64,000 nt of DNA from IMG/VR virus record IMGVR_UViG_3300023179_000046, positions 1-64,000 of that record; one strand, given 5' to 3'. Made by a program: the position numbers and the translations under genes. The notes beneath the pieces are model-generated. The model saw only the letters and a program-made list of their open reading frames with translations, did no database searches and was not told the origin of the DNA. This DNA is from a virus. Numbering within the stretch: position 1 is the first letter of the stretch; each line of letters begins with the position of its first letter. Below, one piece after another: positions 1 through 64,000 of this stretch.

Positions 1-630
1 CGTGCCGCCGTGCGTCTTTGCGCGATGCAAGTTAAACAATGTTTTGGATCGCGGCAAATTGCGACTATTTTTGAAAGTCTTTTCTGCAATACCTCTACCT
101 ACCAATCCTACAGGTAAACCTTGGGGGCTGTGAACCGGAACAATAATCATGTTCTGCTTCGCTGAATACCCCAACCTAAATAATTGTATAGCATCTAAAT
201 CAATAAACCTTGACTGCAAATACTTTAACGCCTCTATACCCTTACTGTCAAGTAGGGATGTGTGCATTTCATCAAGTTTTGATTGAGGAAACTCTACAAA
301 CTCAGGCTTATCTTCAAGAATCTTATCCAACTCATACTCAAACGACGACTCTGCGCTAGTCTTACAGGACTGAATCAGCCTCAACGATTCAAAGTCGTTA
401 CTCTCTGTAACCATAGACACTAGATCAAGGACCGTGCCGCTAGCCCCACACGAAGGATTAAAGCATAAATAGACACCCTTGGAATGACTTACAGAAAACG
501 AAGGAGTATTCTTGTTACCGTGAAAAGGACACAGGCAAAGAAAGTCGTTGTATGTTTCACCGTAAATGCTTAGATTTAATTTTTTAAGAATAGAACGAAC
601 GTGTGACTGGCTATAAACTTCAAGTAACAT
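1..630 (-). CDS. dnaG: DNA primase (CHC2 zinc finger plus start of catalytic region), truncated by the window edge
   Basis: Not in the ORF track. Translated by hand from ATG at 630: MLLEVYSQ...CLCPFHGNKNTPSFSV...YLCFNPSCGASG...VPVHSPQGLPVGLVGR...LFNLHRA. Lies two genes downstream of the DnaB helicase. Confidence 0.9.
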   Translation of the reverse strand, partial: MLLEVYSQSHVRSILKKLNLSIYGETYNDFLCLCPFHGNKNTPSFSVSHSKGVYLCFNPSCGASGTVLDLVSMVTESNDFESLRLIQSCKTSAESSFEYELDKILEDKPEFVEFPQSKLDEMHTSLLDSKGIEALKYLQSRFIDLDAIQLFRLGYSAKQNMIIVPVHSPQGLPVGLVGRGIAEKTFKNSRNLPRSKTLFNLHRAKTHGGT

Positions 631-637
631 TAAATTC

Positions 638-910
638 CTATCTAGGAATAAATTCCTGACCAGTAAAACCTTCTACGATGTGAGACTTTTTCTTACCGAT
701 AAAGATACCAAACATTGTTAGAGAAAAAGTATAGTTATCTTGACTCATGTTGTATGATACAGAAAACTGCGGTAAAACGTCAAGGACCGGCACATACCCA
801 CCGTCTCTCATTCCTTGAACAATTGTTCTTTCAAACAACTCCCGGCATTTAATAAATTCAGAATCGCTAGGGATAATGCCGGTGACAGTAAAGTTATGTA
901 TTTTTCTCAT
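638..910 (-). CDS. Hypothetical phage protein
   Basis: ORF track gives 638..988. ATG at 910 (MRKIHNF) has an AAGGAG RBS and an upstream TGGTATAAT. Confidence 0.7.
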   Translation of the reverse strand: MRKIHNFTVTGIIPSDSEFIKCRELFERTIVQGMRDGGYVPVLDVLPQFSVSYNMSQDNYTFSLTMFGIFIGKKKSHIVEGFTGQEFIPR

Positions 911-991
911 ATTAAGTTTTCTCCTTATGTGTAAATTATACCAACGCAAAGGAGCCAAACAAAATTTAATTAAATTGTTTTTAATCATAAA

Positions 992-2218
992 CTACTCAAG
1001 AGGCAAATCAAACAGTTCCTTAACAACGCCCCTGTTAATATCCCAATCTAGATAGAATCCAAACTCTGAACCATGCCGATTTTTCCTACTCACGACTTCT
1101 ATGATATTAGTGTCAGTCTGACGATGAACGGCAAAAGCCATATCTGCATCATACTCAATTGCCTTAGACCAAGCGACCTGATTAAGCATCGGCGGTCCAT
1201 TATGGTCAGAAACATCATTAGCGGTAGCAGCAGTAATGTCAACAACAGGAAGATTATTTCTAACAGCCATCAACTTCAACTCCCGCGAAATATTACGGTT
1301 ACGCTCAACCTCAGAATTAGAACGCTTAGAGTCATTAAGTAGTTGATGATAGTCAACAATCACCAAATCGGGGCGATGTTGGTCAATCTTAGCCTGAATA
1401 GTTGAAGGAGTAACATCTGCAACACCCTCATTCGACACAATGATAAACCCGCGCTTGTCAGCCATCTTCTTCCTAGACCAAGAATTAAAGTCATCAATGT
1501 TTACTGTGCCCCTAGAGAAATCAGAAGCCTTAAACACCCCCGACCCCATCATGGTATACAAACGCTCACGCATATTCTCAGGAGACATTTCCATAGAAAC
1601 AATCATAGGCTTAAAGCCTTGCTCCCATGCCTTACATGCCATATATCCAGTAGCCCACGACTTACCGCGAGAAGGCCAACCAATAACAACAATAAGGTGG
1701 CCGGGAGCCATACCAGTAGGGTAAGCAAAATCCATAGCCTGAAAGCCAGTCTTAATACCGGGCTGCCCGCCCATCATATCCGAACGTTCACGCAGAGCAA
1801 CAAAATACTTTTCTGCCTGCTCATAGTCAGTAATGTCAACGTCCTTAACAGTATTGCTCAGCCTTGACAGTTTAGCGACCTCAGCCTGAATGTCATTCAA
1901 AACCCTAGCGGCAGCGTTCTTCTTTAGGTCGCCGCCTGCGGCGAGCAACATGCCCTTGATCTTAGAAGAAAGAAAGTCATTCTTTAACTCGTCCAAATAG
2001 TAGCCAGTTTCAGCATTAACGGACTGTGGCTCAAAATTACTATACCTATCAACCAGAACGGAAACCTCAGGGACGGAACCAAACTTTTTGTAGTAAGACT
2101 TCAAGCCCTCCCAAACATCACGATGCGACTCAAACAAGTCATCCACGTTATCTTGCATCAAAGTTGCAATGTCTTTGTTCTTGCATACGGCAGAAATCAC
2201 AGAAGATTCTGTACTCAT
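992..2218 (-). CDS. dnaB: DnaB-like replicative helicase
   Basis: Walker A GWPSRGKS, SMEM, Walker B VIVDY, IEYDAD and KNRHG motifs. Confidence 0.93.
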   Translation of the reverse strand: MSTESSVISAVCKNKDIATLMQDNVDDLFESHRDVWEGLKSYYKKFGSVPEVSVLVDRYSNFEPQSVNAETGYYLDELKNDFLSSKIKGMLLAAGGDLKKNAAARVLNDIQAEVAKLSRLSNTVKDVDITDYEQAEKYFVALRERSDMMGGQPGIKTGFQAMDFAYPTGMAPGHLIVVIGWPSRGKSWATGYMACKAWEQGFKPMIVSMEMSPENMRERLYTMMGSGVFKASDFSRGTVNIDDFNSWSRKKMADKRGFIIVSNEGVADVTPSTIQAKIDQHRPDLVIVDYHQLLNDSKRSNSEVERNRNISRELKLMAVRNNLPVVDITAATANDVSDHNGPPMLNQVAWSKAIEYDADMAFAVHRQTDTNIIEVVSRKNRHGSEFGFYLDWDINRGVVKELFDLPLE

Positions 2219-2535
2219 TGTGCCTCCATCATTTCCTTAGTAGCGGCCCTAATCTTTGCGCGGCGGCGCTCGTCATCTTTAATCTTCAACTGCATATCAT
2301 CTAGCCTATCAAAGTTATAGAAAAACCACGACAGGGGATGCCCTGCATTTTCTACAGTAAAATAATAATCTAGCAACTCTTTAGATCGGTCATAGCCGAT
2401 GCTATCAATAACGTCCTGCATCGCCCACTTCTCTCTGTGACGATTAATGACAGGTCGCTTACCATACTTTGAGAAGTAAAGAGTCTCATACTGACCAATC
2501 AGAGCAAAACATAGTTTTGCTGTATCCTTAGTCAC
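2215..2535 (-). CDS. Hypothetical protein
   Basis: 106 aa, with 4-bp ATGA overlaps to both neighbours. Confidence 0.75.
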   Translation of the reverse strand: MTKDTAKLCFALIGQYETLYFSKYGKRPVINRHREKWAMQDVIDSIGYDRSKELLDYYFTVENAGHPLSWFFYNFDRLDDMQLKIKDDERRRAKIRAATKEMMEAQ

Positions 2536-2756
2536 TTACCCTTCAACTCTTTCTCAATCTCAGACATCTTATCAATAAGTTTCTTCTCAACAAAGGCATA
2601 GACACGATCCATAGCCACTGTCACGGACTCCCCGGCCCTAGCGGTATCCTCAACACCTAGCGTAACCTTGATGTTTTCATAATTACCTAGATTGCGGGTA
2701 TACGAAAGATCAACCTTAACAACTGTAGGCTGACTGCTATCTGACAACTGAGACAT
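2532..2756 (-). CDS. Hypothetical protein
   Basis: 74 aa, GGAG RBS, translationally coupled to the next gene. Confidence 0.75.
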   Translation of the reverse strand: MSQLSDSSQPTVVKVDLSYTRNLGNYENIKVTLGVEDTARAGESVTVAMDRVYAFVEKKLIDKMSEIEKELKGK

Positions 2757-2782
2757 TATTGCTCCGATCTAATAGTGTAAAT

Positions 2783-3304
2783 TTACCATTCAGGCTGCTT
2801 CCAGATGGGCATAAACTCTCCATCGGAATTCTTAGTGTATAGCACCTTCTCATTTCTGAGAAGTGCTTCTAGTTCTGCCTTGGACGGAATATCATGATGA
2901 GTAATTTGTCCATCATGCCTCGGACGCCCACGGTGAACCGTTAAAAAAAACTCTCTAACTTCACGAATGTCATCTTCGCTAAATAAATATCTAAGTAATC
3001 TATTAGTGCCATCTAGAGACATAGCAGTTTGTGGCTTTCTAATATCTCCCGCGAGCAAATGTCTTTTGACAGTATCAATGTGCCTGTTAACGAGACGAGC
3101 CACCTGTCCAGTAGTATAAGCACGTTGCCTACGATTATATGCATCTGCTAAATTATAGGCAACGCGCTTATTCATCTTAAAGTTCCAAGCGACTAAAATA
3201 TCTTCGGATTTATTTGCTTGTAGAGTTTTATGTAGATCGCCGTTCAGGTAGAAATAATTCCATGCCTGCCGCGATTTTTTCTGCGTTCTAACTCGTTTAA
3301 CCAT
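2783..3304 (-). CDS. MerR-like helix-turn-helix DNA-binding protein
   Basis: YTTGQVARLVNRHIDTVKRH HTH, YLFSEDDI wing, and RGRPR AT-hook-like motif. Confidence 0.65.
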   Translation of the reverse strand: MVKRVRTQKKSRQAWNYFYLNGDLHKTLQANKSEDILVAWNFKMNKRVAYNLADAYNRRQRAYTTGQVARLVNRHIDTVKRHLLAGDIRKPQTAMSLDGTNRLLRYLFSEDDIREVREFFLTVHRGRPRHDGQITHHDIPSKAELEALLRNEKVLYTKNSDGEFMPIWKQPEW

Positions 3305-3435
3305 ATTGTAAATCCGTTCAGTTTATTTTTAAGAATCCATCGCTTACCACACATCAAACAAAACAACTCTATCCTTTGAGCGGTGTGGAAAACCCTATCT
3401 ACAAAAACTCGTCCGTTACATTTCCTGCAAAACAT
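3244..3435 (-). CDS. Small zinc-ribbon protein
   Basis: CRKC...CLMC, 63 aa. Confidence 0.7.
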   Translation of the reverse strand: MFCRKCNGRVFVDRVFHTAQRIELFCLMCGKRWILKNKLNGFTIWLNELERRKNRGRHGIIST

Positions 3436-3812
3436 TATGCGCCTGTTGGTGATTCATCCTGAGAATCAGTAAGAGTACCTTGAAGTTCTTCCAATGCAGC
3501 CTCATCGTTATTACGGTTACCGCCAAAAATTGAGAAGGCAGTCAACACCTGATCCAGATTAGTACCACTTAGAAGGTACTGATAGATCAACTGAGACGAA
3601 GCATATACGGCTGCGAACGTTTGGGTAAGATGAGCAGTAGAGTAATCACCATCAAATTGATTCCAAGTCAGAGCAACACCACCCAATAGCGAAAGAACAA
3701 CCGCAATACTCTGGCGCTGTCTTGAATCTAGATTAATAGTCTTTAAAACTGAGGTAAGGATGGTGACGACAATACCGAAGCCTAACCCACCCACTACGAG
3801 CGATGTATCCAT
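3435..3812 (-). CDS. Membrane protein, possible holin
   Basis: 2-3 hydrophobic segments, acidic C-terminal tail, AGGAG RBS. Confidence 0.55.
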   Translation of the reverse strand: MDTSLVVGGLGFGIVVTILTSVLKTINLDSRQRQSIAVVLSLLGGVALTWNQFDGDYSTAHLTQTFAAVYASSQLIYQYLLSGTNLDQVLTAFSIFGGNRNNDEAALEELQGTLTDSQDESPTGA

Positions 3813-3828
3813 TATTTCTCCTTATTGT

Positions 3829-4638
3829 TTATTCAACGGAATATTTTTTACCGTCTACATAGCAAGAATAGTTTTTAATCTTTACAAGATTCATGTAATA
3901 GTCATTATCATCAATGTACCCGTAAATAAACCCTTGCTGCCAATTACGTTGATTTGAATAGTCAGCCTTATTAACGTCCATAAGGTGACCAATTTCATAT
4001 CCCTCTAACCTTTGCCCCGTCAATTCGTAAGTCTTGTGATAGTCACCTACACGGTGACTGTGACCACGAATAATCGAAACTCCCCAAGCATCAATGTCAG
4101 CCTTCACAGACTCACCGCTATGCTTAGAAACAGCACTACCATGATGAATATACATATCATGAAATCTTCTATAAGGTAGGGCGTCGTACCGATGAAAAAC
4201 AATATTGTTTTTGTCTAAGCCATATAAAGTGTCGGGAGTAATTTTTTCCAATAGCGCGGGAGCCTTAGACTTAAAATAATTCTCATGACGAGTCCATCCG
4301 TGATTACCGTCATGCAAATGAATATCTGCCTTAGGCGCAAGTTTACGAAGGTCCGCTAGAAAGTTCTTAGTATGCTGAGAACCATCATACTCCAAATTAG
4401 ACAAAGCAATTTTCTCTAATTCATCTGTAGTAGCCTTTTTAACATCAACGCCATAAAACAATTCATCTGATGACCCGGCTGCCCAACGGCTAGTCGCATC
4501 AGCATTATCAATATCGCCAACTAGGTCAATAATGTTAGGCTTAAAACCTTTAACAACATTAAGCCATAGTTGCACGGCTTTTTCATCGTGCAGCGGAAAC
4601 TGAATATCACTAACCGCTAAATACTTAAGGTCTGTCAT
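3829..4638 (-). CDS. Calcineurin-like metallophosphoesterase
   Basis: SDIQ, GDIDN, GNHG, HHG and GHSHR motifs. Confidence 0.88.
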   Translation of the reverse strand: MTDLKYLAVSDIQFPLHDEKAVQLWLNVVKGFKPNIIDLVGDIDNADATSRWAAGSSDELFYGVDVKKATTDELEKIALSNLEYDGSQHTKNFLADLRKLAPKADIHLHDGNHGWTRHENYFKSKAPALLEKITPDTLYGLDKNNIVFHRYDALPYRRFHDMYIHHGSAVSKHSGESVKADIDAWGVSIIRGHSHRVGDYHKTYELTGQRLEGYEIGHLMDVNKADYSNQRNWQQGFIYGYIDDNDYYMNLVKIKNYSCYVDGKKYSVE

Positions 4639-4903
4639 TTTTATCCTTTGTTTGGTGAGCCTTATTGTGCTGCTCGCGGGTACATAAAAAAAGATTAATT
4701 AAACTGTTATCTTGCTTGTTCTCATTGATATGATGAACAGTTTCCCACTCATGTAGTATTCTGTCAAGTTGACACTCTATCACAAGGCGGTGTTCATAGT
4801 ACCATCCCTTGAAAGACTTAGGATGTTCAGGTATTTCTATTAAAGTGTACCCGTCAAATATTTTCTTGGATCGCTTGCTCCAAGACTTTACGGGATGGTA
4901 CAT
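4625..4903 (-). CDS. HNH endonuclease
   Basis: YEHRLV...VHHINENKQDNSLINL...HNKAH. Confidence 0.85.
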   Translation of the reverse strand: MYHPVKSWSKRSKKIFDGYTLIEIPEHPKSFKGWYYEHRLVIECQLDRILHEWETVHHINENKQDNSLINLFLCTREQHNKAHQTKDKNDRP

Positions 4904-5325
4904 TAAGTGCCAATAACAATAAAATGAACGTAGAACTTATCTTTTGTTTTATCCCAATTACCCTTGGCTGAGTTAATGTTCCAAGTTATAGAATCAGAAC
5001 TTTTGGAGTAGTCAACGTCAAAGCAGACTGAAACCCCGGCCTTTTTTCCATCATAGTTAGCAGTAACTACAGGGAAACTAGTAAAATTAGTTTTAAGTTT
5101 GTAGGTTCCAGTCAACAGTTGAGTGCCCCACCCCTTAGCCACTTGCTTTTCGCTAACATGAAAAGCCTCTATAAGCATCCTGCGAGAAGAACCATCAATA
5201 GGAATAGGGGCAGCATCCTTATCGCTAATCTTATAAGGATGACGGCGAGCGCCATTATCTAAATTATTAATCTTGGCAATAGCAACATTAATATCAGAAA
5301 GATTAACAACTATATTATTAGGCAT
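4903..5325 (-). CDS. Hypothetical protein (possibly tail-associated)
   Basis: 140 aa, beta-rich C-terminus, coupled to neighbours. Confidence 0.6.
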   Translation of the reverse strand: MPNNIVVNLSDINVAIAKINNLDNGARRHPYKISDKDAAPIPIDGSSRRMLIEAFHVSEKQVAKGWGTQLLTGTYKLKTNFTSFPVVTANYDGKKAGVSVCFDVDYSKSSDSITWNINSAKGNWDKTKDKFYVHFIVIGT

Positions 5326-5704
5326 TTAAAATTCCTCCATATGGATGCAACTCTGCTTCTGATGAACTTACAAGAAGAATGTCATTAAATTTAAAACCTA
5401 AAACAGTTAAAGTATCAGGGTTGCTGATTAAATATTTTTTATAATCAGATACTAAGTATATCTTATTATTAGATATATCTCTAATGAGAGAACCATCACG
5501 GAATCCAACAAGCCCCGCATTTTTAACATCTCTCATGGCTAACTCAGTAGTTTTAACTACTTTAAGATTCCAAGTATTTAATGCTCTTGTTGAATTAAAT
5601 TTAAAGCGTTTATTTCCTTTTACAAGGAAGTAACCATTTTCAGTAAGAGCAATCAGGCCACCCGGTACACGGGGGGCATAGTTACGCAGTTCTCGCCGGA
5701 ACAT
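5318..5704 (-). CDS. Hypothetical protein
   Basis: ORF track 5318..5731. The likelier start is MFRREL at 5704. Confidence 0.65.
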   Translation of the reverse strand: MFRRELRNYAPRVPGGLIALTENGYFLVKGNKRFKFNSTRALNTWNLKVVKTTELAMRDVKNAGLVGFRDGSLIRDISNNKIYLVSDYKKYLISNPDTLTVLGFKFNDILLVSSSEAELHPYGGILNA

Positions 5705-5888
5705 TCGCCAAAGACCTTGACAATTCCTCAATGCGCTTATCCCGTGCCTGAATTTCCTGAGTAGCCTGAGCCTTCAAAATAGCCATTTGAGTTTCATACT
5801 GCGTAGTAACTTGACCAATTCTATTTTGCAATTCCTGCAAAATTAACTCTAAAGTAGAATTGTTGTTTTCAACGGGCTGCACTGACAT
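5682..5888 (-). CDS. Small coiled-coil protein
   Basis: 68 aa, AAGGAG RBS, heptad pattern. Confidence 0.7.
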   Translation of the reverse strand: MSVQPVENNNSTLELILQELQNRIGQVTTQYETQMAILKAQATQEIQARDKRIEELSRSLANVPARTA

Positions 5889-6029
5889 ATTTCTCCTTAT
5901 AATATAATGTTGACGGTTACTTACAGTAACCGTACTACCTAATTTTTATTAAAACTTTACTAGGCATACAGTTTTTCTATATATCCAAGTATAAATACTA
6001 TACCACAGAGGGTGATATTAATGTCAAGG

Positions 6030-9000
6030 CTAGGATAGTTGGACTGCTACAACGCCAACATAGGTAGCATTTGTAGCAACACTTGCGCTTAAGTCAAGCG
6101 GTACGGTTGATGAAGACCATTGAAACCTTAATCCAGATGTAAACGGCGTACCAGTACTTGCCGATAGCGTTCCAACTGGAGCGCCCGCTATCCTTCCCGC
6201 CCAGACGTATGCTGATGCAGATGATGCGCCATGACCAACCGTGCCAATCCAATGTCTACCTGTGGGCGATCCCGGTATGTTTAAGCCAGAAGAAGTATAC
6301 TGACCAGCAGAGGATGTGTCAAATAGTGCTGACCCCGTTAGAGTTGTAGGATATCCGTCAGGACCATCAGAATATACTACAACTCTAACGCTAGAAGTTG
6401 CTACTCCCGTAACAGCAGCATGTAAAGTTAATGCTTGAATGCTATTTCCACCCGTAATTACAGGTGCAATATTTAATTGATTAATTGTAAATGGTGTAGT
6501 TGTAAAACCAGTGCCGTCGTGGTATGTCCAAGTACCCGGCCTAAATTTGTTTCTTGATGTTGGTGCCCAGTTAGTACCATTCCATGTAGGAACGTTACCT
6601 ATTGATGCACTTACGCTAGATGATACATATGCGCTTGCTGCAATCCCGCCCAGCGATCCTGAGTTTACTAATGATGCTGTAGAAGTAATATTTCTTACAA
6701 ATGCCGTCGTTGCAATTTGAGTATTGTTTACTGACGCAGCAACAGTAGGTGCTAGTGGCGCACCAGTCAATGTTGGTGATGCCAATAAGGCATAGGCGCT
6801 AGCGGCTACGCCGCCTAGCGATGCACTATTAGAAGCAGTAGAAATAGAACCACTAGAGGTTAGGAAACCTAAAGAATTAACATAGGGCTGCGTAGCGACG
6901 GCTGCGCCGCCGACGCTAGCAGCAGTAAAGTTTGCTGATGCCAATAAGGCATAGGCGTTTGCACCAATACCACCAAGCGATGCACTATTGGCAGCAAAGT
7001 TATAAAGCAGTATAGTATTACCGGAGCCGGTAGTTGTTAAATTAGGTGTCATTGTAAAATCTTTTACAGCATTAGAAATAATAAGGTTTGATCTGCCAGA
7101 AGTAACAACATTTAGATCAGTGCCGTAACTTTGCTCTAACTGTAAATTAGCAATTAAGATAGTTGCAACACTATTGTTTGTATTTTGTATTTTAATTGCC
7201 CCTGCTTGACCTGTATCAGTATCAAACTCTGCTACTTGACGCATATGTAAATTGCCAATTGCTATAGATCCGTTTACGTTATTGAATAATATTCCATAGT
7301 CCCCCCCAAGGTATTGCAAGGCACCCGTAGATGACCGCATGGGGCCACGCCAGCGAACACCATCCGAATAAAAAGCCTTTGCGGTTCCATCAAGTGTAGT
7401 GTCACTGACAAGTGCCCATCTTCTAAGCCCGGTAGTGGCGGGTGGATAATTAGCGGTTAATGTCGCAACATCACTTTGTGTAGGAAGTAAAGTCGTACTA
7501 GCAGTAACTTGAACCCAAGTAGACGCACTATTGTACCGCTCTACTACACCAGTATCAGTAGAATAATAATTTAAACCTAAAATTGCGCTAGCCCCACTAG
7601 GCCTGTTCGCCGCTAGTCCCGAAATTGGCGCATGAGTATTAAGTCCATTAATAATAAGGTTAGGAATCTGTAATCCAGAAATCCATCCAGTAAACTCAAT
7701 CGCCCGCGCCGGGGCGGGAGTAATATACAGGTAATCTATAACAGAGTCAGACCAACGACAACGGACGAGGCTTCGGTCGGACGGAACATAATTAGAAGTA
7801 TCCAAGAATACATTTCGCATTACATTGTCAGATCCACCTAGTTCAAGATACCCTTCTGCTGTTGATGTTATTAAGTTAATTCCTGACCTGTTAACAGTAT
7901 AACCATTGTTTATGTAGAGATTAGTTAACTGTACGCGAGAACAAACCAAATCAATTTGAGTAAAATGTTTAAAGTGGCAACGATTAAAACGACAATCAGT
8001 TAATTGACTTATAGAACCATCTAAAAATAATGCTCGTCTTGTTGCAGCGTCATAGTTTGATTGATGTGCCCAGTGAGCAATATCTTCAATTTCAGCACCG
8101 TCAACAGAATTATCTGAGCCACCACCCCAATAGTAAGGACATTCAATGCTATAACTTGAATTAGTAACTGCTACCGCTACAGGCTGACCTTCTGACCCCG
8201 CCGGAAATAGGCCACGAATTTTAAGATTATCAAGAAATGGTAATGCCCTAACAATTGTGTAGGTGCCTGTGTGAATTTTTCCCTGTGAGAGTAATGGACC
8301 CGCCGATCGCGCAGCAAGGAAAAGAGTATTTCCACTTCTTGAATTAACGGTAACCCATTCTGCACCAGCACTTGTTGTAGGGTCAAGCGGGGCGGGGGAT
8401 GTTCGTGTAAAGTTACCTTCGGACAAACTTAGGGCGTCAAGGATTATAACAAAAGATCCAGAGGCGGGAAACATCGAAGAATTTGTGACTGTAATAGCAA
8501 AGTCGTTTCCAGAACTTGCAGAAAGCGCAGTTGATGATGTTGTCACACCGCCAGTTAGAGTCCATTTGCTACCCAACGCGCCGGGTTTTTGAGGAATAAG
8601 TAATGGTTGACGATTCCTACTAGCATCATAATATGCTTGCATCCAAGCACTCATTGCTACAGTGCCATCACTTGAATCATAGCCAGCGTATTGCGAAACG
8701 TTAATAGTTGTTCTATCAAGATTAGATAATTCATTTTTAATGAATAAAGTATTTGCTATTTGAGTTGTTGAAGCACCCGCCGCTGCCGTAGGAACAACAG
8801 GAGAACCACTAAAAGATGGAGAGGATAGTAAAGCATATGATGCTGCGGGAATCCCGCCCAAGGACGCACTGTTGCCTGTTGCAGATGCAGAAGTTAAATA
8901 TCCTTGTGAGGTAACAAATGCTTGGGTTGCAATAGCAGAACCAGAAATGCTGGCGGAAGTAAAATTAGAAGAAGATAGGAGCGCATACAAATTGGCCGGG

Positions 9001-9221
9001 ATATTATTTAAAGAAGCACTTGTTCCAGCAGAAGCAGTATAGTTACTAGAACCTGCACTACCCGAAGAAAAATATGATAAAGAATTCCAACTTAAACTAC
9101 CATCACCAATTTTAATCTTAGTGGTATCTAATTCTAAACCAACTTCCCCCGCCGCTAAAACGGGGTTAGCGGAAGTCCATTCCGCTGCGGAGCCTCGCCT
9201 TAACTGAATTTGAATCGGCAT
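6030..9221 (-). CDS. Tail fibre/tailspike with Mtd_N-type N-terminus and probable beta-helix domain
   Basis: IQLRRGSAAEWTSANPVLAAGEVGLELDT..KIGDG, fibre repeats SPTLTGAPLAPT..NTQIATTAFV, and a central Asn/Ile-rich region. Confidence 0.85.
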   Translation of the reverse strand: MPIQIQLRRGSAAEWTSANPVLAAGEVGLELDTTKIKIGDGSLSWNSLSYFSSGSAGSSNYTASAGTSASLNNIPANLYALLSSSNFTSASISGSAIATQAFVTSQGYLTSASATGNSASLGGIPAASYALLSSPSFSGSPVVPTAAAGASTTQIANTLFIKNELSNLDRTTINVSQYAGYDSSDGTVAMSAWMQAYYDASRNRQPLLIPQKPGALGSKWTLTGGVTTSSTALSASSGNDFAITVTNSSMFPASGSFVIILDALSLSEGNFTRTSPAPLDPTTSAGAEWVTVNSRSGNTLFLAARSAGPLLSQGKIHTGTYTIVRALPFLDNLKIRGLFPAGSEGQPVAVAVTNSSYSIECPYYWGGGSDNSVDGAEIEDIAHWAHQSNYDAATRRALFLDGSISQLTDCRFNRCHFKHFTQIDLVCSRVQLTNLYINNGYTVNRSGINLITSTAEGYLELGGSDNVMRNVFLDTSNYVPSDRSLVRCRWSDSVIDYLYITPAPARAIEFTGWISGLQIPNLIINGLNTHAPISGLAANRPSGASAILGLNYYSTDTGVVERYNSASTWVQVTASTTLLPTQSDVATLTANYPPATTGLRRWALVSDTTLDGTAKAFYSDGVRWRGPMRSSTGALQYLGGDYGILFNNVNGSIAIGNLHMRQVAEFDTDTGQAGAIKIQNTNNSVATILIANLQLEQSYGTDLNVVTSGRSNLIISNAVKDFTMTPNLTTTGSGNTILLYNFAANSASLGGIGANAYALLASANFTAASVGGAAVATQPYVNSLGFLTSSGSISTASNSASLGGVAASAYALLASPTLTGAPLAPTVAASVNNTQIATTAFVRNITSTASLVNSGSLGGIAASAYVSSSVSASIGNVPTWNGTNWAPTSRNKFRPGTWTYHDGTGFTTTPFTINQLNIAPVITGGNSIQALTLHAAVTGVATSSVRVVVYSDGPDGYPTTLTGSALFDTSSAGQYTSSGLNIPGSPTGRHWIGTVGHGASSASAYVWAGRIAGAPVGTLSASTGTPFTSGLRFQWSSSTVPLDLSASVATNATYVGVVAVQLS
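6655..6929. repeat. 275-bp direct repeat, copy 1 (in fibre gene 6030..9221)
   Basis: Identical by eye to 10991..11265. Confidence 0.9.
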
Positions 9222-9282
9222 ACTTTAAAATCCCATCATGTGCTTTAATAAATTATATCACGAAGGCATAGTCTGAACATAA

Positions 9283-10020
9283 TTATAGAAGTATGCCCCA
9301 ACCAATTTTGGGAACAATAATTATTGCTGGTCCCCCTCCACCAGATGTAAATTCTTTAATCGCTAATAATATTGTTGTTGTAGAGCCACCTGTAACAGAA
9401 AGATTTGCAGTGAGTGAATTAACAACACCTGTATTGGTGCCACGATCTAGATAATATAAAGCAGCAGCAGGAGCCACTGATGTAGCAGAAGTTGATCGCG
9501 CTGCAAGAAATGTACCTGTAGGAGGGGTAGCGGACCATGACCTGCCACTAACAAGGTTTGCGCTAAAAAATGCCAATAGCATTGAATTATTTATTGCAGT
9601 GGTTATAGTTGATGTTGTTGCAAATGCGGGGGCTACGAAGGCGTGCGTCGTACCTATGTCACCATCAATAACTACTGGTCCCGCAGCACCAGTTAGAACT
9701 ACAGCAGTTATATTTAGACCTAGAGCACCAGTAAAAAATGTATTAGGAAAACTTCCAGTAACATAATAAGCGCCTACATATGTTTGATCCCCAACGGCTT
9801 CATTATCGGCCAACTGTAGGATAGTTGTCCATCCGGTTGAAGGTGATGGACCAGCAAAACTATAAGATCCATCACCGGCACCTCCCGTATCCGAAGCAAA
9901 TACCACCACTAAAGACCCCGCTGGCGGTCCAGACAGAGATGCGCTAGTTATAGTCGTAGAGGCAGTTCCCGCGACCGCAGGGATACTTAAAGATATAGCA
10001 CTAGTAACTCCAATAGGCAT
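9283..10020 (-). CDS. Ser/Thr/Ala-rich virion (tail-associated) protein
   Basis: 245 aa, beta-sandwich-like composition, inside the fibre cluster. Confidence 0.6.
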   Translation of the reverse strand: MPIGVTSAISLSIPAVAGTASTTITSASLSGPPAGSLVVVFASDTGGAGDGSYSFAGPSPSTGWTTILQLADNEAVGDQTYVGAYYVTGSFPNTFFTGALGLNITAVVLTGAAGPVVIDGDIGTTHAFVAPAFATTSTITTAINNSMLLAFFSANLVSGRSWSATPPTGTFLAARSTSATSVAPAAALYYLDRGTNTGVVNSLTANLSVTGGSTTTILLAIKEFTSGGGGPAIIIVPKIGWGILL

Positions 10021-10024
10021 TAAA

Positions 10025-10324
10025 TCATCCTGTCAAGAAAGACCAAATGCCCGCAATACCCGAAGTCAACTCGGCATCAGTCGGCGCAGCAGAAGTCGTC
10101 GCAACGGTGATATTAGAGATTACCAGCGGCAGAACAGCATTAGCCTCACCAGCAGGATTGTTAGCAATACGACGAATGTAAGCGGCTTCCGATCCAGTAG
10201 CACCAGACAACCTAGTAGCGGCATACTTGATAAGGGCAACTTGTACGCGGGTTGACAAAGACGGGGAGCCTGTGGCAGATGTAGTAATCTGACCAGCAGC
10301 CTCAGTAATTGAATATGCAGGCAT
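10025..10324 (-). CDS. Small tail-fibre-associated protein
   Basis: 99 aa, AAGGAG RBS. Confidence 0.6.
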   Translation of the reverse strand: MPAYSITEAAGQITTSATGSPSLSTRVQVALIKYAATRLSGATGSEAAYIRRIANNPAGEANAVLPLVISNITVATTSAAPTDAELTSGIAGIWSFLTG

Positions 10325-10341
10325 TATATTTTCTCCTTAGG

Positions 10342-12188
10342 TTAAGTCCACATTACTTGGACAACTAGATTAGATCCAGAATTTGTTGATCCGACTTGCT
10401 TTAGTGCAACAGTTAAATAGTCAGTGGTTAATACAGTAGAGCCAGAGTTAAAACCAGTAGTTACTAGGCCGGTAGTAACTGACCCAGACTGCAAAGTAAA
10501 TCCAGATGCAGTAAAAATAGTTGACCCGCTGTTTCTAACATCAATAATTATACTTGAACCCGACGAAGGAGTACCTACGCTAGCCCTGACACCTGTAATA
10601 ATTCTATTTTGCCCTGTATCATTGTATAATCTGTAATCCCACGGTCCCGCCGTGGATAAAGAACCTGAGACCGTAAATGCTAATGTTTGAGGATAAAGTA
10701 ATTGTTTTACGAATGCCGTGGTTGCAATTTGAGCATTGTTAACTGTACTTGCAGCGGTTGGGGCTAGCGGTGTACCGTTAAAACTTGGTGAGTTTAATAA
10801 AACATAGGACGATGATGAAATCCCGCCCAATGATGCACTATTAGAAGCAGTAGAAATAGAACCACTAGAGGTTAGGAAACCTAGGGAGTTAACGTAGGGC
10901 TGCGTAGCGACGGCTGCGCCGCCGACGCTAGCAGCAGTAAAGTTTGCAGAGGCTAGTAAAGCATATGCACTAGCGGCAATATTATTTAATGATCCTGAGT
11001 TTACTAATGATGCTGTAGAAGTAATATTTCTTACAAATGCCGTCGTTGCAATTTGAGTATTGTTTACTGACGCAGCAACAGTAGGTGCTAGTGGCGCACC
11101 AGTCAATGTTGGTGATGCCAATAAGGCATAGGCGCTAGCGGCTACGCCGCCTAGCGATGCACTATTAGAAGCAGTAGAAATAGAACCACTAGAGGTTAGG
11201 AAACCTAAAGAATTAACATAGGGCTGCGTAGCGACGGCTGCGCCGCCGACGCTAGCAGCAGTAAAATTAGAGGATGCTAACAATGCATATGCGCTGGCGG
11301 CTGTGCCGCCTAGCGATGCTGAATTAATAGAACTTGCAGAAGTTAAATAACCCTGTGATGTAACAAAGTTTTGAGTGGCAACTGTCGATCCAGAGATACT
11401 TGCCGATGTAAAGTTAGCGCCCGACAATAATGCATAAGAATTAGGGTTAAAACCGCTCAAAGATGCACTTACACCAGAACTTGCTGAATATGTAACTGAT
11501 GCAGGTGTCGGTGCTGCACCTGCTGATGCAGCATACCCCGCGTTTGCTATTGATCCACTAGACGTTACATATCCTAAAGAGTTAACATATGGAATGGTTG
11601 CTATTGCGGAACCGCTTACGCTAGCAGCATTAAAATTAGCAGAACTCAGTAATGCATAATTATTTTGATTAAAATTAGACAACGATGCTGAAATGCCACT
11701 ACTTGCAGAATAGGTAACGCTCGCTGGTGTTGGTGCAGCACCGGCAGATGCAGCATAAGAAACACTACCACTGGTTGTTTGATATCCACGACCTAATACA
11801 TATGGTTGAGTTGCTAAAGCACTTCCAGAAATGCTAGCACTTATAAAATTAGCACCTGACAATAGGGCGTACGCTGAGGCTGAAAATCCACCTAAAGAGT
11901 CAGCATTACTTGCCGACCCGCCCAAGGGAATGTTGATGGTTACTGATGAGCCATTGTTCTTAGAGTGGCCCCGCCTCCGGTAAAGTTTAAATATGTGGCA
12001 GATGACGTAAGGACGTTATTAGAATTAGCGACTGCAATGCTTCCTCCACCGCCCCCGGTAGAACTTCCAGATGATCCGGCTACACCTTGCGGCCCCTGTG
12101 GGCCGGGTGAACTAATAATAACCCTATTTTCATTACTAGTAACTACAATATTGTTTACACTACTACTTACATTAATATTATCGGCCAT
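10342..12188 (-). CDS. Tail fibre protein, split by an apparent 1-nt frameshift near 11960
   Basis: ORF 11940..12188 (GPQGPQG collagen-like) continues in another frame as ...GGGATL/NNGSSVTINIPLGGSASNADSLGG into ORF 10342..11925 (SA-rich fibre repeats). Confidence 0.75.
10991..11265. repeat. 275-bp direct repeat, copy 2 (in fibre gene 10342..12188); partial third copy at 10832..10947
   Basis: GATCCTGAGTTTACTAATG...GCTAGCAGCAGTAAA occurs at both loci. Confidence 0.9.
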
Positions 12189-12565
12189 TAGTCAATGACC
12201 CCGGCGTCTACCTGAAACCACCCTTTAAGTAAAGTTGTACTAGTAGTAGAAGTTTTAATTTGTACTTGGTAGGCTGATTTGGGTAAATTAAATTTGCGCG
12301 TTTTTGCGGGGGTTAGATTAATGTCAAGTTTTCCCGCTGATGCCGTTATAGTAATACCATCATTGTTTGCTGGCGTGGCTGCAAATCCACAGGCCGAGGC
12401 ACAAAATATACTGCCACCCGGCTGATCCGCAACTATCATCAGGGCGGAAGCGTTGGTAAGATTAATAGGGACACCCGAAGGGTCCGTATAAGTTATAGAT
12501 AGAGAAAAACTATCTCCTTGCACAATGTTATAATTAGTATCTTTCACATCAACCACCCAGACCAA
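12188..12565 (-). CDS. Small tail/baseplate Ig-like adaptor protein
   Basis: IVQGDSFSLSITYTDPSGVPINLT pattern typical of fibre-attachment proteins. Confidence 0.6.
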   Translation of the reverse strand: MVWVVDVKDTNYNIVQGDSFSLSITYTDPSGVPINLTNASALMIVADQPGGSIFCASACGFAATPANNDGITITASAGKLDINLTPAKTRKFNLPKSAYQVQIKTSTTSTTLLKGWFQVDAGVID

Positions 12566-13784
12566 TTATATCATTTTGTAGTTGTGTGATACTCTCAGTC
12601 AATTGTTCAATTTGTATTTGTTGAAGTTGTATGGCTTTAGTTAAAATTGGTATGAGGGCGGTGTAGTCTAAATGATATCTACTTTCATATTCGCTTTCTG
12701 TCTCAGTCGGACCATAAACAATATTTGGAAAAACATCATTTATTTGTTGAGCAACAAAGCCAAATGATTTTCTATCATTTATTTCTCCAGTGTTACTTGA
12801 AATTAAATTGTATTCAACTGGTATTAAATTCTTTATTTTTGTTAATAGGTCGTGGTCATGAATAGGGTTAATGTTTCTTTTAATTCTAGAGTCTGACGGA
12901 GAGGTAATAGTGTGGCTACTTGTAAGTTGACTGGCCGAAGCGGTCCATTTAATGTAAGAAGAATGAGAACTTGAATCGCCACCGGAATACCCCAAATACA
13001 AAATACCATCAGTATCCGATGTTGAATATGCCGTACCATATCCAGACATTATACTTCCCCTAACAAGGATAGGGTCAGAAATTTCAATTTTTGATACTAA
13101 ACTACCACTTGTGTTCTTTAAACCTCCAAAACCGATGTAAGCATTTGCAGCACTACCACTAGATGATTTTCCAAAGTAAACATAGCCTCCGACCCCGCCC
13201 GGTCGTGATAGGCCTATGTCTCCAACCGAAGCGGTAAATGGCATATCAGCAGGATTAGTAGAGCCAGCCAATTTTAATGAGTTATAAACAATAATGGGTT
13301 GCTGTGCCCTCATTGTAATTGACCCAGTGGTATTAAAAATTTGTAACTCAGAGTCCGTACCACCACCCGCATTTGGAAGCAATGCAATTTTTGCATACTC
13401 TGTTCTAAATCCCTCACCCGGTGGTGTATATTGACCTGAATTATTCCATCCAAATGCAATTAGACCCGTTCCAATAGTAGTTCTAAAGAAACTCCCACTA
13501 CTTGAAAGAACGGGCGTGGAAATAATAAAATTTTCTATACCAGTGTCAGAATAACTAGAACTTGTAATTGCCATAAAGCCCGGTCCCTGAGTTACTGAAC
13601 CCGACAAAATATTTCCAGTTATAGGATGGGTAGCACTACCAAACGCAGTCTTAGCGTCCGGCGTAGAGAAACTGTAAGTGTTAGACCATTCACTAGCCTC
13701 ACCGTCCGTATTCCTACTTCTGATTTGTACTGCATAATTAGCACCCGGCTCTAGCCCAGTTAAAAGTTTAGAATAATCAGCCAT
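12549..13784 (-). CDS. Tail fibre with N-terminal FN3-like segment and C-terminal intramolecular chaperone (peptidase S74)
   Basis: LTGLEPGANYAVQIRS (FN3). SDSRIKRNI...GFVAQQI..VFPNIV...LDYTALIPILTKAIQ plus coiled coil (S74). Confidence 0.85.
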   Translation of the reverse strand: MADYSKLLTGLEPGANYAVQIRSRNTDGEASEWSNTYSFSTPDAKTAFGSATHPITGNILSGSVTQGPGFMAITSSSYSDTGIENFIISTPVLSSSGSFFRTTIGTGLIAFGWNNSGQYTPPGEGFRTEYAKIALLPNAGGGTDSELQIFNTTGSITMRAQQPIIVYNSLKLAGSTNPADMPFTASVGDIGLSRPGGVGGYVYFGKSSSGSAANAYIGFGGLKNTSGSLVSKIEISDPILVRGSIMSGYGTAYSTSDTDGILYLGYSGGDSSSHSSYIKWTASASQLTSSHTITSPSDSRIKRNINPIHDHDLLTKIKNLIPVEYNLISSNTGEINDRKSFGFVAQQINDVFPNIVYGPTETESEYESRYHLDYTALIPILTKAIQLQQIQIEQLTESITQLQNDIIGLGG

Positions 13785-14724
13785 CTATTAACCTTAACTT
13801 ATACTCTACTTCCATTGGTTGAGAAAAAACTTTACCAAACAAAGGTACGGTGGAGGATGAAGATATTGCTCTGCTAACTAATTTAAAATCATTTAATACC
13901 GGCGCTCCGTATGAAAACTTTAAATGATCCAGAATTACTGCACCGCTACTGCCAGAAAAGGTCACCGATACGCTAGTAAAATTATCAAAGTCATCGGGCT
14001 TTGGACCCATTAATGCTGATGAGGTATAGAATGCACTGGCAGCCTTGGCAGTTAAATTAACCGTAGAAGATGACCATACATTTTGTGGGGTAGAGTCATC
14101 ACCAAATTTTACTGAAAAGTTAATAGAAGAAGTTGTAGTGCTTGCGTAGTAAAGTATTTCTAGGCTACTTCCCTCATAGAAATTTTGGACGGGGAAATCT
14201 AGACCATTAATGATGGCAGTATTAGTTAAACTAGAAGCAGTCACTGACAGAACTATGTTGTTTGTGCCCGATCTTGTTGCGGGCAAAGTATCTCTCAATG
14301 TTGCTAGATTACCGTTTCCATATTTCCACAAAGTTGATCCAGAAGAAAATTCAGAAAAATCACTAATCTTAGTATTATCATAATAATTATCTAAATTAAC
14401 TTTTGCTGGTATGACACCTATTTCGTAGCAATCAAAATCATCAGCAGGATCAAGAGTCGTTTTTAAAACCATAAAGGATGACGAGCCGCTAGGACTATAT
14501 GTTTTAAGTGTGACGGGGTATCTTAATATTTCATACTGTAATCTTTCAGTAGAAGGAACAGTAGAAGATGAATTAAGACAACCTATCGCCAAAGACCCGG
14601 CCCAATCAAAAGTATTACCAGAAAGAAAAGCATTAATGGTAGAAATGCCATTAGAGGTCAACATATTTTTATATTCACCAATAACGACTCCATTAGAACT
14701 TACAGTATAAATTCCCTCTATCAT
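13777..14724 (-). CDS. Minor tail/baseplate protein
   Basis: KNMLTSNG...LAIG N-terminus typical of tail proteins, and position in the tail cluster. Confidence 0.6.
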   Translation of the reverse strand: MIEGIYTVSSNGVVIGEYKNMLTSNGISTINAFLSGNTFDWAGSLAIGCLNSSSTVPSTERLQYEILRYPVTLKTYSPSGSSSFMVLKTTLDPADDFDCYEIGVIPAKVNLDNYYDNTKISDFSEFSSGSTLWKYGNGNLATLRDTLPATRSGTNNIVLSVTASSLTNTAIINGLDFPVQNFYEGSSLEILYYASTTTSSINFSVKFGDDSTPQNVWSSSTVNLTAKAASAFYTSSALMGPKPDDFDNFTSVSVTFSGSSGAVILDHLKFSYGAPVLNDFKLVSRAISSSSTVPLFGKVFSQPMEVEYKLRLIDG

Positions 14725-15359
14725 AATTTAACAATCCTTATCTCAAAATCATCAGCGTTAAAACCATCAGGCACAGTAAACGATACTGGTGCGGTGTACG
14801 AAGGCTTACCGTCCGAAGAAACTCTTTTTTCTTCCAACGCTATGTCATAAACTGATATATTGCTAGGTGGAATCATATCGGGATTAACCGTAACGTCAGC
14901 CTCATCATATTTATCTATCGGGGCATACGGGTCACGCGCATTATCATCAAAAGCGGGATCGTATCCCTCATCTAAAATTTCAAAGAAGTCAAAATCTTTA
15001 TCCTGAGTTATTTCAGGGTCATTAAAAATATAGTAATCTTGTGCCTCTACATAATCTAAATCGTCTTCTTCTGCTAAAAGGATGCCGCTCCCCTCGGGAG
15101 CATCCAATGCAGAGGATAAAGGGTCAACGGGAATACTTCTTGATCTAACTTCCGGCCTATTCCTATCAACCACGTCTTGATCGAAAGTCTTTAAAATATT
15201 CGGAGGTAGCGTTCCTGAAAAAATAACCTCAGGATAACTTGCCCTAAAAACGTCGTTATTTCTTTGATCGTCAACGGTTAACGTTACTCTATAGAAATTA
15301 GAGTCGCCCTGACGATTATCAGAATTACCAGCCTTTGGTGGTGAATACGCTCTCAACAA
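14721..15359 (-). CDS. Acidic hypothetical (minor tail) protein
   Basis: 212 aa, TTG start with GGAG RBS, coupled to the downstream gene. Confidence 0.55.
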   Translation of the reverse strand: MLRAYSPPKAGNSDNRQGDSNFYRVTLTVDDQRNNDVFRASYPEVIFSGTLPPNILKTFDQDVVDRNRPEVRSRSIPVDPLSSALDAPEGSGILLAEEDDLDYVEAQDYYIFNDPEITQDKDFDFFEILDEGYDPAFDDNARDPYAPIDKYDEADVTVNPDMIPPSNISVYDIALEEKRVSSDGKPSYTAPVSFTVPDGFNADDFEIRIVKL

Positions 15360-15415
15360 TACTCCAAAATAAATACATTAATACATTCATTATACATTTC
15401 TTTCAACATAAAGTG

Positions 15416-18400
15416 TTATTGTGGCAGTTGAAACATTGGCTTTAAGGTAAGTTGAGTCTTTAAGCCATTACTAAAGTCATGAGAAATACCTTTAACAAGG
15501 AAAGTTTTAACATTCTCATCTAGCCCACCCGTTGGGCTATTCGGATCATAGCCAATCTTTTTAAGAGAATAAACCAATTGACAGAAATCGCCCAACTGAA
15601 CTAAAGGATTACCATAAATACTAACATTAACCTCAGAGTTAAAAGACGAAGCAAATAGGGCTATGCGGTCAAGAAGAATCTCAGCATCCCGCTCAGTTTG
15701 AACCCAAGGGCTTTCAATATTAATAGACTGACTCAAATTAGCAGCATCCACAACTCTTTCTAATTGTTTAGCATCAGACAATTTGCTATAGAATGCTCTT
15801 ACCGTATAGGGAAAAATAACACCGTCACCGATTTTACCATCAGTAACCGACAAGAAAATGGCACCATTGTCTCGGTTTACCGCCGCCTGACTAAATCTAA
15901 AAGGCGATGCGTTAATTCTTGAAAAACCAATGCTGTCTGATCTAGCGACCCTAAGTTTACTTCTAGTGCCAGCAGTATAATGAGGATTGTAGCCACCATA
16001 CTCTGACCTAACAGTTTTAATAGAAATGGGATTAGTGTTAAAACTTTCATTCTCAATAAATTGAGCACCAGTCAAATACAATGGACCCCAAAAATAATAT
16101 TTAGGTTCAGCCTCAGGATCTTTATTCATAATTTTTCTTAAAAACTCGCTAGACTCCCAATGGTGCTTAACGCGCCTATTATCAATTTCTACGCCATTCC
16201 CTTCAAACCAATTCACACCATACAATTCATAAAAATCAACCTTGGCTGCCGACTTTAACGACTCTAACTGTTGTTTAGCGGTGGTGGTGCCCTTTGGAAA
16301 ATTTAAAGCCGTAGAGTTATTGCCAGCCCAACAACCCCACTTTGCTTGTAATTTAATATTTCTGGCACCGTCCACTATAAAAGTTCCATATCTTCTATCG
16401 TCAACATATACGGTACAATAACTTAGGGCACCCCCCGGTATATTTACTGTATTTCTATTATTTTCGTTATGAAAAATAACAGTCAGTCTGTGTGGCTTGC
16501 CATCAAAAACGTTTTTAGTATAAAATCCTGTAGCCTTAGTAGAAACTGGATTACCTTTTTGATCTATAGAACTTAATTTAATAGTGTTGCTAGTATTTAA
16601 TTTCCTTAAAAGTTTAGTGGTTTTACCAGCGTTTAAAAGTCTAAATAATAAAGGACCATAGTTAGTATCAACAAAAATTCCGAGAGCGACCTGCTTGTTA
16701 AACTTAGGATCTGGTGCCCTAAAGACTGTTGAAAATGTATTAAAGTTAGAGGCTGATGTTGGCACTGTTTTTTCACCAGAATCAGTAGAAGCAATTGGAT
16801 ATAAAACAATAGGCCTAGTCTGATTACCTACTGTAAATGTAGCAATATTTTTGTGAAATAGAATATTGGGCTTTATTGATTTCCCGCCCACAATTAAAGA
16901 GTTTTGAAAGTTACCCGCGCTATCAATCCACTGTTCTCTAAAATTACCTGCGGGATTTTCATATCCATTCAATGAGTCCCTTCCAGTTTCATCAAACATC
17001 TTATGATTTCTTACGCTAGTAAATCTTTGGCCTCTAGCGAGTCCATGTATTTTCCCTGTGAAATCATATTTCACAGTAGTAATGCTAGGATCTTGATTCA
17101 TTAAATCTTGAGTAATTTCAGTAAGGTCACTACCAGAACGAATAATTGCATTAAAAGCAAGGCTTTTGTTTGGATACGGTAGTTTACTTCTTACTGTCAG
17201 AACAACGTTATTTTGGATGGGCGTAAACTTGTAGGAAAGACCCTCATATGAGACTAACTCACCCTGTAAAAAGAATGTGCCCTTCTGACTGTCTAAGCCT
17301 TTGTTTGGGTCTAAGAATTTAGATGGTGAGATAAACATGGACTCTGCATTATATTTTACAGAAACGTCTGCTGTAGTTCTAGCAAGCCCCGTGGTAGTTT
17401 TGCTAGACCAAACCCCGACCTCGGCTGCCGATTGTGTCCCCGTGAGAAAACTATCACTCTTGTCGCCGGAATAATTAATTGTAGGTATCTGATACGATAC
17501 AGAAACTTTTCCTACTTGGGGCGTAACGTTTTCAGAATAAGAATCATTCATGATATTTGCTATATATCTAATTTCTTGACCCTCAGAATTTAAAAGAGTT
17601 AATTCTTTATCTGTTACTGCAAAGTCGGGAGATAAAGTTTCATCATAGTAATCTTTAACTATTTTTTCTAAATCAATAAATCTTAAAATTCCGTATTCAT
17701 CAATGTATGCTGATATTTGATGGGCGGCAAGGTAACCCTGTAACGCTTCAAATAATGATTGCTTACTTTTGTCACACCAAAAGTGCGTAGTCTTAGTCGC
17801 GCGGTTTTTTAATAAAACTCTTAATCCATCGTAATCATAATCAGAAAAACCGCTAACATCTAAAATAGTTGTTATAGTTTCAAACATGCTTTCAAATTCA
17901 CCAAAATAGTCAGGAGCCTGCTTAGACATTAAAATAGTCTTAGAGGCATCAAATAGATTAATTGAAACTTCAAAACCACTAACATTCCATTCTTCTGAAT
18001 ACATAGTAAAAAATGGAATGTATTCATAAAAACTATTAAGTCCAGATACTAGGCATACTGTAAATTTACAGTTCTTTTTAAGCATCCCGGCAAAAGTAGA
18101 AGAATCTGAATAATGGTCAAATATTGTGTGCGGGAAAGAGTTTAGGGTTACCGGAATGTTACTGAGAGTAATGTCTGCTGAGTTGGCATTAGAAATACCC
18201 AAGGGGAACCCCGCCGAATTACCGTTATCTAATTGTTTGTTAACATTAACACTTTTAGTTAAACCACTAACATCAATTTCTAGGCGAGGGGATATTTCAA
18301 AAATGTGTGCCCTGCGGTTAGAATCATAATCACCACTCTCAATAAGAGTTTTATTGCTCCAAGAAAGAGTATTCATATTAAATATAATTCCGGTTACTTC

Positions 18401-20281
18401 CGGCAAAACGTTTATCAAAACACCCGAATCGCTAAGGGCGGGAGGGTAGTTTAAGGAAGGCTTTGTCGTAGACCAAACAGCCCCATCATAATATAAGGTG
18501 AGTATTCCCGAAGCATTAAAATCACCTGCCCCGTAGGGAATTGTAACAGTGCTACCATCACCAATTAGCAATTTAACATTACCCGTTGACAGCCTAATGT
18601 CCGTTAAACAATTAGAGCCTTTAATAACAATTTTATTGATAGACATATAGTTATTGTATTGAGCGCGTATGGATATTTTTTGACCGCTATTGCCATCTTT
18701 AGGGTCAGTCAAAACATCTAACTTGTCGCTTACATAATATTTCAAATTAGTGTCAGTTAGAGAATTATACATTTGCTTGTATGGACGCAAAGAATTATAC
18801 AGAGCATCTGGACTAAAAACCATTAAGGACGATGGCTTCGCAAAGGTTGCACCGGATAGGCCAAGTTTATGTTTATTAATTAATTTATCATCACTCTGTA
18901 AGTAAGGGTTTAGTAATGCCTCTCCCGGCCTAAACCCCTCAAAGCAAGATTCTACTGGATAATACGGTGAAGTATAGAATTCCCAACTAGTTATTTTAAA
19001 TATTTGTGGGCGGTATAAAACCATTCTAGAACCAGCATTTTGAGAAACGACATTAAAGTTAAACCTAATAGTGTTAAATGCTTCTGTGGAACCAAAAAGA
19101 ATTTCTATCTTTTTAAAACCAATGCTGTCCAATTCAACTGAACCTTTATTGTATGTAGGTTCAGAATTTGGGGTTTCATAGACCTTTAAAAAACTTCTAG
19201 TTGTTTCAAGATAGGTTCCACTTGTTTGTAATGTAACCTCAGGAATAAGGGTACTATTGGTTGTTTTAATTACCGGCGCTAAACGCTTTAATGGAGTTGA
19301 TAATTTATCTCTATAAGTAATGGCGTATGTATTTGTTTTACCCCCGCGCGTGCGTTCTCCCGGCGCCTGTGGTAGGCGAATGGTGCCAGTCGAAGAAACA
19401 ACAGAAGCAGTAACAATCAAATTGACTGTATCAATCGCAGTAACCACCCACGTTGATCTTACGCTTTGCCCACCGCCTCTTTTCCCAGAGGGATTGTTTA
19501 AAACAAATTTCTGTCCAAGAAAGAAATCAGAAACATCGTCATAATAAAAAGTACCGATAGATCCAGTTAGGGATGCATCATTAACTAACTTTGGATTAAA
19601 TTTAACAGTAGTTACATAGGAAAGGTTACCGGGCGAAGTGCCTCTAAGAACATGATAAGAACCAGCCGCATACTTTTTGTTGCCAACGTAATCAATGCCT
19701 ACATCAATATAACCATTACCAGTTCTTTGAACTTGAACTGATTGAACATCTGCAAGATAGGGGTCGGGTGGTGCGACCTGTCCATCCGGCCCCACCGGAG
19801 CCAAACGATAGTAGTAGGTGACAGGTGAACCGGACGTATACGGGGTTTCTGGAGTTAAAATAATTTGATTTCTAGGAATGGCATTAAGTTGGGTGTAATT
19901 TGTTACATCACCAGATTTGACATAGAAAACTGCCTTGTAGTATGAATTTTTAGCAGGAGTTACATTGATAGCGTCGGATGCATACTCAGCATAGGTGTTT
20001 TTCCCATAAAAATATACGGTTTTATCATCGGGGTTAGTATCGCATGAGATACCTAAATTGTTGTAGTCATTAGAAATTGACTGCCCGCCACTGTCAACAA
20101 TATTCCATCCACTTTTATCTGACAATATGCTTGCCGCAGCCAGCGGCGCGGCAGAAGAAGTATTAACCACATAGGGCTTCTCTATTAAATTGTAATTCCA
20201 TTCAATATGAACAACGGGGTTGATGTTAATAGAGTTAGCAGAGGCAAATTCGGTTTCAGCATTTCCACCTATTTTAAGCAA
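15416..20281 (-). CDS. Large minor tail/baseplate hub protein
   Basis: 1621 aa, two genes after the tape measure. AYIDEYGILRF and GNPLVQLGD...VKGISHDF tail-hub motifs. Confidence 0.8.
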   Translation of the reverse strand: MLKIGGNAETEFASANSININPVVHIEWNYNLIEKPYVVNTSSAAPLAAASILSDKSGWNIVDSGGQSISNDYNNLGISCDTNPDDKTVYFYGKNTYAEYASDAINVTPAKNSYYKAVFYVKSGDVTNYTQLNAIPRNQIILTPETPYTSGSPVTYYYRLAPVGPDGQVAPPDPYLADVQSVQVQRTGNGYIDVGIDYVGNKKYAAGSYHVLRGTSPGNLSYVTTVKFNPKLVNDASLTGSIGTFYYDDVSDFFLGQKFVLNNPSGKRGGGQSVRSTWVVTAIDTVNLIVTASVVSSTGTIRLPQAPGERTRGGKTNTYAITYRDKLSTPLKRLAPVIKTTNSTLIPEVTLQTSGTYLETTRSFLKVYETPNSEPTYNKGSVELDSIGFKKIEILFGSTEAFNTIRFNFNVVSQNAGSRMVLYRPQIFKITSWEFYTSPYYPVESCFEGFRPGEALLNPYLQSDDKLINKHKLGLSGATFAKPSSLMVFSPDALYNSLRPYKQMYNSLTDTNLKYYVSDKLDVLTDPKDGNSGQKISIRAQYNNYMSINKIVIKGSNCLTDIRLSTGNVKLLIGDGSTVTIPYGAGDFNASGILTLYYDGAVWSTTKPSLNYPPALSDSGVLINVLPEVTGIIFNMNTLSWSNKTLIESGDYDSNRRAHIFEISPRLEIDVSGLTKSVNVNKQLDNGNSAGFPLGISNANSADITLSNIPVTLNSFPHTIFDHYSDSSTFAGMLKKNCKFTVCLVSGLNSFYEYIPFFTMYSEEWNVSGFEVSINLFDASKTILMSKQAPDYFGEFESMFETITTILDVSGFSDYDYDGLRVLLKNRATKTTHFWCDKSKQSLFEALQGYLAAHQISAYIDEYGILRFIDLEKIVKDYYDETLSPDFAVTDKELTLLNSEGQEIRYIANIMNDSYSENVTPQVGKVSVSYQIPTINYSGDKSDSFLTGTQSAAEVGVWSSKTTTGLARTTADVSVKYNAESMFISPSKFLDPNKGLDSQKGTFFLQGELVSYEGLSYKFTPIQNNVVLTVRSKLPYPNKSLAFNAIIRSGSDLTEITQDLMNQDPSITTVKYDFTGKIHGLARGQRFTSVRNHKMFDETGRDSLNGYENPAGNFREQWIDSAGNFQNSLIVGGKSIKPNILFHKNIATFTVGNQTRPIVLYPIASTDSGEKTVPTSASNFNTFSTVFRAPDPKFNKQVALGIFVDTNYGPLLFRLLNAGKTTKLLRKLNTSNTIKLSSIDQKGNPVSTKATGFYTKNVFDGKPHRLTVIFHNENNRNTVNIPGGALSYCTVYVDDRRYGTFIVDGARNIKLQAKWGCWAGNNSTALNFPKGTTTAKQQLESLKSAAKVDFYELYGVNWFEGNGVEIDNRRVKHHWESSEFLRKIMNKDPEAEPKYYFWGPLYLTGAQFIENESFNTNPISIKTVRSEYGGYNPHYTAGTRSKLRVARSDSIGFSRINASPFRFSQAAVNRDNGAIFLSVTDGKIGDGVIFPYTVRAFYSKLSDAKQLERVVDAANLSQSINIESPWVQTERDAEILLDRIALFASSFNSEVNVSIYGNPLVQLGDFCQLVYSLKKIGYDPNSPTGGLDENVKTFLVKGISHDFSNGLKTQLTLKPMFQLPQ

Positions 20282-21358
20282 CTAAATCTCCACAAACTGA
20301 ATACTCATATCAACATAATCTGTTGTATAAAATCTTTTATTTATAGTATAGGTAAAATCTTTCATAAAAACTTTCATCACATCACTAGATACTGCTGGAC
20401 CAACAACGGCGGGGGACAAAGAGGTTAAATTCTTATAAAAGGCAGAGGGCGAACTAATTATATAGCCATTGCCAGTATATCCAATTGACTGAGTGGCATC
20501 AGGATAAGAACCTATATTCTGTGCTACGAATAAATTATTGTTAATAATGCTAGTTACTGTCCAGTTACCATTAATATTTGAATACCCGCCCTCCACGCTT
20601 TTAGTATTAGAAATACCAACCACCATGCCTGTTTGAATAAAATCAGTATTATCAATATTAAACGTACAGTACCCACTAGAAGTATTGTAAGAGTTAAGAT
20701 GAAACCTTGCGGGAGAATTACCACTCATATTAAAGTTAAAATATAGTTGTAAATAATTAGCCGACGCACCTTTGCCCTGTAATTTCCATACGCCATTAAA
20801 CATTTGATCTACACCATTAACATAAATATATGGAGAGTTTGCGACAGTAATTTCATTTCTTGCCGTTGTCACAATTGTTGCAGTAGACACACCCGCCGAA
20901 GCAGCAGTCATAGCAACCCTATCAATAATATAGGGAACAGCCGAAGCACTCGTTACATTATTAAAATTTAAATAACTGTCATTAGTACCATCAGCATTAT
21001 TCCAGTTCCAATTCTCAGAAGCATAAGATAACTTAATCCAAATAGGTTTATTGTAGTTTTGTTCATAGAAGGACTTTAGCCATGCCGCCCCCAAATTACC
21101 ATCTGATGTATAAAGTTTGCCGCCAGCGGCGGGAACCATATTCCAGTTAACAGAAATATTCTTCTTATTGGCAGTAACATACTTCCTTAAAGTACCATCA
21201 GCCATCCTAGAGGCATCCTCAACAGTCTCATAAGTAATCTGTAAAGGATCACGATTATGGTCAGTCAAAGTAAACGGGGTCAACAAATCATTAGGAGCAT
21301 TAGTATTAGGAATGTTAGGGTCAACAGTAAAAATCTGCAACATTGGAGTTAGAATCAT
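20282..21358 (-). CDS. Distal-tail-like minor tail protein with inserted beta domains
   Basis: Immediately after the tape measure. RMADGTLRKY motif. Confidence 0.7.
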   Translation of the reverse strand: MILTPMLQIFTVDPNIPNTNAPNDLLTPFTLTDHNRDPLQITYETVEDASRMADGTLRKYVTANKKNISVNWNMVPAAGGKLYTSDGNLGAAWLKSFYEQNYNKPIWIKLSYASENWNWNNADGTNDSYLNFNNVTSASAVPYIIDRVAMTAASAGVSTATIVTTARNEITVANSPYIYVNGVDQMFNGVWKLQGKGASANYLQLYFNFNMSGNSPARFHLNSYNTSSGYCTFNIDNTDFIQTGMVVGISNTKSVEGGYSNINGNWTVTSIINNNLFVAQNIGSYPDATQSIGYTGNGYIISSPSAFYKNLTSLSPAVVGPAVSSDVMKVFMKDFTYTINKRFYTTDYVDMSIQFVEI

Positions 21359-24300
21359 TAACCTAATCTCCTATTAGTCCCCATAGCACTATCCCGCCTC
21401 TTAATAGTTCTCAATACTTTATCTGCAATCTCATCAGCGGAAGCATTACTGCCTGCAACGTTGACATTTATATTATACTCCACATTACTAGTATTACTAA
21501 TATTGGCATCACGAAGTTTAGCGTTCTGACGATTAAGCATTTCCTCTGACCTCTTTAAATCAGAACGATCAGCAAAACCTACATTAGAATTAAGTTGGTC
21601 AAAGAAGGCTGAACCATATTTTTTAACCGCCCCGGCACGCATAACATACTCGCCATTAGACAGCCGAGCCTTGACTCTATCATCGCTACCACCACCGGGG
21701 CCGGAAACTAAACCACCATCAGCAAAACGGAAAGCAGCATTAAGGTTACCGCCAGTCACCTTCATGTTTGAATAATCAAACCCGTCCCAGTCATCATCGT
21801 ATACTTGCTTAAGAGTAGGTATAGATGCAGCAGTACCAACAGAAGCCCCGCCGCTAGAAGGAGTACCCGCAGCCTTGCCACCGAAAATAGACAAAGGTTT
21901 CCCATTGTTACCAATCCAAGGAACCCGACCGCCAGACTCACGTTGAATCAAATCAGGAATATTCTTCCAAGCAAAGTGCAGGTGGGGGGAGGTCATCGTT
22001 CGGCCCTTTACAGGAGTTTTTTGCACACCACCGCGACCTAAGGATTCACCGGCCCGAACTTTACGCCCTGTCACTACATCAGGATTCATGTGAGCATATC
22101 TAATAGTTCCACCCAAACTATTAACTTCAACCCAACCGGGAAGATAGAACGGATCACCCGGCGCTCTACCAACCCTAGAAACTGTACCAGAAACTAATGA
22201 TCTAAAATCTTCGCCAAGAGGGGCATGAATGTCATTGACACCCCCATTGGAGGCTCCCCACCATCCTTCTGCGTGCCGACCACCACGATTATAGTACCGC
22301 CCATTTGTTACAGTGGTGGCTCTTACAGGAGGGGACCAATTATTACTGCTAGGAACATCATTGGCGGGGCCACCAACAAAACCGCCGGAAGCAAATCTAT
22401 TTTTATTAATTGCATCTAGCATTCCCCTTCCATAAGACTTAACTGAATCTGCCTTAATCACATATTCACCATTAGATAGACGAGCGGGAATATCATCAGA
22501 AGTACCTGTTCCCGGCCCTGAAATATATCCACCCTCAGCAAATGGTAGGGTCCGGCCTCCACCGTTTGGCGCTGGCGTTGGTTTTGGTCTATCTGCTCCC
22601 GGCTTCAAATTCCAAATAAGTTTACCGTCTGAATCAATAGTTACAGATATGTCTGGAAATTTCATATCCGTAATGGTGCCATTTGAATTAATAAAAATTG
22701 TATTTGCAGGGTCGGCTGTGTAGTCAGCCCAAGTTTTTTGAACTGCTTTAATTTGTGCAGTAGCCACGGCCTCTGCCTTGGGGGGAAGTTTCTTAACTGC
22801 CTCCTCTAACGCTTTAGCCGCCGTATCAATTTTATCCGTATTGCCAGTCATTAGGGCTTCTAGATATTTGGTTTGTGCGGTCTGAACCGCAGTCGAAGTT
22901 TTTTGAGCATTAGTAGCAGCATTCTCTAACTGTGTTTGAAGGACGCCCATTCTTTTCTGAGCAGCCGCATTTGACTTTGTTAAAGTCTTTGACTCAGCCT
23001 CAAAAGCCTTATCCCTAATGCCAGCCAACTTATTGATAGTGTCAACTCTCTCATTAAGTTTAGTTATTTCTTCCTGAGTAGAATCAAGTTTAGCCTGATC
23101 CTTTTCATCTGCCGCCTGCTTCTTCTTTAACTCTGCTTGCTTATCCAACTCAGCATTATAGGCACTCTGAGCAAGGGCGGCACCCAAAAGGTCACCATCA
23201 TTACGAGCCTTATTAATATTAAGCATTAAGCCTTCAAGAGTTAAATCTTGTTGGCGTTCCTGATCCTTCTTATCAAATAGTTTTTGGCGGGCATTCATTT
23301 CCTTCCGAATAGTATCCATATACTTATTCTTAGCCTTAATAGTGTCCTGAATGCCCTCTACTTCTTTATCATCTTTTTCCTTAAGCCTGTCCCTTTCCTC
23401 ATTAATCTGTTCCAAGCGGGCATTATTTGAATCAATACCGGCTTGCTCGTTTTTAAGGCTCCTAGAATATCCAGCAGAAGTTTCAGCGTAGATAGCATTA
23501 GAAGAAGTAACTTGTCCAAAGTCAGCCTTCTGCCCTGCCTCGCCACGGCGACCGCCCCTACTGTAATCTTCCTTACCATTAAAAATACCTTGAGTTTTGC
23601 CAAACATTGCATTTTCATTATCAACTGCTGTCCTGAAAGCGGAATCTTCAACATATGCTTTAGAAAAATTGACCCGCGCGGCCTCTGTCTGAAAGACAAT
23701 TCCAGCACCAGAAAAAGCATTTTGTACCGCGCCTAAAGACTGAACAAACAATTTGGCGCGGGCATTAGAATCTTCAAATGACGTAGCCACTGTTTGCATT
23801 TCAGTGGACATACCCTGAGTCATTCCTTTAACTAATAATGATATGCCTTGCGGGTCGTTGCCTGCTGCCGCAAAGGAGGCCTCTACTGCTCCCTTAAATT
23901 GCTCAGGGCCAGCCAATAGGGCATTTTGCAGATTAGCAACAATAGTTTTATTTGCTACGTCATACGCATTAACATATTTCTGTATTCCCGGTGCATAGTT
24001 TTTTAGATTATCAAGACTACCATTAATTTCTTTCATAAATGCTGCCCACTTGTCGTTGACCCCATTAATGTCATCCTCAGTAGTAATACCGGCTATTTTT
24101 GCAGCATTGGAAATATTATTGTCACTATTATTGACTAAATCGGCCCCTGTACGATTGCTTCCCATTGCATCCGTGATCTTGGCTATATTGTCGCTCTTAG
24201 TAAAATCACTTACATTAAAATCTTTTAAAAACTGAAATCTTTTTAATGTTGCATCTGAAAATGCAGTTTCATTTACAAATTCCGACAAGGGACGACGACC

Positions 24301-27300
24301 AGTGGGAGACATACTATTCTGCGGTTCCTCAATACCAAGTTTATTGCCTTGTGAATTATATGCAGCAGTAGCCTTTTGTATAGCATAATCGTAATCTTCT
24401 TTAGCATACGCAATAGTTCGCTCTAGTTCACCCTTCTGACCAAACATACCATTAACAATGCCAGAAGTTGCTTCACTCTGACTACCCTTTTGTATGGCCT
24501 GCTTTAAAAATTCATCTATTTTAGATTGGTCCCCATTAGTTATTAATTCAAGTATTTTTTCTTGAGTTACGCCTATCCCCTTTAACTTATCCCAATCCTC
24601 TACGCTAATTTGTTTAACAAGTGCTGTTTGTGCTGCGGAATTGCCGACAGTTATTGGCTTACCTTCACTCGTTAAATTATTAAATACTTTCTCTCCCGCG
24701 CCTGCGTAATATTGCTTAAATGCTTCGCTAGCAGTATCTTCTGGTTTTGTATTTTTATAATTAGACTCAAAATCCTTTACCATATTTTTTGCAATAGTTT
24801 CAGGAATACTAGCATTTTTAGCCAACGCAAGGACAACTTGGGATGCTTTTTCTAAAGTCCCGCCAGCCATCAAAATATTGTCATATTGAACTTTTAGATT
24901 ACCCTTTTGTTGTTCTGGCGTACCACCCTTAAGACTTTCAATTAAATTTTTGGTAGCATCAGTTCCATTAGCAAAGGCCTGAGCAAGATTATCAACTGCC
25001 GTTCTAAATTTATCAGTAACACCACCCATACCAGAAAATATTGATTTTGTTTTACTGAAAGAAAGACCAACCGTATTTAAAACATCCTGTGATCCAGTCA
25101 TTGTAGCGATATATTTTTTAGAAGCAGCAATACTACTATTAATAGCATTAGCCATTTGTCTTTCTTGTTCTTCCTGCTTTCCCTTAATGCCACCAATAAT
25201 GGCACCGCCAATAAGACCCGCCGCCATGCCATAGGGACCAAACATAGCACCAATTCCAAGGCCAGACATAGCCCCGCCCAAAGCGCCCGACACAGCGGTC
25301 TGACCACCAGCCTTTTCAGCCATATTAGCAGAAGCAACAGACCCTATCCCCGAAGCCCCCATAGCCCCCATAGAAGCCATCATGCCCACGCTACCCATCA
25401 TGCCGCCCATGCCGCCAAAGCCACCCCTTCCCTTACTCATGAGGCCACGTTGCTTGGCTTGTTCCTTTCCTGCTTCACGATCAACTTTATATTTTTCTTT
25501 TGCCGTTTTTAATTGTTCTTTCATTCCTTGAAGGTTTTCTTCATTTGCCTGTATTTGCTCTAGAATATTATCTGACACTTCGGCACCCTGTTCAATCATC
25601 TTTTGAGCAGTAGCCTGTAGAAGTTTTTGTTTCTTTTCCAATAAGGAAACTTCTTCTTTAAGTTGTTCAACAACGGTAGAGCCACCATTGACAAAACCCC
25701 TAACCTGCCCGCCATGACTAAACTTTTTAGCATTAATATTATCAATAAAGCCCTTACCATAGTGACCTACAGCATCAGCATTAATAACATATTCTCCATT
25801 GGAAAGAAGGGCGGGAATTAGATCATCTTTAGGACCGCCCGCCCCTGAAATATAAGAACCATTAGCAAAACCCATAACGCCTTTTGCCCAACCACGCGCA
25901 TCATTCAGGTGGCGTGTAGTTCTAGATGCATCAGACATTTTTGAAAGCAATTGCATGTTTGAGTTATATTGATCTACCCCACCCTCTAAAATTCTATCCA
26001 TAAAAGCAATTGATTCTTTTTCATATCGCCTCTGTGGATCAAACAATGTTGGTGTATTTCCAATCATAAGGTTAGTTGGATTCTCAGAAAGATGCATTAA
26101 AAATTTTTTGAATTCTAATGCTTCGGAATAAGTTGAAAATTGCCCTCTATATTTAAAAACATTGTTTGTTAATGGAAAATTTTTCATAAGTTCAGGATTG
26201 TCTTTTGACAAATGATACATTTGCCTAAGCAATTGATTTAATTCGCCCCGAACTAAAACAGTATTTCCTTCAACATATGGAATTTTTTCTCCATTTTCAT
26301 CGACTCCGTAAATATGTGATCTCTCAAAACCTGAACCTTGCCTACCACTAGCCAAGTTTCTAATTCTCATTCTTGCTTTTATTTCATTATCTTCGTCAAC
26401 TTTGCCCGCGCCCTGTAAATAAGCAAATTGTTGCAATTCATTTCTTGAACCGTCAGCAGCAGAAATTGCTCTATATAGTGCTGAACCTATAGATCGTGAA
26501 AATCTTCCAATGCCGCCGCCAATTCCAAATTTTAATATTCCACCATTTTTAAGGCCAGTAACCATAGCCTCAGAATACAACTTAGACATAAAACCGGGGC
26601 TATCAACAACACCATGACGCCCGTTATCAAAAACGCCAACATTATGATAATATCCTCTTAATACCTGCCAAAGTCGGCCCTCAACACCAATATCTGTTCC
26701 ATCAGATTTTAATAAGTTATAACGCTCGCTAGGGGACATTAATGCGCTTGCATCATTACCCGGCATAAAAAAGTTTTTAGCGTCAGATTTTCCATCAAAC
26801 CATTTCTCATATTTAGCCTTCTTTATTTCAGAAAAAGGAATACCATATTTCTTCTCAAAGTAGGCTTTAGCAAATTCTGCTTCATCTATTGAAATACCGG
26901 ATCTATTAGTATCCAAAGCCACCGGCCCGCTCATTAATCTACTATCATCAATGTCTCTGTCCGCAAATCGGTGACGCATAGCAATATCACGCAAAATTGG
27001 CTGAGCGTCTTGCAAGCCCCTAGGCTCAGCAAGCATACTCATAAAAGTACTCCAACCAGTATTCGGATCATGGTCCCTTGGATTAGCAGACAAACCACTT
27101 CTATTTATATACCTACTACCCAATTTAGAAAGCATTGCAGAATCAATAATAAATTCGTGTTCCTGCCTTGCCCCCGAATAGTTAGCACCCTGAATACCAA
27201 GAATCGCAGACTTAGGAACATCCATTTCAATTAATCTACCAGTAGTATTACTGTAACCATCACCACGCGCAAAATTAGCAGCAACAGAAGGATTAAGAGA

Positions 27301-30300
27301 CATAGAAATATATTTAGCAGAATCTTCCAAAGCACCACTAGAGAAACCATAATTCCCCATAGCATCCTGCCTCTGGTCCGCGCCCGCCCTCACAGCACGA
27401 TAAAGCCTTACGGTGTCACCCGGCATAGAATCTAATAACTCTGCAATAGAAGCCCGACCCTTAGCAATAACTGCTGGATCAAGAGAAGCCAAAGGCCGCT
27501 TGTCGCCCTGCCCCATAACGGCTAAAGAAGCATGAGCCTCCAAAGCATCACGAAGCATTTTTTCTTCTTCTGTATTTTTATAAGAGTGATTCTTTAATGC
27601 ATCCAATAAATCTTGCGTACTAATATTAGTTTTAGCGCCGAGCCGACGAGATTCAAAAAATTTATCTATATCCTTGCCCATATAGGCACTTTTATCTGAC
27701 TTCAAATAAGATTCAATAACATCATCATTAAATCTATCTGAACCGGCAGGCTTAAATATATCCATAAGCGACTTTGGAAATAGTTTACCTGTAGATAGCC
27801 TATTTATAATTCCGGCAATTCCACCAGAAGCAAATTTCTTAGCATTAATGGACTCCATAAAGCCTTTACCGTAATGCCCAACAGCATTAGCGTTAACGAC
27901 ATACTCTCCGTTAGAGAGAAGGGCAGGGATAACATCATCTCTAGGCCCGCCCGGTCCAGTAATATGACCACCCGATGCGAACTTCTTGCCACCGCCCCAC
28001 AGTCGGGCCACGGCAGCATCACGTTGGGCAGCAGCAGCGCGTGACGCAGCAGCAGCAGATTCAGCCTGAGCCGCCCTACGAGCAGCATCATCAGCAGCCT
28101 TAGCGGAACCAGTGGCCCACAAGGTAGACACAAAGGAAGATGGGCGGGCATTAGTCGGGGATACCGAAGCCGCTGCCGCAGCCTGCCTAACACTATTAGA
28201 TGCCTGATTAATTTGTGTAGCCAAAGTTTGAGAGGTTGACTTAATAGTATTAGCAAATTCAGCGAACGCCCGAACCGTTAAATCAATTCCACTAGTTGCA
28301 ACAGTAGCAGTATGAATAAGTCCCGGCGTCTGATTACGCATACCTTGACGCACAGCATCGGCCTGCTTTTGTCCAGCCTGACCAGAAGCAATACTTAAAT
28401 CTTTCTGCATACTTGCACTAAGAGAACTAAAAACGGAAGTGTAGGCTGTAGACAATGACTGTGCAAATGCTGTGGTAACTGCCCGCAAATCTTTAGCGGT
28501 TACACCTGAACCACCAGAAGCAACAATGGCCTGCTCGGTACTCTTGAATGCATCATTATACATAACGGCAACATCTCTAATGGCCTCCTTTCGCATTTTT
28601 TCCCAATTGTCTACTCCTAAAGATGAAGCAAACCAAGCCTGAACCTGCTCAGGGGATCTGCCAGCAGCAGCGATCTTAGCAAATTTTTTACCAATCTCAG
28701 GGTCAGCCTTTTCTAATTCTTTTAAAGCCCGCAGCGTTGCTAGTTGTTCGCCAGAGAATCTACTTGCGTTAATGACACCTAATTCTGGCGCAGCCGCCTT
28801 AATGTTGGCCTCGGTTGGCTTAATCTTTAAGTCATCTAAAACTTCTGAAATAATTTTTGAAGTCATCATGTGTGGAGGAATCAAAGGTAGTGCTTGATCT
28901 TGATTCCTTTGATTAATGATATCCCCCATGCCGCCTTGTCGGGTCCAAGTGCCGGGGACAATAGCCATAGACCCAAACATTTGTTGAGTCATTTCGTTAG
29001 GGACCATATGGGAGAATACTGTCCCTGAGCCATTCTTAGGGTCGCCTAATGCGTATCTACCAGATTGAGCCTTTTCTTGATTAAAGTAAATCTGAGACGG
29101 CCTAAGGCCTTCTTTAATAACATCAGCAACATCTGCCGGTCTACCAGTAAAAATTAATGGAGCGCCCCCTGAGCCTCCACCAGAGGGGCGAGGGCCACCG
29201 GGGATGAGTAAGCCTCCAGCGGGACCACCGGGGCCGGGAGGTTTAGGTCCAGCGCCAGCATTGATTGCTGCAATTCTATCAACCTGTGCCGCGTAGTCTT
29301 GAAGGGCACGGGTAAATGCAGACATAATTTTTTGTTGTTGATTCATCTGACGTGAAACGTTATTGTTTAATTTTTCTGTTGCTAACTGAGCCTTATCAAT
29401 TTCTTCAAAATAGTTGCTAAGGTTTTTAAGGCCAGCGGTAAAGGAGGTAAAGGGATCTTTAAACCCGCCCCCCGCCGAAAAACCCTGCTTAAACATTCTC
29501 ATGGTGTTTTGCATCTTAAACATTTGTCCCATAAGGTTAGTTAAAAGACCCGCAAACATGAGGACGGGGCCGAAGATAGCCGCACCACCCAAAAGCCCAC
29601 CAATAATATATTTCAGCGGACCTAGTTTTTGGAATACGTTAATAATAGAAGTAACAGTATCTAAAGTTTTAGAAGCAAGGTCAAGGAATACTTGACCAAT
29701 GGGGAGAAGTGCGGTTTTAAAACTTTCTAGGGCACGATTAAATTTACCAGAACTAGACTGTTGTAGAATTTCTGTTTGCTGCTGTGCTACATCGTTTAAC
29801 TGCTTTTGGCTCAACGTCATCATATTCATGACTTTGGCTGACTGTGTACCCTTAGCGTTAAAGTTATCTAGAAGGGCCGTAATACGAGCAGCCTGATATT
29901 TACCAAAGAGTTCTGAAATGGCCTGTGAGCGTTGGACTCCAGAAAGTTTACCTAACTCAACCTGTAATTGTTGAACCATGCCAACAACATTACCCTCATT
30001 AGCCTTAACTAAACCTTTAATGTCTATACCAAATTGTGAAAGTCTTTCCGACGCAGCCTTAGTTGGGCTAACTAATCTCTGCATAGAGTTCTTTAAAGCG
30101 TTAGCACCCTCAGTTGCGGGAACACCGCCCTCTTTCATAGCAACAATAAATGCAACAGTGTCCTTGTACGACCCGCCCAAGTTTCTAATAATTGGACCCA
30201 CGCGCGGGATGGCCTCAATTAAGTCTTTCATCGTTGTAGAGGTAGCAGCCTGTGCTGCTGAGAAGAAGTTCATAGCCTCAGCAGTCTGCTCAGTGCTTAG

Positions 30301-31230
30301 CCTATATGCGGTCTGTAAAGAAATGGTTGCTTTCATAGCAGATTGTTGATCTGTCTCACCCAAAACCATACCCTGCGTAACTGTTTTAGTTAAACCTAAT
30401 AATTGATCTTGTGTGTATCCTGCTGCTGCTAGGGCAGCCGCGACGCCAGTAGTATTAGCAGCGGACTGCCCATACATATTGGCTAATTCAGCAGAAAGTT
30501 CTTGAACCTTACCCTTAATCTCATTAAGGGCGTCAGCCGAAGGTAAAGAGGCTGAGAATTTTTCTCCCGCCTCCCCACCAACACCATAGGCTCTTTGCAA
30601 GGCCTGCATGCCCTTATCGACTTCATAAAACATTTTAGCCAAAGCCGCGCCGGATGCTAAAATTGGAACAGTAAAACCAACCATCAACTGACGACCGGCC
30701 CACTGAGTATTCTTACCAAGATTAATCATATGGTTAGCGGCATCACGCATAGTTGTATTTAAAAGTTGTTGCTGGATGCGGGTAACTTGAAGTTGCTTCC
30801 CAAGTTGCTCAGTGTTAGTAATAACATGAGCAAAGCCACCCTTAGTGGTAGAAGGAATAACGTTAGATTGTAAAATTTGTGCCTGAGCCTGAGCAACACG
30901 ATTAAGAACAGGAATAACTTCCTGTCCCCGATTTTTATAGATTTGAAAATATTGCTCAGTAGATAAACGACCACGATTAATTTTGTCTGTTAAGTTTTGT
31001 GTAGCATTAGATAACTTAACAGTTTCAACATTAAGGCCTCTTACAGAACTTAAAGTGTCTAGAAAAGATGCTTCTGCGCTTTTTAAGTTAGTCTGAATAT
31101 CCTTAGAGTAGGCTGTGCCGAATCTTTGGTTCGACAAATTAGCCATCGAAGCGCGTAGTTGAGCCAACTCCTTATATACAGGAGCAAAATTGGCAGTACC
31201 TACGAGTTCAATATTGATTTTTTCAGACAA
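21358..31230 (-). CDS. Tape measure protein (3290 aa) with ART-like and M23-like cargo domains
   Basis: TP901-type core (NTQWAGRQLMVGFTVP...GANALKNSMQRL), coiled coils, four FAxGGxxxGPGxxxxDxIPAxLSNGEYV-type repeats, and M23 DIHAPLG..YAHM..PHLHF. Confidence 0.93.
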   Translation of the reverse strand: MSEKINIELVGTANFAPVYKELAQLRASMANLSNQRFGTAYSKDIQTNLKSAEASFLDTLSSVRGLNVETVKLSNATQNLTDKINRGRLSTEQYFQIYKNRGQEVIPVLNRVAQAQAQILQSNVIPSTTKGGFAHVITNTEQLGKQLQVTRIQQQLLNTTMRDAANHMINLGKNTQWAGRQLMVGFTVPILASGAALAKMFYEVDKGMQALQRAYGVGGEAGEKFSASLPSADALNEIKGKVQELSAELANMYGQSAANTTGVAAALAAAGYTQDQLLGLTKTVTQGMVLGETDQQSAMKATISLQTAYRLSTEQTAEAMNFFSAAQAATSTTMKDLIEAIPRVGPIIRNLGGSYKDTVAFIVAMKEGGVPATEGANALKNSMQRLVSPTKAASERLSQFGIDIKGLVKANEGNVVGMVQQLQVELGKLSGVQRSQAISELFGKYQAARITALLDNFNAKGTQSAKVMNMMTLSQKQLNDVAQQQTEILQQSSSGKFNRALESFKTALLPIGQVFLDLASKTLDTVTSIINVFQKLGPLKYIIGGLLGGAAIFGPVLMFAGLLTNLMGQMFKMQNTMRMFKQGFSAGGGFKDPFTSFTAGLKNLSNYFEEIDKAQLATEKLNNNVSRQMNQQQKIMSAFTRALQDYAAQVDRIAAINAGAGPKPPGPGGPAGGLLIPGGPRPSGGGSGGAPLIFTGRPADVADVIKEGLRPSQIYFNQEKAQSGRYALGDPKNGSGTVFSHMVPNEMTQQMFGSMAIVPGTWTRQGGMGDIINQRNQDQALPLIPPHMMTSKIISEVLDDLKIKPTEANIKAAAPELGVINASRFSGEQLATLRALKELEKADPEIGKKFAKIAAAGRSPEQVQAWFASSLGVDNWEKMRKEAIRDVAVMYNDAFKSTEQAIVASGGSGVTAKDLRAVTTAFAQSLSTAYTSVFSSLSASMQKDLSIASGQAGQKQADAVRQGMRNQTPGLIHTATVATSGIDLTVRAFAEFANTIKSTSQTLATQINQASNSVRQAAAAASVSPTNARPSSFVSTLWATGSAKAADDAARRAAQAESAAAASRAAAAQRDAAVARLWGGGKKFASGGHITGPGGPRDDVIPALLSNGEYVVNANAVGHYGKGFMESINAKKFASGGIAGIINRLSTGKLFPKSLMDIFKPAGSDRFNDDVIESYLKSDKSAYMGKDIDKFFESRRLGAKTNISTQDLLDALKNHSYKNTEEEKMLRDALEAHASLAVMGQGDKRPLASLDPAVIAKGRASIAELLDSMPGDTVRLYRAVRAGADQRQDAMGNYGFSSGALEDSAKYISMSLNPSVAANFARGDGYSNTTGRLIEMDVPKSAILGIQGANYSGARQEHEFIIDSAMLSKLGSRYINRSGLSANPRDHDPNTGWSTFMSMLAEPRGLQDAQPILRDIAMRHRFADRDIDDSRLMSGPVALDTNRSGISIDEAEFAKAYFEKKYGIPFSEIKKAKYEKWFDGKSDAKNFFMPGNDASALMSPSERYNLLKSDGTDIGVEGRLWQVLRGYYHNVGVFDNGRHGVVDSPGFMSKLYSEAMVTGLKNGGILKFGIGGGIGRFSRSIGSALYRAISAADGSRNELQQFAYLQGAGKVDEDNEIKARMRIRNLASGRQGSGFERSHIYGVDENGEKIPYVEGNTVLVRGELNQLLRQMYHLSKDNPELMKNFPLTNNVFKYRGQFSTYSEALEFKKFLMHLSENPTNLMIGNTPTLFDPQRRYEKESIAFMDRILEGGVDQYNSNMQLLSKMSDASRTTRHLNDARGWAKGVMGFANGSYISGAGGPKDDLIPALLSNGEYVINADAVGHYGKGFIDNINAKKFSHGGQVRGFVNGGSTVVEQLKEEVSLLEKKQKLLQATAQKMIEQGAEVSDNILEQIQANEENLQGMKEQLKTAKEKYKVDREAGKEQAKQRGLMSKGRGGFGGMGGMMGSVGMMASMGAMGASGIGSVASANMAEKAGGQTAVSGALGGAMSGLGIGAMFGPYGMAAGLIGGAIIGGIKGKQEEQERQMANAINSSIAASKKYIATMTGSQDVLNTVGLSFSKTKSIFSGMGGVTDKFRTAVDNLAQAFANGTDATKNLIESLKGGTPEQQKGNLKVQYDNILMAGGTLEKASQVVLALAKNASIPETIAKNMVKDFESNYKNTKPEDTASEAFKQYYAGAGEKVFNNLTSEGKPITVGNSAAQTALVKQISVEDWDKLKGIGVTQEKILELITNGDQSKIDEFLKQAIQKGSQSEATSGIVNGMFGQKGELERTIAYAKEDYDYAIQKATAAYNSQGNKLGIEEPQNSMSPTGRRPLSEFVNETAFSDATLKRFQFLKDFNVSDFTKSDNIAKITDAMGSNRTGADLVNNSDNNISNAAKIAGITTEDDINGVNDKWAAFMKEINGSLDNLKNYAPGIQKYVNAYDVANKTIVANLQNALLAGPEQFKGAVEASFAAAGNDPQGISLLVKGMTQGMSTEMQTVATSFEDSNARAKLFVQSLGAVQNAFSGAGIVFQTEAARVNFSKAYVEDSAFRTAVDNENAMFGKTQGIFNGKEDYSRGGRRGEAGQKADFGQVTSSNAIYAETSAGYSRSLKNEQAGIDSNNARLEQINEERDRLKEKDDKEVEGIQDTIKAKNKYMDTIRKEMNARQKLFDKKDQERQQDLTLEGLMLNINKARNDGDLLGAALAQSAYNAELDKQAELKKKQAADEKDQAKLDSTQEEITKLNERVDTINKLAGIRDKAFEAESKTLTKSNAAAQKRMGVLQTQLENAATNAQKTSTAVQTAQTKYLEALMTGNTDKIDTAAKALEEAVKKLPPKAEAVATAQIKAVQKTWADYTADPANTIFINSNGTITDMKFPDISVTIDSDGKLIWNLKPGADRPKPTPAPNGGGRTLPFAEGGYISGPGTGTSDDIPARLSNGEYVIKADSVKSYGRGMLDAINKNRFASGGFVGGPANDVPSSNNWSPPVRATTVTNGRYYNRGGRHAEGWWGASNGGVNDIHAPLGEDFRSLVSGTVSRVGRAPGDPFYLPGWVEVNSLGGTIRYAHMNPDVVTGRKVRAGESLGRGGVQKTPVKGRTMTSPHLHFAWKNIPDLIQRESGGRVPWIGNNGKPLSIFGGKAAGTPSSGGASVGTAASIPTLKQVYDDDWDGFDYSNMKVTGGNLNAAFRFADGGLVSGPGGGSDDRVKARLSNGEYVMRAGAVKKYGSAFFDQLNSNVGFADRSDLKRSEEMLNRQNAKLRDANISNTSNVEYNINVNVAGSNASADEIADKVLRTIKRRDSAMGTNRRLG

Positions 31231-31231
31231 C

Positions 31232-31872
31232 TTATTCGTTTACCTCCATGAAGCCCAAGCCAAATCCGATACCGAAACCAGCCTGTGCCGCAGCCGTACC
31301 GCTAAGAGTTTTAATGTCTTGTTTGTTTTCTTCTGCTTTTGCAGTTTCTTCATCAAGATCAATCCCTTGCAGCATAGCCATAAATTTTTTATCTCTAGCG
31401 TCTTTATCCCTAATAGCATTAACAGTAATTAGTAACTCGTCAAAAGAAAGACTTTCTTCTAACTCGTCATAATTCTTCCAATGACCTAACAAAAACACTT
31501 CACCCTCTAAAGCAACGAGGTCTAATTTATCCCAACTAGACCCGTTGCCCCGAGATTTGGGTCATCGCCCATTTTCAACCCGCCAGCAATTTCAAGAATC
31601 TTCATCAAAGTAGGAACCTCAATGACATCTTCAAACTTTTCTCTATCCTCAGCCAACTCAGGTGAAAACTGATTCATACACACCATCCCGGCCTCAATAA
31701 AAACATCTAGCGCATCTTCTTCGGTCTTAACATCTTCGCTATCTAACTTTGCAATAACCTTAGTAAATTTCTTTAGATTTTTAATTGTTAACGGGCGAAC
31801 ATCAATTTCTTCCCCATTAGATAACTTAACTTCTACAATTTCGTAGACATAATCTGCCATTACTGCCTCCAT
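31232..31872 (-). CDS. Tail assembly chaperones (gpG 31522..31872 and gpGT via -1 frameshift)
   Basis: Between the tail tube and tape measure genes. Slippery C CCA AAT (plus strand 31555..31561) leads into a -1 frame PKSRGNGSSWDKLDLVALEGEVFLLGHWK, which joins ORF 31232..31498. Confidence 0.8.
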
Positions 31873-31911
31873 CGACTTTAAATGATTATATCAATAATAG
31901 TCACTCAAATA

Positions 31912-31941
31912 CAAATACCCCCGTAAAAACGAGGGTATCTG
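31912..31941 (-). terminator. Intrinsic terminator after the major tail gene
   Basis: Imperfect inverted repeat CAAATACCCCCGT-AAAA-ACGAGGGTATCTG just past the stop. Confidence 0.55.
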
Positions 31942-31958
31942 TACTGTAGCGTTAAATA

Positions 31959-32849
31959 CTATGAGTTACCGTAGATACGATCAACGATAAATCCGTATTC
32001 TGAACCGGCTGCGTAAACAGTACCACCAGATGCACGGTCAACGTCTGGAAGTAGACGGAACGAAACTGGGAACACTGTAGCAGAGTCACGCTTCAAAGAG
32101 TGTGCTGTGGATTCTGTCTGAACAGCACGACGGGCGTAATAGATTCTCTCTTTACGAGCGATAGCAGAAGCATCACCGTAAGCACTTACCGTACCAACCG
32201 AACCCGAAGTATTAGCAACAGGATATGTGGCGTTAGCCAAACCAGTCTGACCGGCAGCCTGACCAATAAACACTAATGATCTTTCGACCGGAGCAGCACC
32301 AAGGGCACCAACGTTCATGTTCAACTGAGTTGCTGCAACTGCACTGGCGGTGGGACTTGTACCGTAAGCAACAAGGTTAGCGTCTGAAAGAGGCGCACCT
32401 GCTGCAGTATCAGACAATGCTGATACGAATGCAGAACCATCAGCGTTAGGAACCTGTTCTTGCTGACCCCAAACAATGTTGATGTTTTCAAAAGTTCCTT
32501 CATCAAGTTCGGTCTTAATCATAATCTTAAGACTTTGCTGGAATAAACGGGCAGCGTCAAGAAGTTGGTCAACAACAACATCGCTGTAACCGGGTTCATA
32601 AGACAATTCAACACCATTGCTAGTAAAACCAAACTCTCTCCAATATGAACTAGCAGTAGTTAGAAGGTAGTTAGTTACAGAGTTCTTGACAGTGGAACCA
32701 GTTAATTCAGAGTTAGTACCCTGAGCAACAGACCAAGGGAATACTGCCGACATTGTGGGGTTGGGGCGGTTAGCACCTGCACCGTATGAAACGAATACGC
32801 GGGCCGCACCAACGAGAATATTTTTTGCACTTAAAGCCATTTTTTTCAC
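31959..32849 (-). CDS. Major tail (tube) protein
   Basis: NILVGAARVF, FGFTSNGVELSYEP, VDQLLD and VFPVSFRLLPD motifs, plus position. Start is probably MALSAKN at 32840. Confidence 0.85.
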   Translation of the reverse strand: MKKMALSAKNILVGAARVFVSYGAGANRPNPTMSAVFPWSVAQGTNSELTGSTVKNSVTNYLLTTASSYWREFGFTSNGVELSYEPGYSDVVVDQLLDAARLFQQSLKIMIKTELDEGTFENINIVWGQQEQVPNADGSAFVSALSDTAAGAPLSDANLVAYGTSPTASAVAATQLNMNVGALGAAPVERSLVFIGQAAGQTGLANATYPVANTSGSVGTVSAYGDASAIARKERIYYARRAVQTESTAHSLKRDSATVFPVSFRLLPDVDRASGGTVYAAGSEYGFIVDRIYGNS

Positions 32850-32925
32850 CTACCTTTTTCCAAAGGGGATATGTATTGTAGCACTTCCTCATATATATAA
32901 TAACATATTTATTTATGGGGGGCGG

Positions 32926-33435
32926 TTATTGAAACTTCCCGCCGCTATCTAATTTTCTAGTATATGCGTAAACAATGTCAATGTTGCCCACCATTAAGCC
33001 ACCTTCGCTTTTGAAGGGCGTGGGTGCTTCTACTCTTTCAATTGATGTATATTTAAAATTAAAAGTATTTGATATGGTGACGCTTTGAAAAATTTCATTT
33101 GCCGAATCATCATAGCGCCTAAAAGTATCTACTAGAAAGTTTAAGATTGTATTTATTTTGTCATAGTCATTAGATACAATCATTAATTGAATAGATTCTG
33201 TAGTCAGCCACCATTGGGCGGGAATTGGAAATGTTTCATAGGCATAGACAATATAGGTAGCGCCGGGAAGTAAATTGTTAAACTCGGGCATTTGTTGGGT
33301 TGGAATAATTGGAACTAAAGGTTCTGAAAAATTATCTGCATAGTAGTCAGATTCATTTAAGATGTTTGCAGCCTTAAGTTGATTCCATATGTAAGATTTT
33401 AATTCATGAACTGCTAGTAGCGAATAATCTGTCAT
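32926..33435 (-). CDS. Tail terminator-like protein
   Basis: Directly upstream of the tube gene. PGATYIVY motif. Confidence 0.6.
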   Translation of the reverse strand: MTDYSLLAVHELKSYIWNQLKAANILNESDYYADNFSEPLVPIIPTQQMPEFNNLLPGATYIVYAYETFPIPAQWWLTTESIQLMIVSNDYDKINTILNFLVDTFRRYDDSANEIFQSVTISNTFNFKYTSIERVEAPTPFKSEGGLMVGNIDIVYAYTRKLDSGGKFQ

Positions 33436-34241
33436 AGCGTGTCCAAGTCTCTTGAATATGAATTATTAACTTGCTTTATAACTTCGTAAATATCATTTTT
33501 GTTAGAATTGCCAACGTTAATTCTTTTAGCCACAGCATTACCTATTTCTCTTATGAGTCTAGAGTTTTCAATGATAGCCGGTGCTTTTGTTGCATACCAA
33601 TAGTTGCTGTAATTTCTCAAAGCATGGGTTGTCTGCTTGCCGCCGGGATTGCTAGAATAAACTACCTTACCCTTAGGTACAAAGATTAACTTGACTCCCG
33701 CCGTCCTTTGACGCAGAAAAACAATAGTCCTTCTAGTCACAAAAGAGGTAGGGGTGTTATTTTCCATGACCGACATTTTGTTTCTAAAAACACTTCTTCT
33801 AGTAACAACTTTCCCAGTGGGACCGGGAACTAAAAGTGCGGGATGAATGGGAACAGGCTTAGTAGACTTTAATGGAACAAACTCAATAACTAGATTCCCG
33901 TACTGGACTTTGCTTCTCTTTATAAGAAAGAGTTTTCTGCCATTTCTACCTATCTCATTCCACTCGTAAAGGTGGTGATACCTGCCGGGATCTTGAATAG
34001 ATTCTCTAGCCAAATCCGAAAGAAACCTTTTCGCGGTAATAGTAAAAATAGACTTAGATATCTCAGTCATAGACTTAGGGCTAATAATAACTTCTGCCTG
34101 CTTTATTTTATCTTCTATAACTTTAGCAGCGACATTTATAGTGGCGGGGTTAACATTAACTGATATCATTTTTTTGTACCGGCACTCTTTCAAGAGTAAC
34201 TTCATAGTGACTAATTCTGCCCAACGGATCAATGTCTGCAT
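33432..34241 (-). CDS. Neck/tail-completion protein
   Basis: YHHLYEW motif, basic composition, position. True start probably near 34170. Confidence 0.55.
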   Translation of the reverse strand: MQTLIRWAELVTMKLLLKECRYKKMISVNVNPATINVAAKVIEDKIKQAEVIISPKSMTEISKSIFTITAKRFLSDLARESIQDPGRYHHLYEWNEIGRNGRKLFLIKRSKVQYGNLVIEFVPLKSTKPVPIHPALLVPGPTGKVVTRRSVFRNKMSVMENNTPTSFVTRRTIVFLRQRTAGVKLIFVPKGKVVYSSNPGGKQTTHALRNYSNYWYATKAPAIIENSRLIREIGNAVAKRINVGNSNKNDIYEVIKQVNNSYSRDLDTL

Positions 34242-34599
34242 AGCAAGAGGTCACGTTAAAAATCATATCAGGCTGACCAATCCTGTCTAATTCTTTATAT
34301 ATAACTTCACCGTCGCTAGTTCTAATAGAAGAAACACGGCTTCTCCTACTTAAAGGAAACATACATTTCATTTTAAGTTGAAAGTTATCAGAAAAACTAT
34401 GAGTATCTTTATTAGTGCCAAAAGACTCATTGTTGGAATGACTTAAAGCGTTACCGCTACTCATAGGTTCTACTTTGCAAGCAAGGGAAGAACTGTAGAC
34501 CCATTCTCTTTGAATATTCCCGCTTTTATTTTGAGTGGCCTGCTGAATATAAACATCGGCAGACATATTCATAATACTACCAACTAAAGAATTTATCAT
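34156..34599 (-). CDS. Head-tail stopper/closure protein
   Basis: Position, and DPLGRISHYEVTLER C-terminus. Confidence 0.6.
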   Translation of the reverse strand: MINSLVGSIMNMSADVYIQQATQNKSGNIQREWVYSSSLACKVEPMSSGNALSHSNNESFGTNKDTHSFSDNFQLKMKCMFPLSRRSRVSSIRTSDGEVIYKELDRIGQPDMIFNVTSCYADIDPLGRISHYEVTLERVPVQKNDIS

Positions 34600-35540
34600 A
34601 TAATAACAATCCCAACGTTCCTGTAACCGTCAAGAATATTATCTACAACTAGGTTTCCCGTCCCATTAAAAGCCCCTGAGTGCATAGTAAAATCAATCTC
34701 GCTCAAAGATACCTGCTTCAAATACTTGTTCCTCCAAGCGGCGTCATTTGAAAGCAAATCTCCCACTAAAAGAATAGAGCATAACTTAATGTCTTGGGGG
34801 ACATAACTCCAACCTATCTCACCAAAAAACTTATACCTAGAATGATCCCTGAATTTTCCGTAATACAAAATAGTTGGATCAACCATATTGTCGTATCTAA
34901 TATCAGAGTCAGTATTAATAATTCTAATTGTTTTACCAGTTTGAGTTATTTCTAAACCATAGCCAAAATTATTATACGCAGGACTAGCAGTATTATCAAT
35001 CATCAAAACGTTATTTTCATACATCTTGTCAATAGACAACATTCTTTCCGTTAACCATACCGCGTCAGAACCAACACCAAAAACTTCCTGACTACCATAC
35101 TTTTTATTAAAAGTTTGACCCGAATATCCATCAATAAGAGTTCTGGCTAGGCTTTCTGCCCGAAGAATCTTATTGGGAGAGCGATAATTTAAATCCTGAG
35201 GATTAGTTCCAAAATCATAATAATCAACGATATCAGAAACAGTAGCATAAGGGGTTAAAACACTCACAAAGTTAGTGGTTGAAGTGGCTACACCATCAAC
35301 AGAATATAGCCACTCAACCCGCAAAATTCTTTTAATGTCTGTAACAGTAGGACTTAAATAAAATGCATAAACTCCAAGCGGAGGCTCATTGATTGCATTC
35401 CCTGTCGAAACTAAGACATTGATGGCATCATCAGCATTATAAATGTTTACAACAACATTACCATCGGCATTTATCAACTTACCATTTTTATAAATAGCAA
35501 CCTGAATGCGAGACGACTCACCTTTCAGAATTTCTTGCAA
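34596..35540 (-). CDS. Head-tail adaptor protein
   Basis: PYATVSDI...ARTLIDGYSGQTF...GWSYVPQDIK...VDNILDGY. Confidence 0.7.
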   Translation of the reverse strand: MQEILKGESSRIQVAIYKNGKLINADGNVVVNIYNADDAINVLVSTGNAINEPPLGVYAFYLSPTVTDIKRILRVEWLYSVDGVATSTTNFVSVLTPYATVSDIVDYYDFGTNPQDLNYRSPNKILRAESLARTLIDGYSGQTFNKKYGSQEVFGVGSDAVWLTERMLSIDKMYENNVLMIDNTASPAYNNFGYGLEITQTGKTIRIINTDSDIRYDNMVDPTILYYGKFRDHSRYKFFGEIGWSYVPQDIKLCSILLVGDLLSNDAAWRNKYLKQVSLSEIDFTMHSGAFNGTGNLVVDNILDGYRNVGIVII

Positions 35541-35556
35541 CTAAATTCCTCCTAGA

Positions 35557-35967
35557 TTAAGAGTAGTATTCCTGAATCTCTCTCGGAGTAGCAGGACGAA
35601 AACCCTCATTGCTCATGAATAGTTCATCAGCAAAATATTTTGGAACAGCCATGAAAGGATGTTCGCGCGTGAAGGTAACTCCACCTACCTGAAAAGAATG
35701 ATTCTCACGATCCATCTTAACCAAAATATTTTCTTCTGCGTTCAAGTTTAAAGTAGGGCGAACGGGAAGATCGGGCTTAACTTTTTCAACATTAGCAAAT
35801 CTTTCATAATCCTCATAAGTAACGCCTTCCTCTTGAAGAAGAAGAATGAGATCATTCTTAGTTACCTTCTGTGGCATATCAATTGCAAAGTTCTCTGCAA
35901 TTGCCTTAAGATCAGTCAATTTTAAATCTTTAAAAGACATTGTGTATTTCCTCTCTATTAATAACAT
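35557..35967 (-). CDS. Hypothetical head-associated protein with helix-extension-helix N-terminus
   Basis: LKLTDLKAIAENFAI..TKNDLI. Start is probably MSFKD at 35940. Confidence 0.6.
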   Translation of the reverse strand: MLLIERKYTMSFKDLKLTDLKAIAENFAIDMPQKVTKNDLILLLQEEGVTYEDYERFANVEKVKPDLPVRPTLNLNAEENILVKMDRENHSFQVGGVTFTREHPFMAVPKYFADELFMSNEGFRPATPREIQEYYS

Positions 35968-35979
35968 TATAGCAAAAAT

Positions 35980-36013
35980 AAAACAAGGACGGCAAGAGCC
36001 GTCCCTGTCTTAT
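35980..36013 (-). terminator. Intrinsic terminator after the capsid gene
   Basis: GGACGGC-AAGA-GCCGTCC hairpin followed by a T-rich tract on the minus strand. Confidence 0.7.
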
Positions 36014-36035
36014 TGATAGAAACTATCAGGTATTC

Positions 36036-37214
36036 TTAGAATGTTACAGCAAAAGAGCCACCAGTTGTACCAGAAGCGTGAGATGCAGCAAACGAAGAAC
36101 CAAGAGAAGTACCACCGACAGCAATGTTACGCACGATAACGTGTGCATCATAGTTTTCGATAGCAGTACCGACACGAATGAATAGGGTGTATTCAATAGT
36201 GTCCTTCTTTGGGTGGAATTGACGATAAACAACTACGTCGCGCTTCACACCAACAATAAGATTTTGTGGGAAGGTCAGGTGAATGTCACCATAAAGAGTT
36301 CCCGTTGTATTGTTAGCAATGTTAGGAGTTCCATTAAGAGTCAAGTCCTCGCGCATAAGCGGAACGTTAACCACCGGAATACCAAAAGCAAACGGAGTTG
36401 TGACACCGGGACCACCATCGTTAGCGGCCTGCTGACCACGGATGATACCAGAAGTAACATCGAATGGAAGGAAGTTACCAGTAGTGTTAGTCAAATTGTA
36501 AAGGTAATCCTGTGCCAAGTTTGAACCAACGAAGAAGCGAAGTTGATTCCGGCGCTGCTTGTACTTACGAGGCATTTGCTTGATGGCAGCATTAAAGATC
36601 GGGAGGCCCAGTCCAGCGCCATTAGCATCTACAACGTGAGTTTTTTCAATCGCCAGTGCCCTAAAGCCCTTGAATGCACTATAAAGATCAGTACCAGTAC
36701 CATTACCATTGATTAGAACATCTTCCACGTCGTTACCGGCCTGAGTAGCCATAAGGCGTGCAATGTGATCTTCTAGGTCTGGACCCTCAATGTTATCTTC
36801 CAATGCTTCTGCTGAAAGTTCCCAGTCTAAACGCAATTTGCGAGTAGTCAAAGAAATCTTAGAGAAGGTAGCATTAGCAGCGGTATATGCACCAGAGCCA
36901 GTGTTGGAAACCCAGTTAACGGGCTGATCCTCAGTGGCAACGGTCATGATTCTCTGACCAACTGAAACACGATCAATTTCAGTGGTGTTTGAACGCATAC
37001 GGATGGTGCGACAAGCCTTAGCAAGAATGGTGGCATCCCACATATAGTCTAGGAAACGATTAGCCTGATCTGGATAGAGAAGGCCGTTACCTGAAAACTG
37101 GTTTGGTGCGCTAGCGCCAGTACTGTCACCAGAAGTGGCACTCTGACCTCTACCAAGACCACCAGCGTCAAGGTTACTTGTGTCAATTACTTTTTGTAAA
37201 AGTTCGTTACTCAT
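36036..37214 (-). CDS. Major capsid protein (HK97 fold)
   Basis: GLLYPDQANRFLDYM, LDWELSAEALEDNIEG, GNDVEDVLING, and position after the protease. Confidence 0.92.
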   Translation of the reverse strand: MSNELLQKVIDTSNLDAGGLGRGQSATSGDSTGASAPNQFSGNGLLYPDQANRFLDYMWDATILAKACRTIRMRSNTTEIDRVSVGQRIMTVATEDQPVNWVSNTGSGAYTAANATFSKISLTTRKLRLDWELSAEALEDNIEGPDLEDHIARLMATQAGNDVEDVLINGNGTGTDLYSAFKGFRALAIEKTHVVDANGAGLGLPIFNAAIKQMPRKYKQRRNQLRFFVGSNLAQDYLYNLTNTTGNFLPFDVTSGIIRGQQAANDGGPGVTTPFAFGIPVVNVPLMREDLTLNGTPNIANNTTGTLYGDIHLTFPQNLIVGVKRDVVVYRQFHPKKDTIEYTLFIRVGTAIENYDAHVIVRNIAVGGTSLGSSFAASHASGTTGGSFAVTF

Positions 37215-37275
37215 ATTTTTTCACCTGCCTTTCAGGTTAAATTTTTGTTTATTAAGTTATATTATAACAAATAGA

Positions 37276-39219
37276 TCATAGTTCAGCAGTACCGAGGAAG
37301 TGCCCGCTCCATATGCTCTTTGTTATTTTTTTATCATCCGAGTATGCCGTTACAGCATCACCGGACTTTTTGATAGCCGTAGCAGTCTCTAAAGCGTTAA
37401 GGCGTTCGGCAATTTCAGAGATACGATCAACTAACTTGCTGATCTTACCATCAAATTCTCCAATTGAATCAGAGACATTTGCTGAAATACCTTCAACTGC
37501 CTTTTCCAACTTTTCAGAGTTGTCTGCGGTTTCGGCGTAATTCTTTTCAAAAGCAGAAGCAAGTTTTTCATTAAGTTCTTCTAACAACTTAACTACTTTA
37601 CCTTCTTCTGCCGGAATTTCAGAAACGGTTGCGGCCTTCTCAATCGGCTCAGGTGCAACTGTTTCTAAGAGTTCTGCTGCTTCCTCAACGGGAGCGGCCA
37701 CGTTATTATCGTTTTCCATTTCTTCATCCCCTCCTTTACTTAGGGCTTCATCTGCACTCTTTTTTATTGACATAGAAATTTTTGTCAAAGTGCTTAACTT
37801 GTGTCCAACCATTCTATCCGTTGGAACAAATTTTTCATCCTTCATAGTATACACGTTAATGGCGGCAGCGGGGTCATCCTCTGTGCCGGTGATGGTAAAA
37901 GATGAATCTGGAACATTATATGAACCATTCCTAATAATCTTTTTTACCTTGCCCCGAGCATTACCGCCGCTAGAACCCCATTTAACAAAATCTCCAACAC
38001 TAATGCCAGACTTTTCCAAAGATTCGTCCGACTCGTTATCTTCATATTGGTCAATTTTTTCTAAAGAATTATAAACTTTTTCTGACCAACTACGGCCAGC
38101 GTCACCGCCCCAAGCATCCCAAGCAACTCTGCCGGGGGACGGGTAGCCATCTTCACCAGAACTAAAACCTGTGGCCTTAGAGTCAACACCGTGACGAGCA
38201 AAAAAACTTTTCATCCTACCAATAGTTTCCGCAGAAACCGCTCTACCGGCTGCTAAATCTGCTGCGCGTTTGCGACCAACATCTGTAAAGCCACCGCCAG
38301 CCTTACCGTCTTTAATCCATTCAAGGGCGCGGCGGGCTGCTGATCGAACACCTTCGGGTGGAACAAAGCCGTCGCCTGCTTTTTCTAAAGAATCTTGGTC
38401 TGGATAAGGATTAATGGTAGTGCCACTGTCAATGGTCTTATCTACATCTTCTAAATCTTCTGGCATACCTTTTTGAAAATGACCTAAAATAAGTTTTCTT
38501 ACAGTTTCAGTTTTATTAATATCTTTGCTTTCAACCCAACCAATGCTTTTCATGTTGGCTCCACAAATGACACATTCCTTTTTATCGGTATCAGCAGTAT
38601 TAGCAACTTGATCGTTAGAACACCAAAAAACATTCTCTATAGAAACTTCTGTAGATATTCCGTTAGCAGTCAGTCCACCGTTGTTTTTTTGAATAGAAAA
38701 GATATTGGCTAATGGATTGGCGGGATTGTCAACTAAACTTAATTCAGTCAATTCATAATCCTTAATAATTCTTGTCTTGGATGATCCTTCTTCTTCGGAT
38801 TCGGAGTCATAACTTGCCTCTACAATATCCCCGCCAATAGAAAAACCTGTCAAGGTTCCATCTAAAACTTTTTCCCAAGTATTCTGTGCGCCAGTAGAAA
38901 TATATGCGTCAACATAAATACCTTTATAGTGAGCGTTTGTTTCAGGATCAAAAAAATCTTGTGGTTCAAAAGACACAACTTTACCGACAGCGATAGGCTG
39001 ATGCATTTCCCTTAGGTTGCCTCTAAAAGCACTAAAGGCTTTTTCGCTCGCCTCCGGCGAAACAATATCACCGTGGCGGTCTAGGTTGTCTAGGGTTGCA
39101 AATCCAGAGACGGTTCTTTTTTCCTTATCGACTTTTGCAATTGGAAAAGCCATCTTAATCTTTTCCTTGCTATTAGTCCAATTAACCTTGTTAATGTCCA
39201 TTTGAATTAATAATAACAA
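37276..39219 (-). CDS. Prohead protease-scaffold fusion with inserted domains
   Basis: HK97-type protease (LDRHGDIV, REMHQP, LTGFSIGG, ELSLVDNPAN), HVA1/DUF2945-like VGDFVKW...GTEDDPA...VGHK, and an acidic coiled-coil C-terminus. Confidence 0.88.
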   Translation of the reverse strand: MLLLIQMDINKVNWTNSKEKIKMAFPIAKVDKEKRTVSGFATLDNLDRHGDIVSPEASEKAFSAFRGNLREMHQPIAVGKVVSFEPQDFFDPETNAHYKGIYVDAYISTGAQNTWEKVLDGTLTGFSIGGDIVEASYDSESEEEGSSKTRIIKDYELTELSLVDNPANPLANIFSIQKNNGGLTANGISTEVSIENVFWCSNDQVANTADTDKKECVICGANMKSIGWVESKDINKTETVRKLILGHFQKGMPEDLEDVDKTIDSGTTINPYPDQDSLEKAGDGFVPPEGVRSAARRALEWIKDGKAGGGFTDVGRKRAADLAAGRAVSAETIGRMKSFFARHGVDSKATGFSSGEDGYPSPGRVAWDAWGGDAGRSWSEKVYNSLEKIDQYEDNESDESLEKSGISVGDFVKWGSSGGNARGKVKKIIRNGSYNVPDSSFTITGTEDDPAAAINVYTMKDEKFVPTDRMVGHKLSTLTKISMSIKKSADEALSKGGDEEMENDNNVAAPVEEAAELLETVAPEPIEKAATVSEIPAEEGKVVKLLEELNEKLASAFEKNYAETADNSEKLEKAVEGISANVSDSIGEFDGKISKLVDRISEIAERLNALETATAIKKSGDAVTAYSDDKKITKSIWSGHFLGTAEL

Positions 39220-39239
39220 TATTCTTTATGAAAACAAAA

Positions 39240-40820
39240 TTACGGGGTTTTGCGACCTTCGCCCTGAGGATTTCTTTCACCCTCAGAGTCAGAAGCATTA
39301 ATGCTGCGCTGTTGATCCCGCGCCCTATTTTTAGTGCCCTGAGCCGTCTGCTCAGCAGACTGCTGTGCATTAAGAACAACAGGGCTATCACCATCGGGGC
39401 GGGGAGATAGATTCTTCCTAACACGAATCTCATTAGGAACAACAACCTGCATACGAAGCAAAGATTCATCAATCTTGCTCTGAGTTAATTCATCAGTCAA
39501 AGTCAATTCATCAAGTTGCAAAGTAAAGGCATCTGTAAACTCTCTAATAATTAAGTTTACCTTTCTCTCCAACTCGTCCTGCATCGGACGACAAACTTGT
39601 TCCTTAAACGTTTTGTCTGCTGCCATTGATGCAGCATTACCAACACCATTAGGCATTCCTATTTTAGTAATAGGTACACCATTCGCAAATAGGATACGGT
39701 CGCGGTTTTCCGTTGTATAGTTTTGGAAAGAAGAATCTTGAATTCCTGACTCTACCGGCTCCATCTTAAACTCTACCCGCGAATTTTCACCATCTGACGG
39801 AAGTGGAATGTAAAGAGTTCTATGGTTTCTGCCACGCAAACCAGTTTGAAAAAATTCAAGCAGTTTTCTTTCAGATTCAGCAGAAAGTTTAGCGCCTTTG
39901 ACTGTGATAATGTATCGGGGTACTGCTTTATTCTCAAAATAGTCTAGGTTGAACCGGGAGGCAAATTCATCACCGGCCACAGCGTTCTTTGCGGATAAAA
40001 TATCTGGAATACCGTAATATGTATGAGTTGGACTGTATTTCTTAAAATGAATAACCTCATTCGGTTGAGGGTCAGTTCCAATCTGATCTATAGTTTCTTT
40101 GTCGCCAAAGTTTCTAAAGAATGTGTAGCGATTATAAACAACCTGAACAAAGCCGTCGCGGTGCCGACGAATTCTCATAGTTGTTGTAGGTATGTGGCCA
40201 ATGTATCCGATTCTACCAGTACTAGTCCTGCCAATTTCCATATAACCATTACCGCAAGTTTCAAGATCAACGTAGATTTTGTGCATGATCCATAAGAAAC
40301 TATCATCTGAATTTAACGACTCTAGGTATTCTCGCAGGTCGCTCTTGGCTGACGTAATTTTTCTTCTCAGTTTATCTAGTTTTTCTGGATTATTTAATAC
40401 GTCCTCAATCTTGTCTAAAACTTTTTGACTTTCCTGAAAATGATATCCAAGCCCAACAACATTAGATGCTTTAGCGTTTACCGCAGCATGTTGAATCGGA
40501 GACACATCATATAATTGTGCAAGATACATTAAGTTATACGGCGGCTGAACAATTTGAAATAAAGAATAACCAGTTAAATCTAGAGGGTCAAGTTTCTTAG
40601 ACTTTGCATCCTCTATGCCCTCATAAGCCTTAGCAATGCGATTAGTTTTTCTTTTAAAGTTAGCACTAAGGCCTTCCATTTTAGAGATTTGCTCCCAATC
40701 CTGAGAAAACAAATCTTCAAACTGAGATTCATTTATGGCAATAGAAGGTCCAGCACCGCCGACCCTAATTCTCACTAAATCAGAATCATCGTCTAAATCT
40801 TCTATTGGCACTAGTGACAT
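39240..40820 (-). CDS. Portal protein
   Basis: DLETCGNGYMEI, EVIHFK..YYGIPD, YFENKAVP and VPNEIR motifs. Likely start MSLVPI at 40820 (ORF track extends to 40901). Confidence 0.92.
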   Translation of the reverse strand: MSLVPIEDLDDDSDLVRIRVGGAGPSIAINESQFEDLFSQDWEQISKMEGLSANFKRKTNRIAKAYEGIEDAKSKKLDPLDLTGYSLFQIVQPPYNLMYLAQLYDVSPIQHAAVNAKASNVVGLGYHFQESQKVLDKIEDVLNNPEKLDKLRRKITSAKSDLREYLESLNSDDSFLWIMHKIYVDLETCGNGYMEIGRTSTGRIGYIGHIPTTTMRIRRHRDGFVQVVYNRYTFFRNFGDKETIDQIGTDPQPNEVIHFKKYSPTHTYYGIPDILSAKNAVAGDEFASRFNLDYFENKAVPRYIITVKGAKLSAESERKLLEFFQTGLRGRNHRTLYIPLPSDGENSRVEFKMEPVESGIQDSSFQNYTTENRDRILFANGVPITKIGMPNGVGNAASMAADKTFKEQVCRPMQDELERKVNLIIREFTDAFTLQLDELTLTDELTQSKIDESLLRMQVVVPNEIRVRKNLSPRPDGDSPVVLNAQQSAEQTAQGTKNRARDQQRSINASDSEGERNPQGEGRKTP

Positions 40821-41164
40821 TAAATAAGGCCCATTTTCTTTTGATTGTCTAAATCTTCCTTGATGGCCGGGACATCTAATTCGTCTGGAATTAGCCCCCA
40901 CTCCATTCTTTGCTTTTGTTCTTCATATTCATCTTCCGTAACTTGACGGTGGGCGCTAAACCATACAGGCTGACCTTCTTCTAAATCAAATTCTTTAGCG
41001 AATCTTTTGAGTTCATTAATTCTTTTAACGTCACCCTTTATGGCAGCAATATTCATGTAGTTGCCTTCATCGTCCATGACGAGGCTACCGTCTGGCATTT
41101 GCCAAAGATATAGGCCATAGGAAACTTCTTCTATTTGTGTAATATTAGACTTCTTCATAGACAA
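40820..41164 (-). CDS. Hypothetical protein upstream of portal
   Basis: 114 aa. Its stop overlaps the portal ATG. Confidence 0.7.
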   Translation of the reverse strand: MSMKKSNITQIEEVSYGLYLWQMPDGSLVMDDEGNYMNIAAIKGDVKRINELKRFAKEFDLEEGQPVWFSAHRQVTEDEYEEQKQRMEWGLIPDELDVPAIKEDLDNQKKMGLI

Positions 41165-41208
41165 ATTTTACCACCTTTTAAACAAAACTGCACAATTTGT
41201 GCCGCCAA

Positions 41209-41850
41209 CTATCCAATTTTGTACGCAGTCACACCAGAAATGCTTGCAGAGTTCCAATTTGGTAACCAGTTGTATCCAACTGTACTATCTGTAACGACAG
41301 TTGGATCACTCCCTATAAAGTTTTTATATCTTGGCAAAGCCAATGATGATATATCGTTAAAGTATGTGACTAGTGTATCAACAAAATAACTAGCATTTGT
41401 TGGTGAAACACTGGCGGGAAATGTATTACCTGCACCATATGAATATAAACCGTTAACACCCCCGCCGGGGGCAGTTAAGTCTCCCGATACCAAATCTGAA
41501 TTAAAAATTGTATTACCATAAGTATACGAACCATCAGGAGAAAAATATGAAATTACATACAGAGTATTTGCAGTAATAGGTACTGGAACATTAAAGTAAA
41601 CATATTGCCACTTCCAACTAGCAGTAGTTATATTTGAAAAAGTTGCACTAGCAAGTAGGGTTCCGGCAGAAGTCCACAATGACGCAATATGTGTGCTGCC
41701 TGCAAGAGTTTCTGTATAAAACTTAGCACCAATAACCTGACCGTCCCTAGAGGATTTGAACTTTACCCCTAAAGTTACTGCACTACTAGGTCGTGCAACA
41801 AAGGCAGATGCTATTGTGCTGTCATTTATTAAGGAATATACACCGCTCAT
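41209..41850 (-). CDS. DUF4082-like virion protein
   Basis: VTLGVKFKSSRDGQVIGAKFY...LWTSAGTLLASATF...WQYVYF..PVPITANTLYVISY. Confidence 0.8.
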   Translation of the reverse strand: MSGVYSLINDSTIASAFVARPSSAVTLGVKFKSSRDGQVIGAKFYTETLAGSTHIASLWTSAGTLLASATFSNITTASWKWQYVYFNVPVPITANTLYVISYFSPDGSYTYGNTIFNSDLVSGDLTAPGGGVNGLYSYGAGNTFPASVSPTNASYFVDTLVTYFNDISSLALPRYKNFIGSDPTVVTDSTVGYNWLPNWNSASISGVTAYKIG

Positions 41851-41859
41851 AAAATTATC

Positions 41860-44346
41860 CTATTCATTAGAATTCCAAATATTAATAAAACCATATGACC
41901 CATGAGAATGTCTACCTGTAGTAATTTTACTTGCATTTAAATAGATAGAGTCACCAGTGTATGCCCCGTCAAAATCAAAGAACAGGTGGTGTGGGTCGGC
42001 TGTTGTTAAAGTAACCGTTCCAGATGGAGCATATTGTCCATTAACATATACATTAACATAAGTTGTACTGCCAGAATATGAAAATCCGCTAGCAGAACCA
42101 CCATCAATGAAGCGTGTGTACGTTGAGAGCGGGCTGCCGCCGTCGATGCTGCTATCAAAAATAATAGTAGAAGCAGAACCTCCGTCTATTGATGCTGAAA
42201 CAATCGCGTTTTCGTAAAATAATACACCAGACGCATTAGTATAAGCGTAAAAAGAAACACCACTTTCGACTCCCCTAGTATCAATAATAAAATTGGATGC
42301 AGATGGATAAGACTCAGGCCTAAACCAAAAATCAATAGCGATAGGATTGATTTCGGGTCGCCTCTTGTTTATCTCTATACCGCCCTCAACCTGACCTGAC
42401 GTTTTATCAAAACTTAGACCAAACTTTCTCTGCCTCTGTTGAATCGGATGAGAAAAAGATCCTATGACATAAGAATGTGACGAAGCAGTATCAACAATAC
42501 TATCTATCGCATAGTTACCATCATTACTTAAAATTGATAAATCTTTGTACAAAGAAACTTTTATGGAGTTAAATGATTGATTGTATTGCTCAATTTCATA
42601 TTCATAGGGAACAAGAATTCTGAGCATCGCATCGTCAGTTAAAGTATTGTATGGAATAGGAAGTTGCTCATTATTGTTTATTGTTGTCCAAGGTAGATAT
42701 CCAGATGCCGCATCAGAATACAAAGAGTATTGAACGAGGCAGTTGTCCATTCCGTCCCACGAAATTTTACTACCAACAATATCAGTGTCATAGTCGGATA
42801 ATTCTATTTGACTAATATATGTGGCAGCCTGACTAATTGAAAGGTCATCAGTAAATCTTGCCATATACATTCTATTTTCAGAAAAATTATATGTTGAGGC
42901 AGAAGTACCTAATTCGCTGGCAATAAAAGCGTCATTGTCCATTCCAAAATTTTTAATATATAAGGAATTAGCATAGGGCAATTCAGGCATATTGCCTATC
43001 GCTAATGATAAACTTTGAGGTATGGATAACTGTGGAATGGTGGCGCTTGCGGCTATGTTGTTTGCATATAGGTGAATATCTTCATCTTTTATGCAAAATG
43101 CTACATTGTATGTGCTTGCAGAATTTAACGTAGACGGTATATATATTATGCTTGACGAGGACGCCGAATCTGGATCATACTTCTGTATATAAAATCCACT
43201 TGCATTAACCGTGGCGTACAAATTTGTATTAGTCTCAACAACATCATTCATAGAGAAAATTGTTGACATTGATGCTGTTACATTTGAAATTTGAGTAGTA
43301 ATGGTTTTATATTTTTCTCCGCTAAACAATAAGCCGTAGTCTACCATTTGGGCGTATGCTGAGGCTGATACTTGAAGCCCCGCCGATGAAGTACTAATTG
43401 ATCCGCTAGACAGTGAACCTAAATTAATACTATTAATTCTTTTATAGGAAATACCTAACTCTGTTGAAAAGTTAGTATTGTTTTCATAGATATAGTTATC
43501 TTTAAATGAGTCACCTATAATAAATTTTTGATAAATTGTATTGTAGTCTTTTTCGGTTAAGTCAAAAAAGGAAGTATTATATGCGGCGGTAATTTGAGAA
43601 GGCTTTTCTGCATTATAGGCATATACGGCCCTGAGCCTTTGACGATCTTTAGGTAATATATAATTATATAGACCTAAATTGCTGATTATAAAACTTTTTG
43701 TTGAATCGTTAATTGAGTTAGAGTTAACGTTAAAGTTAATTTTTTCTACTGCACCGGTAAGTGGTTGAAACGCAAAATTATCTACAACTGCGCCTGATCC
43801 ACCATCATGACCGTTGACTGATAGTGTTAAAGACCCTTTAGTGTAGGTGGCACAAATATAAAAATTAGTGTCTAGGTTTCTTACTGGATAGATAGCATCA
43901 GTGTTACCCGTTCCATAAATTCTAAACCTAAATGTGTTTCTTTTGTAGTCGTAGAGAATGGCTCCTACATCAGTTGAGCCATTTTTTATGCTAACAATTT
44001 TTAACTCATTATTAATGTAGTATCTTGTTGAAGAATTAAGATTATTTAAATATCCAGAGCCATCCAAAGTTCCATTGAAAGAAAACCAAAACTCAATAGT
44101 AAAATTATTATTTTCAGTGCCCTTATAAAAACACTTAGGGTCGCCATACAGTCGATAAGAAAAATTATTAGTCTTAGTAAAAAGCGGAGTGGCACTTGAA
44201 CTGTTATCTACAATAATATTATTCTTTATCGAACTTCTAGTTCCAGAACTAGCACTTTGAATAAGTCCATTACTCGCGTATACGTCATTAAGGTCACCTG
44301 TATAGCCCACAGGTTGATCTGAAATGACTAAATTTTTATACGACAA
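41860..44346 (-). CDS. LamG/concanavalin-like virion protein
   Basis: SYKNLVISDQPVGY start, FTIEFWF, AIDFWFRP, and IDGGS repeats. Confidence 0.75.
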   Translation of the reverse strand: MSYKNLVISDQPVGYTGDLNDVYASNGLIQSASSGTRSSIKNNIIVDNSSSATPLFTKTNNFSYRLYGDPKCFYKGTENNNFTIEFWFSFNGTLDGSGYLNNLNSSTRYYINNELKIVSIKNGSTDVGAILYDYKRNTFRFRIYGTGNTDAIYPVRNLDTNFYICATYTKGSLTLSVNGHDGGSGAVVDNFAFQPLTGAVEKINFNVNSNSINDSTKSFIISNLGLYNYILPKDRQRLRAVYAYNAEKPSQITAAYNTSFFDLTEKDYNTIYQKFIIGDSFKDNYIYENNTNFSTELGISYKRINSINLGSLSSGSISTSSAGLQVSASAYAQMVDYGLLFSGEKYKTITTQISNVTASMSTIFSMNDVVETNTNLYATVNASGFYIQKYDPDSASSSSIIYIPSTLNSASTYNVAFCIKDEDIHLYANNIAASATIPQLSIPQSLSLAIGNMPELPYANSLYIKNFGMDNDAFIASELGTSASTYNFSENRMYMARFTDDLSISQAATYISQIELSDYDTDIVGSKISWDGMDNCLVQYSLYSDAASGYLPWTTINNNEQLPIPYNTLTDDAMLRILVPYEYEIEQYNQSFNSIKVSLYKDLSILSNDGNYAIDSIVDTASSHSYVIGSFSHPIQQRQRKFGLSFDKTSGQVEGGIEINKRRPEINPIAIDFWFRPESYPSASNFIIDTRGVESGVSFYAYTNASGVLFYENAIVSASIDGGSASTIIFDSSIDGGSPLSTYTRFIDGGSASGFSYSGSTTYVNVYVNGQYAPSGTVTLTTADPHHLFFDFDGAYTGDSIYLNASKITTGRHSHGSYGFINIWNSNE

Positions 44347-44397
44347 AGTAATGCTCCTATTGGAATATAATAATTATACCAAAGCAGAGGCGTTTTA

Positions 44398-47199
44398 CTA
44401 CTTTTTAACTTCTGCCGTGGAGCCAATGTCTACAATTTCACAAGCCCCGGCGCTACAGGCCAATTCTTGCGATCCAGTAGTTGAATCAATAGTCTCATAG
44501 AGAGGTAGCATTTCCCACTGAATATACTCAGGGAAATTCTTTACTGCCTCTAAATATGTTGATTCGTCTATTTCCTGATAGGGAGCCTGACGGTAGGTAT
44601 GCTCAGAATAAGGTAAGAATGAGATACCTGACACTTCATCAAAGTGCTTCCAAATCCAAGCACCTACCTCCATCCATTCTTCTTCCTTGACGGAAACGGT
44701 GATTGAAGGCTTATGTTCACACCATGCTCTTTGATATGCCAGCCAAATATCTAAATGCTGTAAAGCGTTAATGTTTTCGCGCAGTACCGCATTTTTGGGT
44801 GCTTTTATTGGAAACGAGAATACTGTAGTGTCATTAGGTTTCATAACGTCATCTTCTGCTGGAACACCGCAGTCAGTGAGGAAACGTGTTAAAGGATCTT
44901 TCTTATCGCCTCTGACAGTGCGGGTATAGTATTGTGAGTGCCACGGATGCATCCCTGAGGATACTCCTGTTAATTGTGATACTGTTCCTGATGGCTTGAC
45001 ACAGGTGATGGCGGCTGATGGGTTGATGCCTATTTTTTTGGCTTCTTCTACGTTTGCGGCTACTGCAATTTCTCGTAAATTGTAGAGGGTTCTTGTCAAT
45101 TTTGCTATGCCTTCTTGTCCTGACATTAGAGTGTTGCCGAATTGCCCGGTCAGTGAAACACCAAGTAGTCTTTCTTCTTCTGTGTTTTGACGCCAAATTT
45201 TTCTTAAGTATTTGAAATCTGTCAGTGTTGATTGCCATGTGCCTAGAATGGTTGCTAATTCAACCTTTCTGGATAGGGTTTCTTCATCATCATTTTCTCG
45301 CACAATCACTTCTGACAGGTTGCAGAATTGGTATGGGCGTAGAATGATTTCGCTGCATGGGTTGGTGCCATAGTTTATTGTTTCGTCCCGGCGACCATAT
45401 TTGGCTGCTTGACGTTGTGCGGCCTTAACATTATAGATGCCACGTTCACCTGATTTAGAATCATACAGGTTCTTCCACTCGTCCATAAATTCGCTCATTG
45501 AGGGTCGGTCTGAATATGCCACGGAGTTATTTGAAAGCGCCCTGTGACCGTCTGTGTTCCACCATGAGCCAAATTTTGCCTTAGCCATATCTCCGTCGCC
45601 TAGGTCAGATAGGCTAATCATGGCACTACGACGAACACCCCCAACTACGACCACTTCACCGATCTTGCACATAATGTCGTGGGCTTCGATTGGGCGCAGG
45701 CGACGACCAGCCGCCTGCTTAAAGATATGCACACAGAATTCGAATAAGTTGATGAGGGGTTCTGGGCCTGATGCCATACCGCCAAAGGTCTTAAGTCGTG
45801 CGCCTGCTGGACGTACCTTAGATGTATTCCATGTGGGGATTTGACCAGCGTAAAGCATAGCAATAAGTTCTCTTAAAGATCGTGCCCATCCCGCCTTTGA
45901 ATCCTCTACAACAATAGTTGTATCGGATTTCTCAAAATGCTCATTGACTACGGGCAGTTTGTTAATGTATTTTGCTTCTACGGAGAATCCTACTCCTGTC
46001 CCACACATGAGAATATACATTGCTTCATCGAAGGAGCGAGGGGAGTCAATTGGTAGGAAAGAACAATTTCCAGTAATCAGCCCCCCAGAAAGAACAAAGT
46101 TGCTAGTTTCTGGGACCACCAGACAGTAAACGTCCTGTTCTTCTAATTCAGATATTGACTCAACAACAAATTCCTTGCTGGCTCGCAGGCTAATTCTTGC
46201 TAGCGGGTTAGACCTTTCTCCAAAATTAGTTGGCCTATTGTTGTAGTTAATTCCAGTTACAACGTATCCGGCCAATGGTGCGTTCTTAACCAGCCACTCA
46301 TAAGCGCCCGGAAATTGTGAGTCCAATTTTGGAGAGGTGGAGCGAATCTGATTGCCATCGGCCAAAAGCCAGCCATAAATAAAGCCTGCAATGTAACTTG
46401 AGTTCTTAGAAGAAGGAAATTCTTTGCAGTTATCTGGTACAGTCCAATATCCAACTGCATCACCATCGTAAGATGGTGGGAAGGAATGTGATTCAAAGTA
46501 TGAAAGCATTTCATCCTTGTGCTGACCACAAAGCCTTACAAAATGTCCAATATTACCATTCGACTGGCGCTTGCTTATAGTTCCGTCGCCAAAAATAATA
46601 CCATGGCGCACCCCATTTCGGTAATCTTCATCCTCAACGACATCTGCCGAGATAGCAATAACTTTATCTCCAACAGAAAGCGCAGTAGTTTTTAGACCAT
46701 TGGACAAAATCCATCTATGGTCAGGAGTAACATCATAACTAAGTCTATGATTGCTTCTGTCAGAAGACGGCCTAAAGACTACCCTTTGAGTAGACTGAAC
46801 CCCAAAATATTCGGCACGCGCAGACTTCCATCCAAAAGGTGTAAGCGCCGTAACGGTCTGATCATAAATGTCATCTAGTCTAACCGAGCCGTACTCTTTC
46901 GTAACAACCTCAGTACTGCCCACAAAACAGTTATATCCTGCCACATTGTCACGATCCAACGCAACACCAGCAGTCATGACTGCACGCATGGAAGGCATAA
47001 TGTCCATTTTTAATACGGCAGACTTTAACTCAGTTACAAGGGCGGGGTCAGGAGTGTAATTCTTTTCACCTAAATGGGTAACCATAAAGTTAAAGTAACG
47101 GTCTACAGTTTCATCCCACGATTCGCGTCGGTTTTCATCTTCCAACCAACGGGCATAACGACTAACAGCAATAAAATTTTGAAACGGATTCTCAATCAC
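44398..47199 (-). CDS. nrdJ: Class II (adenosylcobalamin) ribonucleotide reductase containing an intein
   Basis: MPSMR, GTGVGFS, VVGGVRRSA, TNPCSEI, TCVKPSGT and C-terminal CSAGAC. Likely GTG start at 47199. Confidence 0.92.
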   Translation of the reverse strand: MIENPFQNFIAVSRYARWLEDENRRESWDETVDRYFNFMVTHLGEKNYTPDPALVTELKSAVLKMDIMPSMRAVMTAGVALDRDNVAGYNCFVGSTEVVTKEYGSVRLDDIYDQTVTALTPFGWKSARAEYFGVQSTQRVVFRPSSDRSNHRLSYDVTPDHRWILSNGLKTTALSVGDKVIAISADVVEDEDYRNGVRHGIIFGDGTISKRQSNGNIGHFVRLCGQHKDEMLSYFESHSFPPSYDGDAVGYWTVPDNCKEFPSSKNSSYIAGFIYGWLLADGNQIRSTSPKLDSQFPGAYEWLVKNAPLAGYVVTGINYNNRPTNFGERSNPLARISLRASKEFVVESISELEEQDVYCLVVPETSNFVLSGGLITGNCSFLPIDSPRSFDEAMYILMCGTGVGFSVEAKYINKLPVVNEHFEKSDTTIVVEDSKAGWARSLRELIAMLYAGQIPTWNTSKVRPAGARLKTFGGMASGPEPLINLFEFCVHIFKQAAGRRLRPIEAHDIMCKIGEVVVVGGVRRSAMISLSDLGDGDMAKAKFGSWWNTDGHRALSNNSVAYSDRPSMSEFMDEWKNLYDSKSGERGIYNVKAAQRQAAKYGRRDETINYGTNPCSEIILRPYQFCNLSEVIVRENDDEETLSRKVELATILGTWQSTLTDFKYLRKIWRQNTEEERLLGVSLTGQFGNTLMSGQEGIAKLTRTLYNLREIAVAANVEEAKKIGINPSAAITCVKPSGTVSQLTGVSSGMHPWHSQYYTRTVRGDKKDPLTRFLTDCGVPAEDDVMKPNDTTVFSFPIKAPKNAVLRENINALQHLDIWLAYQRAWCEHKPSITVSVKEEEWMEVGAWIWKHFDEVSGISFLPYSEHTYRQAPYQEIDESTYLEAVKNFPEYIQWEMLPLYETIDSTTGSQELACSAGACEIVDIGSTAEVKK
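46066..46929 (-). mobile_element. Intein (288 aa) with LAGLIDADG homing endonuclease
   Basis: GYN|CFVGSTEV...VTPDHRW...GIIFGDG...GWLLADG...VYCLVVPETSNFVLSGGLITGN|CSF. Confidence 0.92.
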
Positions 47200-47269
47200 A
47201 AAAAAGCACCTAAATTCACATAAAATATTTAACAGAGACACCAAGTGTAGCACGCCCCCTGCCTTAAAC

Positions 47270-48292
47270 TTACATATTTTTGTAAATTTTTCTCAACCGG
47301 GCGACCATAGGACGAGTGACCTTCACCCAATCATATTCTCTATGAATTTGTAAAGCATTTTTGAACGCAATCTTAGACCACTCATCATGCATGGCGGGTG
47401 CAGCGTGCATATACTCCCGTAACTGTGTGTGATCGGGGCGCAACATCAGGCCGGGATGGATAGACTGCCAAGGTGACGTAGCCCAAGTAGACCCCAACGG
47501 GGCGGTAATATAATCCCCATACTCAGCCCACCCATCAGTACAAATCGTAGGAATGCCCATAGCCATAGCCTGCAAAGGATTAAACCCGAACCCCTCACCC
47601 CACGACGGATAAACAAAAACATCAGCCATAGCATACAAAGAAACCATCTCATACTCTGAATACATATCCGTAATGACCAAAACATTACTATGAAACAACT
47701 CAGGACTAGCCGCGACACCATTATAGGCTTTAGTTTGAACCGTAGAAGAATTAGAACCCTTGACAATTAATCTAAACCTATCATCACCACCATAAAGGTC
47801 AAGAAAAGTATCAACTACACGCTGACCGTCCTTGCGAACCGCAGGTTCCCCCACAAACAAAAACGTAAACGGCCTATCCTTACTAAAACCATCAAACTTC
47901 ACCCGCCTCGGACTAAAAATTTTAGAAATACCATGCGGATAAACACAAATATCCTTACCGCCAACAAACGGTTTAAAAATATCCTTATTCCACTGAGAAG
48001 GAGTCCAAATCTCATCACACACAGCAGCACCCTCAACCCAACCCGGCAACCACTGAGTAGACTCCCAAGCAGTAAACCCAATCTTAAAACTAGACTCACA
48101 ATAAAACCTATAATGACTAGGATGAGTGAACGCAATCTCAAAATCAGCCCTCACACTATCACCATCCTCAGGACGACGACACACCACATCAACACCCAAC
48201 TCCTTAAAAGCATTAAACGACTGCGCCGCAGCCGTCCCATACCCAAAAGTCGAATTACAATGCTCAAACGCGCCAGACAAATAAACTCTCAT
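47270..48292 (-). CDS. GT-B glycosyltransferase (family 4-like)
   Basis: FLFVGEPAVRKDG, ADVFVYPSWGEGFGFNPLQAMAMGIPTI. Confidence 0.9.
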   Translation of the reverse strand: MRVYLSGAFEHCNSTFGYGTAAAQSFNAFKELGVDVVCRRPEDGDSVRADFEIAFTHPSHYRFYCESSFKIGFTAWESTQWLPGWVEGAAVCDEIWTPSQWNKDIFKPFVGGKDICVYPHGISKIFSPRRVKFDGFSKDRPFTFLFVGEPAVRKDGQRVVDTFLDLYGGDDRFRLIVKGSNSSTVQTKAYNGVAASPELFHSNVLVITDMYSEYEMVSLYAMADVFVYPSWGEGFGFNPLQAMAMGIPTICTDGWAEYGDYITAPLGSTWATSPWQSIHPGLMLRPDHTQLREYMHAAPAMHDEWSKIAFKNALQIHREYDWVKVTRPMVARLRKIYKNM

Positions 48293-48297
48293 GCTAC

Positions 48298-48400
48298 ACT
48301 TTCTCTATAAGTACTTAATAAGAACAAAATATAATATATATAAATTATAGTATATATTACTATATAGTATAGTTAACTAAAGTTAACTATACTATACCAC
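48298..48400. promoter_or_regulatory. AT-rich divergent intergenic region with a perfect 16-bp inverted repeat
   Basis: TATAGTATAGTTAACT-AA-AGTTAACTATACTATA at 48363..48396. TAAGTACTTA at 48308..48317. TGGTATAGT on the minus strand at 48391..48399. Confidence 0.6.
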
Positions 48401-48448
48401 CCCCACCCTGAAAAATGATACACTAGGAATCTCCTTGAAAGGAACACC

Positions 48449-48673
48449 ATGTTAATCATTCCAATAAACAAACACACCCTAAGCCTCGTCACAGTACTAA
48501 ACGACGACGTAGAACCACCAATACCAGTACACGAAAAATTCCCCAACCTTGACGCCACATACCTCCTATGGGACAAAAAAGGCAACAACGTTTACACAAA
48601 AATAATCCACTGGACCGAACACGAACTCTTGAAAGAAGATGTCGGACACCCAATCTTCTTTAGAGAACAATAA
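48449..48673 (+). CDS. Hypothetical protein
   Basis: AAGGA RBS. First of four coupled ORFs. Confidence 0.65.
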   Translation: MLIIPINKHTLSLVTVLNDDVEPPIPVHEKFPNLDATYLLWDKKGNNVYTKIIHWTEHELLKEDVGHPIFFREQ

Positions 48674-48927
48674 TGCCCCAAAGCAACACACCAAAAAACC
48701 AAACCCTAACATACTACTTCGAATACACGCAACTAGTAGCCCAACAAAAAACAAAACCACTACTAGACTGCGCCAACAACCACCAAATGCTACACCCACA
48801 CTACGACACACAAAAAAACAAACTATACTTCCAATGCCTCACCTGCGACCAAAAAGTCCACCCCGGCCAAAACATCACACAAAAAATAAAACAAATAGTA
48901 AACCAACACCAAGAAAACAACCCATGA
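48673..48927 (+). CDS. Small zinc-binding protein
   Basis: CANNH...CLTC, TAATG coupling. Confidence 0.7.
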   Translation: MPQSNTPKNQTLTYYFEYTQLVAQQKTKPLLDCANNHQMLHPHYDTQKNKLYFQCLTCDQKVHPGQNITQKIKQIVNQHQENNP

Positions 48928-49124
48928 ACCAACAACAAACAGACACCCTCCTAGAAATACTCACAGGCATCTACATACAAACACTCCGCATATACGACCA
49001 ACTCGCCATCATCGGAGACAAACTAGGAGCAGACACCACACAACTAGCCAACCTACACGAACAAGGACACACCATCGGCCCCGACCCCGCCCTCACAATA
49101 GACCAAGACCAAGGACAAACATGA
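48924..49124 (+). CDS. Hypothetical protein (MNQQQTDTLLEILTGIYIQ...)
   Basis: ATGA overlap. 3' part of ORF 48639..49124. Confidence 0.65.
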   Translation: MNQQQTDTLLEILTGIYIQTLRIYDQLAIIGDKLGADTTQLANLHEQGHTIGPDPALTIDQDQGQT

Positions 49125-49321
49125 CACACTGGAACCAAAAAATAACAAACCTCCTATGGAAAGCCATAGACGACAACCACGAAACAATAAACAAACTAAG
49201 AATCAAAAAAGAAGAAGCACAACAAACAATCCAAACAATAAACCAAGAAATCGAAAACCTACACAACGACAACCACGAAATACAACAACAAATACTAAAA
49301 ATAGTCTCACCAAAAAACTAA
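49121..49321 (+). CDS. Small coiled-coil protein
   Basis: ATGA overlap, AAGGA RBS. Confidence 0.65.
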   Translation: MTHWNQKITNLLWKAIDDNHETINKLRIKKEEAQQTIQTINQEIENLHNDNHEIQQQILKIVSPKN

Positions 49322-49595
49322 ACCCAAAACGACAAAATGTTAACAAAAAAATTCAAACCCAAAACCACAAAATGTTAACAAATTTTTAAAATGTATGGAT
49401 ACGCCTTCGGCATAGCGGCGCGCGCTAAGGTAGTGCGCCCATACGGGCGGCGTGTCAAGCCTTATGGCGTGTGACATACGCCACATCGTGTTTGGTTGCA
49501 GAATGGTTGCAAACGCCCGTTTCGGGTCGCTGACTGTCGGACCCCTAGTGTAGTGTTCTACTTGTCAGAGAGAAACACTAATGAAAGGTTAGACA

Positions 49596-49778
49596 ATGAT
49601 CCACAAGTACCAAACTCGTCTCACGACCGCCGCTGCGTTGCGCGCCGGTCAAGTCCTTTACCACGGCGGGTCCATCTCGTCGGTGTCGTTCGATGGTCTT
49701 AGCGTCATCGTTCGCGCTTGCGGTAGGGAGTACACGTTCCAAGCGCGCGAGCGCGTTCGGATCTACCCTAACCTCTAG
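49596..49778 (+). CDS. Small protein, paralog of 50991..51188
   Basis: YQTRL...YHGG...RVRIYPNL. GAAAGG RBS. Confidence 0.8.
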   Translation: MIHKYQTRLTTAAALRAGQVLYHGGSISSVSFDGLSVIVRACGREYTFQARERVRIYPNL

Positions 49779-49860
49779 GTTGCAGTAGGGGTGCAACGTC
49801 ACCCCTACTGTCGGACCCCCGTGCTAGGCTCTCACTATCAACAACAACGAAAGGCAAGAA

Positions 49861-50124
49861 ATGACCATCAAGGGCGAACGTCACCTTATCAACTACCGGG
49901 GCAGCGTAATCTTCGCTGGCCGCTCGCCGTGGGATCTCAATCACCCTGAGAAGGCTCTAGTTCGGGTTCACATCAACGGCCAGTGCTACTCGGACGGCGT
50001 ATGGTCAGACACTCGCACCGATGAGGCGATGGACTACATCGACCGCATCCTAGGCACCTATGGCCCCGACCTTATGCCACAGGGCAGGCTTGCCCAGTGG
50101 ATTGTCGAACGCGCCAACGTCTGA
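49861..50124 (+). CDS. Hypothetical protein
   Basis: Own promoter at 49809 and GAAAGG RBS. Confidence 0.8.
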   Translation: MTIKGERHLINYRGSVIFAGRSPWDLNHPEKALVRVHINGQCYSDGVWSDTRTDEAMDYIDRILGTYGPDLMPQGRLAQWIVERANV

Positions 50125-50166
50125 CCCCTGCACTACCCCTGCAATATCAAACACTAACGAAAGGTA

Positions 50167-50406
50167 ATGCCCATGTATTCATCCGGTGTCAACGCTTATG
50201 GACACGCTGTGGAGTTGGAACACTACACGCGCTTTGTCTACTCGGAGGATGGTCTAGATGAGACCGTTGTGCCGTGCGGTTTCGTTGGAATGGTGGATGC
50301 ATCATTCGATGGGTCTAACGGTATTCTTGACTGCCCCGCCTGTGGCGATGAAATCGAAATCGAAGATGGTAAAGCCCATTGGGCCGATGCTTGGATTAGT
50401 GCCTAA
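50167..50406 (+). CDS. Acidic zinc-ribbon-like protein
   Basis: GAAAGG RBS, CPAC motif. Confidence 0.7.
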   Translation: MPMYSSGVNAYGHAVELEHYTRFVYSEDGLDETVVPCGFVGMVDASFDGSNGILDCPACGDEIEIEDGKAHWADAWISA

Positions 50407-50434
50407 TCATTCTCTAGAAAGAAAGAAGAAATAA

Positions 50435-50584
50435 ATGATGATGAAATACATTGACACATTCCCGCTTTGCGAGCATTGCGATATCGAAATGACCGAAGAA
50501 TGCAACTTCGGATATCGCCACTGGCAATGCAACTGCATTGTTTGTAAAGAATGTCTATGTGCATTCATCGCCCCAATGCATTAG
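50435..50584 (+). CDS. Cys-rich microprotein (49 aa)
   Basis: Hand-translated MMMKYIDTFPLCEHCDIEMTEECNFGYRHWQCNCIVCKECLCAFIAPMH, followed by a hairpin at 50584..50608. Confidence 0.55.
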   Translation: MMMKYIDTFPLCEHCDIEMTEECNFGYRHWQCNCIVCKECLCAFIAPMH

Positions 50585-50990
50585 GGGGGATATTCTAATA
50601 TTCCCCCCGCCATTGTTTGATAAAAGAATAGCGAATAAAAAGAATGCATAAAAGAATGCATTCTAAAATAAAAAAGAATGCGATTTGACATTTTTTTAGA
50701 ATGCGGGCAAGTACTTTGCCCGCGAAATTAATACTTGTCAATGCTTTAAGATAACGATTATGTAACGCTTTTGTAAATGCATTTATTTAATTCATGAATA
50801 ACAATTCAATAACAATTCAATAAACATATTCATGAATAATATGCATAACCATGCATAATATACACACATGGCATGTGATGTAGGTCACATCGGCTTAGGT
50901 TGCAGAACGGTTGCAAACAGCCCGTTTAGACAAACTACTGTCAGACCCCCATGCTAGACTGATACCATCAACAACAAGAAAGGCAAGACA

Positions 50991-51188
50991 ATGACTAAGA
51001 CCAACGTTCGTTACCAGACCCGCCTAGTGGCCGCCCGCAATTTGCAGGTCGGCACCGTGTGCTACCACGGGGGCGAGATTGTCTCGCGCGTGCCCAAGAA
51101 CGGCATCGGAATCGTTGTCACGTTCCGTGACGGTTCCGAGCGTTACTTTGCATACTCTGATCGGGTCAGAATCTACCCCAATCTCTGA
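50991..51188 (+). CDS. Small protein, paralog of 49596..49778
   Basis: Shared motifs and the same promoter architecture. Confidence 0.8.
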   Translation: MTKTNVRYQTRLVAARNLQVGTVCYHGGEIVSRVPKNGIGIVVTFRDGSERYFAYSDRVRIYPNL

Positions 51189-51240
51189 CCTGTCAGCCCC
51201 CCATGCTAGGCTCTATCAACAACAACGAAAGGTAATCAAA

Positions 51241-51351
51241 ATGTGGGAAATCATCTGTGAATTCGGATCGTGCAAGAACGTTGCAGAGGTCACCTACCCC
51301 GATGGTCGGGGAGATCAAATCCACTATTGCGGATTCCACGAACCGAATTAG
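51241..51351 (+). CDS. Zinc-finger microprotein (36 aa)
   Basis: GAAAGG RBS. CEFGSC...CGFH. Confidence 0.65.
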   Translation: MWEIICEFGSCKNVAEVTYPDGRGDQIHYCGFHEPN

Positions 51352-51380
51352 GTTCTCCCAACAACAAGAAAGGCAACACC

Positions 51381-51509
51381 ATGAATCAGGACATATGGGA
51401 CCAACTCAATGACCTGCACTGGCAGGATGAGTCGCTCTGGTGCCCCCAATGCTCCGAGTGCTCTCAGCCGTGGCCCTGCCTCACCCGTCAACTCCTAGAC
51501 CGTCTCTAA
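51381..51509 (+). CDS. H..CxxC..WPC microprotein (42 aa)
   Basis: GAAAGG RBS. Paralog-like to 53761..53907. Confidence 0.7.
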   Translation: MNQDIWDQLNDLHWQDESLWCPQCSECSQPWPCLTRQLLDRL

Positions 51510-51524
51510 AGAAAAGGTAATACA

Positions 51525-51710
51525 ATGATCGTTCACAAATCAATTTCGTACAATGAGTACTTCAATTCCGTTGGCCTTGACCAATGCATTCCCTGTAACG
51601 AAATGTACATTGTTCTGGAATGCATTGAATGCGGCGATACAATTGGCTGCTACTATTGTGAGGATGACTATTCTATTCCTCACGATTGTTTCGCATACAT
51701 TTCGGAATAA
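51525..51710 (+). CDS. Cys-rich small protein
   Basis: AAAGG RBS, three CxxC motifs. Confidence 0.65.
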   Translation: MIVHKSISYNEYFNSVGLDQCIPCNEMYIVLECIECGDTIGCYYCEDDYSIPHDCFAYISE

Positions 51711-51917
51711 ATAGAATACCCGCCGAAATTAGCGGGTAATTCTTTTCCAAAAAAGAATGCAATTTGACTAAATTTTAAAAGGCGGGCAAGTTCTTGCCCG
51801 CTTGACCTATCTCTGTCAAGCCTTACGTTGCATACATTACATAGGCTTTTTGGCTTGCCATTGTCGGCCCCACCGTGTAGAGTTTGGCTACCAACCCAAC
51901 GAGCGAGAGGCCCGCCC

Positions 51918-52067
51918 ATGTTTGACGACCGCACCCCCGCGCTGGAAGAAATTGCCGAAATGTGGCTCTACGATTGGGCCGTCCTCTGGGCCGCGAACGA
52001 GTATTTCCCTGAGGATTGGGAGGACCGCGACCCGGCTGAATGGCTGGACGACGCGCCAGAATTCTAA
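51918..52067 (+). CDS. Acidic Trp-rich microprotein (49 aa), paralog of 53178..53354
   Basis: GAGAGG RBS. FPEDWEDRDPAEWLDDAP. Confidence 0.75.
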   Translation: MFDDRTPALEEIAEMWLYDWAVLWAANEYFPEDWEDRDPAEWLDDAPEF

Positions 52068-52280
52068 AACCCTTGCCCCTTCGGGGGCAAGCGGGTAAGT
52101 ACTTGCCCGCGCAGAGCGCGCTGTCAAGTACTTACGATAACGATTAAGTAACGCATTTATATTCACATTTATTGCATATTATTCATGGTTGCAGAATGGT
52201 AGCAAGATCAGTTTGGGTCTTGTGAACTGTCGGACCCCCATGCTACGCTGGCTCTATCAACAACGACGAAAGGTGATCGA

Positions 52281-52505
52281 ATGATTCCCCTCCCGCCCAT
52301 TCCCAACGATGCAATTAACGAGGCTACGGCAGAAGTATTCGCCATCACAAACTCGCTCACCCTAGCCGCACGGGTAGGACACGATGCACTAAACGCTGCC
52401 CTGCCTTACATTGTTATTGCGACGCTGCGCCACTTTGCTGACTGGAACCCCGATGGTGGACTTGACTTGCTGGCCGACGAGATTGAGGGGGAACTAAACA
52501 AATGA
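52281..52505 (+). CDS. Hypothetical protein
   Basis: Promoter at 52228 and GAAAGG RBS. Confidence 0.75.
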   Translation: MIPLPPIPNDAINEATAEVFAITNSLTLAARVGHDALNAALPYIVIATLRHFADWNPDGGLDLLADEIEGELNK

Positions 52506-52654
52506 CCACCCTACGCTCATTCTGCGTTTGCCTTCACGAATCCTACATGCGATTCCAGTATAATGAAGAAACCGGGCTTATTCATTGCCCCAAATGCAAT
52601 TACCCGTCGTGGTACAGCCTGTACCCCGAAGAACTGTCTCAATCAGAATACTAG
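52502..52654 (+). CDS. Zinc-ribbon microprotein (50 aa)
   Basis: ATGA overlap. MTTLRSFCVC...HCPKC. Confidence 0.6.
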   Translation: MTTLRSFCVCLHESYMRFQYNEETGLIHCPKCNYPSWYSLYPEELSQSEY

Positions 52655-52670
52655 ACAACGGAGAAATAAA

Positions 52671-52859
52671 ATGACCTACACCATCATTAGCAACAAGGCA
52701 CAATGCGGAGAATGCGGATTCATTATCGAATCCCGCCACCGCCACGACTTCGCCTCCTGTAAATGTGGTAACATCTTCGTTGACGGAGGAAAAGAATACC
52801 TCCGCAGAGGATTCAAGAACGCAGACACATTCATCGAATTGTCAGAAACAGAGGGATAA
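52671..52859 (+). CDS. Conserved phage zinc-binding protein
   Basis: GGAG RBS. NKAQCGECGFIIESRHRHDFASCKCGNIFVDGG. Confidence 0.8.
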   Translation: MTYTIISNKAQCGECGFIIESRHRHDFASCKCGNIFVDGGKEYLRRGFKNADTFIELSETEG

Positions 52860-52865
52860 TAACTA

Positions 52866-53003
52866 ATGATGCGCTCCCGCCGAAATAGGGCACTATTGAA
52901 AAGCGCAGCCTGCCCGTGGTATTGCTGCTGCGAATTGGAACGCAACCGAACATATCGCACCCGCGAAAAAAACAATTGGCGTAAATGGCGAAAAGAATAC
53001 TAG
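52866..53003 (+). CDS. Basic Cys-containing microprotein (45 aa)
   Basis: Hand-translated MMRSRRNRALLKSAACPWYCCCELERNRTYRTREKNNWRKWRKEY. Ends just before a boundary element. Confidence 0.5.
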   Translation: MMRSRRNRALLKSAACPWYCCCELERNRTYRTREKNNWRKWRKEY

Positions 53004-53177
53004 AGAGCCGCTTGACCCTTCGGGGTCAAGCGGGCAAGTATTTCCCCGCGCGAAATACTTTGTCAACCTCTTACGATGTGGCTTACGTCACACAGAAATA
53101 ACACTGTTTTGAGTTGCATCTGTCAGTCCCGCCCTGTATCGTTCTACCTACCAACCCACCGAGCGAGAGGCACGCCC

Positions 53178-53354
53178 ATGCTGCACCCCACCACCGACCA
53201 GTTCCTGCCCGAAGAATGGGAGGACCGCGACCCCGCCGAGTGGCTGGACGACGCGCCCGATGACGAGCCTCCCATGCCCGAGGACGACGAGGACTGGGGG
53301 GACCATTGGGAGGACGCCGCCGCCGAATATTTCTTATTCGGAGGTGACTACTAA
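53178..53354 (+). CDS. Highly acidic microprotein (58 aa)
   Basis: Leader nearly identical to that of 51918. LPEEWEDRDPAEWLDDAP. Confidence 0.75.
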   Translation: MLHPTTDQFLPEEWEDRDPAEWLDDAPDDEPPMPEDDEDWGDHWEDAAAEYFLFGGDY

Positions 53355-53532
53355 AACCCTTGCCCCTTCGGGGGCAAGCGGGTAAGTACTTGCCCACGGC
53401 AAGTACTTAGTCAACACCTTACGATGTGACATACGACACACTAAAATAACGCTGTTTGGGGTTCCATATGTCAGACCCATCCGGTAAAGTTCTACCTGTC
53501 AGCAAGAAACCCCAACCGAAAGGAAGTGCCCC

Positions 53533-53691
53533 GTGGGAATCTCATCCCCCACCGTCATCGTCTCCACCGAAATCTGGTCCACCAAGCACGGCAAGGTCAC
53601 CAAGGCCGTCGTTCGTACCCCCAACGGCACCTTCCTTGGAGCCACCAACCAGACCGCCGCGATTGCCCCGGTTGTAGTTGGTCGTCGGTAA
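53533..53691 (+). CDS. Microprotein (52 aa), paralog of 59947..60111
   Basis: GTG start after AAGGA. STEIWSTKHGKVTKAVVRTPNGTFLGATNQTAAIAP. Confidence 0.8.
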   Translation: MGISSPTVIVSTEIWSTKHGKVTKAVVRTPNGTFLGATNQTAAIAPVVVGRR

Positions 53692-53760
53692 ATAGATCGA
53701 ACAATGGCCCCCCGCATTGTTCGGGGGGCATTGTTGTTACTAAAAGAATAGGATAAAGAA

Positions 53761-53907
53761 ATGTCATCAGTCTCCGACACGCTTGACGAACTTTTCGAAA
53801 TGCATGGCCCCGACCTTAGCAATTCGTGGATGCCCCCGTACCTCTGCAACGAGTGCGGAAAGTCATGGCCGTGCCCGACGCGCTGGCTGCTGAACCATCT
53901 AGCGTAA
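53761..53907 (+). CDS. H..CxxC..WPC microprotein (48 aa)
   Basis: Hand-translated MSSVSDTLDELFEMHG...LCNECGKSWPCPTRWLLNHLA. Confidence 0.65.
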   Translation: MSSVSDTLDELFEMHGPDLSNSWMPPYLCNECGKSWPCPTRWLLNHLA

Positions 53908-54038
53908 CGATGCTTGACCCTTCGGGGTCAAGCGGGCAAGTACTTGCCCGCCAAAGGCGGGCTGTCAAGTACTTACGATGTGACATACGACACACGATTA
54001 TGCTTCCATTTGTCGGCCCGCTGTGGTAGATTGCTCTC

Positions 54039-54751
54039 ATGACACAGACACTCACCCGCAGCAAAGACCGCAAGGTCGCCAACCTAGTTTCCCCTAATGG
54101 CAAGTCGGCAGTAATTGCTAATTCATTCGGTATTCCCGCCGGTAAGCAATTCTCTTGCCCCTCTGCCACCGATTTCTGTTCCACCATTTGCTACGCTGGC
54201 AAACTGGAGAAGATTTACACTAACGTCAAGTCTGCGCTAATTCGCAATTGGGAAGCGTTGCAGGATAAGTCCACCGAAGAATTGTATGACATTCTTTCGG
54301 GAATGATCGCAGAATTCAATTCGGAATGTGACAAGCGCGGAGCCGATAAACTATTCCGTATCCATTGGGACGGTGATTTCTTCGCCCCGCATTACACCGC
54401 CGCATGGTCTAAGGTAATTGCAAACAACCCACAGATTCAATTCTGGGTCTATACTCGCGTTGCCACCGCTGCCCTATTCTTGCACGCGCGCAAGTATTCC
54501 AACCTTGGATTGTATTTCTCTGCCGACCCTGACAATATTGAGGCTGCCCGCCTATTAGAGTCTAAAGGCATCAATATTGCCTATGTCGATAAGTCATTCG
54601 CTCAGGGTAAAGAACAATTCCCCAACGCTACCCGCTGCCCGAGAACAATAAGGCACTCCCGCTAATCACCGATAAGGGATCAGCCTGTGCCCGTTGCGGA
54701 TTGTGTATCAATGGCCGCAAGTCCGTGCTATTCTCCACTAGTAAGAAGTGA
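54039..54751 (+). CDS. Mycobacteriophage gp88-like Fe-S/radical-SAM-related protein, with apparent frameshift near 54640
   Basis: SCPSATDFCSTICYA, FRIHWDGDFF, FWVYTR. A second frame continues ENNKALPLITDKGSACARCGLC to TGA at 54751. Leaderless start 6 nt after the -10. Confidence 0.8.
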
Positions 54752-54855
54752 GCATCCTAGACGTAATTGTGTTTCTATTCGTCTATCTCCCCGCAATGAT
54801 TGGCATGTTCATAGTAATACCATTTCTAATTGCATTCATCTTGCATAAAGAATAG
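54748..54855 (+). CDS. Single-pass membrane microprotein (35 aa)
   Basis: GTGA overlap with the corrected gp88 stop. Hydrophobic. Confidence 0.5.
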   Translation: MSILDVIVFLFVYLPAMIGMFIVIPFLIAFILHKE

Positions 54856-54894
54856 CGGTCATCTTGCATAAAGAATAGCGGTCATCTTGCATAA
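54836..54894. repeat. Tandem 23-bp repeat (about 2.5 copies)
   Basis: TCATCTTGCATAAAGAATAGCGG twice, plus TCATCTTGCATAA. Confidence 0.85.
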
Positions 54895-55120
54895 TAGTTA
54901 ACGGTGGGGCGGCTAATGTCGCCCCACCTAAGTACTTGACAGCCCGCCTGTCGGCGGGCAAGTACTTGCCCGCAGGGCAAGCACTTGTCAATACCTTACG
55001 ATGTGATCTTTGACACGTTTTTTAGGTTGCAGAATGGTTGCAGGTGGTAGGGCACTGTCAGTCGGCTGTGCTAATCTTCTCTCAGTCGAAAGGTTCGGCT
55101 ACACAAGAACAGGAGTCACC

Positions 55121-55378
55121 ATGTGGCAGTTTGACGCAGCGTGCGACACGCAAGACACCGAAATCTTCTTCTCTGAACTCCGCAGCAAGGTTGTCAAGGC
55201 TAAGGCAATCTGCGCCACATGCCCCGTTCGTAGCCAATGCCTCTCATTCGCTATTGCCGAAGATATCGACACCGGAATCTTCGGAGGCCTCACCCCCGCC
55301 GAGCGTAAAGAATTGTTGCGCCCTAAGAACAACGAAGGCCCCCGCGCCCAATGGGAAATCGACCTACTTGACTCGTAA
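55121..55378 (+). CDS. whiB: WhiB-family transcription factor
   Basis: WQFDAAC...FF...AKAICATCPVRSQCL...GIFGGLTPAER. AGGAG RBS. Confidence 0.92.
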   Translation: MWQFDAACDTQDTEIFFSELRSKVVKAKAICATCPVRSQCLSFAIAEDIDTGIFGGLTPAERKELLRPKNNEGPRAQWEIDLLDS

Positions 55379-55413
55379 TCCTGCAACATCAAACAACTAA
55401 TAAGGAGAAACAA

Positions 55414-55749
55414 ATGGGAATTATTCAGCACGACGCCGTTCTCGTCACATTCAGCGACTACGCAGAATCGCGGGGCACATTCGAACTTGAGAAATTGCGC
55501 GCTCTCCTGCCCGTAGAGGTCGCAAGCCTGCTCTCTGTCACCGATGCCGTATCCAACGGATACCGTACCCTATTCTTTGCCCCCGATGGGTCTAAGGAGG
55601 GATGGGAAACTTCTAACGATGGCGACGACGCCCGTGACATTATTCGCCAATACTGCGAAGAAACGTTGCCCTATTGCGAAGTTATTGTAGTTTCCTATGG
55701 AGAACTGGGAAACAGAATTTGGGATTACCCCGACGGATATGTAAACTAA
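55414..55749 (+). CDS. Hypothetical phage protein
   Basis: [20 protein letters not shown] motif. Confidence 0.8.
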
Positions 55750-55934
55750 ACAATGGCACGATAATGCCGAAATTGGGCGAACGCGCGCCGGTGGTTGTGT
55801 TGTATCTGCGCGGTCTGCTGGGTGTGCCGACTTTGCCGTGATGCGGCCTTTCGGACCCCCGGATCTTTGGAACGCCAATAGCCTGCAAACCCCCTGGTCT
55901 TTGGAACGTAAGTTGGTAGAGTTCAACCACGGCG

Positions 55935-56228
55935 ATCCTTCGCGGTCCGGCCGCGTGGTCGCCAACATGGAAGCCTCGCTCGGCGTTCCCACCGCAACGA
56001 GCGTGCGCGGCGTGCCAGCGAAGTTGCTCATTGACAACCGAATCGTCATCAACAACCACCTCGCGCGCGCACGGCCGACAGTTGAGGCCAAGGAGGCGGC
56101 GTGGGCAGCAGCAGTCGAGAGTGACGAGTTGTCCAACGCGATCCTCGGCGCCACCGTGGGGGGCTTCAACCAGCCCGATCAGCGTGACCTGCTTCGTCCG
56201 TTCGTGGACAAGTACGTCGCCGCCCTGT
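55935..56228 (+). pseudogene. Fused fragments resembling actinobacterial kgd/sucA (55935..~56072) and pepN (~56063..56228)
   Basis: [39 protein letters not shown] is Kgd-like. [12 protein letters not shown]...[12 protein letters not shown]...LLRPFVDKY is like the PepN C-terminal region. High GC. Identification is by recall, not search. Confidence 0.65.
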
Positions 56229-56266
56229 CACGGCGGAGGTCACGGGTTCGAATCCCGTTAGAGTCG
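56220..56266 (+). pseudogene. 3' part of tRNA-Asp(GTC)
   Basis: CCGCC-CTGTCAC-GGCGG anticodon arm, ACGGG-TTCGAAT-CCCGT T-arm, TAGAGTC-G. No 5' acceptor strand or D-arm upstream. Confidence 0.75.
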
Positions 56267-56368
56267 CTTGACACCCGCCCTTCGGGCGGGTAAGTACTTG
56301 CCCGCCAACGGCGGGCTGTCAAGTACTTTACGTTGTGACATTCACCACACATTTTTTGCCGTTTATCC

Positions 56369-56397
56369 TTGACTCTAGGATAGCCGTACTGTAAAGT
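56369..56397 (+). promoter_or_regulatory. Canonical sigma-70-type promoter (leaderless)
   Basis: TTGACT-N17-TAAAGT with ATG at 56405. A similar TTGACC-N17-TAAGGT lies at 59494..59522. Confidence 0.65.
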
Positions 56398-56404
56398 ACA
56401 TACC

Positions 56405-56560
56405 ATGAAGAACAAGCGCAGAGAGCAGAAGCAGAAAGAATACGTCGAACACGTCCAGAATCTCCGCAGAGGTTCTACCACTGACCGTCACAAGTCCGTC
56501 AAGGATTACCGCCGTAAGAATAAGTCAAACACTCTAGGATGGGAGAAAGAATATGCGTGA
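56405..56560 (+). CDS. Highly basic microprotein (51 aa)
   Basis: MKNKRREQKQKEYVEHVQNLRRGSTTDRHKSVKDYRRKNKSNTLGWEKEYA. Overlaps the next ATG. Confidence 0.7.
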   Translation: MKNKRREQKQKEYVEHVQNLRRGSTTDRHKSVKDYRRKNKSNTLGWEKEYA

Positions 56561-56951
56561 CATTATTGTGTTCCACCCCGGCACAGGTACTATCCTGCCC
56601 CTGAACGATGAGGTTTACCTTATCGACTATGCCTCCCTTAGCGAAGAAGAACAGGGAATGGTTGACTACGGCAACATCGACCTTGACGAAATCGAAACCT
56701 ACCGTTTGTCCAACCACCTTGTCGGCTATCAGTACTTTGGCGACGAGATTGACGACTCCGATGACTACCTTGTTGGCATCCCGACTACCTCCATCCCGCT
56801 TGACGTTGTGGTTGACCCTAACGAGGACTTTGGCGAGTTGCTTGACGACGACGAAGATGAGGACTTTGGCGATTCGGAAGCGTGGACGGAAGAAGAAATA
56901 GAAGATCTCAAGAAAGTATTAGCAGAATGGACGCCCCCGGCACCCGAATGA
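56553..56951 (+). CDS. Very acidic hypothetical protein
   Basis: 132 aa, D/E-rich, GGAG RBS. Confidence 0.75.
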   Translation: MRDIIVFHPGTGTILPLNDEVYLIDYASLSEEEQGMVDYGNIDLDEIETYRLSNHLVGYQYFGDEIDDSDDYLVGIPTTSIPLDVVVDPNEDFGELLDDDEDEDFGDSEAWTEEEIEDLKKVLAEWTPPAPE

Positions 56952-57067
56952 GCGCATACGCTGTACTTGCAATCATAGTTTTAACTTTCGCTCCCGCCCT
57001 CACATACTACCTAGGCTATAAGCAGGGTAGATCAGACCTAAACTATGAATGGGGTAAAGATGCCTAA
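56948..57067 (+). CDS. Membrane microprotein
   Basis: ATGA overlap. MSAYAVLAIIVLTFAPALTYYLGY. Confidence 0.6.
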   Translation: MSAYAVLAIIVLTFAPALTYYLGYKQGRSDLNYEWGKDA

Positions 57068-57221
57068 TCTAGAATACATTGGCTCGCTAGCCCACTACCA
57101 CGGGCCATGCGAAATCGTAGACGAAGCCTACACACGACAGGGCCGCTACTCCATTGTTCTCCCCAACGGCAAAATGCTAATCAACGTCCGCCCCCAATCC
57201 ATTCTCATAATCCAAGACTAA
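57060..57221 (+). CDS. Microprotein (53 aa)
   Basis: Hand-translated MPNLEYIGSLAHYHGPCEIV...NVRPQSILIIQD. Stops just before a boundary element. Confidence 0.6.
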   Translation: MPNLEYIGSLAHYHGPCEIVDEAYTRQGRYSIVLPNGKMLINVRPQSILIIQD

Positions 57222-57384
57222 ACTGCTTGACCCTTCGGGGTCAAGCGGGTAAGTACTTGCCCGCAAGGCAAGCACTTGTCAACCCCTTACGATGTGACAT
57301 TACGCACACCAAAAAAGGTTACAATTCTGGCCTCCTTGCCGTAAAGTTTGTCCTGTCAGAAAGCCCCCCACATAAGGAGTCACA

Positions 57385-57903
57385 GTGCCCAACTGGTGCA
57401 GCAACAGTATCCGAGTCAGCCCCAAGGGCTACAACTTGGCTATCTCTTACTCATTCATGCTCGCGCTAATGTCATACTACCCATTCTTCACACTCTCCGC
57501 TGTCAAGGGCAAGGCACCCAACGACACCGACTCCTATGACTGGAATGTCAAGAACTATGGCACCAAGTGGGACATTGACCCGGTGGCATGGAAGATTGAG
57601 ATTGACGATGTAGACTATTGGTACACCCTATGGGTTACCTTTGACACCGCATGGTCCCCGGCCACACCCGTCGTAGAACAACTGTCCATCGAATATCCCC
57701 AATTGGTATTCACCCACGCCTACTGCGAAATGGGAATGGACTACCTAGGCGTAGACCAATGGCAAGCGGGGGAAAAGACTGTAATTGAGGACAGCGCACC
57801 ATCTGAATATGATTGGGACGACGAAGATCCCTACTCTATGCCCGAAACCCCCTCAGACCTTGCTGAGTTTCTAGAGGCAAACCGCATCCACCTAGGAGGA
57901 TAA
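57385..57903 (+). CDS. DUF1281/YubB-like ferredoxin-fold protein
   Basis: MPNWCSN...WNVKNYGTKWD...FDTAWSP...YCEMG. Confidence 0.8.
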   Translation: MPNWCSNSIRVSPKGYNLAISYSFMLALMSYYPFFTLSAVKGKAPNDTDSYDWNVKNYGTKWDIDPVAWKIEIDDVDYWYTLWVTFDTAWSPATPVVEQLSIEYPQLVFTHAYCEMGMDYLGVDQWQAGEKTVIEDSAPSEYDWDDEDPYSMPETPSDLAEFLEANRIHLGG

Positions 57904-57906
57904 CCA

Positions 57907-58119
57907 ATGGTATTCCAAGAAGCCTACGGAGAACTAACTAAAGAACAATGGAGACTCTACAAGAAACACTCCATTACTCCCGCCGAACACTACATGCTAG
58001 AATCATACGCAAACTATGACGCCCAACAAATAATTCAAATAATCAAAAACTCCATAAACAAAGCAGGCAAACTCTCCCCCTCATTCCTTATGAGCGCAAT
58101 TGCAGAAATAAACAACTAA
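57907..58119 (+). CDS. Hypothetical protein
   Basis: AGGAGG RBS. Confidence 0.75.
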   Translation: MVFQEAYGELTKEQWRLYKKHSITPAEHYMLESYANYDAQQIIQIIKNSINKAGKLSPSFLMSAIAEINN

Positions 58120-58309
58120 CAAGCCCTTGCCCCTTCGGGGGCAAGCGGGTAAGTACTTGCCCGCGCGGAGCGCGGCTGTCAAGTACTTTACGTTGTGACT
58201 TACGACACACTAAAATAACTACAAATATCCTAGAAAAACCCTTCCGTTTGTCAGACTGATGATGTAGTCTATGACTACAAAGTTAGCCACTACCCACTAG
58301 GAGATTCAC

Positions 58310-59320
58310 ATGCATGGTCTAGAAACCAATGGCACAGAGGTCGCTTTCGCCCTCCGTGGTGCCCCCGCGTGGCACAACCTCGCAAACAAGACTTTCGGTG
58401 CCGATGAGACGGTCACTACCTCGCAGATGCTTGACGCTGCCATGCTTTCCAACTGGAACATCCAACTGCACGCCGTTTCGGAGTACGCGCCCGAGTCATT
58501 CCGTTTCTCGTCCGACTCGTACATGGTCACCCGTACCAACCCGTTCGACGGTGGCACTGACGTTCTCGCCACCGTTGGCGAGCGTTACACTGTCGTTCAG
58601 AACGAGAGCCTGTTTGAGTTTGCCGATCACATTCTGGACGGCGGCGCATCGTGGGAGTCGGCTGGCTCCATCAAGGGCGGTCGTCGTGTGTTCGGTTCGC
58701 TCGTCATCCCGCGCGAGATTGTTCTGGACCCCAACGGTGCCAACGACAAGACTGTCACCTACCTGCTCGTCAACACGTCGCACGACGGATCAACCGCTGT
58801 GCAGGCTTCCATCACCCCCGTTCGCGTGGTCTGCCAGAACACGCTCAACCTTGCGCTCCACAAGGTCAAGCAGACCTACAAGATCCGTCACACTCAGACC
58901 GTGGGCGGTAAGGTTGCTGCGGCTCAGTCTGCGCTTGGCCTGACCTACACCTACATGGACGCTTTCAGTGCAGAGGTTACTGCCCTGTTTGAGCAGTCCA
59001 TCACCGATCAGACTTTCGACTCCATCGTCAAGGCTATCTACCCTCAGCCTGAGAAGGACGCTAAGGGTGCCCTGACCAAGTGGACGAACAAGGTCGATCT
59101 CGTTCAGGACTTGTACCGTACCTCCCCCACTAACGCCAACATCAAGGGCACCGCGTGGGGCGCGCTCAACGCTCTCACTGAGCGCCTTGACTGGTTCCGC
59201 AACGGTCGCGGCGATGACTCTAAGGAGAACGTGGCCGCTGCCGCTACTGGCTTCGACCCCGTGACCAACACGGAGAAGAACCGCATCCTGTCCGTTGTCA
59301 AGGAACTTTCTTTCGCCTAG
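58310..59320 (+). CDS. DUF932 (TIGR03299-like) phage/plasmid protein
   Basis: PAWHNL, YTVVQN, ESAGSIKGGR, NTSHDGS, TPVRVVCQNTL, IRHT, GTAWGALNA. Confidence 0.88.
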   Translation: MHGLETNGTEVAFALRGAPAWHNLANKTFGADETVTTSQMLDAAMLSNWNIQLHAVSEYAPESFRFSSDSYMVTRTNPFDGGTDVLATVGERYTVVQNESLFEFADHILDGGASWESAGSIKGGRRVFGSLVIPREIVLDPNGANDKTVTYLLVNTSHDGSTAVQASITPVRVVCQNTLNLALHKVKQTYKIRHTQTVGGKVAAAQSALGLTYTYMDAFSAEVTALFEQSITDQTFDSIVKAIYPQPEKDAKGALTKWTNKVDLVQDLYRTSPTNANIKGTAWGALNALTERLDWFRNGRGDDSKENVAAAATGFDPVTNTEKNRILSVVKELSFA

Positions 59321-59337
59321 AGCGAACATGCAGCAGC

Positions 59338-59360
59338 ACCCCCCGGCTCACGCCGGGGGG
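59338..59360 (+). terminator. Terminator hairpin
   Basis: CCCCCCGGC-TCAC-GCCGGGGGG after the DUF932 stop. Confidence 0.7.
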
Positions 59361-59555
59361 AGTTGTTGTCAAATTGTTACCTAAAAGTACTTGACAAAAT
59401 TTTTTTGCGGGCAAGTACTTGACCGCGCGAAGCGCGGCTGTCAAGTACTTTACGGTGTGTATTACGACACACATTTTTTAGCACAAAAATGTATTGACCT
59501 TGGGGTCGGGGGATGCTAAGGTTTACCTACAACGACAGAGAGGGAGGTACAGGAT

Positions 59556-59753
59556 ATGGTTGTTACTATTCAGGCACCGTCATCTGCCGCACAGAAGCGT
59601 GCTTTTAGTCAGTGTATGATTATGGGTTTGGAAGCGACTGTTTTGGAGGACAATTGTATTGATTTGGTTGTTCAGCAGTTGTGGAAGGCTAAGCATGTTG
59701 CTGGTATGGTTGATGGTGAGATTGTTGCGGTTCATGACCGGGTTAAGATTTAG
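59556..59753 (+). CDS. Hypothetical protein
   Basis: GGAGG RBS, promoter at 59494. Confidence 0.7.
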   Translation: MVVTIQAPSSAAQKRAFSQCMIMGLEATVLEDNCIDLVVQQLWKAKHVAGMVDGEIVAVHDRVKI

Positions 59754-59761
59754 GAGTTTGT

Positions 59762-59938
59762 ATGGCTGACAGTAATGATGCGCGTGCGATTCAGATTTTT
59801 ACTCAGGCTTGGAATAGTGGTTATGATGACGCTATTGCTGAGGTTATTGATTATTTATCTTCATTGTATGATATGACTAATAGTTTTGCGGAAAAGCAGT
59901 TGATTGATTCTATTATTGCCAATTTTGAGTCTAACTAA
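59762..59938 (+). CDS. Microprotein (58 aa)
   Basis: AGGAG RBS. MADSNDARAIQIFTQAWNSGYDDAI... Confidence 0.65.
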   Translation: MADSNDARAIQIFTQAWNSGYDDAIAEVIDYLSSLYDMTNSFAEKQLIDSIIANFESN

Positions 59939-59946
59939 GGAGTATT

Positions 59947-60111
59947 ATGTCTAACATTGTTTCTACCCCCGCCGTTGTTGTTTCTACTGAGGTTTGGTCT
60001 ACCAAGCACGGTAAGGTGACGAAGGCTGTTGTTCGCACCCCGTCCGGTACGTTCCTTGGTGCTACTAATCAGACTGCGGCGATTGCGCCGATGATTGTAG
60101 GTCGCCGCTAG
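59947..60111 (+). CDS. Microprotein (54 aa), paralog of 53533..53691
   Basis: AAGGAG RBS. STEVWSTKHGKVTKAVVRTPSGTFLGATNQTAAIAP. Confidence 0.8.
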   Translation: MSNIVSTPAVVVSTEVWSTKHGKVTKAVVRTPSGTFLGATNQTAAIAPMIVGRR

Positions 60112-60156
60112 ATTTAAGTCATTAGGGGGAGGCTGAGCCTCCCCCTTTTGGCGTGC

Positions 60157-60238
60157 GCGGGTGTGGCGGAATTGGCACACGCAGCAAACTTAAAATTTGC
60201 CACCGAAAGGTATACGGGTTCAACTCCCGTCACCCGCA
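60157..60238 (+). tRNA. tRNA-Leu (anticodon TAA)
   Basis: GCGGGTG/CACCCGC acceptor, GCAAA-CTTAAAA-TTTGC anticodon arm, long variable arm ACC-GAAA-GGT, ACGGG-TTCAACT-CCCGT T-arm, A discriminator, no encoded CCA. Confidence 0.9.
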
Positions 60239-60262
60239 CGCTAGTTTAGTTTAAGGAGAGAT

Positions 60263-60478
60263 ATGCCTAAATGTTTTGATTGTAATAATGTTACAATGTT
60301 TGAATTTTCTACTACACAATGGGATACAGTTTACTTTGACCCCGAGGGATTTATCGTTGACACCAAGAGGCTCTATAAGGTAGACTCATTCCTACCGCCC
60401 ACCTGTGGGCGGTGTGAAAGTACGAATATTGATGCCACATTCCTTGATGCTGCACTATTGGAGGTAGAAGATGAATGA
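60263..60478 (+). CDS. Zinc-ribbon protein
   Basis: CFDC...CGRC, AAGGAG RBS. Confidence 0.75.
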   Translation: MPKCFDCNNVTMFEFSTTQWDTVYFDPEGFIVDTKRLYKVDSFLPPTCGRCESTNIDATFLDAALLEVEDE

Positions 60479-60815
60479 TAGGGACTTCCTAAGGAGTTTA
60501 GGTTTTGTTGTTGGTGAGCGTGGTCGTTTCTCTAAGGAGATGGTGGCTGCCCTAGCATCTCGCAATTCTAAGACTGAGACATCTACCAAGTTTGACAAGA
60601 TTGATGAGGCGGGACTTCCTGAGAAACTAAAGCGAACACCTGTCAGGGAAGCCGAACAACTATATGGCTATGACAAGTATGGTCACAAGATTGCTTTCGT
60701 ACTTTGTAATTCATGTAATCAGCATATGATTTGGTGTACCTGCAAGGCAGGTATTCTCGCCCCGTCCCATATTATTCGTAGCGAAAACCCCCTAGTCACT
60801 GTCCGTGCGGCATGA
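60471..60815 (+). CDS. Protein with Lsr2-like DNA-binding domain and Cys cluster
   Basis: RDFLRSLGFVVGERGRFSKEMVAA resembles the Lsr2 RGR domain. CNSC..CTC. Confidence 0.6.
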   Translation: MNDRDFLRSLGFVVGERGRFSKEMVAALASRNSKTETSTKFDKIDEAGLPEKLKRTPVREAEQLYGYDKYGHKIAFVLCNSCNQHMIWCTCKAGILAPSHIIRSENPLVTVRAA

Positions 60816-60848
60816 TACTATTAGACACCATCGACACTAGGAGGCAGT

Positions 60849-61181
60849 ATGGCTAGGACCACGGAAGATAAGGTAGCCAAGTATCTGATTGACGGATGCG
60901 CGGATTCTCGTCTCAACGAGGTTGCGTTGGCTCACACTATGGGGAGGCAGGCGTATGACGTACAGGCGCGGTTCTGGAACACTCTGGTTTCTTACATTTA
61001 CTTTCATGCTCACAATTATGAGCATGGTCTATTTGACGAAGGTACATATGAGATTGCTAGATTGTCTAAGAAGATCAAGGACTTAGCGTTTGCTGATGAG
61101 CGTAAGTATTCCTCTGATCCCGTTCATGAACGGTATGGAGATTTTGAGTTGCAAGATGGTCAATTGCGTCAAGGGTTTTAA
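60849..61181 (+). CDS. Hypothetical protein
   Basis: AGGAGG RBS, promoter motif at 60800. Confidence 0.8.
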   Translation: MARTTEDKVAKYLIDGCADSRLNEVALAHTMGRQAYDVQARFWNTLVSYIYFHAHNYEHGLFDEGTYEIARLSKKIKDLAFADERKYSSDPVHERYGDFELQDGQLRQGF

Positions 61182-61182
61182 T

Positions 61183-61308
61183 ATGAGTTTAATTTTAGAT
61201 TATATTTCTGTGCCTTGTGATGCTTGCGGGGCGGAAGTTGGAGAAATTTGTCGTCCCCATTGTATAGGTATAGTAAAATACTATGAGGTAGATACGCTAT
61301 CAGACTAA
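61183..61308 (+). CDS. Zinc-finger microprotein (41 aa)
   Basis: VPCDACGAEVGEICRPHC. Confidence 0.6.
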   Translation: MSLILDYISVPCDACGAEVGEICRPHCIGIVKYYEVDTLSD

Positions 61309-61341
61309 TCAGTCAAGTGTTATAAAGAATTACATCTACCT

Positions 61342-61371
61342 AGGGCGGGAGTTTTTAACTCCCGCCCTTTT
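61342..61371 (+). terminator. Intrinsic terminator
   Basis: AGGGCGGGAGTT-TTT-AACTCCCGCCCT followed by a T run. Confidence 0.75.
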
Positions 61372-62292
61372 AGTTTGCCTAAGTACTTGACACGGCCCGC
61401 TGGCGCGGGCAAGTACTTGACCTCACATATTTTTTTTGTCTAGACCTTTACGATGGGTTGTTTTTAGCACATTTTTGGCATGTTTTTATAGTTATGCAAG
61501 TAAGCATACTCTCATGTTTTTCTATTTTTATAGACATTACGATGATTTGATTTTGGCACTGTTATGAGGGTACAAAAAAAACTCATGTTATGGGATTCCA
61601 TAGCATGAGTTTGCATGCGTTTACGTATGCAAGCACGCCAAAGGCGTGTATATACTTTGTTTTAGCAAGAGAATATAGTTTGTATTAAGGTTTAATGGTT
61701 AACTCTTAATATGGGGCGGGTATATCTAGGGTTATCCCCCTTGTATATCTATAGGGATATACATATCATGCATCCCGCCCAATATATGCATAAACTACGG
61801 ATTTCGTTGTCTACCCCTAGAGCAAAACCATAATATCCGTTGTCTAACCCCCTTAAAACTACGGATTCCGTTGTTTAGGCTGCCTAGAACAACAATTTAT
61901 ACCCTAAAATGCTTACCAAAATAGGGTTAAAACGAGGCAGAATTGCTTAAAAAGCAACAAAAACCACCCAAAACCACCCAAAAATGCTCAAAAAACAACA
62001 AAAATGGCTAAACAATAAAATTTACTGTCTAAAGGGCATATCACAGGAAAATTTACGGAAAATAGGGTCAAATTCAGGAAAAAAAAGGGTTTACGGGGGA
62101 TATGTAACTAAGTTAATTACATAAATTTCTCTTTAACATTCGTATGTGTGTGTTTTTTTGGTTTGATGTGGCGTTTTATGCATGTGTTTGCATATTTATG
62201 CGTTTGTTTGCATACGTTTGTAGTCATTATTCATTTGTATTCGTTTGTTTGCATTGGTTTGGCACGCCTTTGGCGTGCATTGTATTCGTTTA

Positions 62293-62913
62293 TCAGTAAA
62301 TACGAAATGTTTTCTGGGTGGGGATTGGCGTTTTCTGAGTGGGGATTGGTCCAACATAGTTCTTACTTTCAATATAGTCTTTACTCTGCTTTAATAGTTT
62401 GATTTCTTGGATTAGGGTTTCTAGTTCTCTCTCAGTCTCCCGCCCGATTCGCTTACGCTCATTCAAACTTTCATTAAGACGAGCAATCTCAACAGCCAAA
62501 ACCGCATTATGTTCCTTAGCAGTCTTTAATTGCAGAGCCAACACTTCCTCCTTAGTGACAGTTTTATAAGGGTCAGAGGGATCAGATGAGGATTCTAGTT
62601 CCTCCCACAAATCCCCCGCCGCGATAGAATACTGCTTATACTTCTCAGTCTTGTTAGACATAAAAATATATTCTTCATAAATCATCTTGTTAATGATTCT
62701 CAAAGCATCCTTAGTCTGATAGGTGCCACTCCAAACTCCCTCAGAGTCTAGAAAGGTTCTCGGTACATTAATTCCTAGACTGCGTGCCGCCCTGTCAATA
62801 TCATCCTCCTGAAAAAACAAAGCATCTTCCACACTATAAAGAAAATCAGCAATCATAGAATCACTAATCTCCTTGTTAGCGGCAAGAGCAACTAATCTCT
62901 CCTTAAATTCCAT
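62293..62913 (-). CDS. Hypothetical protein with coiled coil
   Basis: GGAGG RBS, TAATG coupling. Confidence 0.7.
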   Translation of the reverse strand: MEFKERLVALAANKEISDSMIADFLYSVEDALFFQEDDIDRAARSLGINVPRTFLDSEGVWSGTYQTKDALRIINKMIYEEYIFMSNKTEKYKQYSIAAGDLWEELESSSDPSDPYKTVTKEEVLALQLKTAKEHNAVLAVEIARLNESLNERKRIGRETERELETLIQEIKLLKQSKDYIESKNYVGPIPTQKTPIPTQKTFRIY

Positions 62914-63395
62914 TACTTCCCTCCCTGTTTAATCGCATTACGCAAACAATCCATCAAACTAACAGTCTCATATGCCTTAAGAATTGTAATGGGTCCATGA
63001 TTTCTAATCAAGTCCTCCCAATAAAGAGACTCACGAAATCCCGGCCTAGTAGATGTAAAGTATTCATTGGATCTTTTCATTGGCACGCCGCCCCTACGCC
63101 ACAACGTACCATCGAATGTGACAACAGCAAGCACGTCATCGCCATAGGGAAAAACTAATTCAGGAGCGCGCTCAACTACACGAACATGAGTAAGCCAAGG
63201 AGGGGCCATTCCCTGATCGAAAAGTTGCCAACTCTGACCCATGAAGTTAAGGGTTGCCATTTTATATGGCAACTCATTTTCCACCACATGGACATCTCCA
63301 GTAACAATAATTTTACTTTTACCGTGGGACCAATGAGCCTCAATGGTATCCCCGTCGCGCAGCGAACGAAGAACGTCTAACAAATCATCAGACAT
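62913..63395 (-). CDS. Hypothetical protein
   Basis: GGAGG RBS, TAATG coupling. Confidence 0.7.
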   Translation of the reverse strand: MSDDLLDVLRSLRDGDTIEAHWSHGKSKIIVTGDVHVVENELPYKMATLNFMGQSWQLFDQGMAPPWLTHVRVVERAPELVFPYGDDVLAVVTFDGTLWRRGGVPMKRSNEYFTSTRPGFRESLYWEDLIRNHGPITILKAYETVSLMDCLRNAIKQGGK

Positions 63396-63925
63396 TACTT
63401 CTGTCCCTCCATAGTCATTTCAAACAACCTTGTCTGAGCAAGAAGTCTCACACCAAGATCCTCGTTGTTCAATTGCTCCTTAACGACCCATAGAGGCACA
63501 TTAGGGGCGTATAGAATTCCCGTAAGCATATCTGCGTTGAGGGTTTTGTAGAAGGCGTACAGAGCCTCTGCATCGGACGATACGGGGTCGGTAGTTGATG
63601 CCTGCTTCTCCGCTGCCTGCGCCTCCGCTGCCCTCTGCTTTTCAAGTACTCCTGCCATATATTCAATGTAATCCATATCATTTTCACACTCTCGTTCAAA
63701 GGAACGAAAACAATCCTGCTTAGCCTCAATGATGTAACGGAGAATGTCGATAGATTCTTCGGGAGTAAAGCAACGCACTCCATCCCAAGCAATATCCAAT
63801 TCAGAAACCCAAACCTTAAAGGCGGCGTGGCTAATGGGAAACAGGGGATCATTCACCTGTGCAATCAGTGCATCCATAGTCATAGGATAGAAAACAGGGT
63901 TTGCATCTCTCTTATTCAGTATCAT
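63395..63925 (-). CDS. Hypothetical protein
   Basis: AAGGAG RBS. Confidence 0.7.
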   Translation of the reverse strand: MILNKRDANPVFYPMTMDALIAQVNDPLFPISHAAFKVWVSELDIAWDGVRCFTPEESIDILRYIIEAKQDCFRSFERECENDMDYIEYMAGVLEKQRAAEAQAAEKQASTTDPVSSDAEALYAFYKTLNADMLTGILYAPNVPLWVVKEQLNNEDLGVRLLAQTRLFEMTMEGQK

Positions 63926-64000
63926 TGATATCTCCTTCTTGTTGAGGTTGTAGGTGCTACTTTAGCATCCCGCCCCATATAGGGTCAAGAGTTTTTAAGA

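Follow-up and report, generated by a model that had tools for sequence, protein, structure and literature searches.

A 56-bp dyad repeated between the small early operons of an uncultured actinophage: a candidate PeSL-like terminator-promoter unit and recombination hotspot

What does a 56-bp dyad do when a phage repeats it between the small transcription units of a single 12-kb block, and is it a new kind of system, as the original prediction proposed? The window that we analyzed is a stretch of 64,000 nucleotides (positions 1 to 64,000) of IMG/VR virus record IMGVR_UViG_3300023179_000046, a linear metagenome contig of 102,989 bp that is 82% complete, with about 18% of the genome absent. The uncultured phage is a siphovirus with actinobacteria as its host group; its tape measure protein and portal resemble those of Streptomyces phages. 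Our best reading, to which we assign a probability of about 0.5, is that the dyad belongs to a PeSL-like terminator/insulator-promoter unit that is also a hotspot of homologous recombination. This reading draws on features that are legible in the sequence itself, namely, where the copies lie, how they fold, the covariation seen in the first hairpin, their mosaic halves, and a core-to-core duplication.

The element consists of a core, GCGGGYAAGTACTTGCCCGC, flanked by the arms TTGAC and GTCAA, and its ends read CTTGAC and TGTCAAG. Twelve dyad copies and one decayed copy are found between 49.4 and 61.45 kb. Allowing up to 3 mismatches, we located the 20-nt core at 11 places, where 100 shuffles gave an expectation of 0.00; the 12th copy (50703-50723) has a core with a 1-nt insertion. 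Neighboring copies are 309 to 1998 bp apart, and none overlaps a credible gene; the copy at 56292 overlaps one pseudo-ORF only, which is built of host gene fragments. The central box, AAGTACTT, starts at 50709, 51788 (as AAGTTCTT), 52097, 53036 (as AAGTATTT), 53384, and 53938 in copies 1 to 6 and at 54960, 56292, 57251, 58151, 59413, and 61411 in copies 7 to 12. In the 102,989-bp record this box occurs 21 times, 19 of them within 50.7 to 61.4 kb and the others at 48309 and 78971, and the exact dyad element had no match in any other record. These data bear out the prediction of 12 intergenic copies, 0.3 to 2 kb apart and confined to about 12 kb, and the arms, the spacers of 10 to 12 nt, and the TTACG word (11 of 12 copies) are as it described them. 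The features are as follows (e00 to e12 denote the copies).

48350..61450, plus strand: about 13 micro-operons of small early genes (ORF map, Pfam, PHROGs, homologues in cluster BE1 phages)
48308..48317, no strand assigned: solitary 10-bp palindrome, TAAGTACTTA, located in the divergent gap that heads the early block, just upstream of the RBS of a minus-strand gene starting at 48292
49400..49458, plus strand: e00, decayed 13th copy (sequence; homology of 49464-49545 with 50868-50949)
50685..50741, plus strand: e01, arms and core with 1-nt insertion, AT-rich 12-nt spacers (folding z -4.8); separate GC hairpin upstream at 50575-50605
51764..51819, plus strand: e02, box variant, left spacer AT-rich (folding z -4.9)
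52073..52133, plus strand: e03, UUCG hairpin (TTGCCC type), core, inner GC hairpin, outer box at +29 (z -6.5)
53012..53066, plus strand: e04, UUCG hairpin (TTGACC type), variant center, box AAATACTT at +17 (sequence, folding)
53360..53415, plus strand: e05, UUCG hairpin (TTGCCC type), core, second box at +17 (z -6.4)
53914..53974, plus strand: e06, UUCG hairpin, perfect core, inner hairpin, outer box at +29 (sequence, folding)
54930..54991, plus strand: e07, outer box at -30, perfect core, AAGCACTT at +19; separate terminator-like hairpin upstream (sequence, folding)
56268..56328, plus strand: e08, UUCG hairpin formed with the left core arm, plus an outer box at +29; follows a patchwork of host fragments (sequence, folding)
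57227..57282, plus strand: e09, UUCG hairpin (TTGACC type), core, AAGCACTT at +19 (sequence, folding)
58127..58188, plus strand: e10, UUCG hairpin (TTGCCC type), core, inner hairpin, outer box at +30 (sequence, folding)
59385..59450, plus strand: e11, three boxes (-28, 0, +30), right core arm TTGACC; canonical terminator upstream at 59339-59360 (sequence, folding)
61381..61442, plus strand: e12, last copy, box at -30, right half degenerate (folding z -1.95); preceded by a terminator at 61342-61368

By its sequence, e00 is a decayed copy in which AAGGTAGT replaces the box; it retains TGTCAA as its right arm and also has the TGTGA box downstream.

The dyad is the constant part of a 100- to 150-bp unit at the 3' end of a plus-strand micro-operon. 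In this unit the stop codon is followed by a UUCG-capped hairpin or a separate terminator and then, in order, by the dyad, TTACG, a TGTGA-N6-ACACA box, and the promoter. The distance from the stop codon to the start of the dyad is 34 to 36 bp in seven copies and 82 to 128 bp in the other five, which have a separate GC hairpin in between. A promoter-like element (TGTCRG-N10-TAnnnT or TTGACN-N17-TAnnnT) is located 65 to 130 bp 3' of the dyad in 10 of the 12 copies and 226 bp downstream of e01, with none after e12; every cassette is predicted from its sequence to have its own promoter. The proposal that the units begin with the element is therefore to be amended, since each copy follows an operon and the last one (61411) has no plus-strand gene downstream; the order of box and promoter 3' of the element stands. 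The spacer lengths are as predicted, but the spacers are not free sequence: the left spacer, together with the left arm, closes the UUCG-capped hairpin in six copies, and the right spacer usually corresponds to the inner GC hairpin or a second box.

Folding supports a role in RNA. Eleven of the 12 copies fold far better than shuffled sequences (z -4.6 to -6.5). A cUUCGg cap closes the first hairpin, in which one stem pair is A-U in three and C-G in three of the six hairpin copies, a compensatory change. Likewise, the changes of e04 relative to its sister copy e05 are compensatory, and the pairing of the center with the outer box survives two double changes. Extra boxes lie 28 to 30 bp from the center in seven copies, in agreement with the prediction, but also 17 bp away in the copies at 53036 and 53384 and, as the variant AAGCACTT, 19 bp away in two copies; the spacing depends on how large the enclosed loop or hairpin is and not on the helical phasing that had been suggested. 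Two mutually exclusive folds are possible, in which the core pairs with itself or the center box pairs with an outer box.

We infer from these features that the dyad hairpins cause termination and protect 3' ends. The dyad would be the constant hairpin module of a unit that punctuates a series of about 13 operons of small early genes. In the plus-strand RNA, this unit would form two or three stable hairpins right after the stop codon. One would have a UUCG cap, and the stem of another would consist of the self-complementary AAGUACUU, which may pair inside the core or between center box and outer box. These hairpins would stop or attenuate read-through and protect the 3' ends, so that each operon would be driven only by its own promoter 65 to 130 bp downstream. 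Since the core is palindromic, it would act against transcription from either direction. Several observations temper this proposal. (i) A canonical intrinsic terminator has a GC-rich hairpin right after the gene, which is present, and a U-tract, which is absent after the dyad on the plus strand; mycobacterial RNA polymerase reportedly requires a U-tract in vitro. The terminator scan of the plus strand called no dyad but only separate hairpins at 51717, 53707, 59339, and 61342. (ii) Five copies already have a separate upstream hairpin, three of which scanned as terminator-like, so a second terminator looks redundant. (iii) The core shows no covariation, with five G.U pairs and five broken cells. 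In quasi-palindromes, moreover, template switching can yield compensatory changes without any RNA function.

The early block includes WhiB, GP88, DUF932, and an Lsr2-like gene (Pfam, PHROGs). Relatives of the phage, among them cultured Streptomyces phages of cluster BE1, have the same array design, each with its own homogenized hairpins or palindromes. The homologous block in BE1 phages is a direct terminal repeat of about 11 kb, which has been described without its units (PMC5764925); we found no paper in the literature describing the BE1 intergenic units. Homologues of DUF932 and of the Lsr2-like gene sit in this repeat, at two places per record, and are common to both blocks. Judged by its many small genes, its several operons, and its homology to the BE1 repeat, the early block fits a terminal-repeat early module of the host-takeover-like type, and it is probably a collapsed direct terminal repeat. 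As in our phage, the small genes of BE1 are co-oriented, opposite to the neighboring genes, and the parts of the units follow one another in the order known from our phage, with a stop codon, a hairpin (mostly UNCG-capped), a palindrome, an A/T run, a GGTTGC word, and a TGTC-type promoter. In the BE1 phage NootNoot, 13 of 14 gaps have a hairpin, about 9 of which carry a UNCG cap; next come a palindrome of the TGTC-N7-GACA type or its CCGGACA half and then a promoter. The BE1 palindrome is GC rich and of the form TGTC-N7-GACA, whereas that of our phage is the core given above, and BE1 units lack the central box.

The conservation of exact words leaves room for a different, possible but doubtful explanation, along the lines of the multimeric protein-binding site in the original prediction. 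Here each operon boundary would be occupied by a sequence-specific, dimeric or multimeric DNA-binding protein of phage or host origin that recognizes both the YAAGTACTTR boxes and the half-sites TTGAC/GTCAA. The bound protein would insulate or shut off the whole early block, and it could stall RNA polymerase just past the UUCG hairpin, causing termination without a U-tract. Words are indeed kept beyond structural need: the AT-rich copies e01 and e02 retain only the TTGAC, core, and GTCAA blocks at fixed spacing (10- to 12-nt spacers), as if the sequence itself were being read. The altered right core arm of e11 and e12 breaks the core hairpin and creates the arm word CTTGAC, and the NootNoot palindrome keeps TGTC and GACA but not the intervening complementarity. 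These observations also weigh against the hairpin reading. A lineage-specific palindrome in each relative is what protein/site pairs would lead one to expect. The lone palindrome at the head of the block also has no hairpin partner; it is, however, not significant against all intergenic DNA and could be a chance occurrence. Against an operator argue the box spacings (17, 19, and 28 to 30 bp), which do not correspond to one helical phase, the boxes of e04, which are mutated yet mutually complementary, and the position of the site, which lies upstream of the promoter element and not over it. No HTH_3 or ParB_N domain was found in the record, the only candidates elsewhere in it being subthreshold matches to HTH_17 (2957-3118) and sigma-70 region 4, and the proteins of the array yielded just a WhiB and an Lsr2-like match. 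The nearest analogues would be the repressor sites of phiC31 or the stoperators of cluster A mycobacteriophages, which are thought to stop transcription when protein-bound (PMC9283540, PMC6550527). Stoperators are likewise many copies of one short site in actinophage intergenic gaps, but they are asymmetric and oriented, 13 to 14 bp long, distributed genome-wide, and bound by a known immunity repressor, whereas the site studied here is palindromic and confined to 12 kb, with 19 of 21 boxes in 11 kb, and neither a repressor nor an integrase was found.

The hairpins might instead be cut or bound on the transcript by host RNase III or a phage RNA-binding protein, giving separate stabilized mRNAs or a switch between the two alternative folds, but we consider this improbable. 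The T7 intergenic R sites, cleaved by host RNase III, provide a model, and the near-perfect double-stranded stems of 9 to 12 bp with an internal loop or inner hairpin between cistron groups, the mutually exclusive folds, and the conserved stem sequence are compatible with it. However, with a promoter for each operon, processing of a long precursor is not needed, and the element had no match in Rfam.

Very unlikely is a DNA-entry pause or stop, packaging, or replication signal tied to the terminal repeat, comparable to the role suggested for repeats in the T5 first-step-transfer region. Homology to the BE1 repeat, likely the first DNA to enter the cell (PMC5764925), speaks for it, but 12 evenly spread copies at operon ends do not fit a single-point signal.

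Returning to the PeSL-like unit, its second role concerns recombination. The left and right halves of the copies are mosaic, in incompatible combinations that switch at the core, and the homology of cassettes C and E runs core to core (starting at 51782/53030 and ending at 52111/53398), its limits coinciding exactly with the first base of one core and the last base of the core that follows. As predicted, the elements are thus sites of cassette exchange and duplication. In the relatives, cassette replacements of NootNoot and Mildred21 break at analogous palindromes, but one gene-sized indel between NootNoot and Persimmon lies away from the palindrome. The paralogues F1/L3 and B3/F2 are also gene-sized and have no bounding dyads. 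We infer homologous crossover at the cores as the mechanism: at the DNA level, the 20 to 50 identical bases would be a preferred crossover point for ordinary homologous recombination, which suffices because the phage carries RecA and junction nucleases. Besides RecA, the record encodes a Cas4-like nuclease, a RuvC-like protein, and two proteins with an Endonuclease VII domain. The statement that no recombinase is visible in the window extends to the whole 103-kb record (82% complete), in which no match to Phage_integrase (PF00589; controls matched), Resolvase (PF00239), or Y1_Tnp (PF01797) was found; REP/BIME elements with a RAYT and att sites of a large serine recombinase were rejected for want of PF01797 and PF00239 matches, respectively. 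A dedicated integron-like or att-like site, whose recombinase would recognize the dyad and move cassettes as units, is the least probable explanation and does not hold up in the form predicted, for although the dyad, about 56 bp long, is arranged as inner and outer blocks flanking a central TA, exchange occurs at the core, and a recombinase could lie in the absent part of the genome, the cassettes have their own promoters, the palindromic centers lack polarity, 12 direct recombinase targets would delete the block, and the gene-sized duplications and the NootNoot/Persimmon indel occur away from dyads. Integron attC sites share with the dyad imperfect palindromes at cassette boundaries and the gain, loss, and reordering of cassettes, but integrons combine promoterless cassettes with an integrase, and the RYYYAAC/GTTRRRY core sites of attC are absent here, where homology explains the exchange.

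The likeness to early stem-loop modules of T4-type phages, already suggested in the original prediction, is apt. The PeSL cassettes of phages phi1 and RB49 were shown to terminate and recombine (Arbiol et al. 2010, PMC2839356). In both cases, a repeated stable GC stem-loop and an early host-type promoter occupy gaps between small ORFan genes, and inter-unit recombination, known here from sequence, shuffles, deletes, and duplicates cassettes; the PeSL stem-loop acts as a terminator or attenuator, the role proposed for the dyad. Stem-loop and promoter form one unit in our phage, and breakpoints fall within units, also in the BE1 relatives. There are differences: the sequences are unrelated; our phage is a siphovirus of Actinobacteria, not a T4-type myovirus; the PeSL stem-loop usually overlaps or abuts a sigma-70 consensus promoter, whereas here a promoter of different sequence follows at a distance; and each unit carries extra AAGTACTT boxes as well as two or three hairpins, among them a palindrome of 20 bp that is strictly conserved. 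Bacillus phage SPO1 reportedly has 12 operons, and we know of no report of a conserved palindrome family between them. Its host-takeover module, located in a long terminal redundancy (PMC10531801), similarly comprises about 12 to 13 kb with many small early genes, mostly of unknown function, in a dozen short operons with their own promoters, but it has no sequence relation to the present block, its host is a Firmicute, and the terminal-repeat status of our block is a probable one. With this precedent in T4-type phages and the same array design in relatives, the claim of a candidate new system is not upheld. The element is most likely a new version of a design known from T4-type phages, in which crossover at the cores would duplicate, replace, and reorder the early cassettes and would keep the copies alike.

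The best-supported reading of the dyad, a repeated palindromic element, is that it constitutes a terminator/insulator-promoter punctuation unit of the kind formed by the promoter-early stem-loop (PeSL) units of T4-type phages and that its core is also a crossover point for homologous recombination. The record has 102,989 bp (completeness estimate, 82%), the window being its first 64 kb. When up to 3 mismatches were allowed, the central 20-nt core, GCGGGYAAGTACTTGCCCGC, was found at 11 places, against 0 expected from shuffled sequences, and one further core, the 12th, is interrupted by a 1-nt insertion. The box word AAGTACTT occurs 21 times in the entire record, and 19 of these occurrences are within 50.7 to 61.4 kb. 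The copies, designated e01 to e12 in their order along 49.4 to 61.45 kb, have the arms TTGAC and GTCAA, spacers of 10 to 12 nt, and extra boxes, and TTACG is found in 11 of them. Core count, arms, spacers, TTACG, and extra boxes thus bear out the array described in the original prediction. A decayed 13th dyad was detected at ~49400 to 49458, upstream of the first GC-rich cassette.

The plus strand carries all genes between 48.4 and 61.4 kb, and the minus strand carries all others in the record. The plus-strand block consists of ~13 micro-operons of 1 to 7 small genes each, the gene content including WhiB, GP88, DUF932, an Api92-like domain protein, and an Lsr2-like protein. Every dyad sits after an operon. 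In 7 copies it starts 34 to 36 bp past the stop codon; in 5 copies this distance is 82 to 128 bp and includes a separate GC hairpin. No plus-strand gene lies downstream of the last dyad. The order 3' of the dyad is TTACG, a TGTGA-N6-ACACA box, an A/T run, often GGTTGCA repeats, and a promoter-like site (TGTCRG-N10-TAnnnT or TTGACN-N17-TAnnnT), which in 10 of the 12 copies is 65 to 130 bp from the dyad center. The region from 49400 to 61450 is a GC mosaic: most cassettes have 52 to 55% GC versus 40% in the remaining phage, cassettes A and B end with genes of 35 to 36% (50430 to 50900 and 51520 to 51780), and cassette L (59500 to 61450) has 45%. The plus strand of 47300 to 49400 is extremely A/C rich and G/T poor (AT skew, 0.36), a stretch that spans the first plus-strand genes, Z1 to Z3, and the end of the adjoining minus-strand gene. 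The GP88 family gene (54039 to 54665) has an early stop, and its conserved Cys-rich C-terminal part runs on in another frame to 54750; this is a frameshift at 54630 to 54750, either genuine or an assembly error.

The plus-strand RNA of 11 of the 12 copies is much more stable than shuffled controls (z of -4.6 to -6.5), and three fold patterns were distinguished.

e01 and e02, plus-strand RNA: outer stem TTGACA/TGTCAA enclosing the core hairpin
e03 to e06, e09, and e10, plus-strand RNA: cUUCGg-capped hairpin formed by the left arm and the "spacer," then a long hairpin pairing the center box with an outer box
e07, e08, and e11, plus-strand RNA: outer stem around inner hairpins

One pair of the UUCG hairpin varies in a compensatory manner, three of its six copies having A-U and three C-G. 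In the sisters e04 and e05, two double substitutions (C-G to U-A and G-C to C-G) preserve the pairing of the center box with a box 17 nt downstream. The core itself showed no covariation among the 12 copies, with 5 G.U pairs and 5 broken cells. The boxes are 17, 19, or 28 to 30 bp apart depending on how large the enclosed loop or hairpin is, which argues against a fixed protein-binding phase; the helical-turn spacing proposed initially was therefore not upheld.

Related phages carry the same architecture with other sequences. No viral contig matched the exact 20-mer, and the metagenome and genome contigs gave only single, unrelated matches; the two-box pattern returned only chance-level single matches and tandem repeats in viral contigs, and megablast against the phage collection retrieved only a tRNA fragment. 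The array and the promoter type recur in relatives identified via DUF932 (54 to 64% identity) and ribonucleotide reductase (up to 81%); the repeated hairpins or palindromes are particular to each relative, and AAGTACTT is absent from all of these relatives. The array comparisons cover relatives more distant than those represented by P0002 (74% identity, encoded on a 112-kb ENA contig) and P0001 (99%, 1.3-kb contig). The ribonucleotide reductase search returned >599 contigs, which, this being a conserved gene, are not all close kin. The gene of the record itself (44398 to 47253, minus strand) encodes a class II enzyme of 951 aa, most relatives matching over ~640 aa and one (L161) also having the long form, which may reflect an insertion, for example an intein. 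Among cultured phages, the nearest are those of Streptomyces cluster BE1 (Stanwilliamsviridae; ~54% portal identity). In positions 1 to 10200 of one of them, NootNoot (L243), 13 of 14 gaps contain a hairpin, UNCG capped in ~9, then a TGTC-N7-GACA-type palindrome or its CCGGACA half. Past the palindrome are an A run, GGGTTGCG, and a TGTCC-type promoter (TGTCC-N-TAGACT), and CGGACA direct repeats also lie between palindrome and promoter. We found no paper describing punctuation units in BE1 phages.

The PeSL units of T4-type phages are the model for the punctuation reading (PMC2839356). The principle is the same, with a different promoter type in the actinophage units; the dyad sequence is new, and its design is already known in kind. 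We infer that termination occurs at the dyad units, and the missing U-tract (a terminator scan found none at the dyads) is the main weakness of this reading, given the reported in vitro requirement of mycobacterial RNA polymerase for a U-tract. Alternatively, the dyad may be an operator or roadblock, possibly acting jointly with the UUCG hairpin. Three observations favor sequence-specific reading: (i) the AT-rich e01 and e02 keep only three blocks at fixed spacing, (ii) in e11 and e12 a change in the right arm of the core breaks the hairpin yet recreates the arm word CTTGAC, and (iii) the divergent gap that precedes the block contains a single TAAGTACTTA. A dedicated protein would then sit directly 3' of the UNCG-capped hairpin at each operon boundary of the terminal repeat, at AAGTACTT with TTGAC/GTCAA here and at TGTC-N7-GACA in the Streptomyces BE1 phages, and the specificity of protein and site would have changed in each phage lineage. 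That such a protein stalls RNA polymerase at these palindromes, terminating transcription without a U-tract and insulating the early block, appears rather unlikely. HTH_3 and ParB_N are absent from the record, where only subthreshold HTH_17 and sigma-70 region 4 matches were found, outside the array; the array proteins gave family matches only to WhiB and an Lsr2-like family, and no paper was found linking AAGTACTT to an actinobacterial regulator. The phiC31 repressor sites offer a comparison. A ParB/parS or KorB-like system was ruled out by the lack of ParB_N, and an NrdR box was rejected because, in our own comparison, it matches at only 6 of 10 core positions. The dyad as an RNA processing site, comparable to the T7 RNase III sites, is another rival, as is a terminal-repeat signal; Rfam contained no matching family.

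The left and right halves of the copies have been reshuffled. The left halves comprise a TTGCCC hairpin (e03, e05, and e10), a TTGACC hairpin (e04, e06, and e09), and a box type (e07, e11, and e12), and the right halves group as e03/e10/e11, e06/e08, e07/e09, and e04/e05. Their combinations fit no single tree, and similarity changes over at the core; similarity between copies mostly covers ~-35 to +60, extending as far as the promoter in some pairs. The homology of cassettes C and E begins with the first base of the upstream core (51782/53030), ends with the last base of the downstream core (52111/53398), and goes no farther. The predicted role as a cassette exchange site is supported by these mosaic halves and this core-to-core duplication, but not by the paralogues F1/L3 and B3/F2, which are gene sized and lack dyad boundaries. 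Among relatives, two of three cassette replacements between NootNoot and Mildred21 start or finish in a TGTC-N7-GACA-type palindrome, and one gene-sized indel between NootNoot and Persimmon lies away from it. The 102,989-bp record (82% complete) contains no tyrosine, serine, or Y1 recombinase, which speaks against the integron-like recombination initially envisaged and makes a site-specific recombination site unlikely; an integrase att site and REP/RAYT were rejected on the same grounds. The phage genes include RecA, a Cas4-like nuclease, a RuvC-like protein, and two Endonuclease VII domain proteins. Also discarded were an N4-like hairpin promoter for a giant virion RNA polymerase, since the 3290-aa protein is a tape measure, and a sigma-70 promoter formed by arm and core, since TTGACC-N17-TAAGTA lacks the final T of TAnnnT.

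BE1 phages have an ~11-kb direct terminal repeat (PMC5764925), inside which their DUF932 and Lsr2-like genes lie. Because homologues of both are present here, the sole plus-strand block of the record (48350 to 61450) is, judged by sequence, probably a BE1-type terminal repeat collapsed in assembly. Assembly probably also permuted the contig, and the physical ends probably lie near 48.3 kb and 61.5 to 62.3 kb. At the left edge of the block, an AT-rich divergent gap contains a perfect 15-bp inverted repeat (48363 to 48396; TATAGTATAGTTAAC-TAAA-GTTAACTATACTATA). Past the last dyad are 840 bp of noncoding, AT-rich sequence (61450 to 62290; 35% GC), in which ACTACGGATTYCGTTGT occurs twice (61794 and 61858) and small GC hairpins lie at 61633 and 62262; an origin, a genome end, or a convergent terminator zone may be located here. 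Bacillus phage SPO1 has a host takeover module of 12 operons. The plus-strand block is comparable to this module (PMC10531801).

A GC-rich patchwork of host gene fragments occupies 55750 to 56262. One piece is 95% identical (amino acids) to the C terminus of aminopeptidase N, another is ~90% identical to 2-oxoglutarate decarboxylase of "Candidatus Nanopelagicales" metagenome-assembled genomes, and a truncated tRNA follows at 56205 to 56258. These similarities point to a Nanopelagicales-like host and to host DNA captured at a cassette end. Minus-strand genes at 84.6 to 92.8 and 94.6 to 101.3 kb of the record (L160) encode a GMP reductase/IMPDH, a glycosyltransferase, an NAD epimerase, a PfkB kinase, a TPP-dependent E1-like enzyme, a zinc alcohol dehydrogenase, RecA, a Cas4-like nuclease, MazG, and the DNA polymerase III alpha subunit. 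Modification of DNA or of the cell surface is a possible role of the sugar genes.

In a very large, mostly uncultured actinophage family that includes the cultured Streptomyces BE1 phages, the early block, probably a terminal repeat, is made of micro-operons parted by homogenized hairpin/palindrome-promoter units at which cassette exchange occurs. The PeSL principle thus reaches from T4-type phages to actinophages, and unit-based cassette exchange accounts for the turnover of ORFan early genes. The culturable NootNoot and Mildred21 provide a testable model of transcription stop in Actinobacteria at hairpins without a U-tract, and the compact dyad could serve as an insulator part in actinobacterial genetics.

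Follow-up and report, generated by a model that had tools for sequence, protein, structure and literature searches.

PafBC-type promoters in a hypervariable gene array of an uncultured lake actinophage: a candidate viral use of a host DNA-damage switch

Twelve sites in an accessory-gene array of an uncultured actinophage appear to be genuine promoters for the host's housekeeping (SigA) RNA polymerase, and the balance of sequence comparison tips towards the array being wired through them to the host activator PafBC. The phage probably borrows the host PafBC switch, because the twelve promoters share the sequence and spacing of PafBC promoters. In actinobacteria the DNA-damage response has PafBC as its master activator, and ‘sigma adaptation’ has been described for PafBC alone; the literature searched reported no use of PafBC by a virus, and the phage would, if the reading is true, be the first virus found to borrow a sigma-adaptation activator, gaining a built-in damage- or replication-coupled timer. 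It is possible, at a little under an even chance, that a large family of lake actinophages with genomes of ∼100 kb has taken over this promoter, gated by single-stranded DNA (ssDNA), as the standard for a hypervariable array, with the host alarm triggering takeover or counter-defence genes.

The phage record, of which the window is the whole 64,000-nucleotide stretch analysed, is 103 kb long and 82% complete, and carries WhiB, GP88 and DUF932 genes alongside large open reading frames (ORFs) for Pol III alpha, RecA, primase and structural proteins. Streptomyces phage Faust is a distant relative, among the closest cultured ones, and is syntenic in its leftward small genes followed by glycosyltransferase, RNR and portal genes; from this synteny only, we infer a position of the array at one genome end. 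The array (48449–61308, + strand) comprises ∼37 small ORFs grouped into units of one or a few genes. At 48.4–61.3 kb it forms the sole + strand block of the record, and its G+C content is 45–53% against ∼40% elsewhere. This hypervariable accessory-gene block probably serves host takeover or counter-defence. Many of its ORFs belong to no known family, no array gene is common to all motif-bearing loci, and GP88 and DUF932 alone recur, each at roughly one third of the loci, with the cargo beyond these two being unrelated between loci. The only host-like piece of DNA in the array (55838–56293; 63% G+C) is 80–85% identical to high-GC actinobacteria, its matches of 80–93% being scattered over many actinobacterial orders, with no host nameable from them. 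The palindromic word GGGYAAGTACTTGCCCRC was found in only two other viral contigs, one copy each, a far narrower distribution for this dyad element than for the promoter, and a search of metagenome contigs with the exact 34-nt leader word returned no match.

All twelve TGTCNG-N10-TANNNT sites that an earlier note on this DNA had listed upstream of ORFs were recovered at their + strand positions, which run from 49535 to 60821. A TGC extended −10 accompanies TGTCGG-N10-TAGGCT (49809–49830; ATG at 49861), TGTCAG-N10-TAGACT (50939–50960; ATG at 50991), the 22-mer of which recurs identically in two relatives (L020 and G010), TGTCAG-N10-TAGGCT (51191–51212; ATG at 51241), TGTCGG-N10-TACGCT (52228–52249; ATG at 52281) and TGTCAG-N10-TAATCT (55056–55077), upstream of the WhiB gene (55121–55378); a TGA extended −10 accompanies TGTCCG-N10-TACTAT (60800–60821; ATG at 60849), situated within the end of ORF 60471–60815. 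The other sites are TGTCGG-N10-TAGTGT (49535–49556; ATG at 49596), TGTCGG-N10-TAGAGT (51862–51883; ATG at 51918), with a −35-like TTGCCA 17 nt from the −10, TGTCAG-N10-TATCGT (53121–53142; ATG at 53178), TGTCAG-N10-TAAAGT (53469–53490; GTG at 53533), TGTCGG-N10-TAGATT (54011–54032), and TGTCAG-N10-TAGTCT (58249–58270), upstream of the DUF932 gene (58310–59320). The site at 54011 had been described as leaderless, and the gap of 6 nt between its −10 and the ATG of a GP88-family gene (54039) fits a leaderless mRNA, a layout repeated in the GP88 orthologues of relatives. Three + strand promoters of canonical type lack TGTCRG: TTGACT-N17-TAAAGT (56369–56397; leaderless, ATG at 56405, 7 nt past the −10) and TTGACC-N17-TAAGGT (59494–59522; TGC extended −10, ATG at 59556), both noted previously and both real, and a third found here, TTACAA-N17-TAAAGT (57319–57347; GTG at 57385), without TGTCRG at the −26 slot.

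The motif is strongly enriched and strictly spaced. Both strands of the whole window hold 14 matches against 1.88 expected (0/100 dinucleotide shuffles reached 14), the two additional ones (14228 and 15831) being − strand matches. For the + strand at 48301–62000, comparison with shuffled sequence bore out the enrichment, with 12 matches where 2000 shuffles averaged 0.15 and never exceeded 2. A scan of spacings from N4 to N17 gave 12 matches at N10 and 0–1 at any other, and in 12/12 cases the last T of the −10 lies 6–43 nt ahead of the codon at which the following + strand ORF starts. The −26 element reads TGTC(A/G/C)G in 12/12 window sites, followed by ACC or CCC and not by TG, and 11/12 of these promoters have no good −35; no promoter in the window has both TGTCRG and a canonical −35, save for the −35-like TTGCCA at 51862. 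A simple sigma-70 scan of the array discriminated poorly, with 29 sites against 17 expected. The SOS box TCGAAC-N4-GTTCGA is absent from the window with ≤2 mismatches allowed, and a link of these promoters to LexA was rejected on this ground. The twelve copies lie within repeated intergenic modules of the window, which fall into two or more sequence classes; the copies therefore share descent and are not independent, and independent support for the motif comes from related phages.

The same promoter occurs in at least 106 related lake-phage contigs, with arrays of the family holding 10–27 copies, and in four complete relatives of 100–116 kb it is confined to one array of ∼10 kb each. An unbiased test in the relatives started from 718 extended −10 sites on the array strands, each accompanied by a ribosome-binding site and start codon: TGTC stands exactly 16 nt before the −10 in 60% of them and at other offsets in approximately none. 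Of the bases that the search left free, position 5 is a purine (A/G) in 98% and position 6 is G in 96%. Match scores are bimodal, 371 of the 661 anchored family sites matching 6/6, and mismatches fall almost only at positions 5–6 and almost never in TGTC. Orthologous genes retain the motif despite differing spacers and flanks, with TGTC-N12-TANNNT kept upstream of 36/38 DUF932 orthologues, several of whose promoters read TTGACA-N-TGTCAG, and the motif kept upstream of 26/39 GP88 orthologues. T1 and G6 of the element are nearly invariant and an A-tract precedes the hexamer. The −10 is near consensus, with a TGn extension in 69% of family promoters; a −35-like hexamer (≥4/6 to TTGACA) occurs at 17 nt in 17% and at 18 nt in 14%, against a background of 2–6%, leaving ∼70% without one and about a quarter with one. 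Faust has only two motif matches in 131 kb, so the motif is not universal among Stanwilliamsviridae-like phages.

The published PafBC consensus, tGTCgg(N10)tA(N3)T, places its element at −28 to −23, where R46 and R50 of PafB read the GTC triplet (PMC8635444); PafB reads the element within the RNA polymerase–SigA complex, and ssDNA switches PafBC on (PMC8635444, PMC11804915), in agreement with the background from which the earlier note had argued. The phage motif equals this consensus in sequence, in N10 spacing and in its −28 to −23 position, and agrees with it in part over the −35, which is mostly missing. Family variants TGTCAGTG, TGTCAGTGG/C and TGTCGGTGG also agree with the older RecA-NDp consensus tTGTCRgtg-8nt-TAnnnT (Gamulin 2004), in the form in which it is quoted in PMC5656591.

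Candidate host lineages carry a putative reader of the element. Each of five genomes of the acI/Nanopelagicales lineages encodes a PafBC-like tandem pair of ∼320-aa WYL proteins, and one protein among all of these aligns over its full length to Mycobacterium smegmatis PafB (PDB 7P5X) and retains R46 and R50 within RMFERDK. The pattern (T/C)GTC-N12-TAnnnT, adjoining an SOS box, lies upstream of the acI recA genes and of a dnaE2-like gene in two of the genomes. As a general host promoter feature the motif was rejected, its genome-wide counts in the five acI genomes equalling those of a reversed-pattern control. Within the phage, a search for WYL and sigma genes gave no WYL (PF13280) and no Sigma70_r2 match in the 103-kb, 82% complete record; WYL is also absent from relatives G006–G010, four of which are 100% complete, no RNA polymerase gene was found in the record, and its only hit to sigma-70 r4, in an HTH ORF of 48 aa, scores below threshold at 15.4 bits. 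The earlier note had offered either the host DNA-damage sensor or an activator of the phage's own; the former stands as the best available reading of the sequences, whereas a phage-encoded PafBC is not supported, given that neither WYL nor sigma genes were found in the 82% complete record, nor WYL in the four complete relatives.

Each promoter has a −10 of the form TAnnnT, in many cases behind a TGn, with TGTCRG fixed at −28 to −23 in place of the −35 box, and appears to drive one small cassette of the array. By sigma adaptation, the host's own PafBC heterodimer would read TGTCRG, the helix-turn-helix of PafB recognising the GTC triplet and PafC contacting SigA domain 4, with the promoter complex forming only once PafBC has bound ssDNA. 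Single-stranded DNA in the infected cell, whether from UV damage, from nucleases attacking the linear DNA as it enters or from RecA- and recombination-driven phage replication, would then switch the array on or boost it. The near-consensus and extended −10 elements probably give basal, PafBC-independent expression too, and most family promoters could work without any activator through these features and, in some, a −35-like hexamer; since about a quarter carry such a hexamer and 69% an extended −10, PafBC is perhaps not strictly required. The earlier proposal that motif-bearing and canonical promoters are functionally equivalent accordingly holds in part: the three window promoters lacking TGTCRG favour it, whereas the −35-like hexamers and extended −10 elements across the family weaken it.

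Against a host-PafBC reading stand the requirement of PafBC for ssDNA, which is not obviously there when infection starts, the stricter form of the phage element relative to that of the host, and the lack of the motif in Faust. The last two, with the A-tract and the restriction of the motif to one phage lineage, would suit a phage-encoded or virion-delivered factor of no known family, reading TGTCAG at −26 and bridging to SigA domain 4 in a MotA/AsiA-like manner, in which case the likeness to PafBC sites would be convergence or mimicry of position only. Three cassettes with canonical promoters could supply such an immediate-early activator, many array ORFs are of no known family, and all four complete relatives carry WhiB, of a family that binds SigA domain 4, although we know of no WhiB protein that reads a specific hexamer. 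This alternative is nevertheless unlikely: the motif-bearing loci share no array gene, GP88 and DUF932 included, the searches of the 82% complete record recovered no WYL, sigma or RNA polymerase gene, and the match to the host motif, which covers eight positions plus exact spacing, is improbable by chance.

Repressor operators are often placed between the −35 and −10 elements, and TGTCAG could instead serve as the operator of a regulator that represses or sets timing. Such a regulator, whether a shut-off protein of the phage or a host factor other than PafBC (for instance ClgR), would act on promoters made self-sufficient by an extended −10, a consensus −10 and some −35 elements. The frequency of TGn and of −35-like hexamers across the family and the TTGACA-N-TGTCAG arrangement of several DUF932 promoters fit this idea, as does an earlier report, mentioned in PMC5656591, that ClgR binds the recA P1 region. 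It too has a low probability, in that ∼70% of copies have no −35-like hexamer, TGTCRG and canonical −35 elements exclude one another in the window save at 51862, and no repressor candidate was found; an asymmetric 6-bp site that keeps its distance from the −10 to the exact base in hundreds of diverged promoters is better fitted by a factor bound to RNA polymerase. That the match is due to chance, or is a functionless passenger of module duplication, draws on the common descent of the window copies in repeated modules and is close to refuted by the excess over shuffled sequence, the strict N10 and the retention of the element in hundreds of diverged promoters with differing flanks and cargo; its probability is very slight.

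Recruitment of host PafBC, if borne out, would mean that phages of the most abundant freshwater bacteria time 10–27 accessory genes by the host ssDNA alarm, thereby tying their gene expression to UV stress and to attack by anti-phage nucleases; PafBC specificity could then be dissected with hundreds of naturally occurring promoter variants. Should the promoters prove independent of PafBC, so strict a −26 element would point to another factor at the same RNA polymerase site. A large pool of tiny genes without known function is in addition marked as likely host-takeover or anti-defence factors.

Several known systems share features with the array. The SPO1 host-takeover module and the T5 pre-early region are terminal clusters of small genes with plain consensus host promoters; they resemble the array in their many small genes, with a strong promoter and terminator per unit, and in an orientation apart from the remainder of the genome, and differ from it in having plain host promoters, compared with the stress-activator-type −26 element here. 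The PeSL cassettes of T4-type phages, in which an early promoter and stem-loop flank mobile small genes, likewise pair repeated promoter-and-hairpin modules with hypervariable small ORFs, although in a different phage group, host and promoter type; as such modules bracket the hypervariable ORFs, shuffling by inter-module recombination is suggested. The T4 middle promoters, with a MotA box at −30 and AsiA (‘sigma appropriation’), also combine an element that replaces the −35, a few bases downstream of its slot, with the host primary sigma factor and a normal −10 in a class of lytic-phage genes, but their reader is phage-encoded and their box, (a/t)(a/t)(a/t)TGCTTtA, is unlike TGTCAG in sequence and position. 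The PafBC (RecA-NDp, recA P1-type) promoters of Mycobacterium, Streptomyces and others share TGTCRG with its invariant GTC, the exact N10, TAnnnT and, in most copies, the lack of a −35, and family variants continue with TG as in tTGTCRgtg. The phage copies differ from these host promoters in preceding tiny accessory genes rather than repair genes, at 10–27 per array, in their nearly invariant T1 and G6, in having no SOS box alongside, and, in most family members, in adding a near-consensus −10 with a TGn extension, which is absent from the few host PafBC-type promoters examined.

The accessory-gene array on the + strand (48449-61308) is shown, on the evidence of motif and position, to carry 12 predicted promoters of SigA type, each at the head of a small cassette and each with a -26 element that matches the site of the host WYL-domain activator PafBC exactly. 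All 12 sites listed in the earlier note are present on the + strand between 49535 and 60821, the rest of the 14 matches to TGTCNG-N10-TANNNT in the 64-kb window lying elsewhere, where 1.88 were expected and 100 dinucleotide shuffles all gave fewer than 14. The enrichment is borne out for the + strand of 48301-62000, where 2000 shuffles averaged 0.15 matches and never exceeded 2, against the 12 seen, although these copies are not independent samples within the window because the intergenic modules that hold them are repeated and fall into at least two classes. Scanning gaps of 4-17 nt recovered 12 matches at exactly 10 and 0-1 at each other gap, and 6-43 nt separate the end of each of the 12 sites from the + strand start codon that comes next downstream, with a GAAAGG-type ribosome-binding site in most leaders. 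The leaderless layout claimed for the site at 54011 is confirmed, the site ending 6 nt ahead of ATG 54039, as are two canonical promoters, TTGACT-N17-TAAAGT (56369) and TTGACC-N17-TAAGGT (59494), to which a third of canonical type, TTACAA-N17-TAAAGT (57319), can be added. No SOS box accompanies the TGTCRG promoters in the window, and the array hexamer is followed there by ACC or CCC, not TG.

The in vivo PafBC consensus is tGTCgg(N10)tA(N3)T, the 3' part representing the SigA -10 and the 5' part, at -23 to -28, the '-26 element', in promoters without a -35 consensus; the two guanines of a strictly conserved GTC are read by PafB R46 and R50, while PafC contacts SigA domain 4 (Müller et al. 2021, PMC8635444). 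The PafBC complex forms only on promoter-bound RNAP-SigA, and only with ssDNA on PafBC (Schilling et al. 2025, PMC11804915); the background previously given for promoter sequence and ssDNA activation agrees with both studies. The older RecA-NDp consensus, as cited in PMC5656591, reads tTGTCRgtg-8nt-TAnnnT. The window sites, TGTC(A/G/C)G-N10-TAnnnT, have the same hexamer and register as the PafBC consensus.

Relatives of this phage feature the same promoter. In portal relatives of 74-79% identity (L012-L014, L020) it precedes small, unrelated ORFs on the array strand, and an IMG/VR scan for TGTCAGACC-N4-TGCTANNNT identified at least 120 contigs, of which single matches could be chance; among the matches listed, 106 of 120 loci have at least two general-motif matches on one strand, with 27 in 13 kb at the densest. 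Four CheckV-complete genomes (100-116 kb), all encoding WhiB, carry 9-17 copies each on one strand, almost all inside one ~10 kb block, the reversed-pattern control giving 0-3. Using a non-circular anchor (TGnTAnnnT, ribosome-binding site and start codon, array strands only), TGTC was found to start exactly 16 nt ahead of the -10 in 60% of 718 anchored sites, with essentially none at other offsets; hexamer positions 5 (A 88%, G 10%) and 6 (G 96%) were not imposed. Match scores for 661 unique sites are bimodal (371 at 6/6, 21 at 5/6, the remainder background-like), with the rare mismatches at positions 5-6 and not in TGTC. The commonest continuations after the hexamer are ACC (seed-biased), TGG, TCC and TGC, with TGG following TGTCGG, so that the RecA-NDp form TGTCRGTG is present in many members of the family.

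TGTC-N12-TAnnnT occurs within 160 nt upstream of 36/38 DUF932 homologues (proteins 53-64% identical) and 26/39 GP88 homologues; spacer, flanks and leader vary among the homologues that keep the motif, and many GP88 copies keep the leaderless layout of 54011. Array cargo is hypervariable, with only GP88 and DUF932 of 37 ORFs recurring, at about one-third of loci. Anchored offsets, homologue footprint and variable cargo together show, by comparison across the family, a selected, position-locked TGTCRG promoter element and not a relic of duplication; chance or pure hitch-hiking is essentially excluded.

Five acI/Nanopelagicales genomes were examined as plausible family hosts because the sample IMG numbers of many relatives fall within the Lake Mendota series range. 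All five encode two adjacent WYL proteins of ~310-340 aa in a pafB-pafC layout; in one pair, the first protein matches M. smegmatis PafB (PDB 7P5X/9FND, E = 5e-24) along its entire length, and the acI PafB homologue keeps the recognition-helix string RMFERDK, including R46 and R50. The recA upstream regions have an SOS box and then TGTCAG-N10-TACCGT in genome G001, TGTCGT-N10-TAACGT in G002 and CGTC-N12-TACCTT in G004 and G005, while two Planktophila genomes feature TGTCGGTG-N8-TATTTT and an SOS box ahead of a dnaE2-like PHP/Pol III alpha gene. Genome-wide, the pattern is in no excess over a reversed control in the acI genomes, so housekeeping promoters of such hosts do not carry it as a general feature; the phage packs into 12 kb the copy number that a whole host genome holds by chance. 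Separately, two different acI genomes (L311 of G005, L315 of G004) have TGTCAGTG-N8-TAnnnT some 250 nt ahead of an NlpC/P60 gene, a gene that may be conserved in the host PafBC regulon without a role in repair.

The IMG/VR virus record comprises 102,989 bases, the window being its first 64 kb, with long ORFs nearly all on the - strand; its only + strand block, at 48.4-61.3 kb, has a G+C content of 45-53% vs ~40% elsewhere. Encoded in the array are WhiB (55121-55378, + strand), a mycobacteriophage GP88-family protein, a DUF932 protein, a DUF1281_C protein and ~30 tiny ORFs, many with CxxC pairs. Portals of Streptomyces phages Faust, a member of Stanwilliamsviridae, and Wakanda, and of their relatives, share 52-55% identity with the portal of this phage; Faust has the same order of left genome end with leftward small genes, then glycosyltransferase, RNR and portal, and by this synteny the array probably sits at one physical genome end. 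Genes outside the array encode Pol III alpha, RecA and Toprim primase; endonuclease VII, RuvC-like and Cas4-like nucleases; and RIIA/RIIB, a Dps-like ferritin and sugar-modifying enzymes. The ribonucleotide reductase (44398-47253, 951 aa) has a weak intein-splicing match mid-protein, and the record ORF at 80341-83250 a LAGLIDADG domain.

Several further features were observed within and beside the array. A chimeric 151-aa ORF (55838-56293, 63% G+C) resembles host DNA captured as a mosaic: its residues 37-79 (43 residues) share 81-93% identity with a conserved actinobacterial protein, a putative E2 acyltransferase judging by its wording, and its DNA reaches only 80-85% identity with Streptomyces, Intrasporangiaceae and other high-GC genomes, so that this host-like fragment, as far as sequence similarity goes, confirms an actinobacterial background. 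The stretch is closed by a tRNA 3'-arm-like GGTTCGAATCC (~56240-56260), and a tRNA-Leu(TAA) gene (60157-60239) lies between cassettes. The GP88-family gene (54039-54751) is frameshifted near 54640, either by sequencing error or by a real break, with frame 0 stopping at 54665 and the other frame running on (...PENNKALPLITDKGSACARCGLCINGRKSVLFSTSKK); directly after it, a 23-nt unit, CATCTTGCATAAAGAATAGCGGT, is present in three tandem copies (54828-54905). Paralogous ORFs of 52-54 aa occupy different cassettes (53533-53691 and 59947-60111; DNA 75% identical over 148 nt), with a second pair at 51918-52067 and 53178-53354. The tandem word GGTTGCAGAATGGTTGCA, with two TTGCA spaced by ~11 nt, precedes five TGTCRG promoters by 20-40 nt (49491-49511, 49775-49795, 50895-50915, 52184-52204, 55022-55042) and is a possible second regulator site. 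Eight copies of a conserved box, TTACGATGTGACATACGACACAC (53071-53093; 53419, 53973, 54996, 56328, 57287, 58188, 59450), some fitting CRP-type TGTGA-N6-TCACA, are preceded by a perfect palindrome, GCGGGCAAGTACTTGCCCGC, and GC-rich hairpins such as GCTTGACCCTTCGGGGTCAAGC. Between the array and convergent - strand genes lie ~900 nt of non-coding DNA (61400-62290) with hairpins and with TTTGCAT/GTTTG repeats in 10-nt phase, a candidate for a replication origin or for a genome end.

Neither RNA polymerase, sigma region 2 nor a WYL domain was found in the record (estimated 82% complete); host RNA polymerase must therefore serve this lytic-type actinophage. The suggestion that the phage encodes its own PafBC-like activator is not supported, the four complete relatives likewise having no WYL domain. 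We propose instead that ssDNA-loaded host PafBC would slot in between the TGTCRG element and domain 4 of SigA, activating or boosting the array promoters. The ssDNA might arise from UV damage in surface water, from host nucleases processing the incoming linear genome, or from replication of the phage itself, driven by its RecA, exonuclease and resolvase; in this last case the array would be replication-coupled, not immediate-early.

A phage factor of no recognised family acting at the same RNA polymerase position, like T4 MotA/AsiA, is an unlikely reading. The sole sigma-like signal in the record comes from a 48-aa helix-turn-helix ORF (93606-93752; 11606-11752 of the G000 stretch L319, - strand), whose match to sigma-70 region 4 scores 15.4 bits and stays below threshold. 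It is equally doubtful that the promoters fire by themselves and that the hexamer in the spacer serves as the operator of a regulator of shut-off or timing. Of the family promoters, 69% have TGn; their -10 is near consensus (TAtAAT), with at least 4/6 matches to TTGACA at 17 nt (17%) and 18 nt (14%) vs 2-6% background, some reading TTGACA-N-TGTCAG, and promoters of this kind may be active with no activator.

Full-text literature searches for PafBC with bacteriophage, mycobacteriophage or promoter, and for the phage family, found no paper on phage promoters of this type; pafBC is linked to phage resistance in one cited paper. The array promoters would represent a host promoter class already known, which a phage family has put to use in a sharpened form as its standard cassette-array promoter. 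The phage element is stricter than the host PafBC consensus and has an A-tract ahead of it, and the few host PafBC-type promoters seen in acI genomes are without TGn, unlike most promoters of the phage family.
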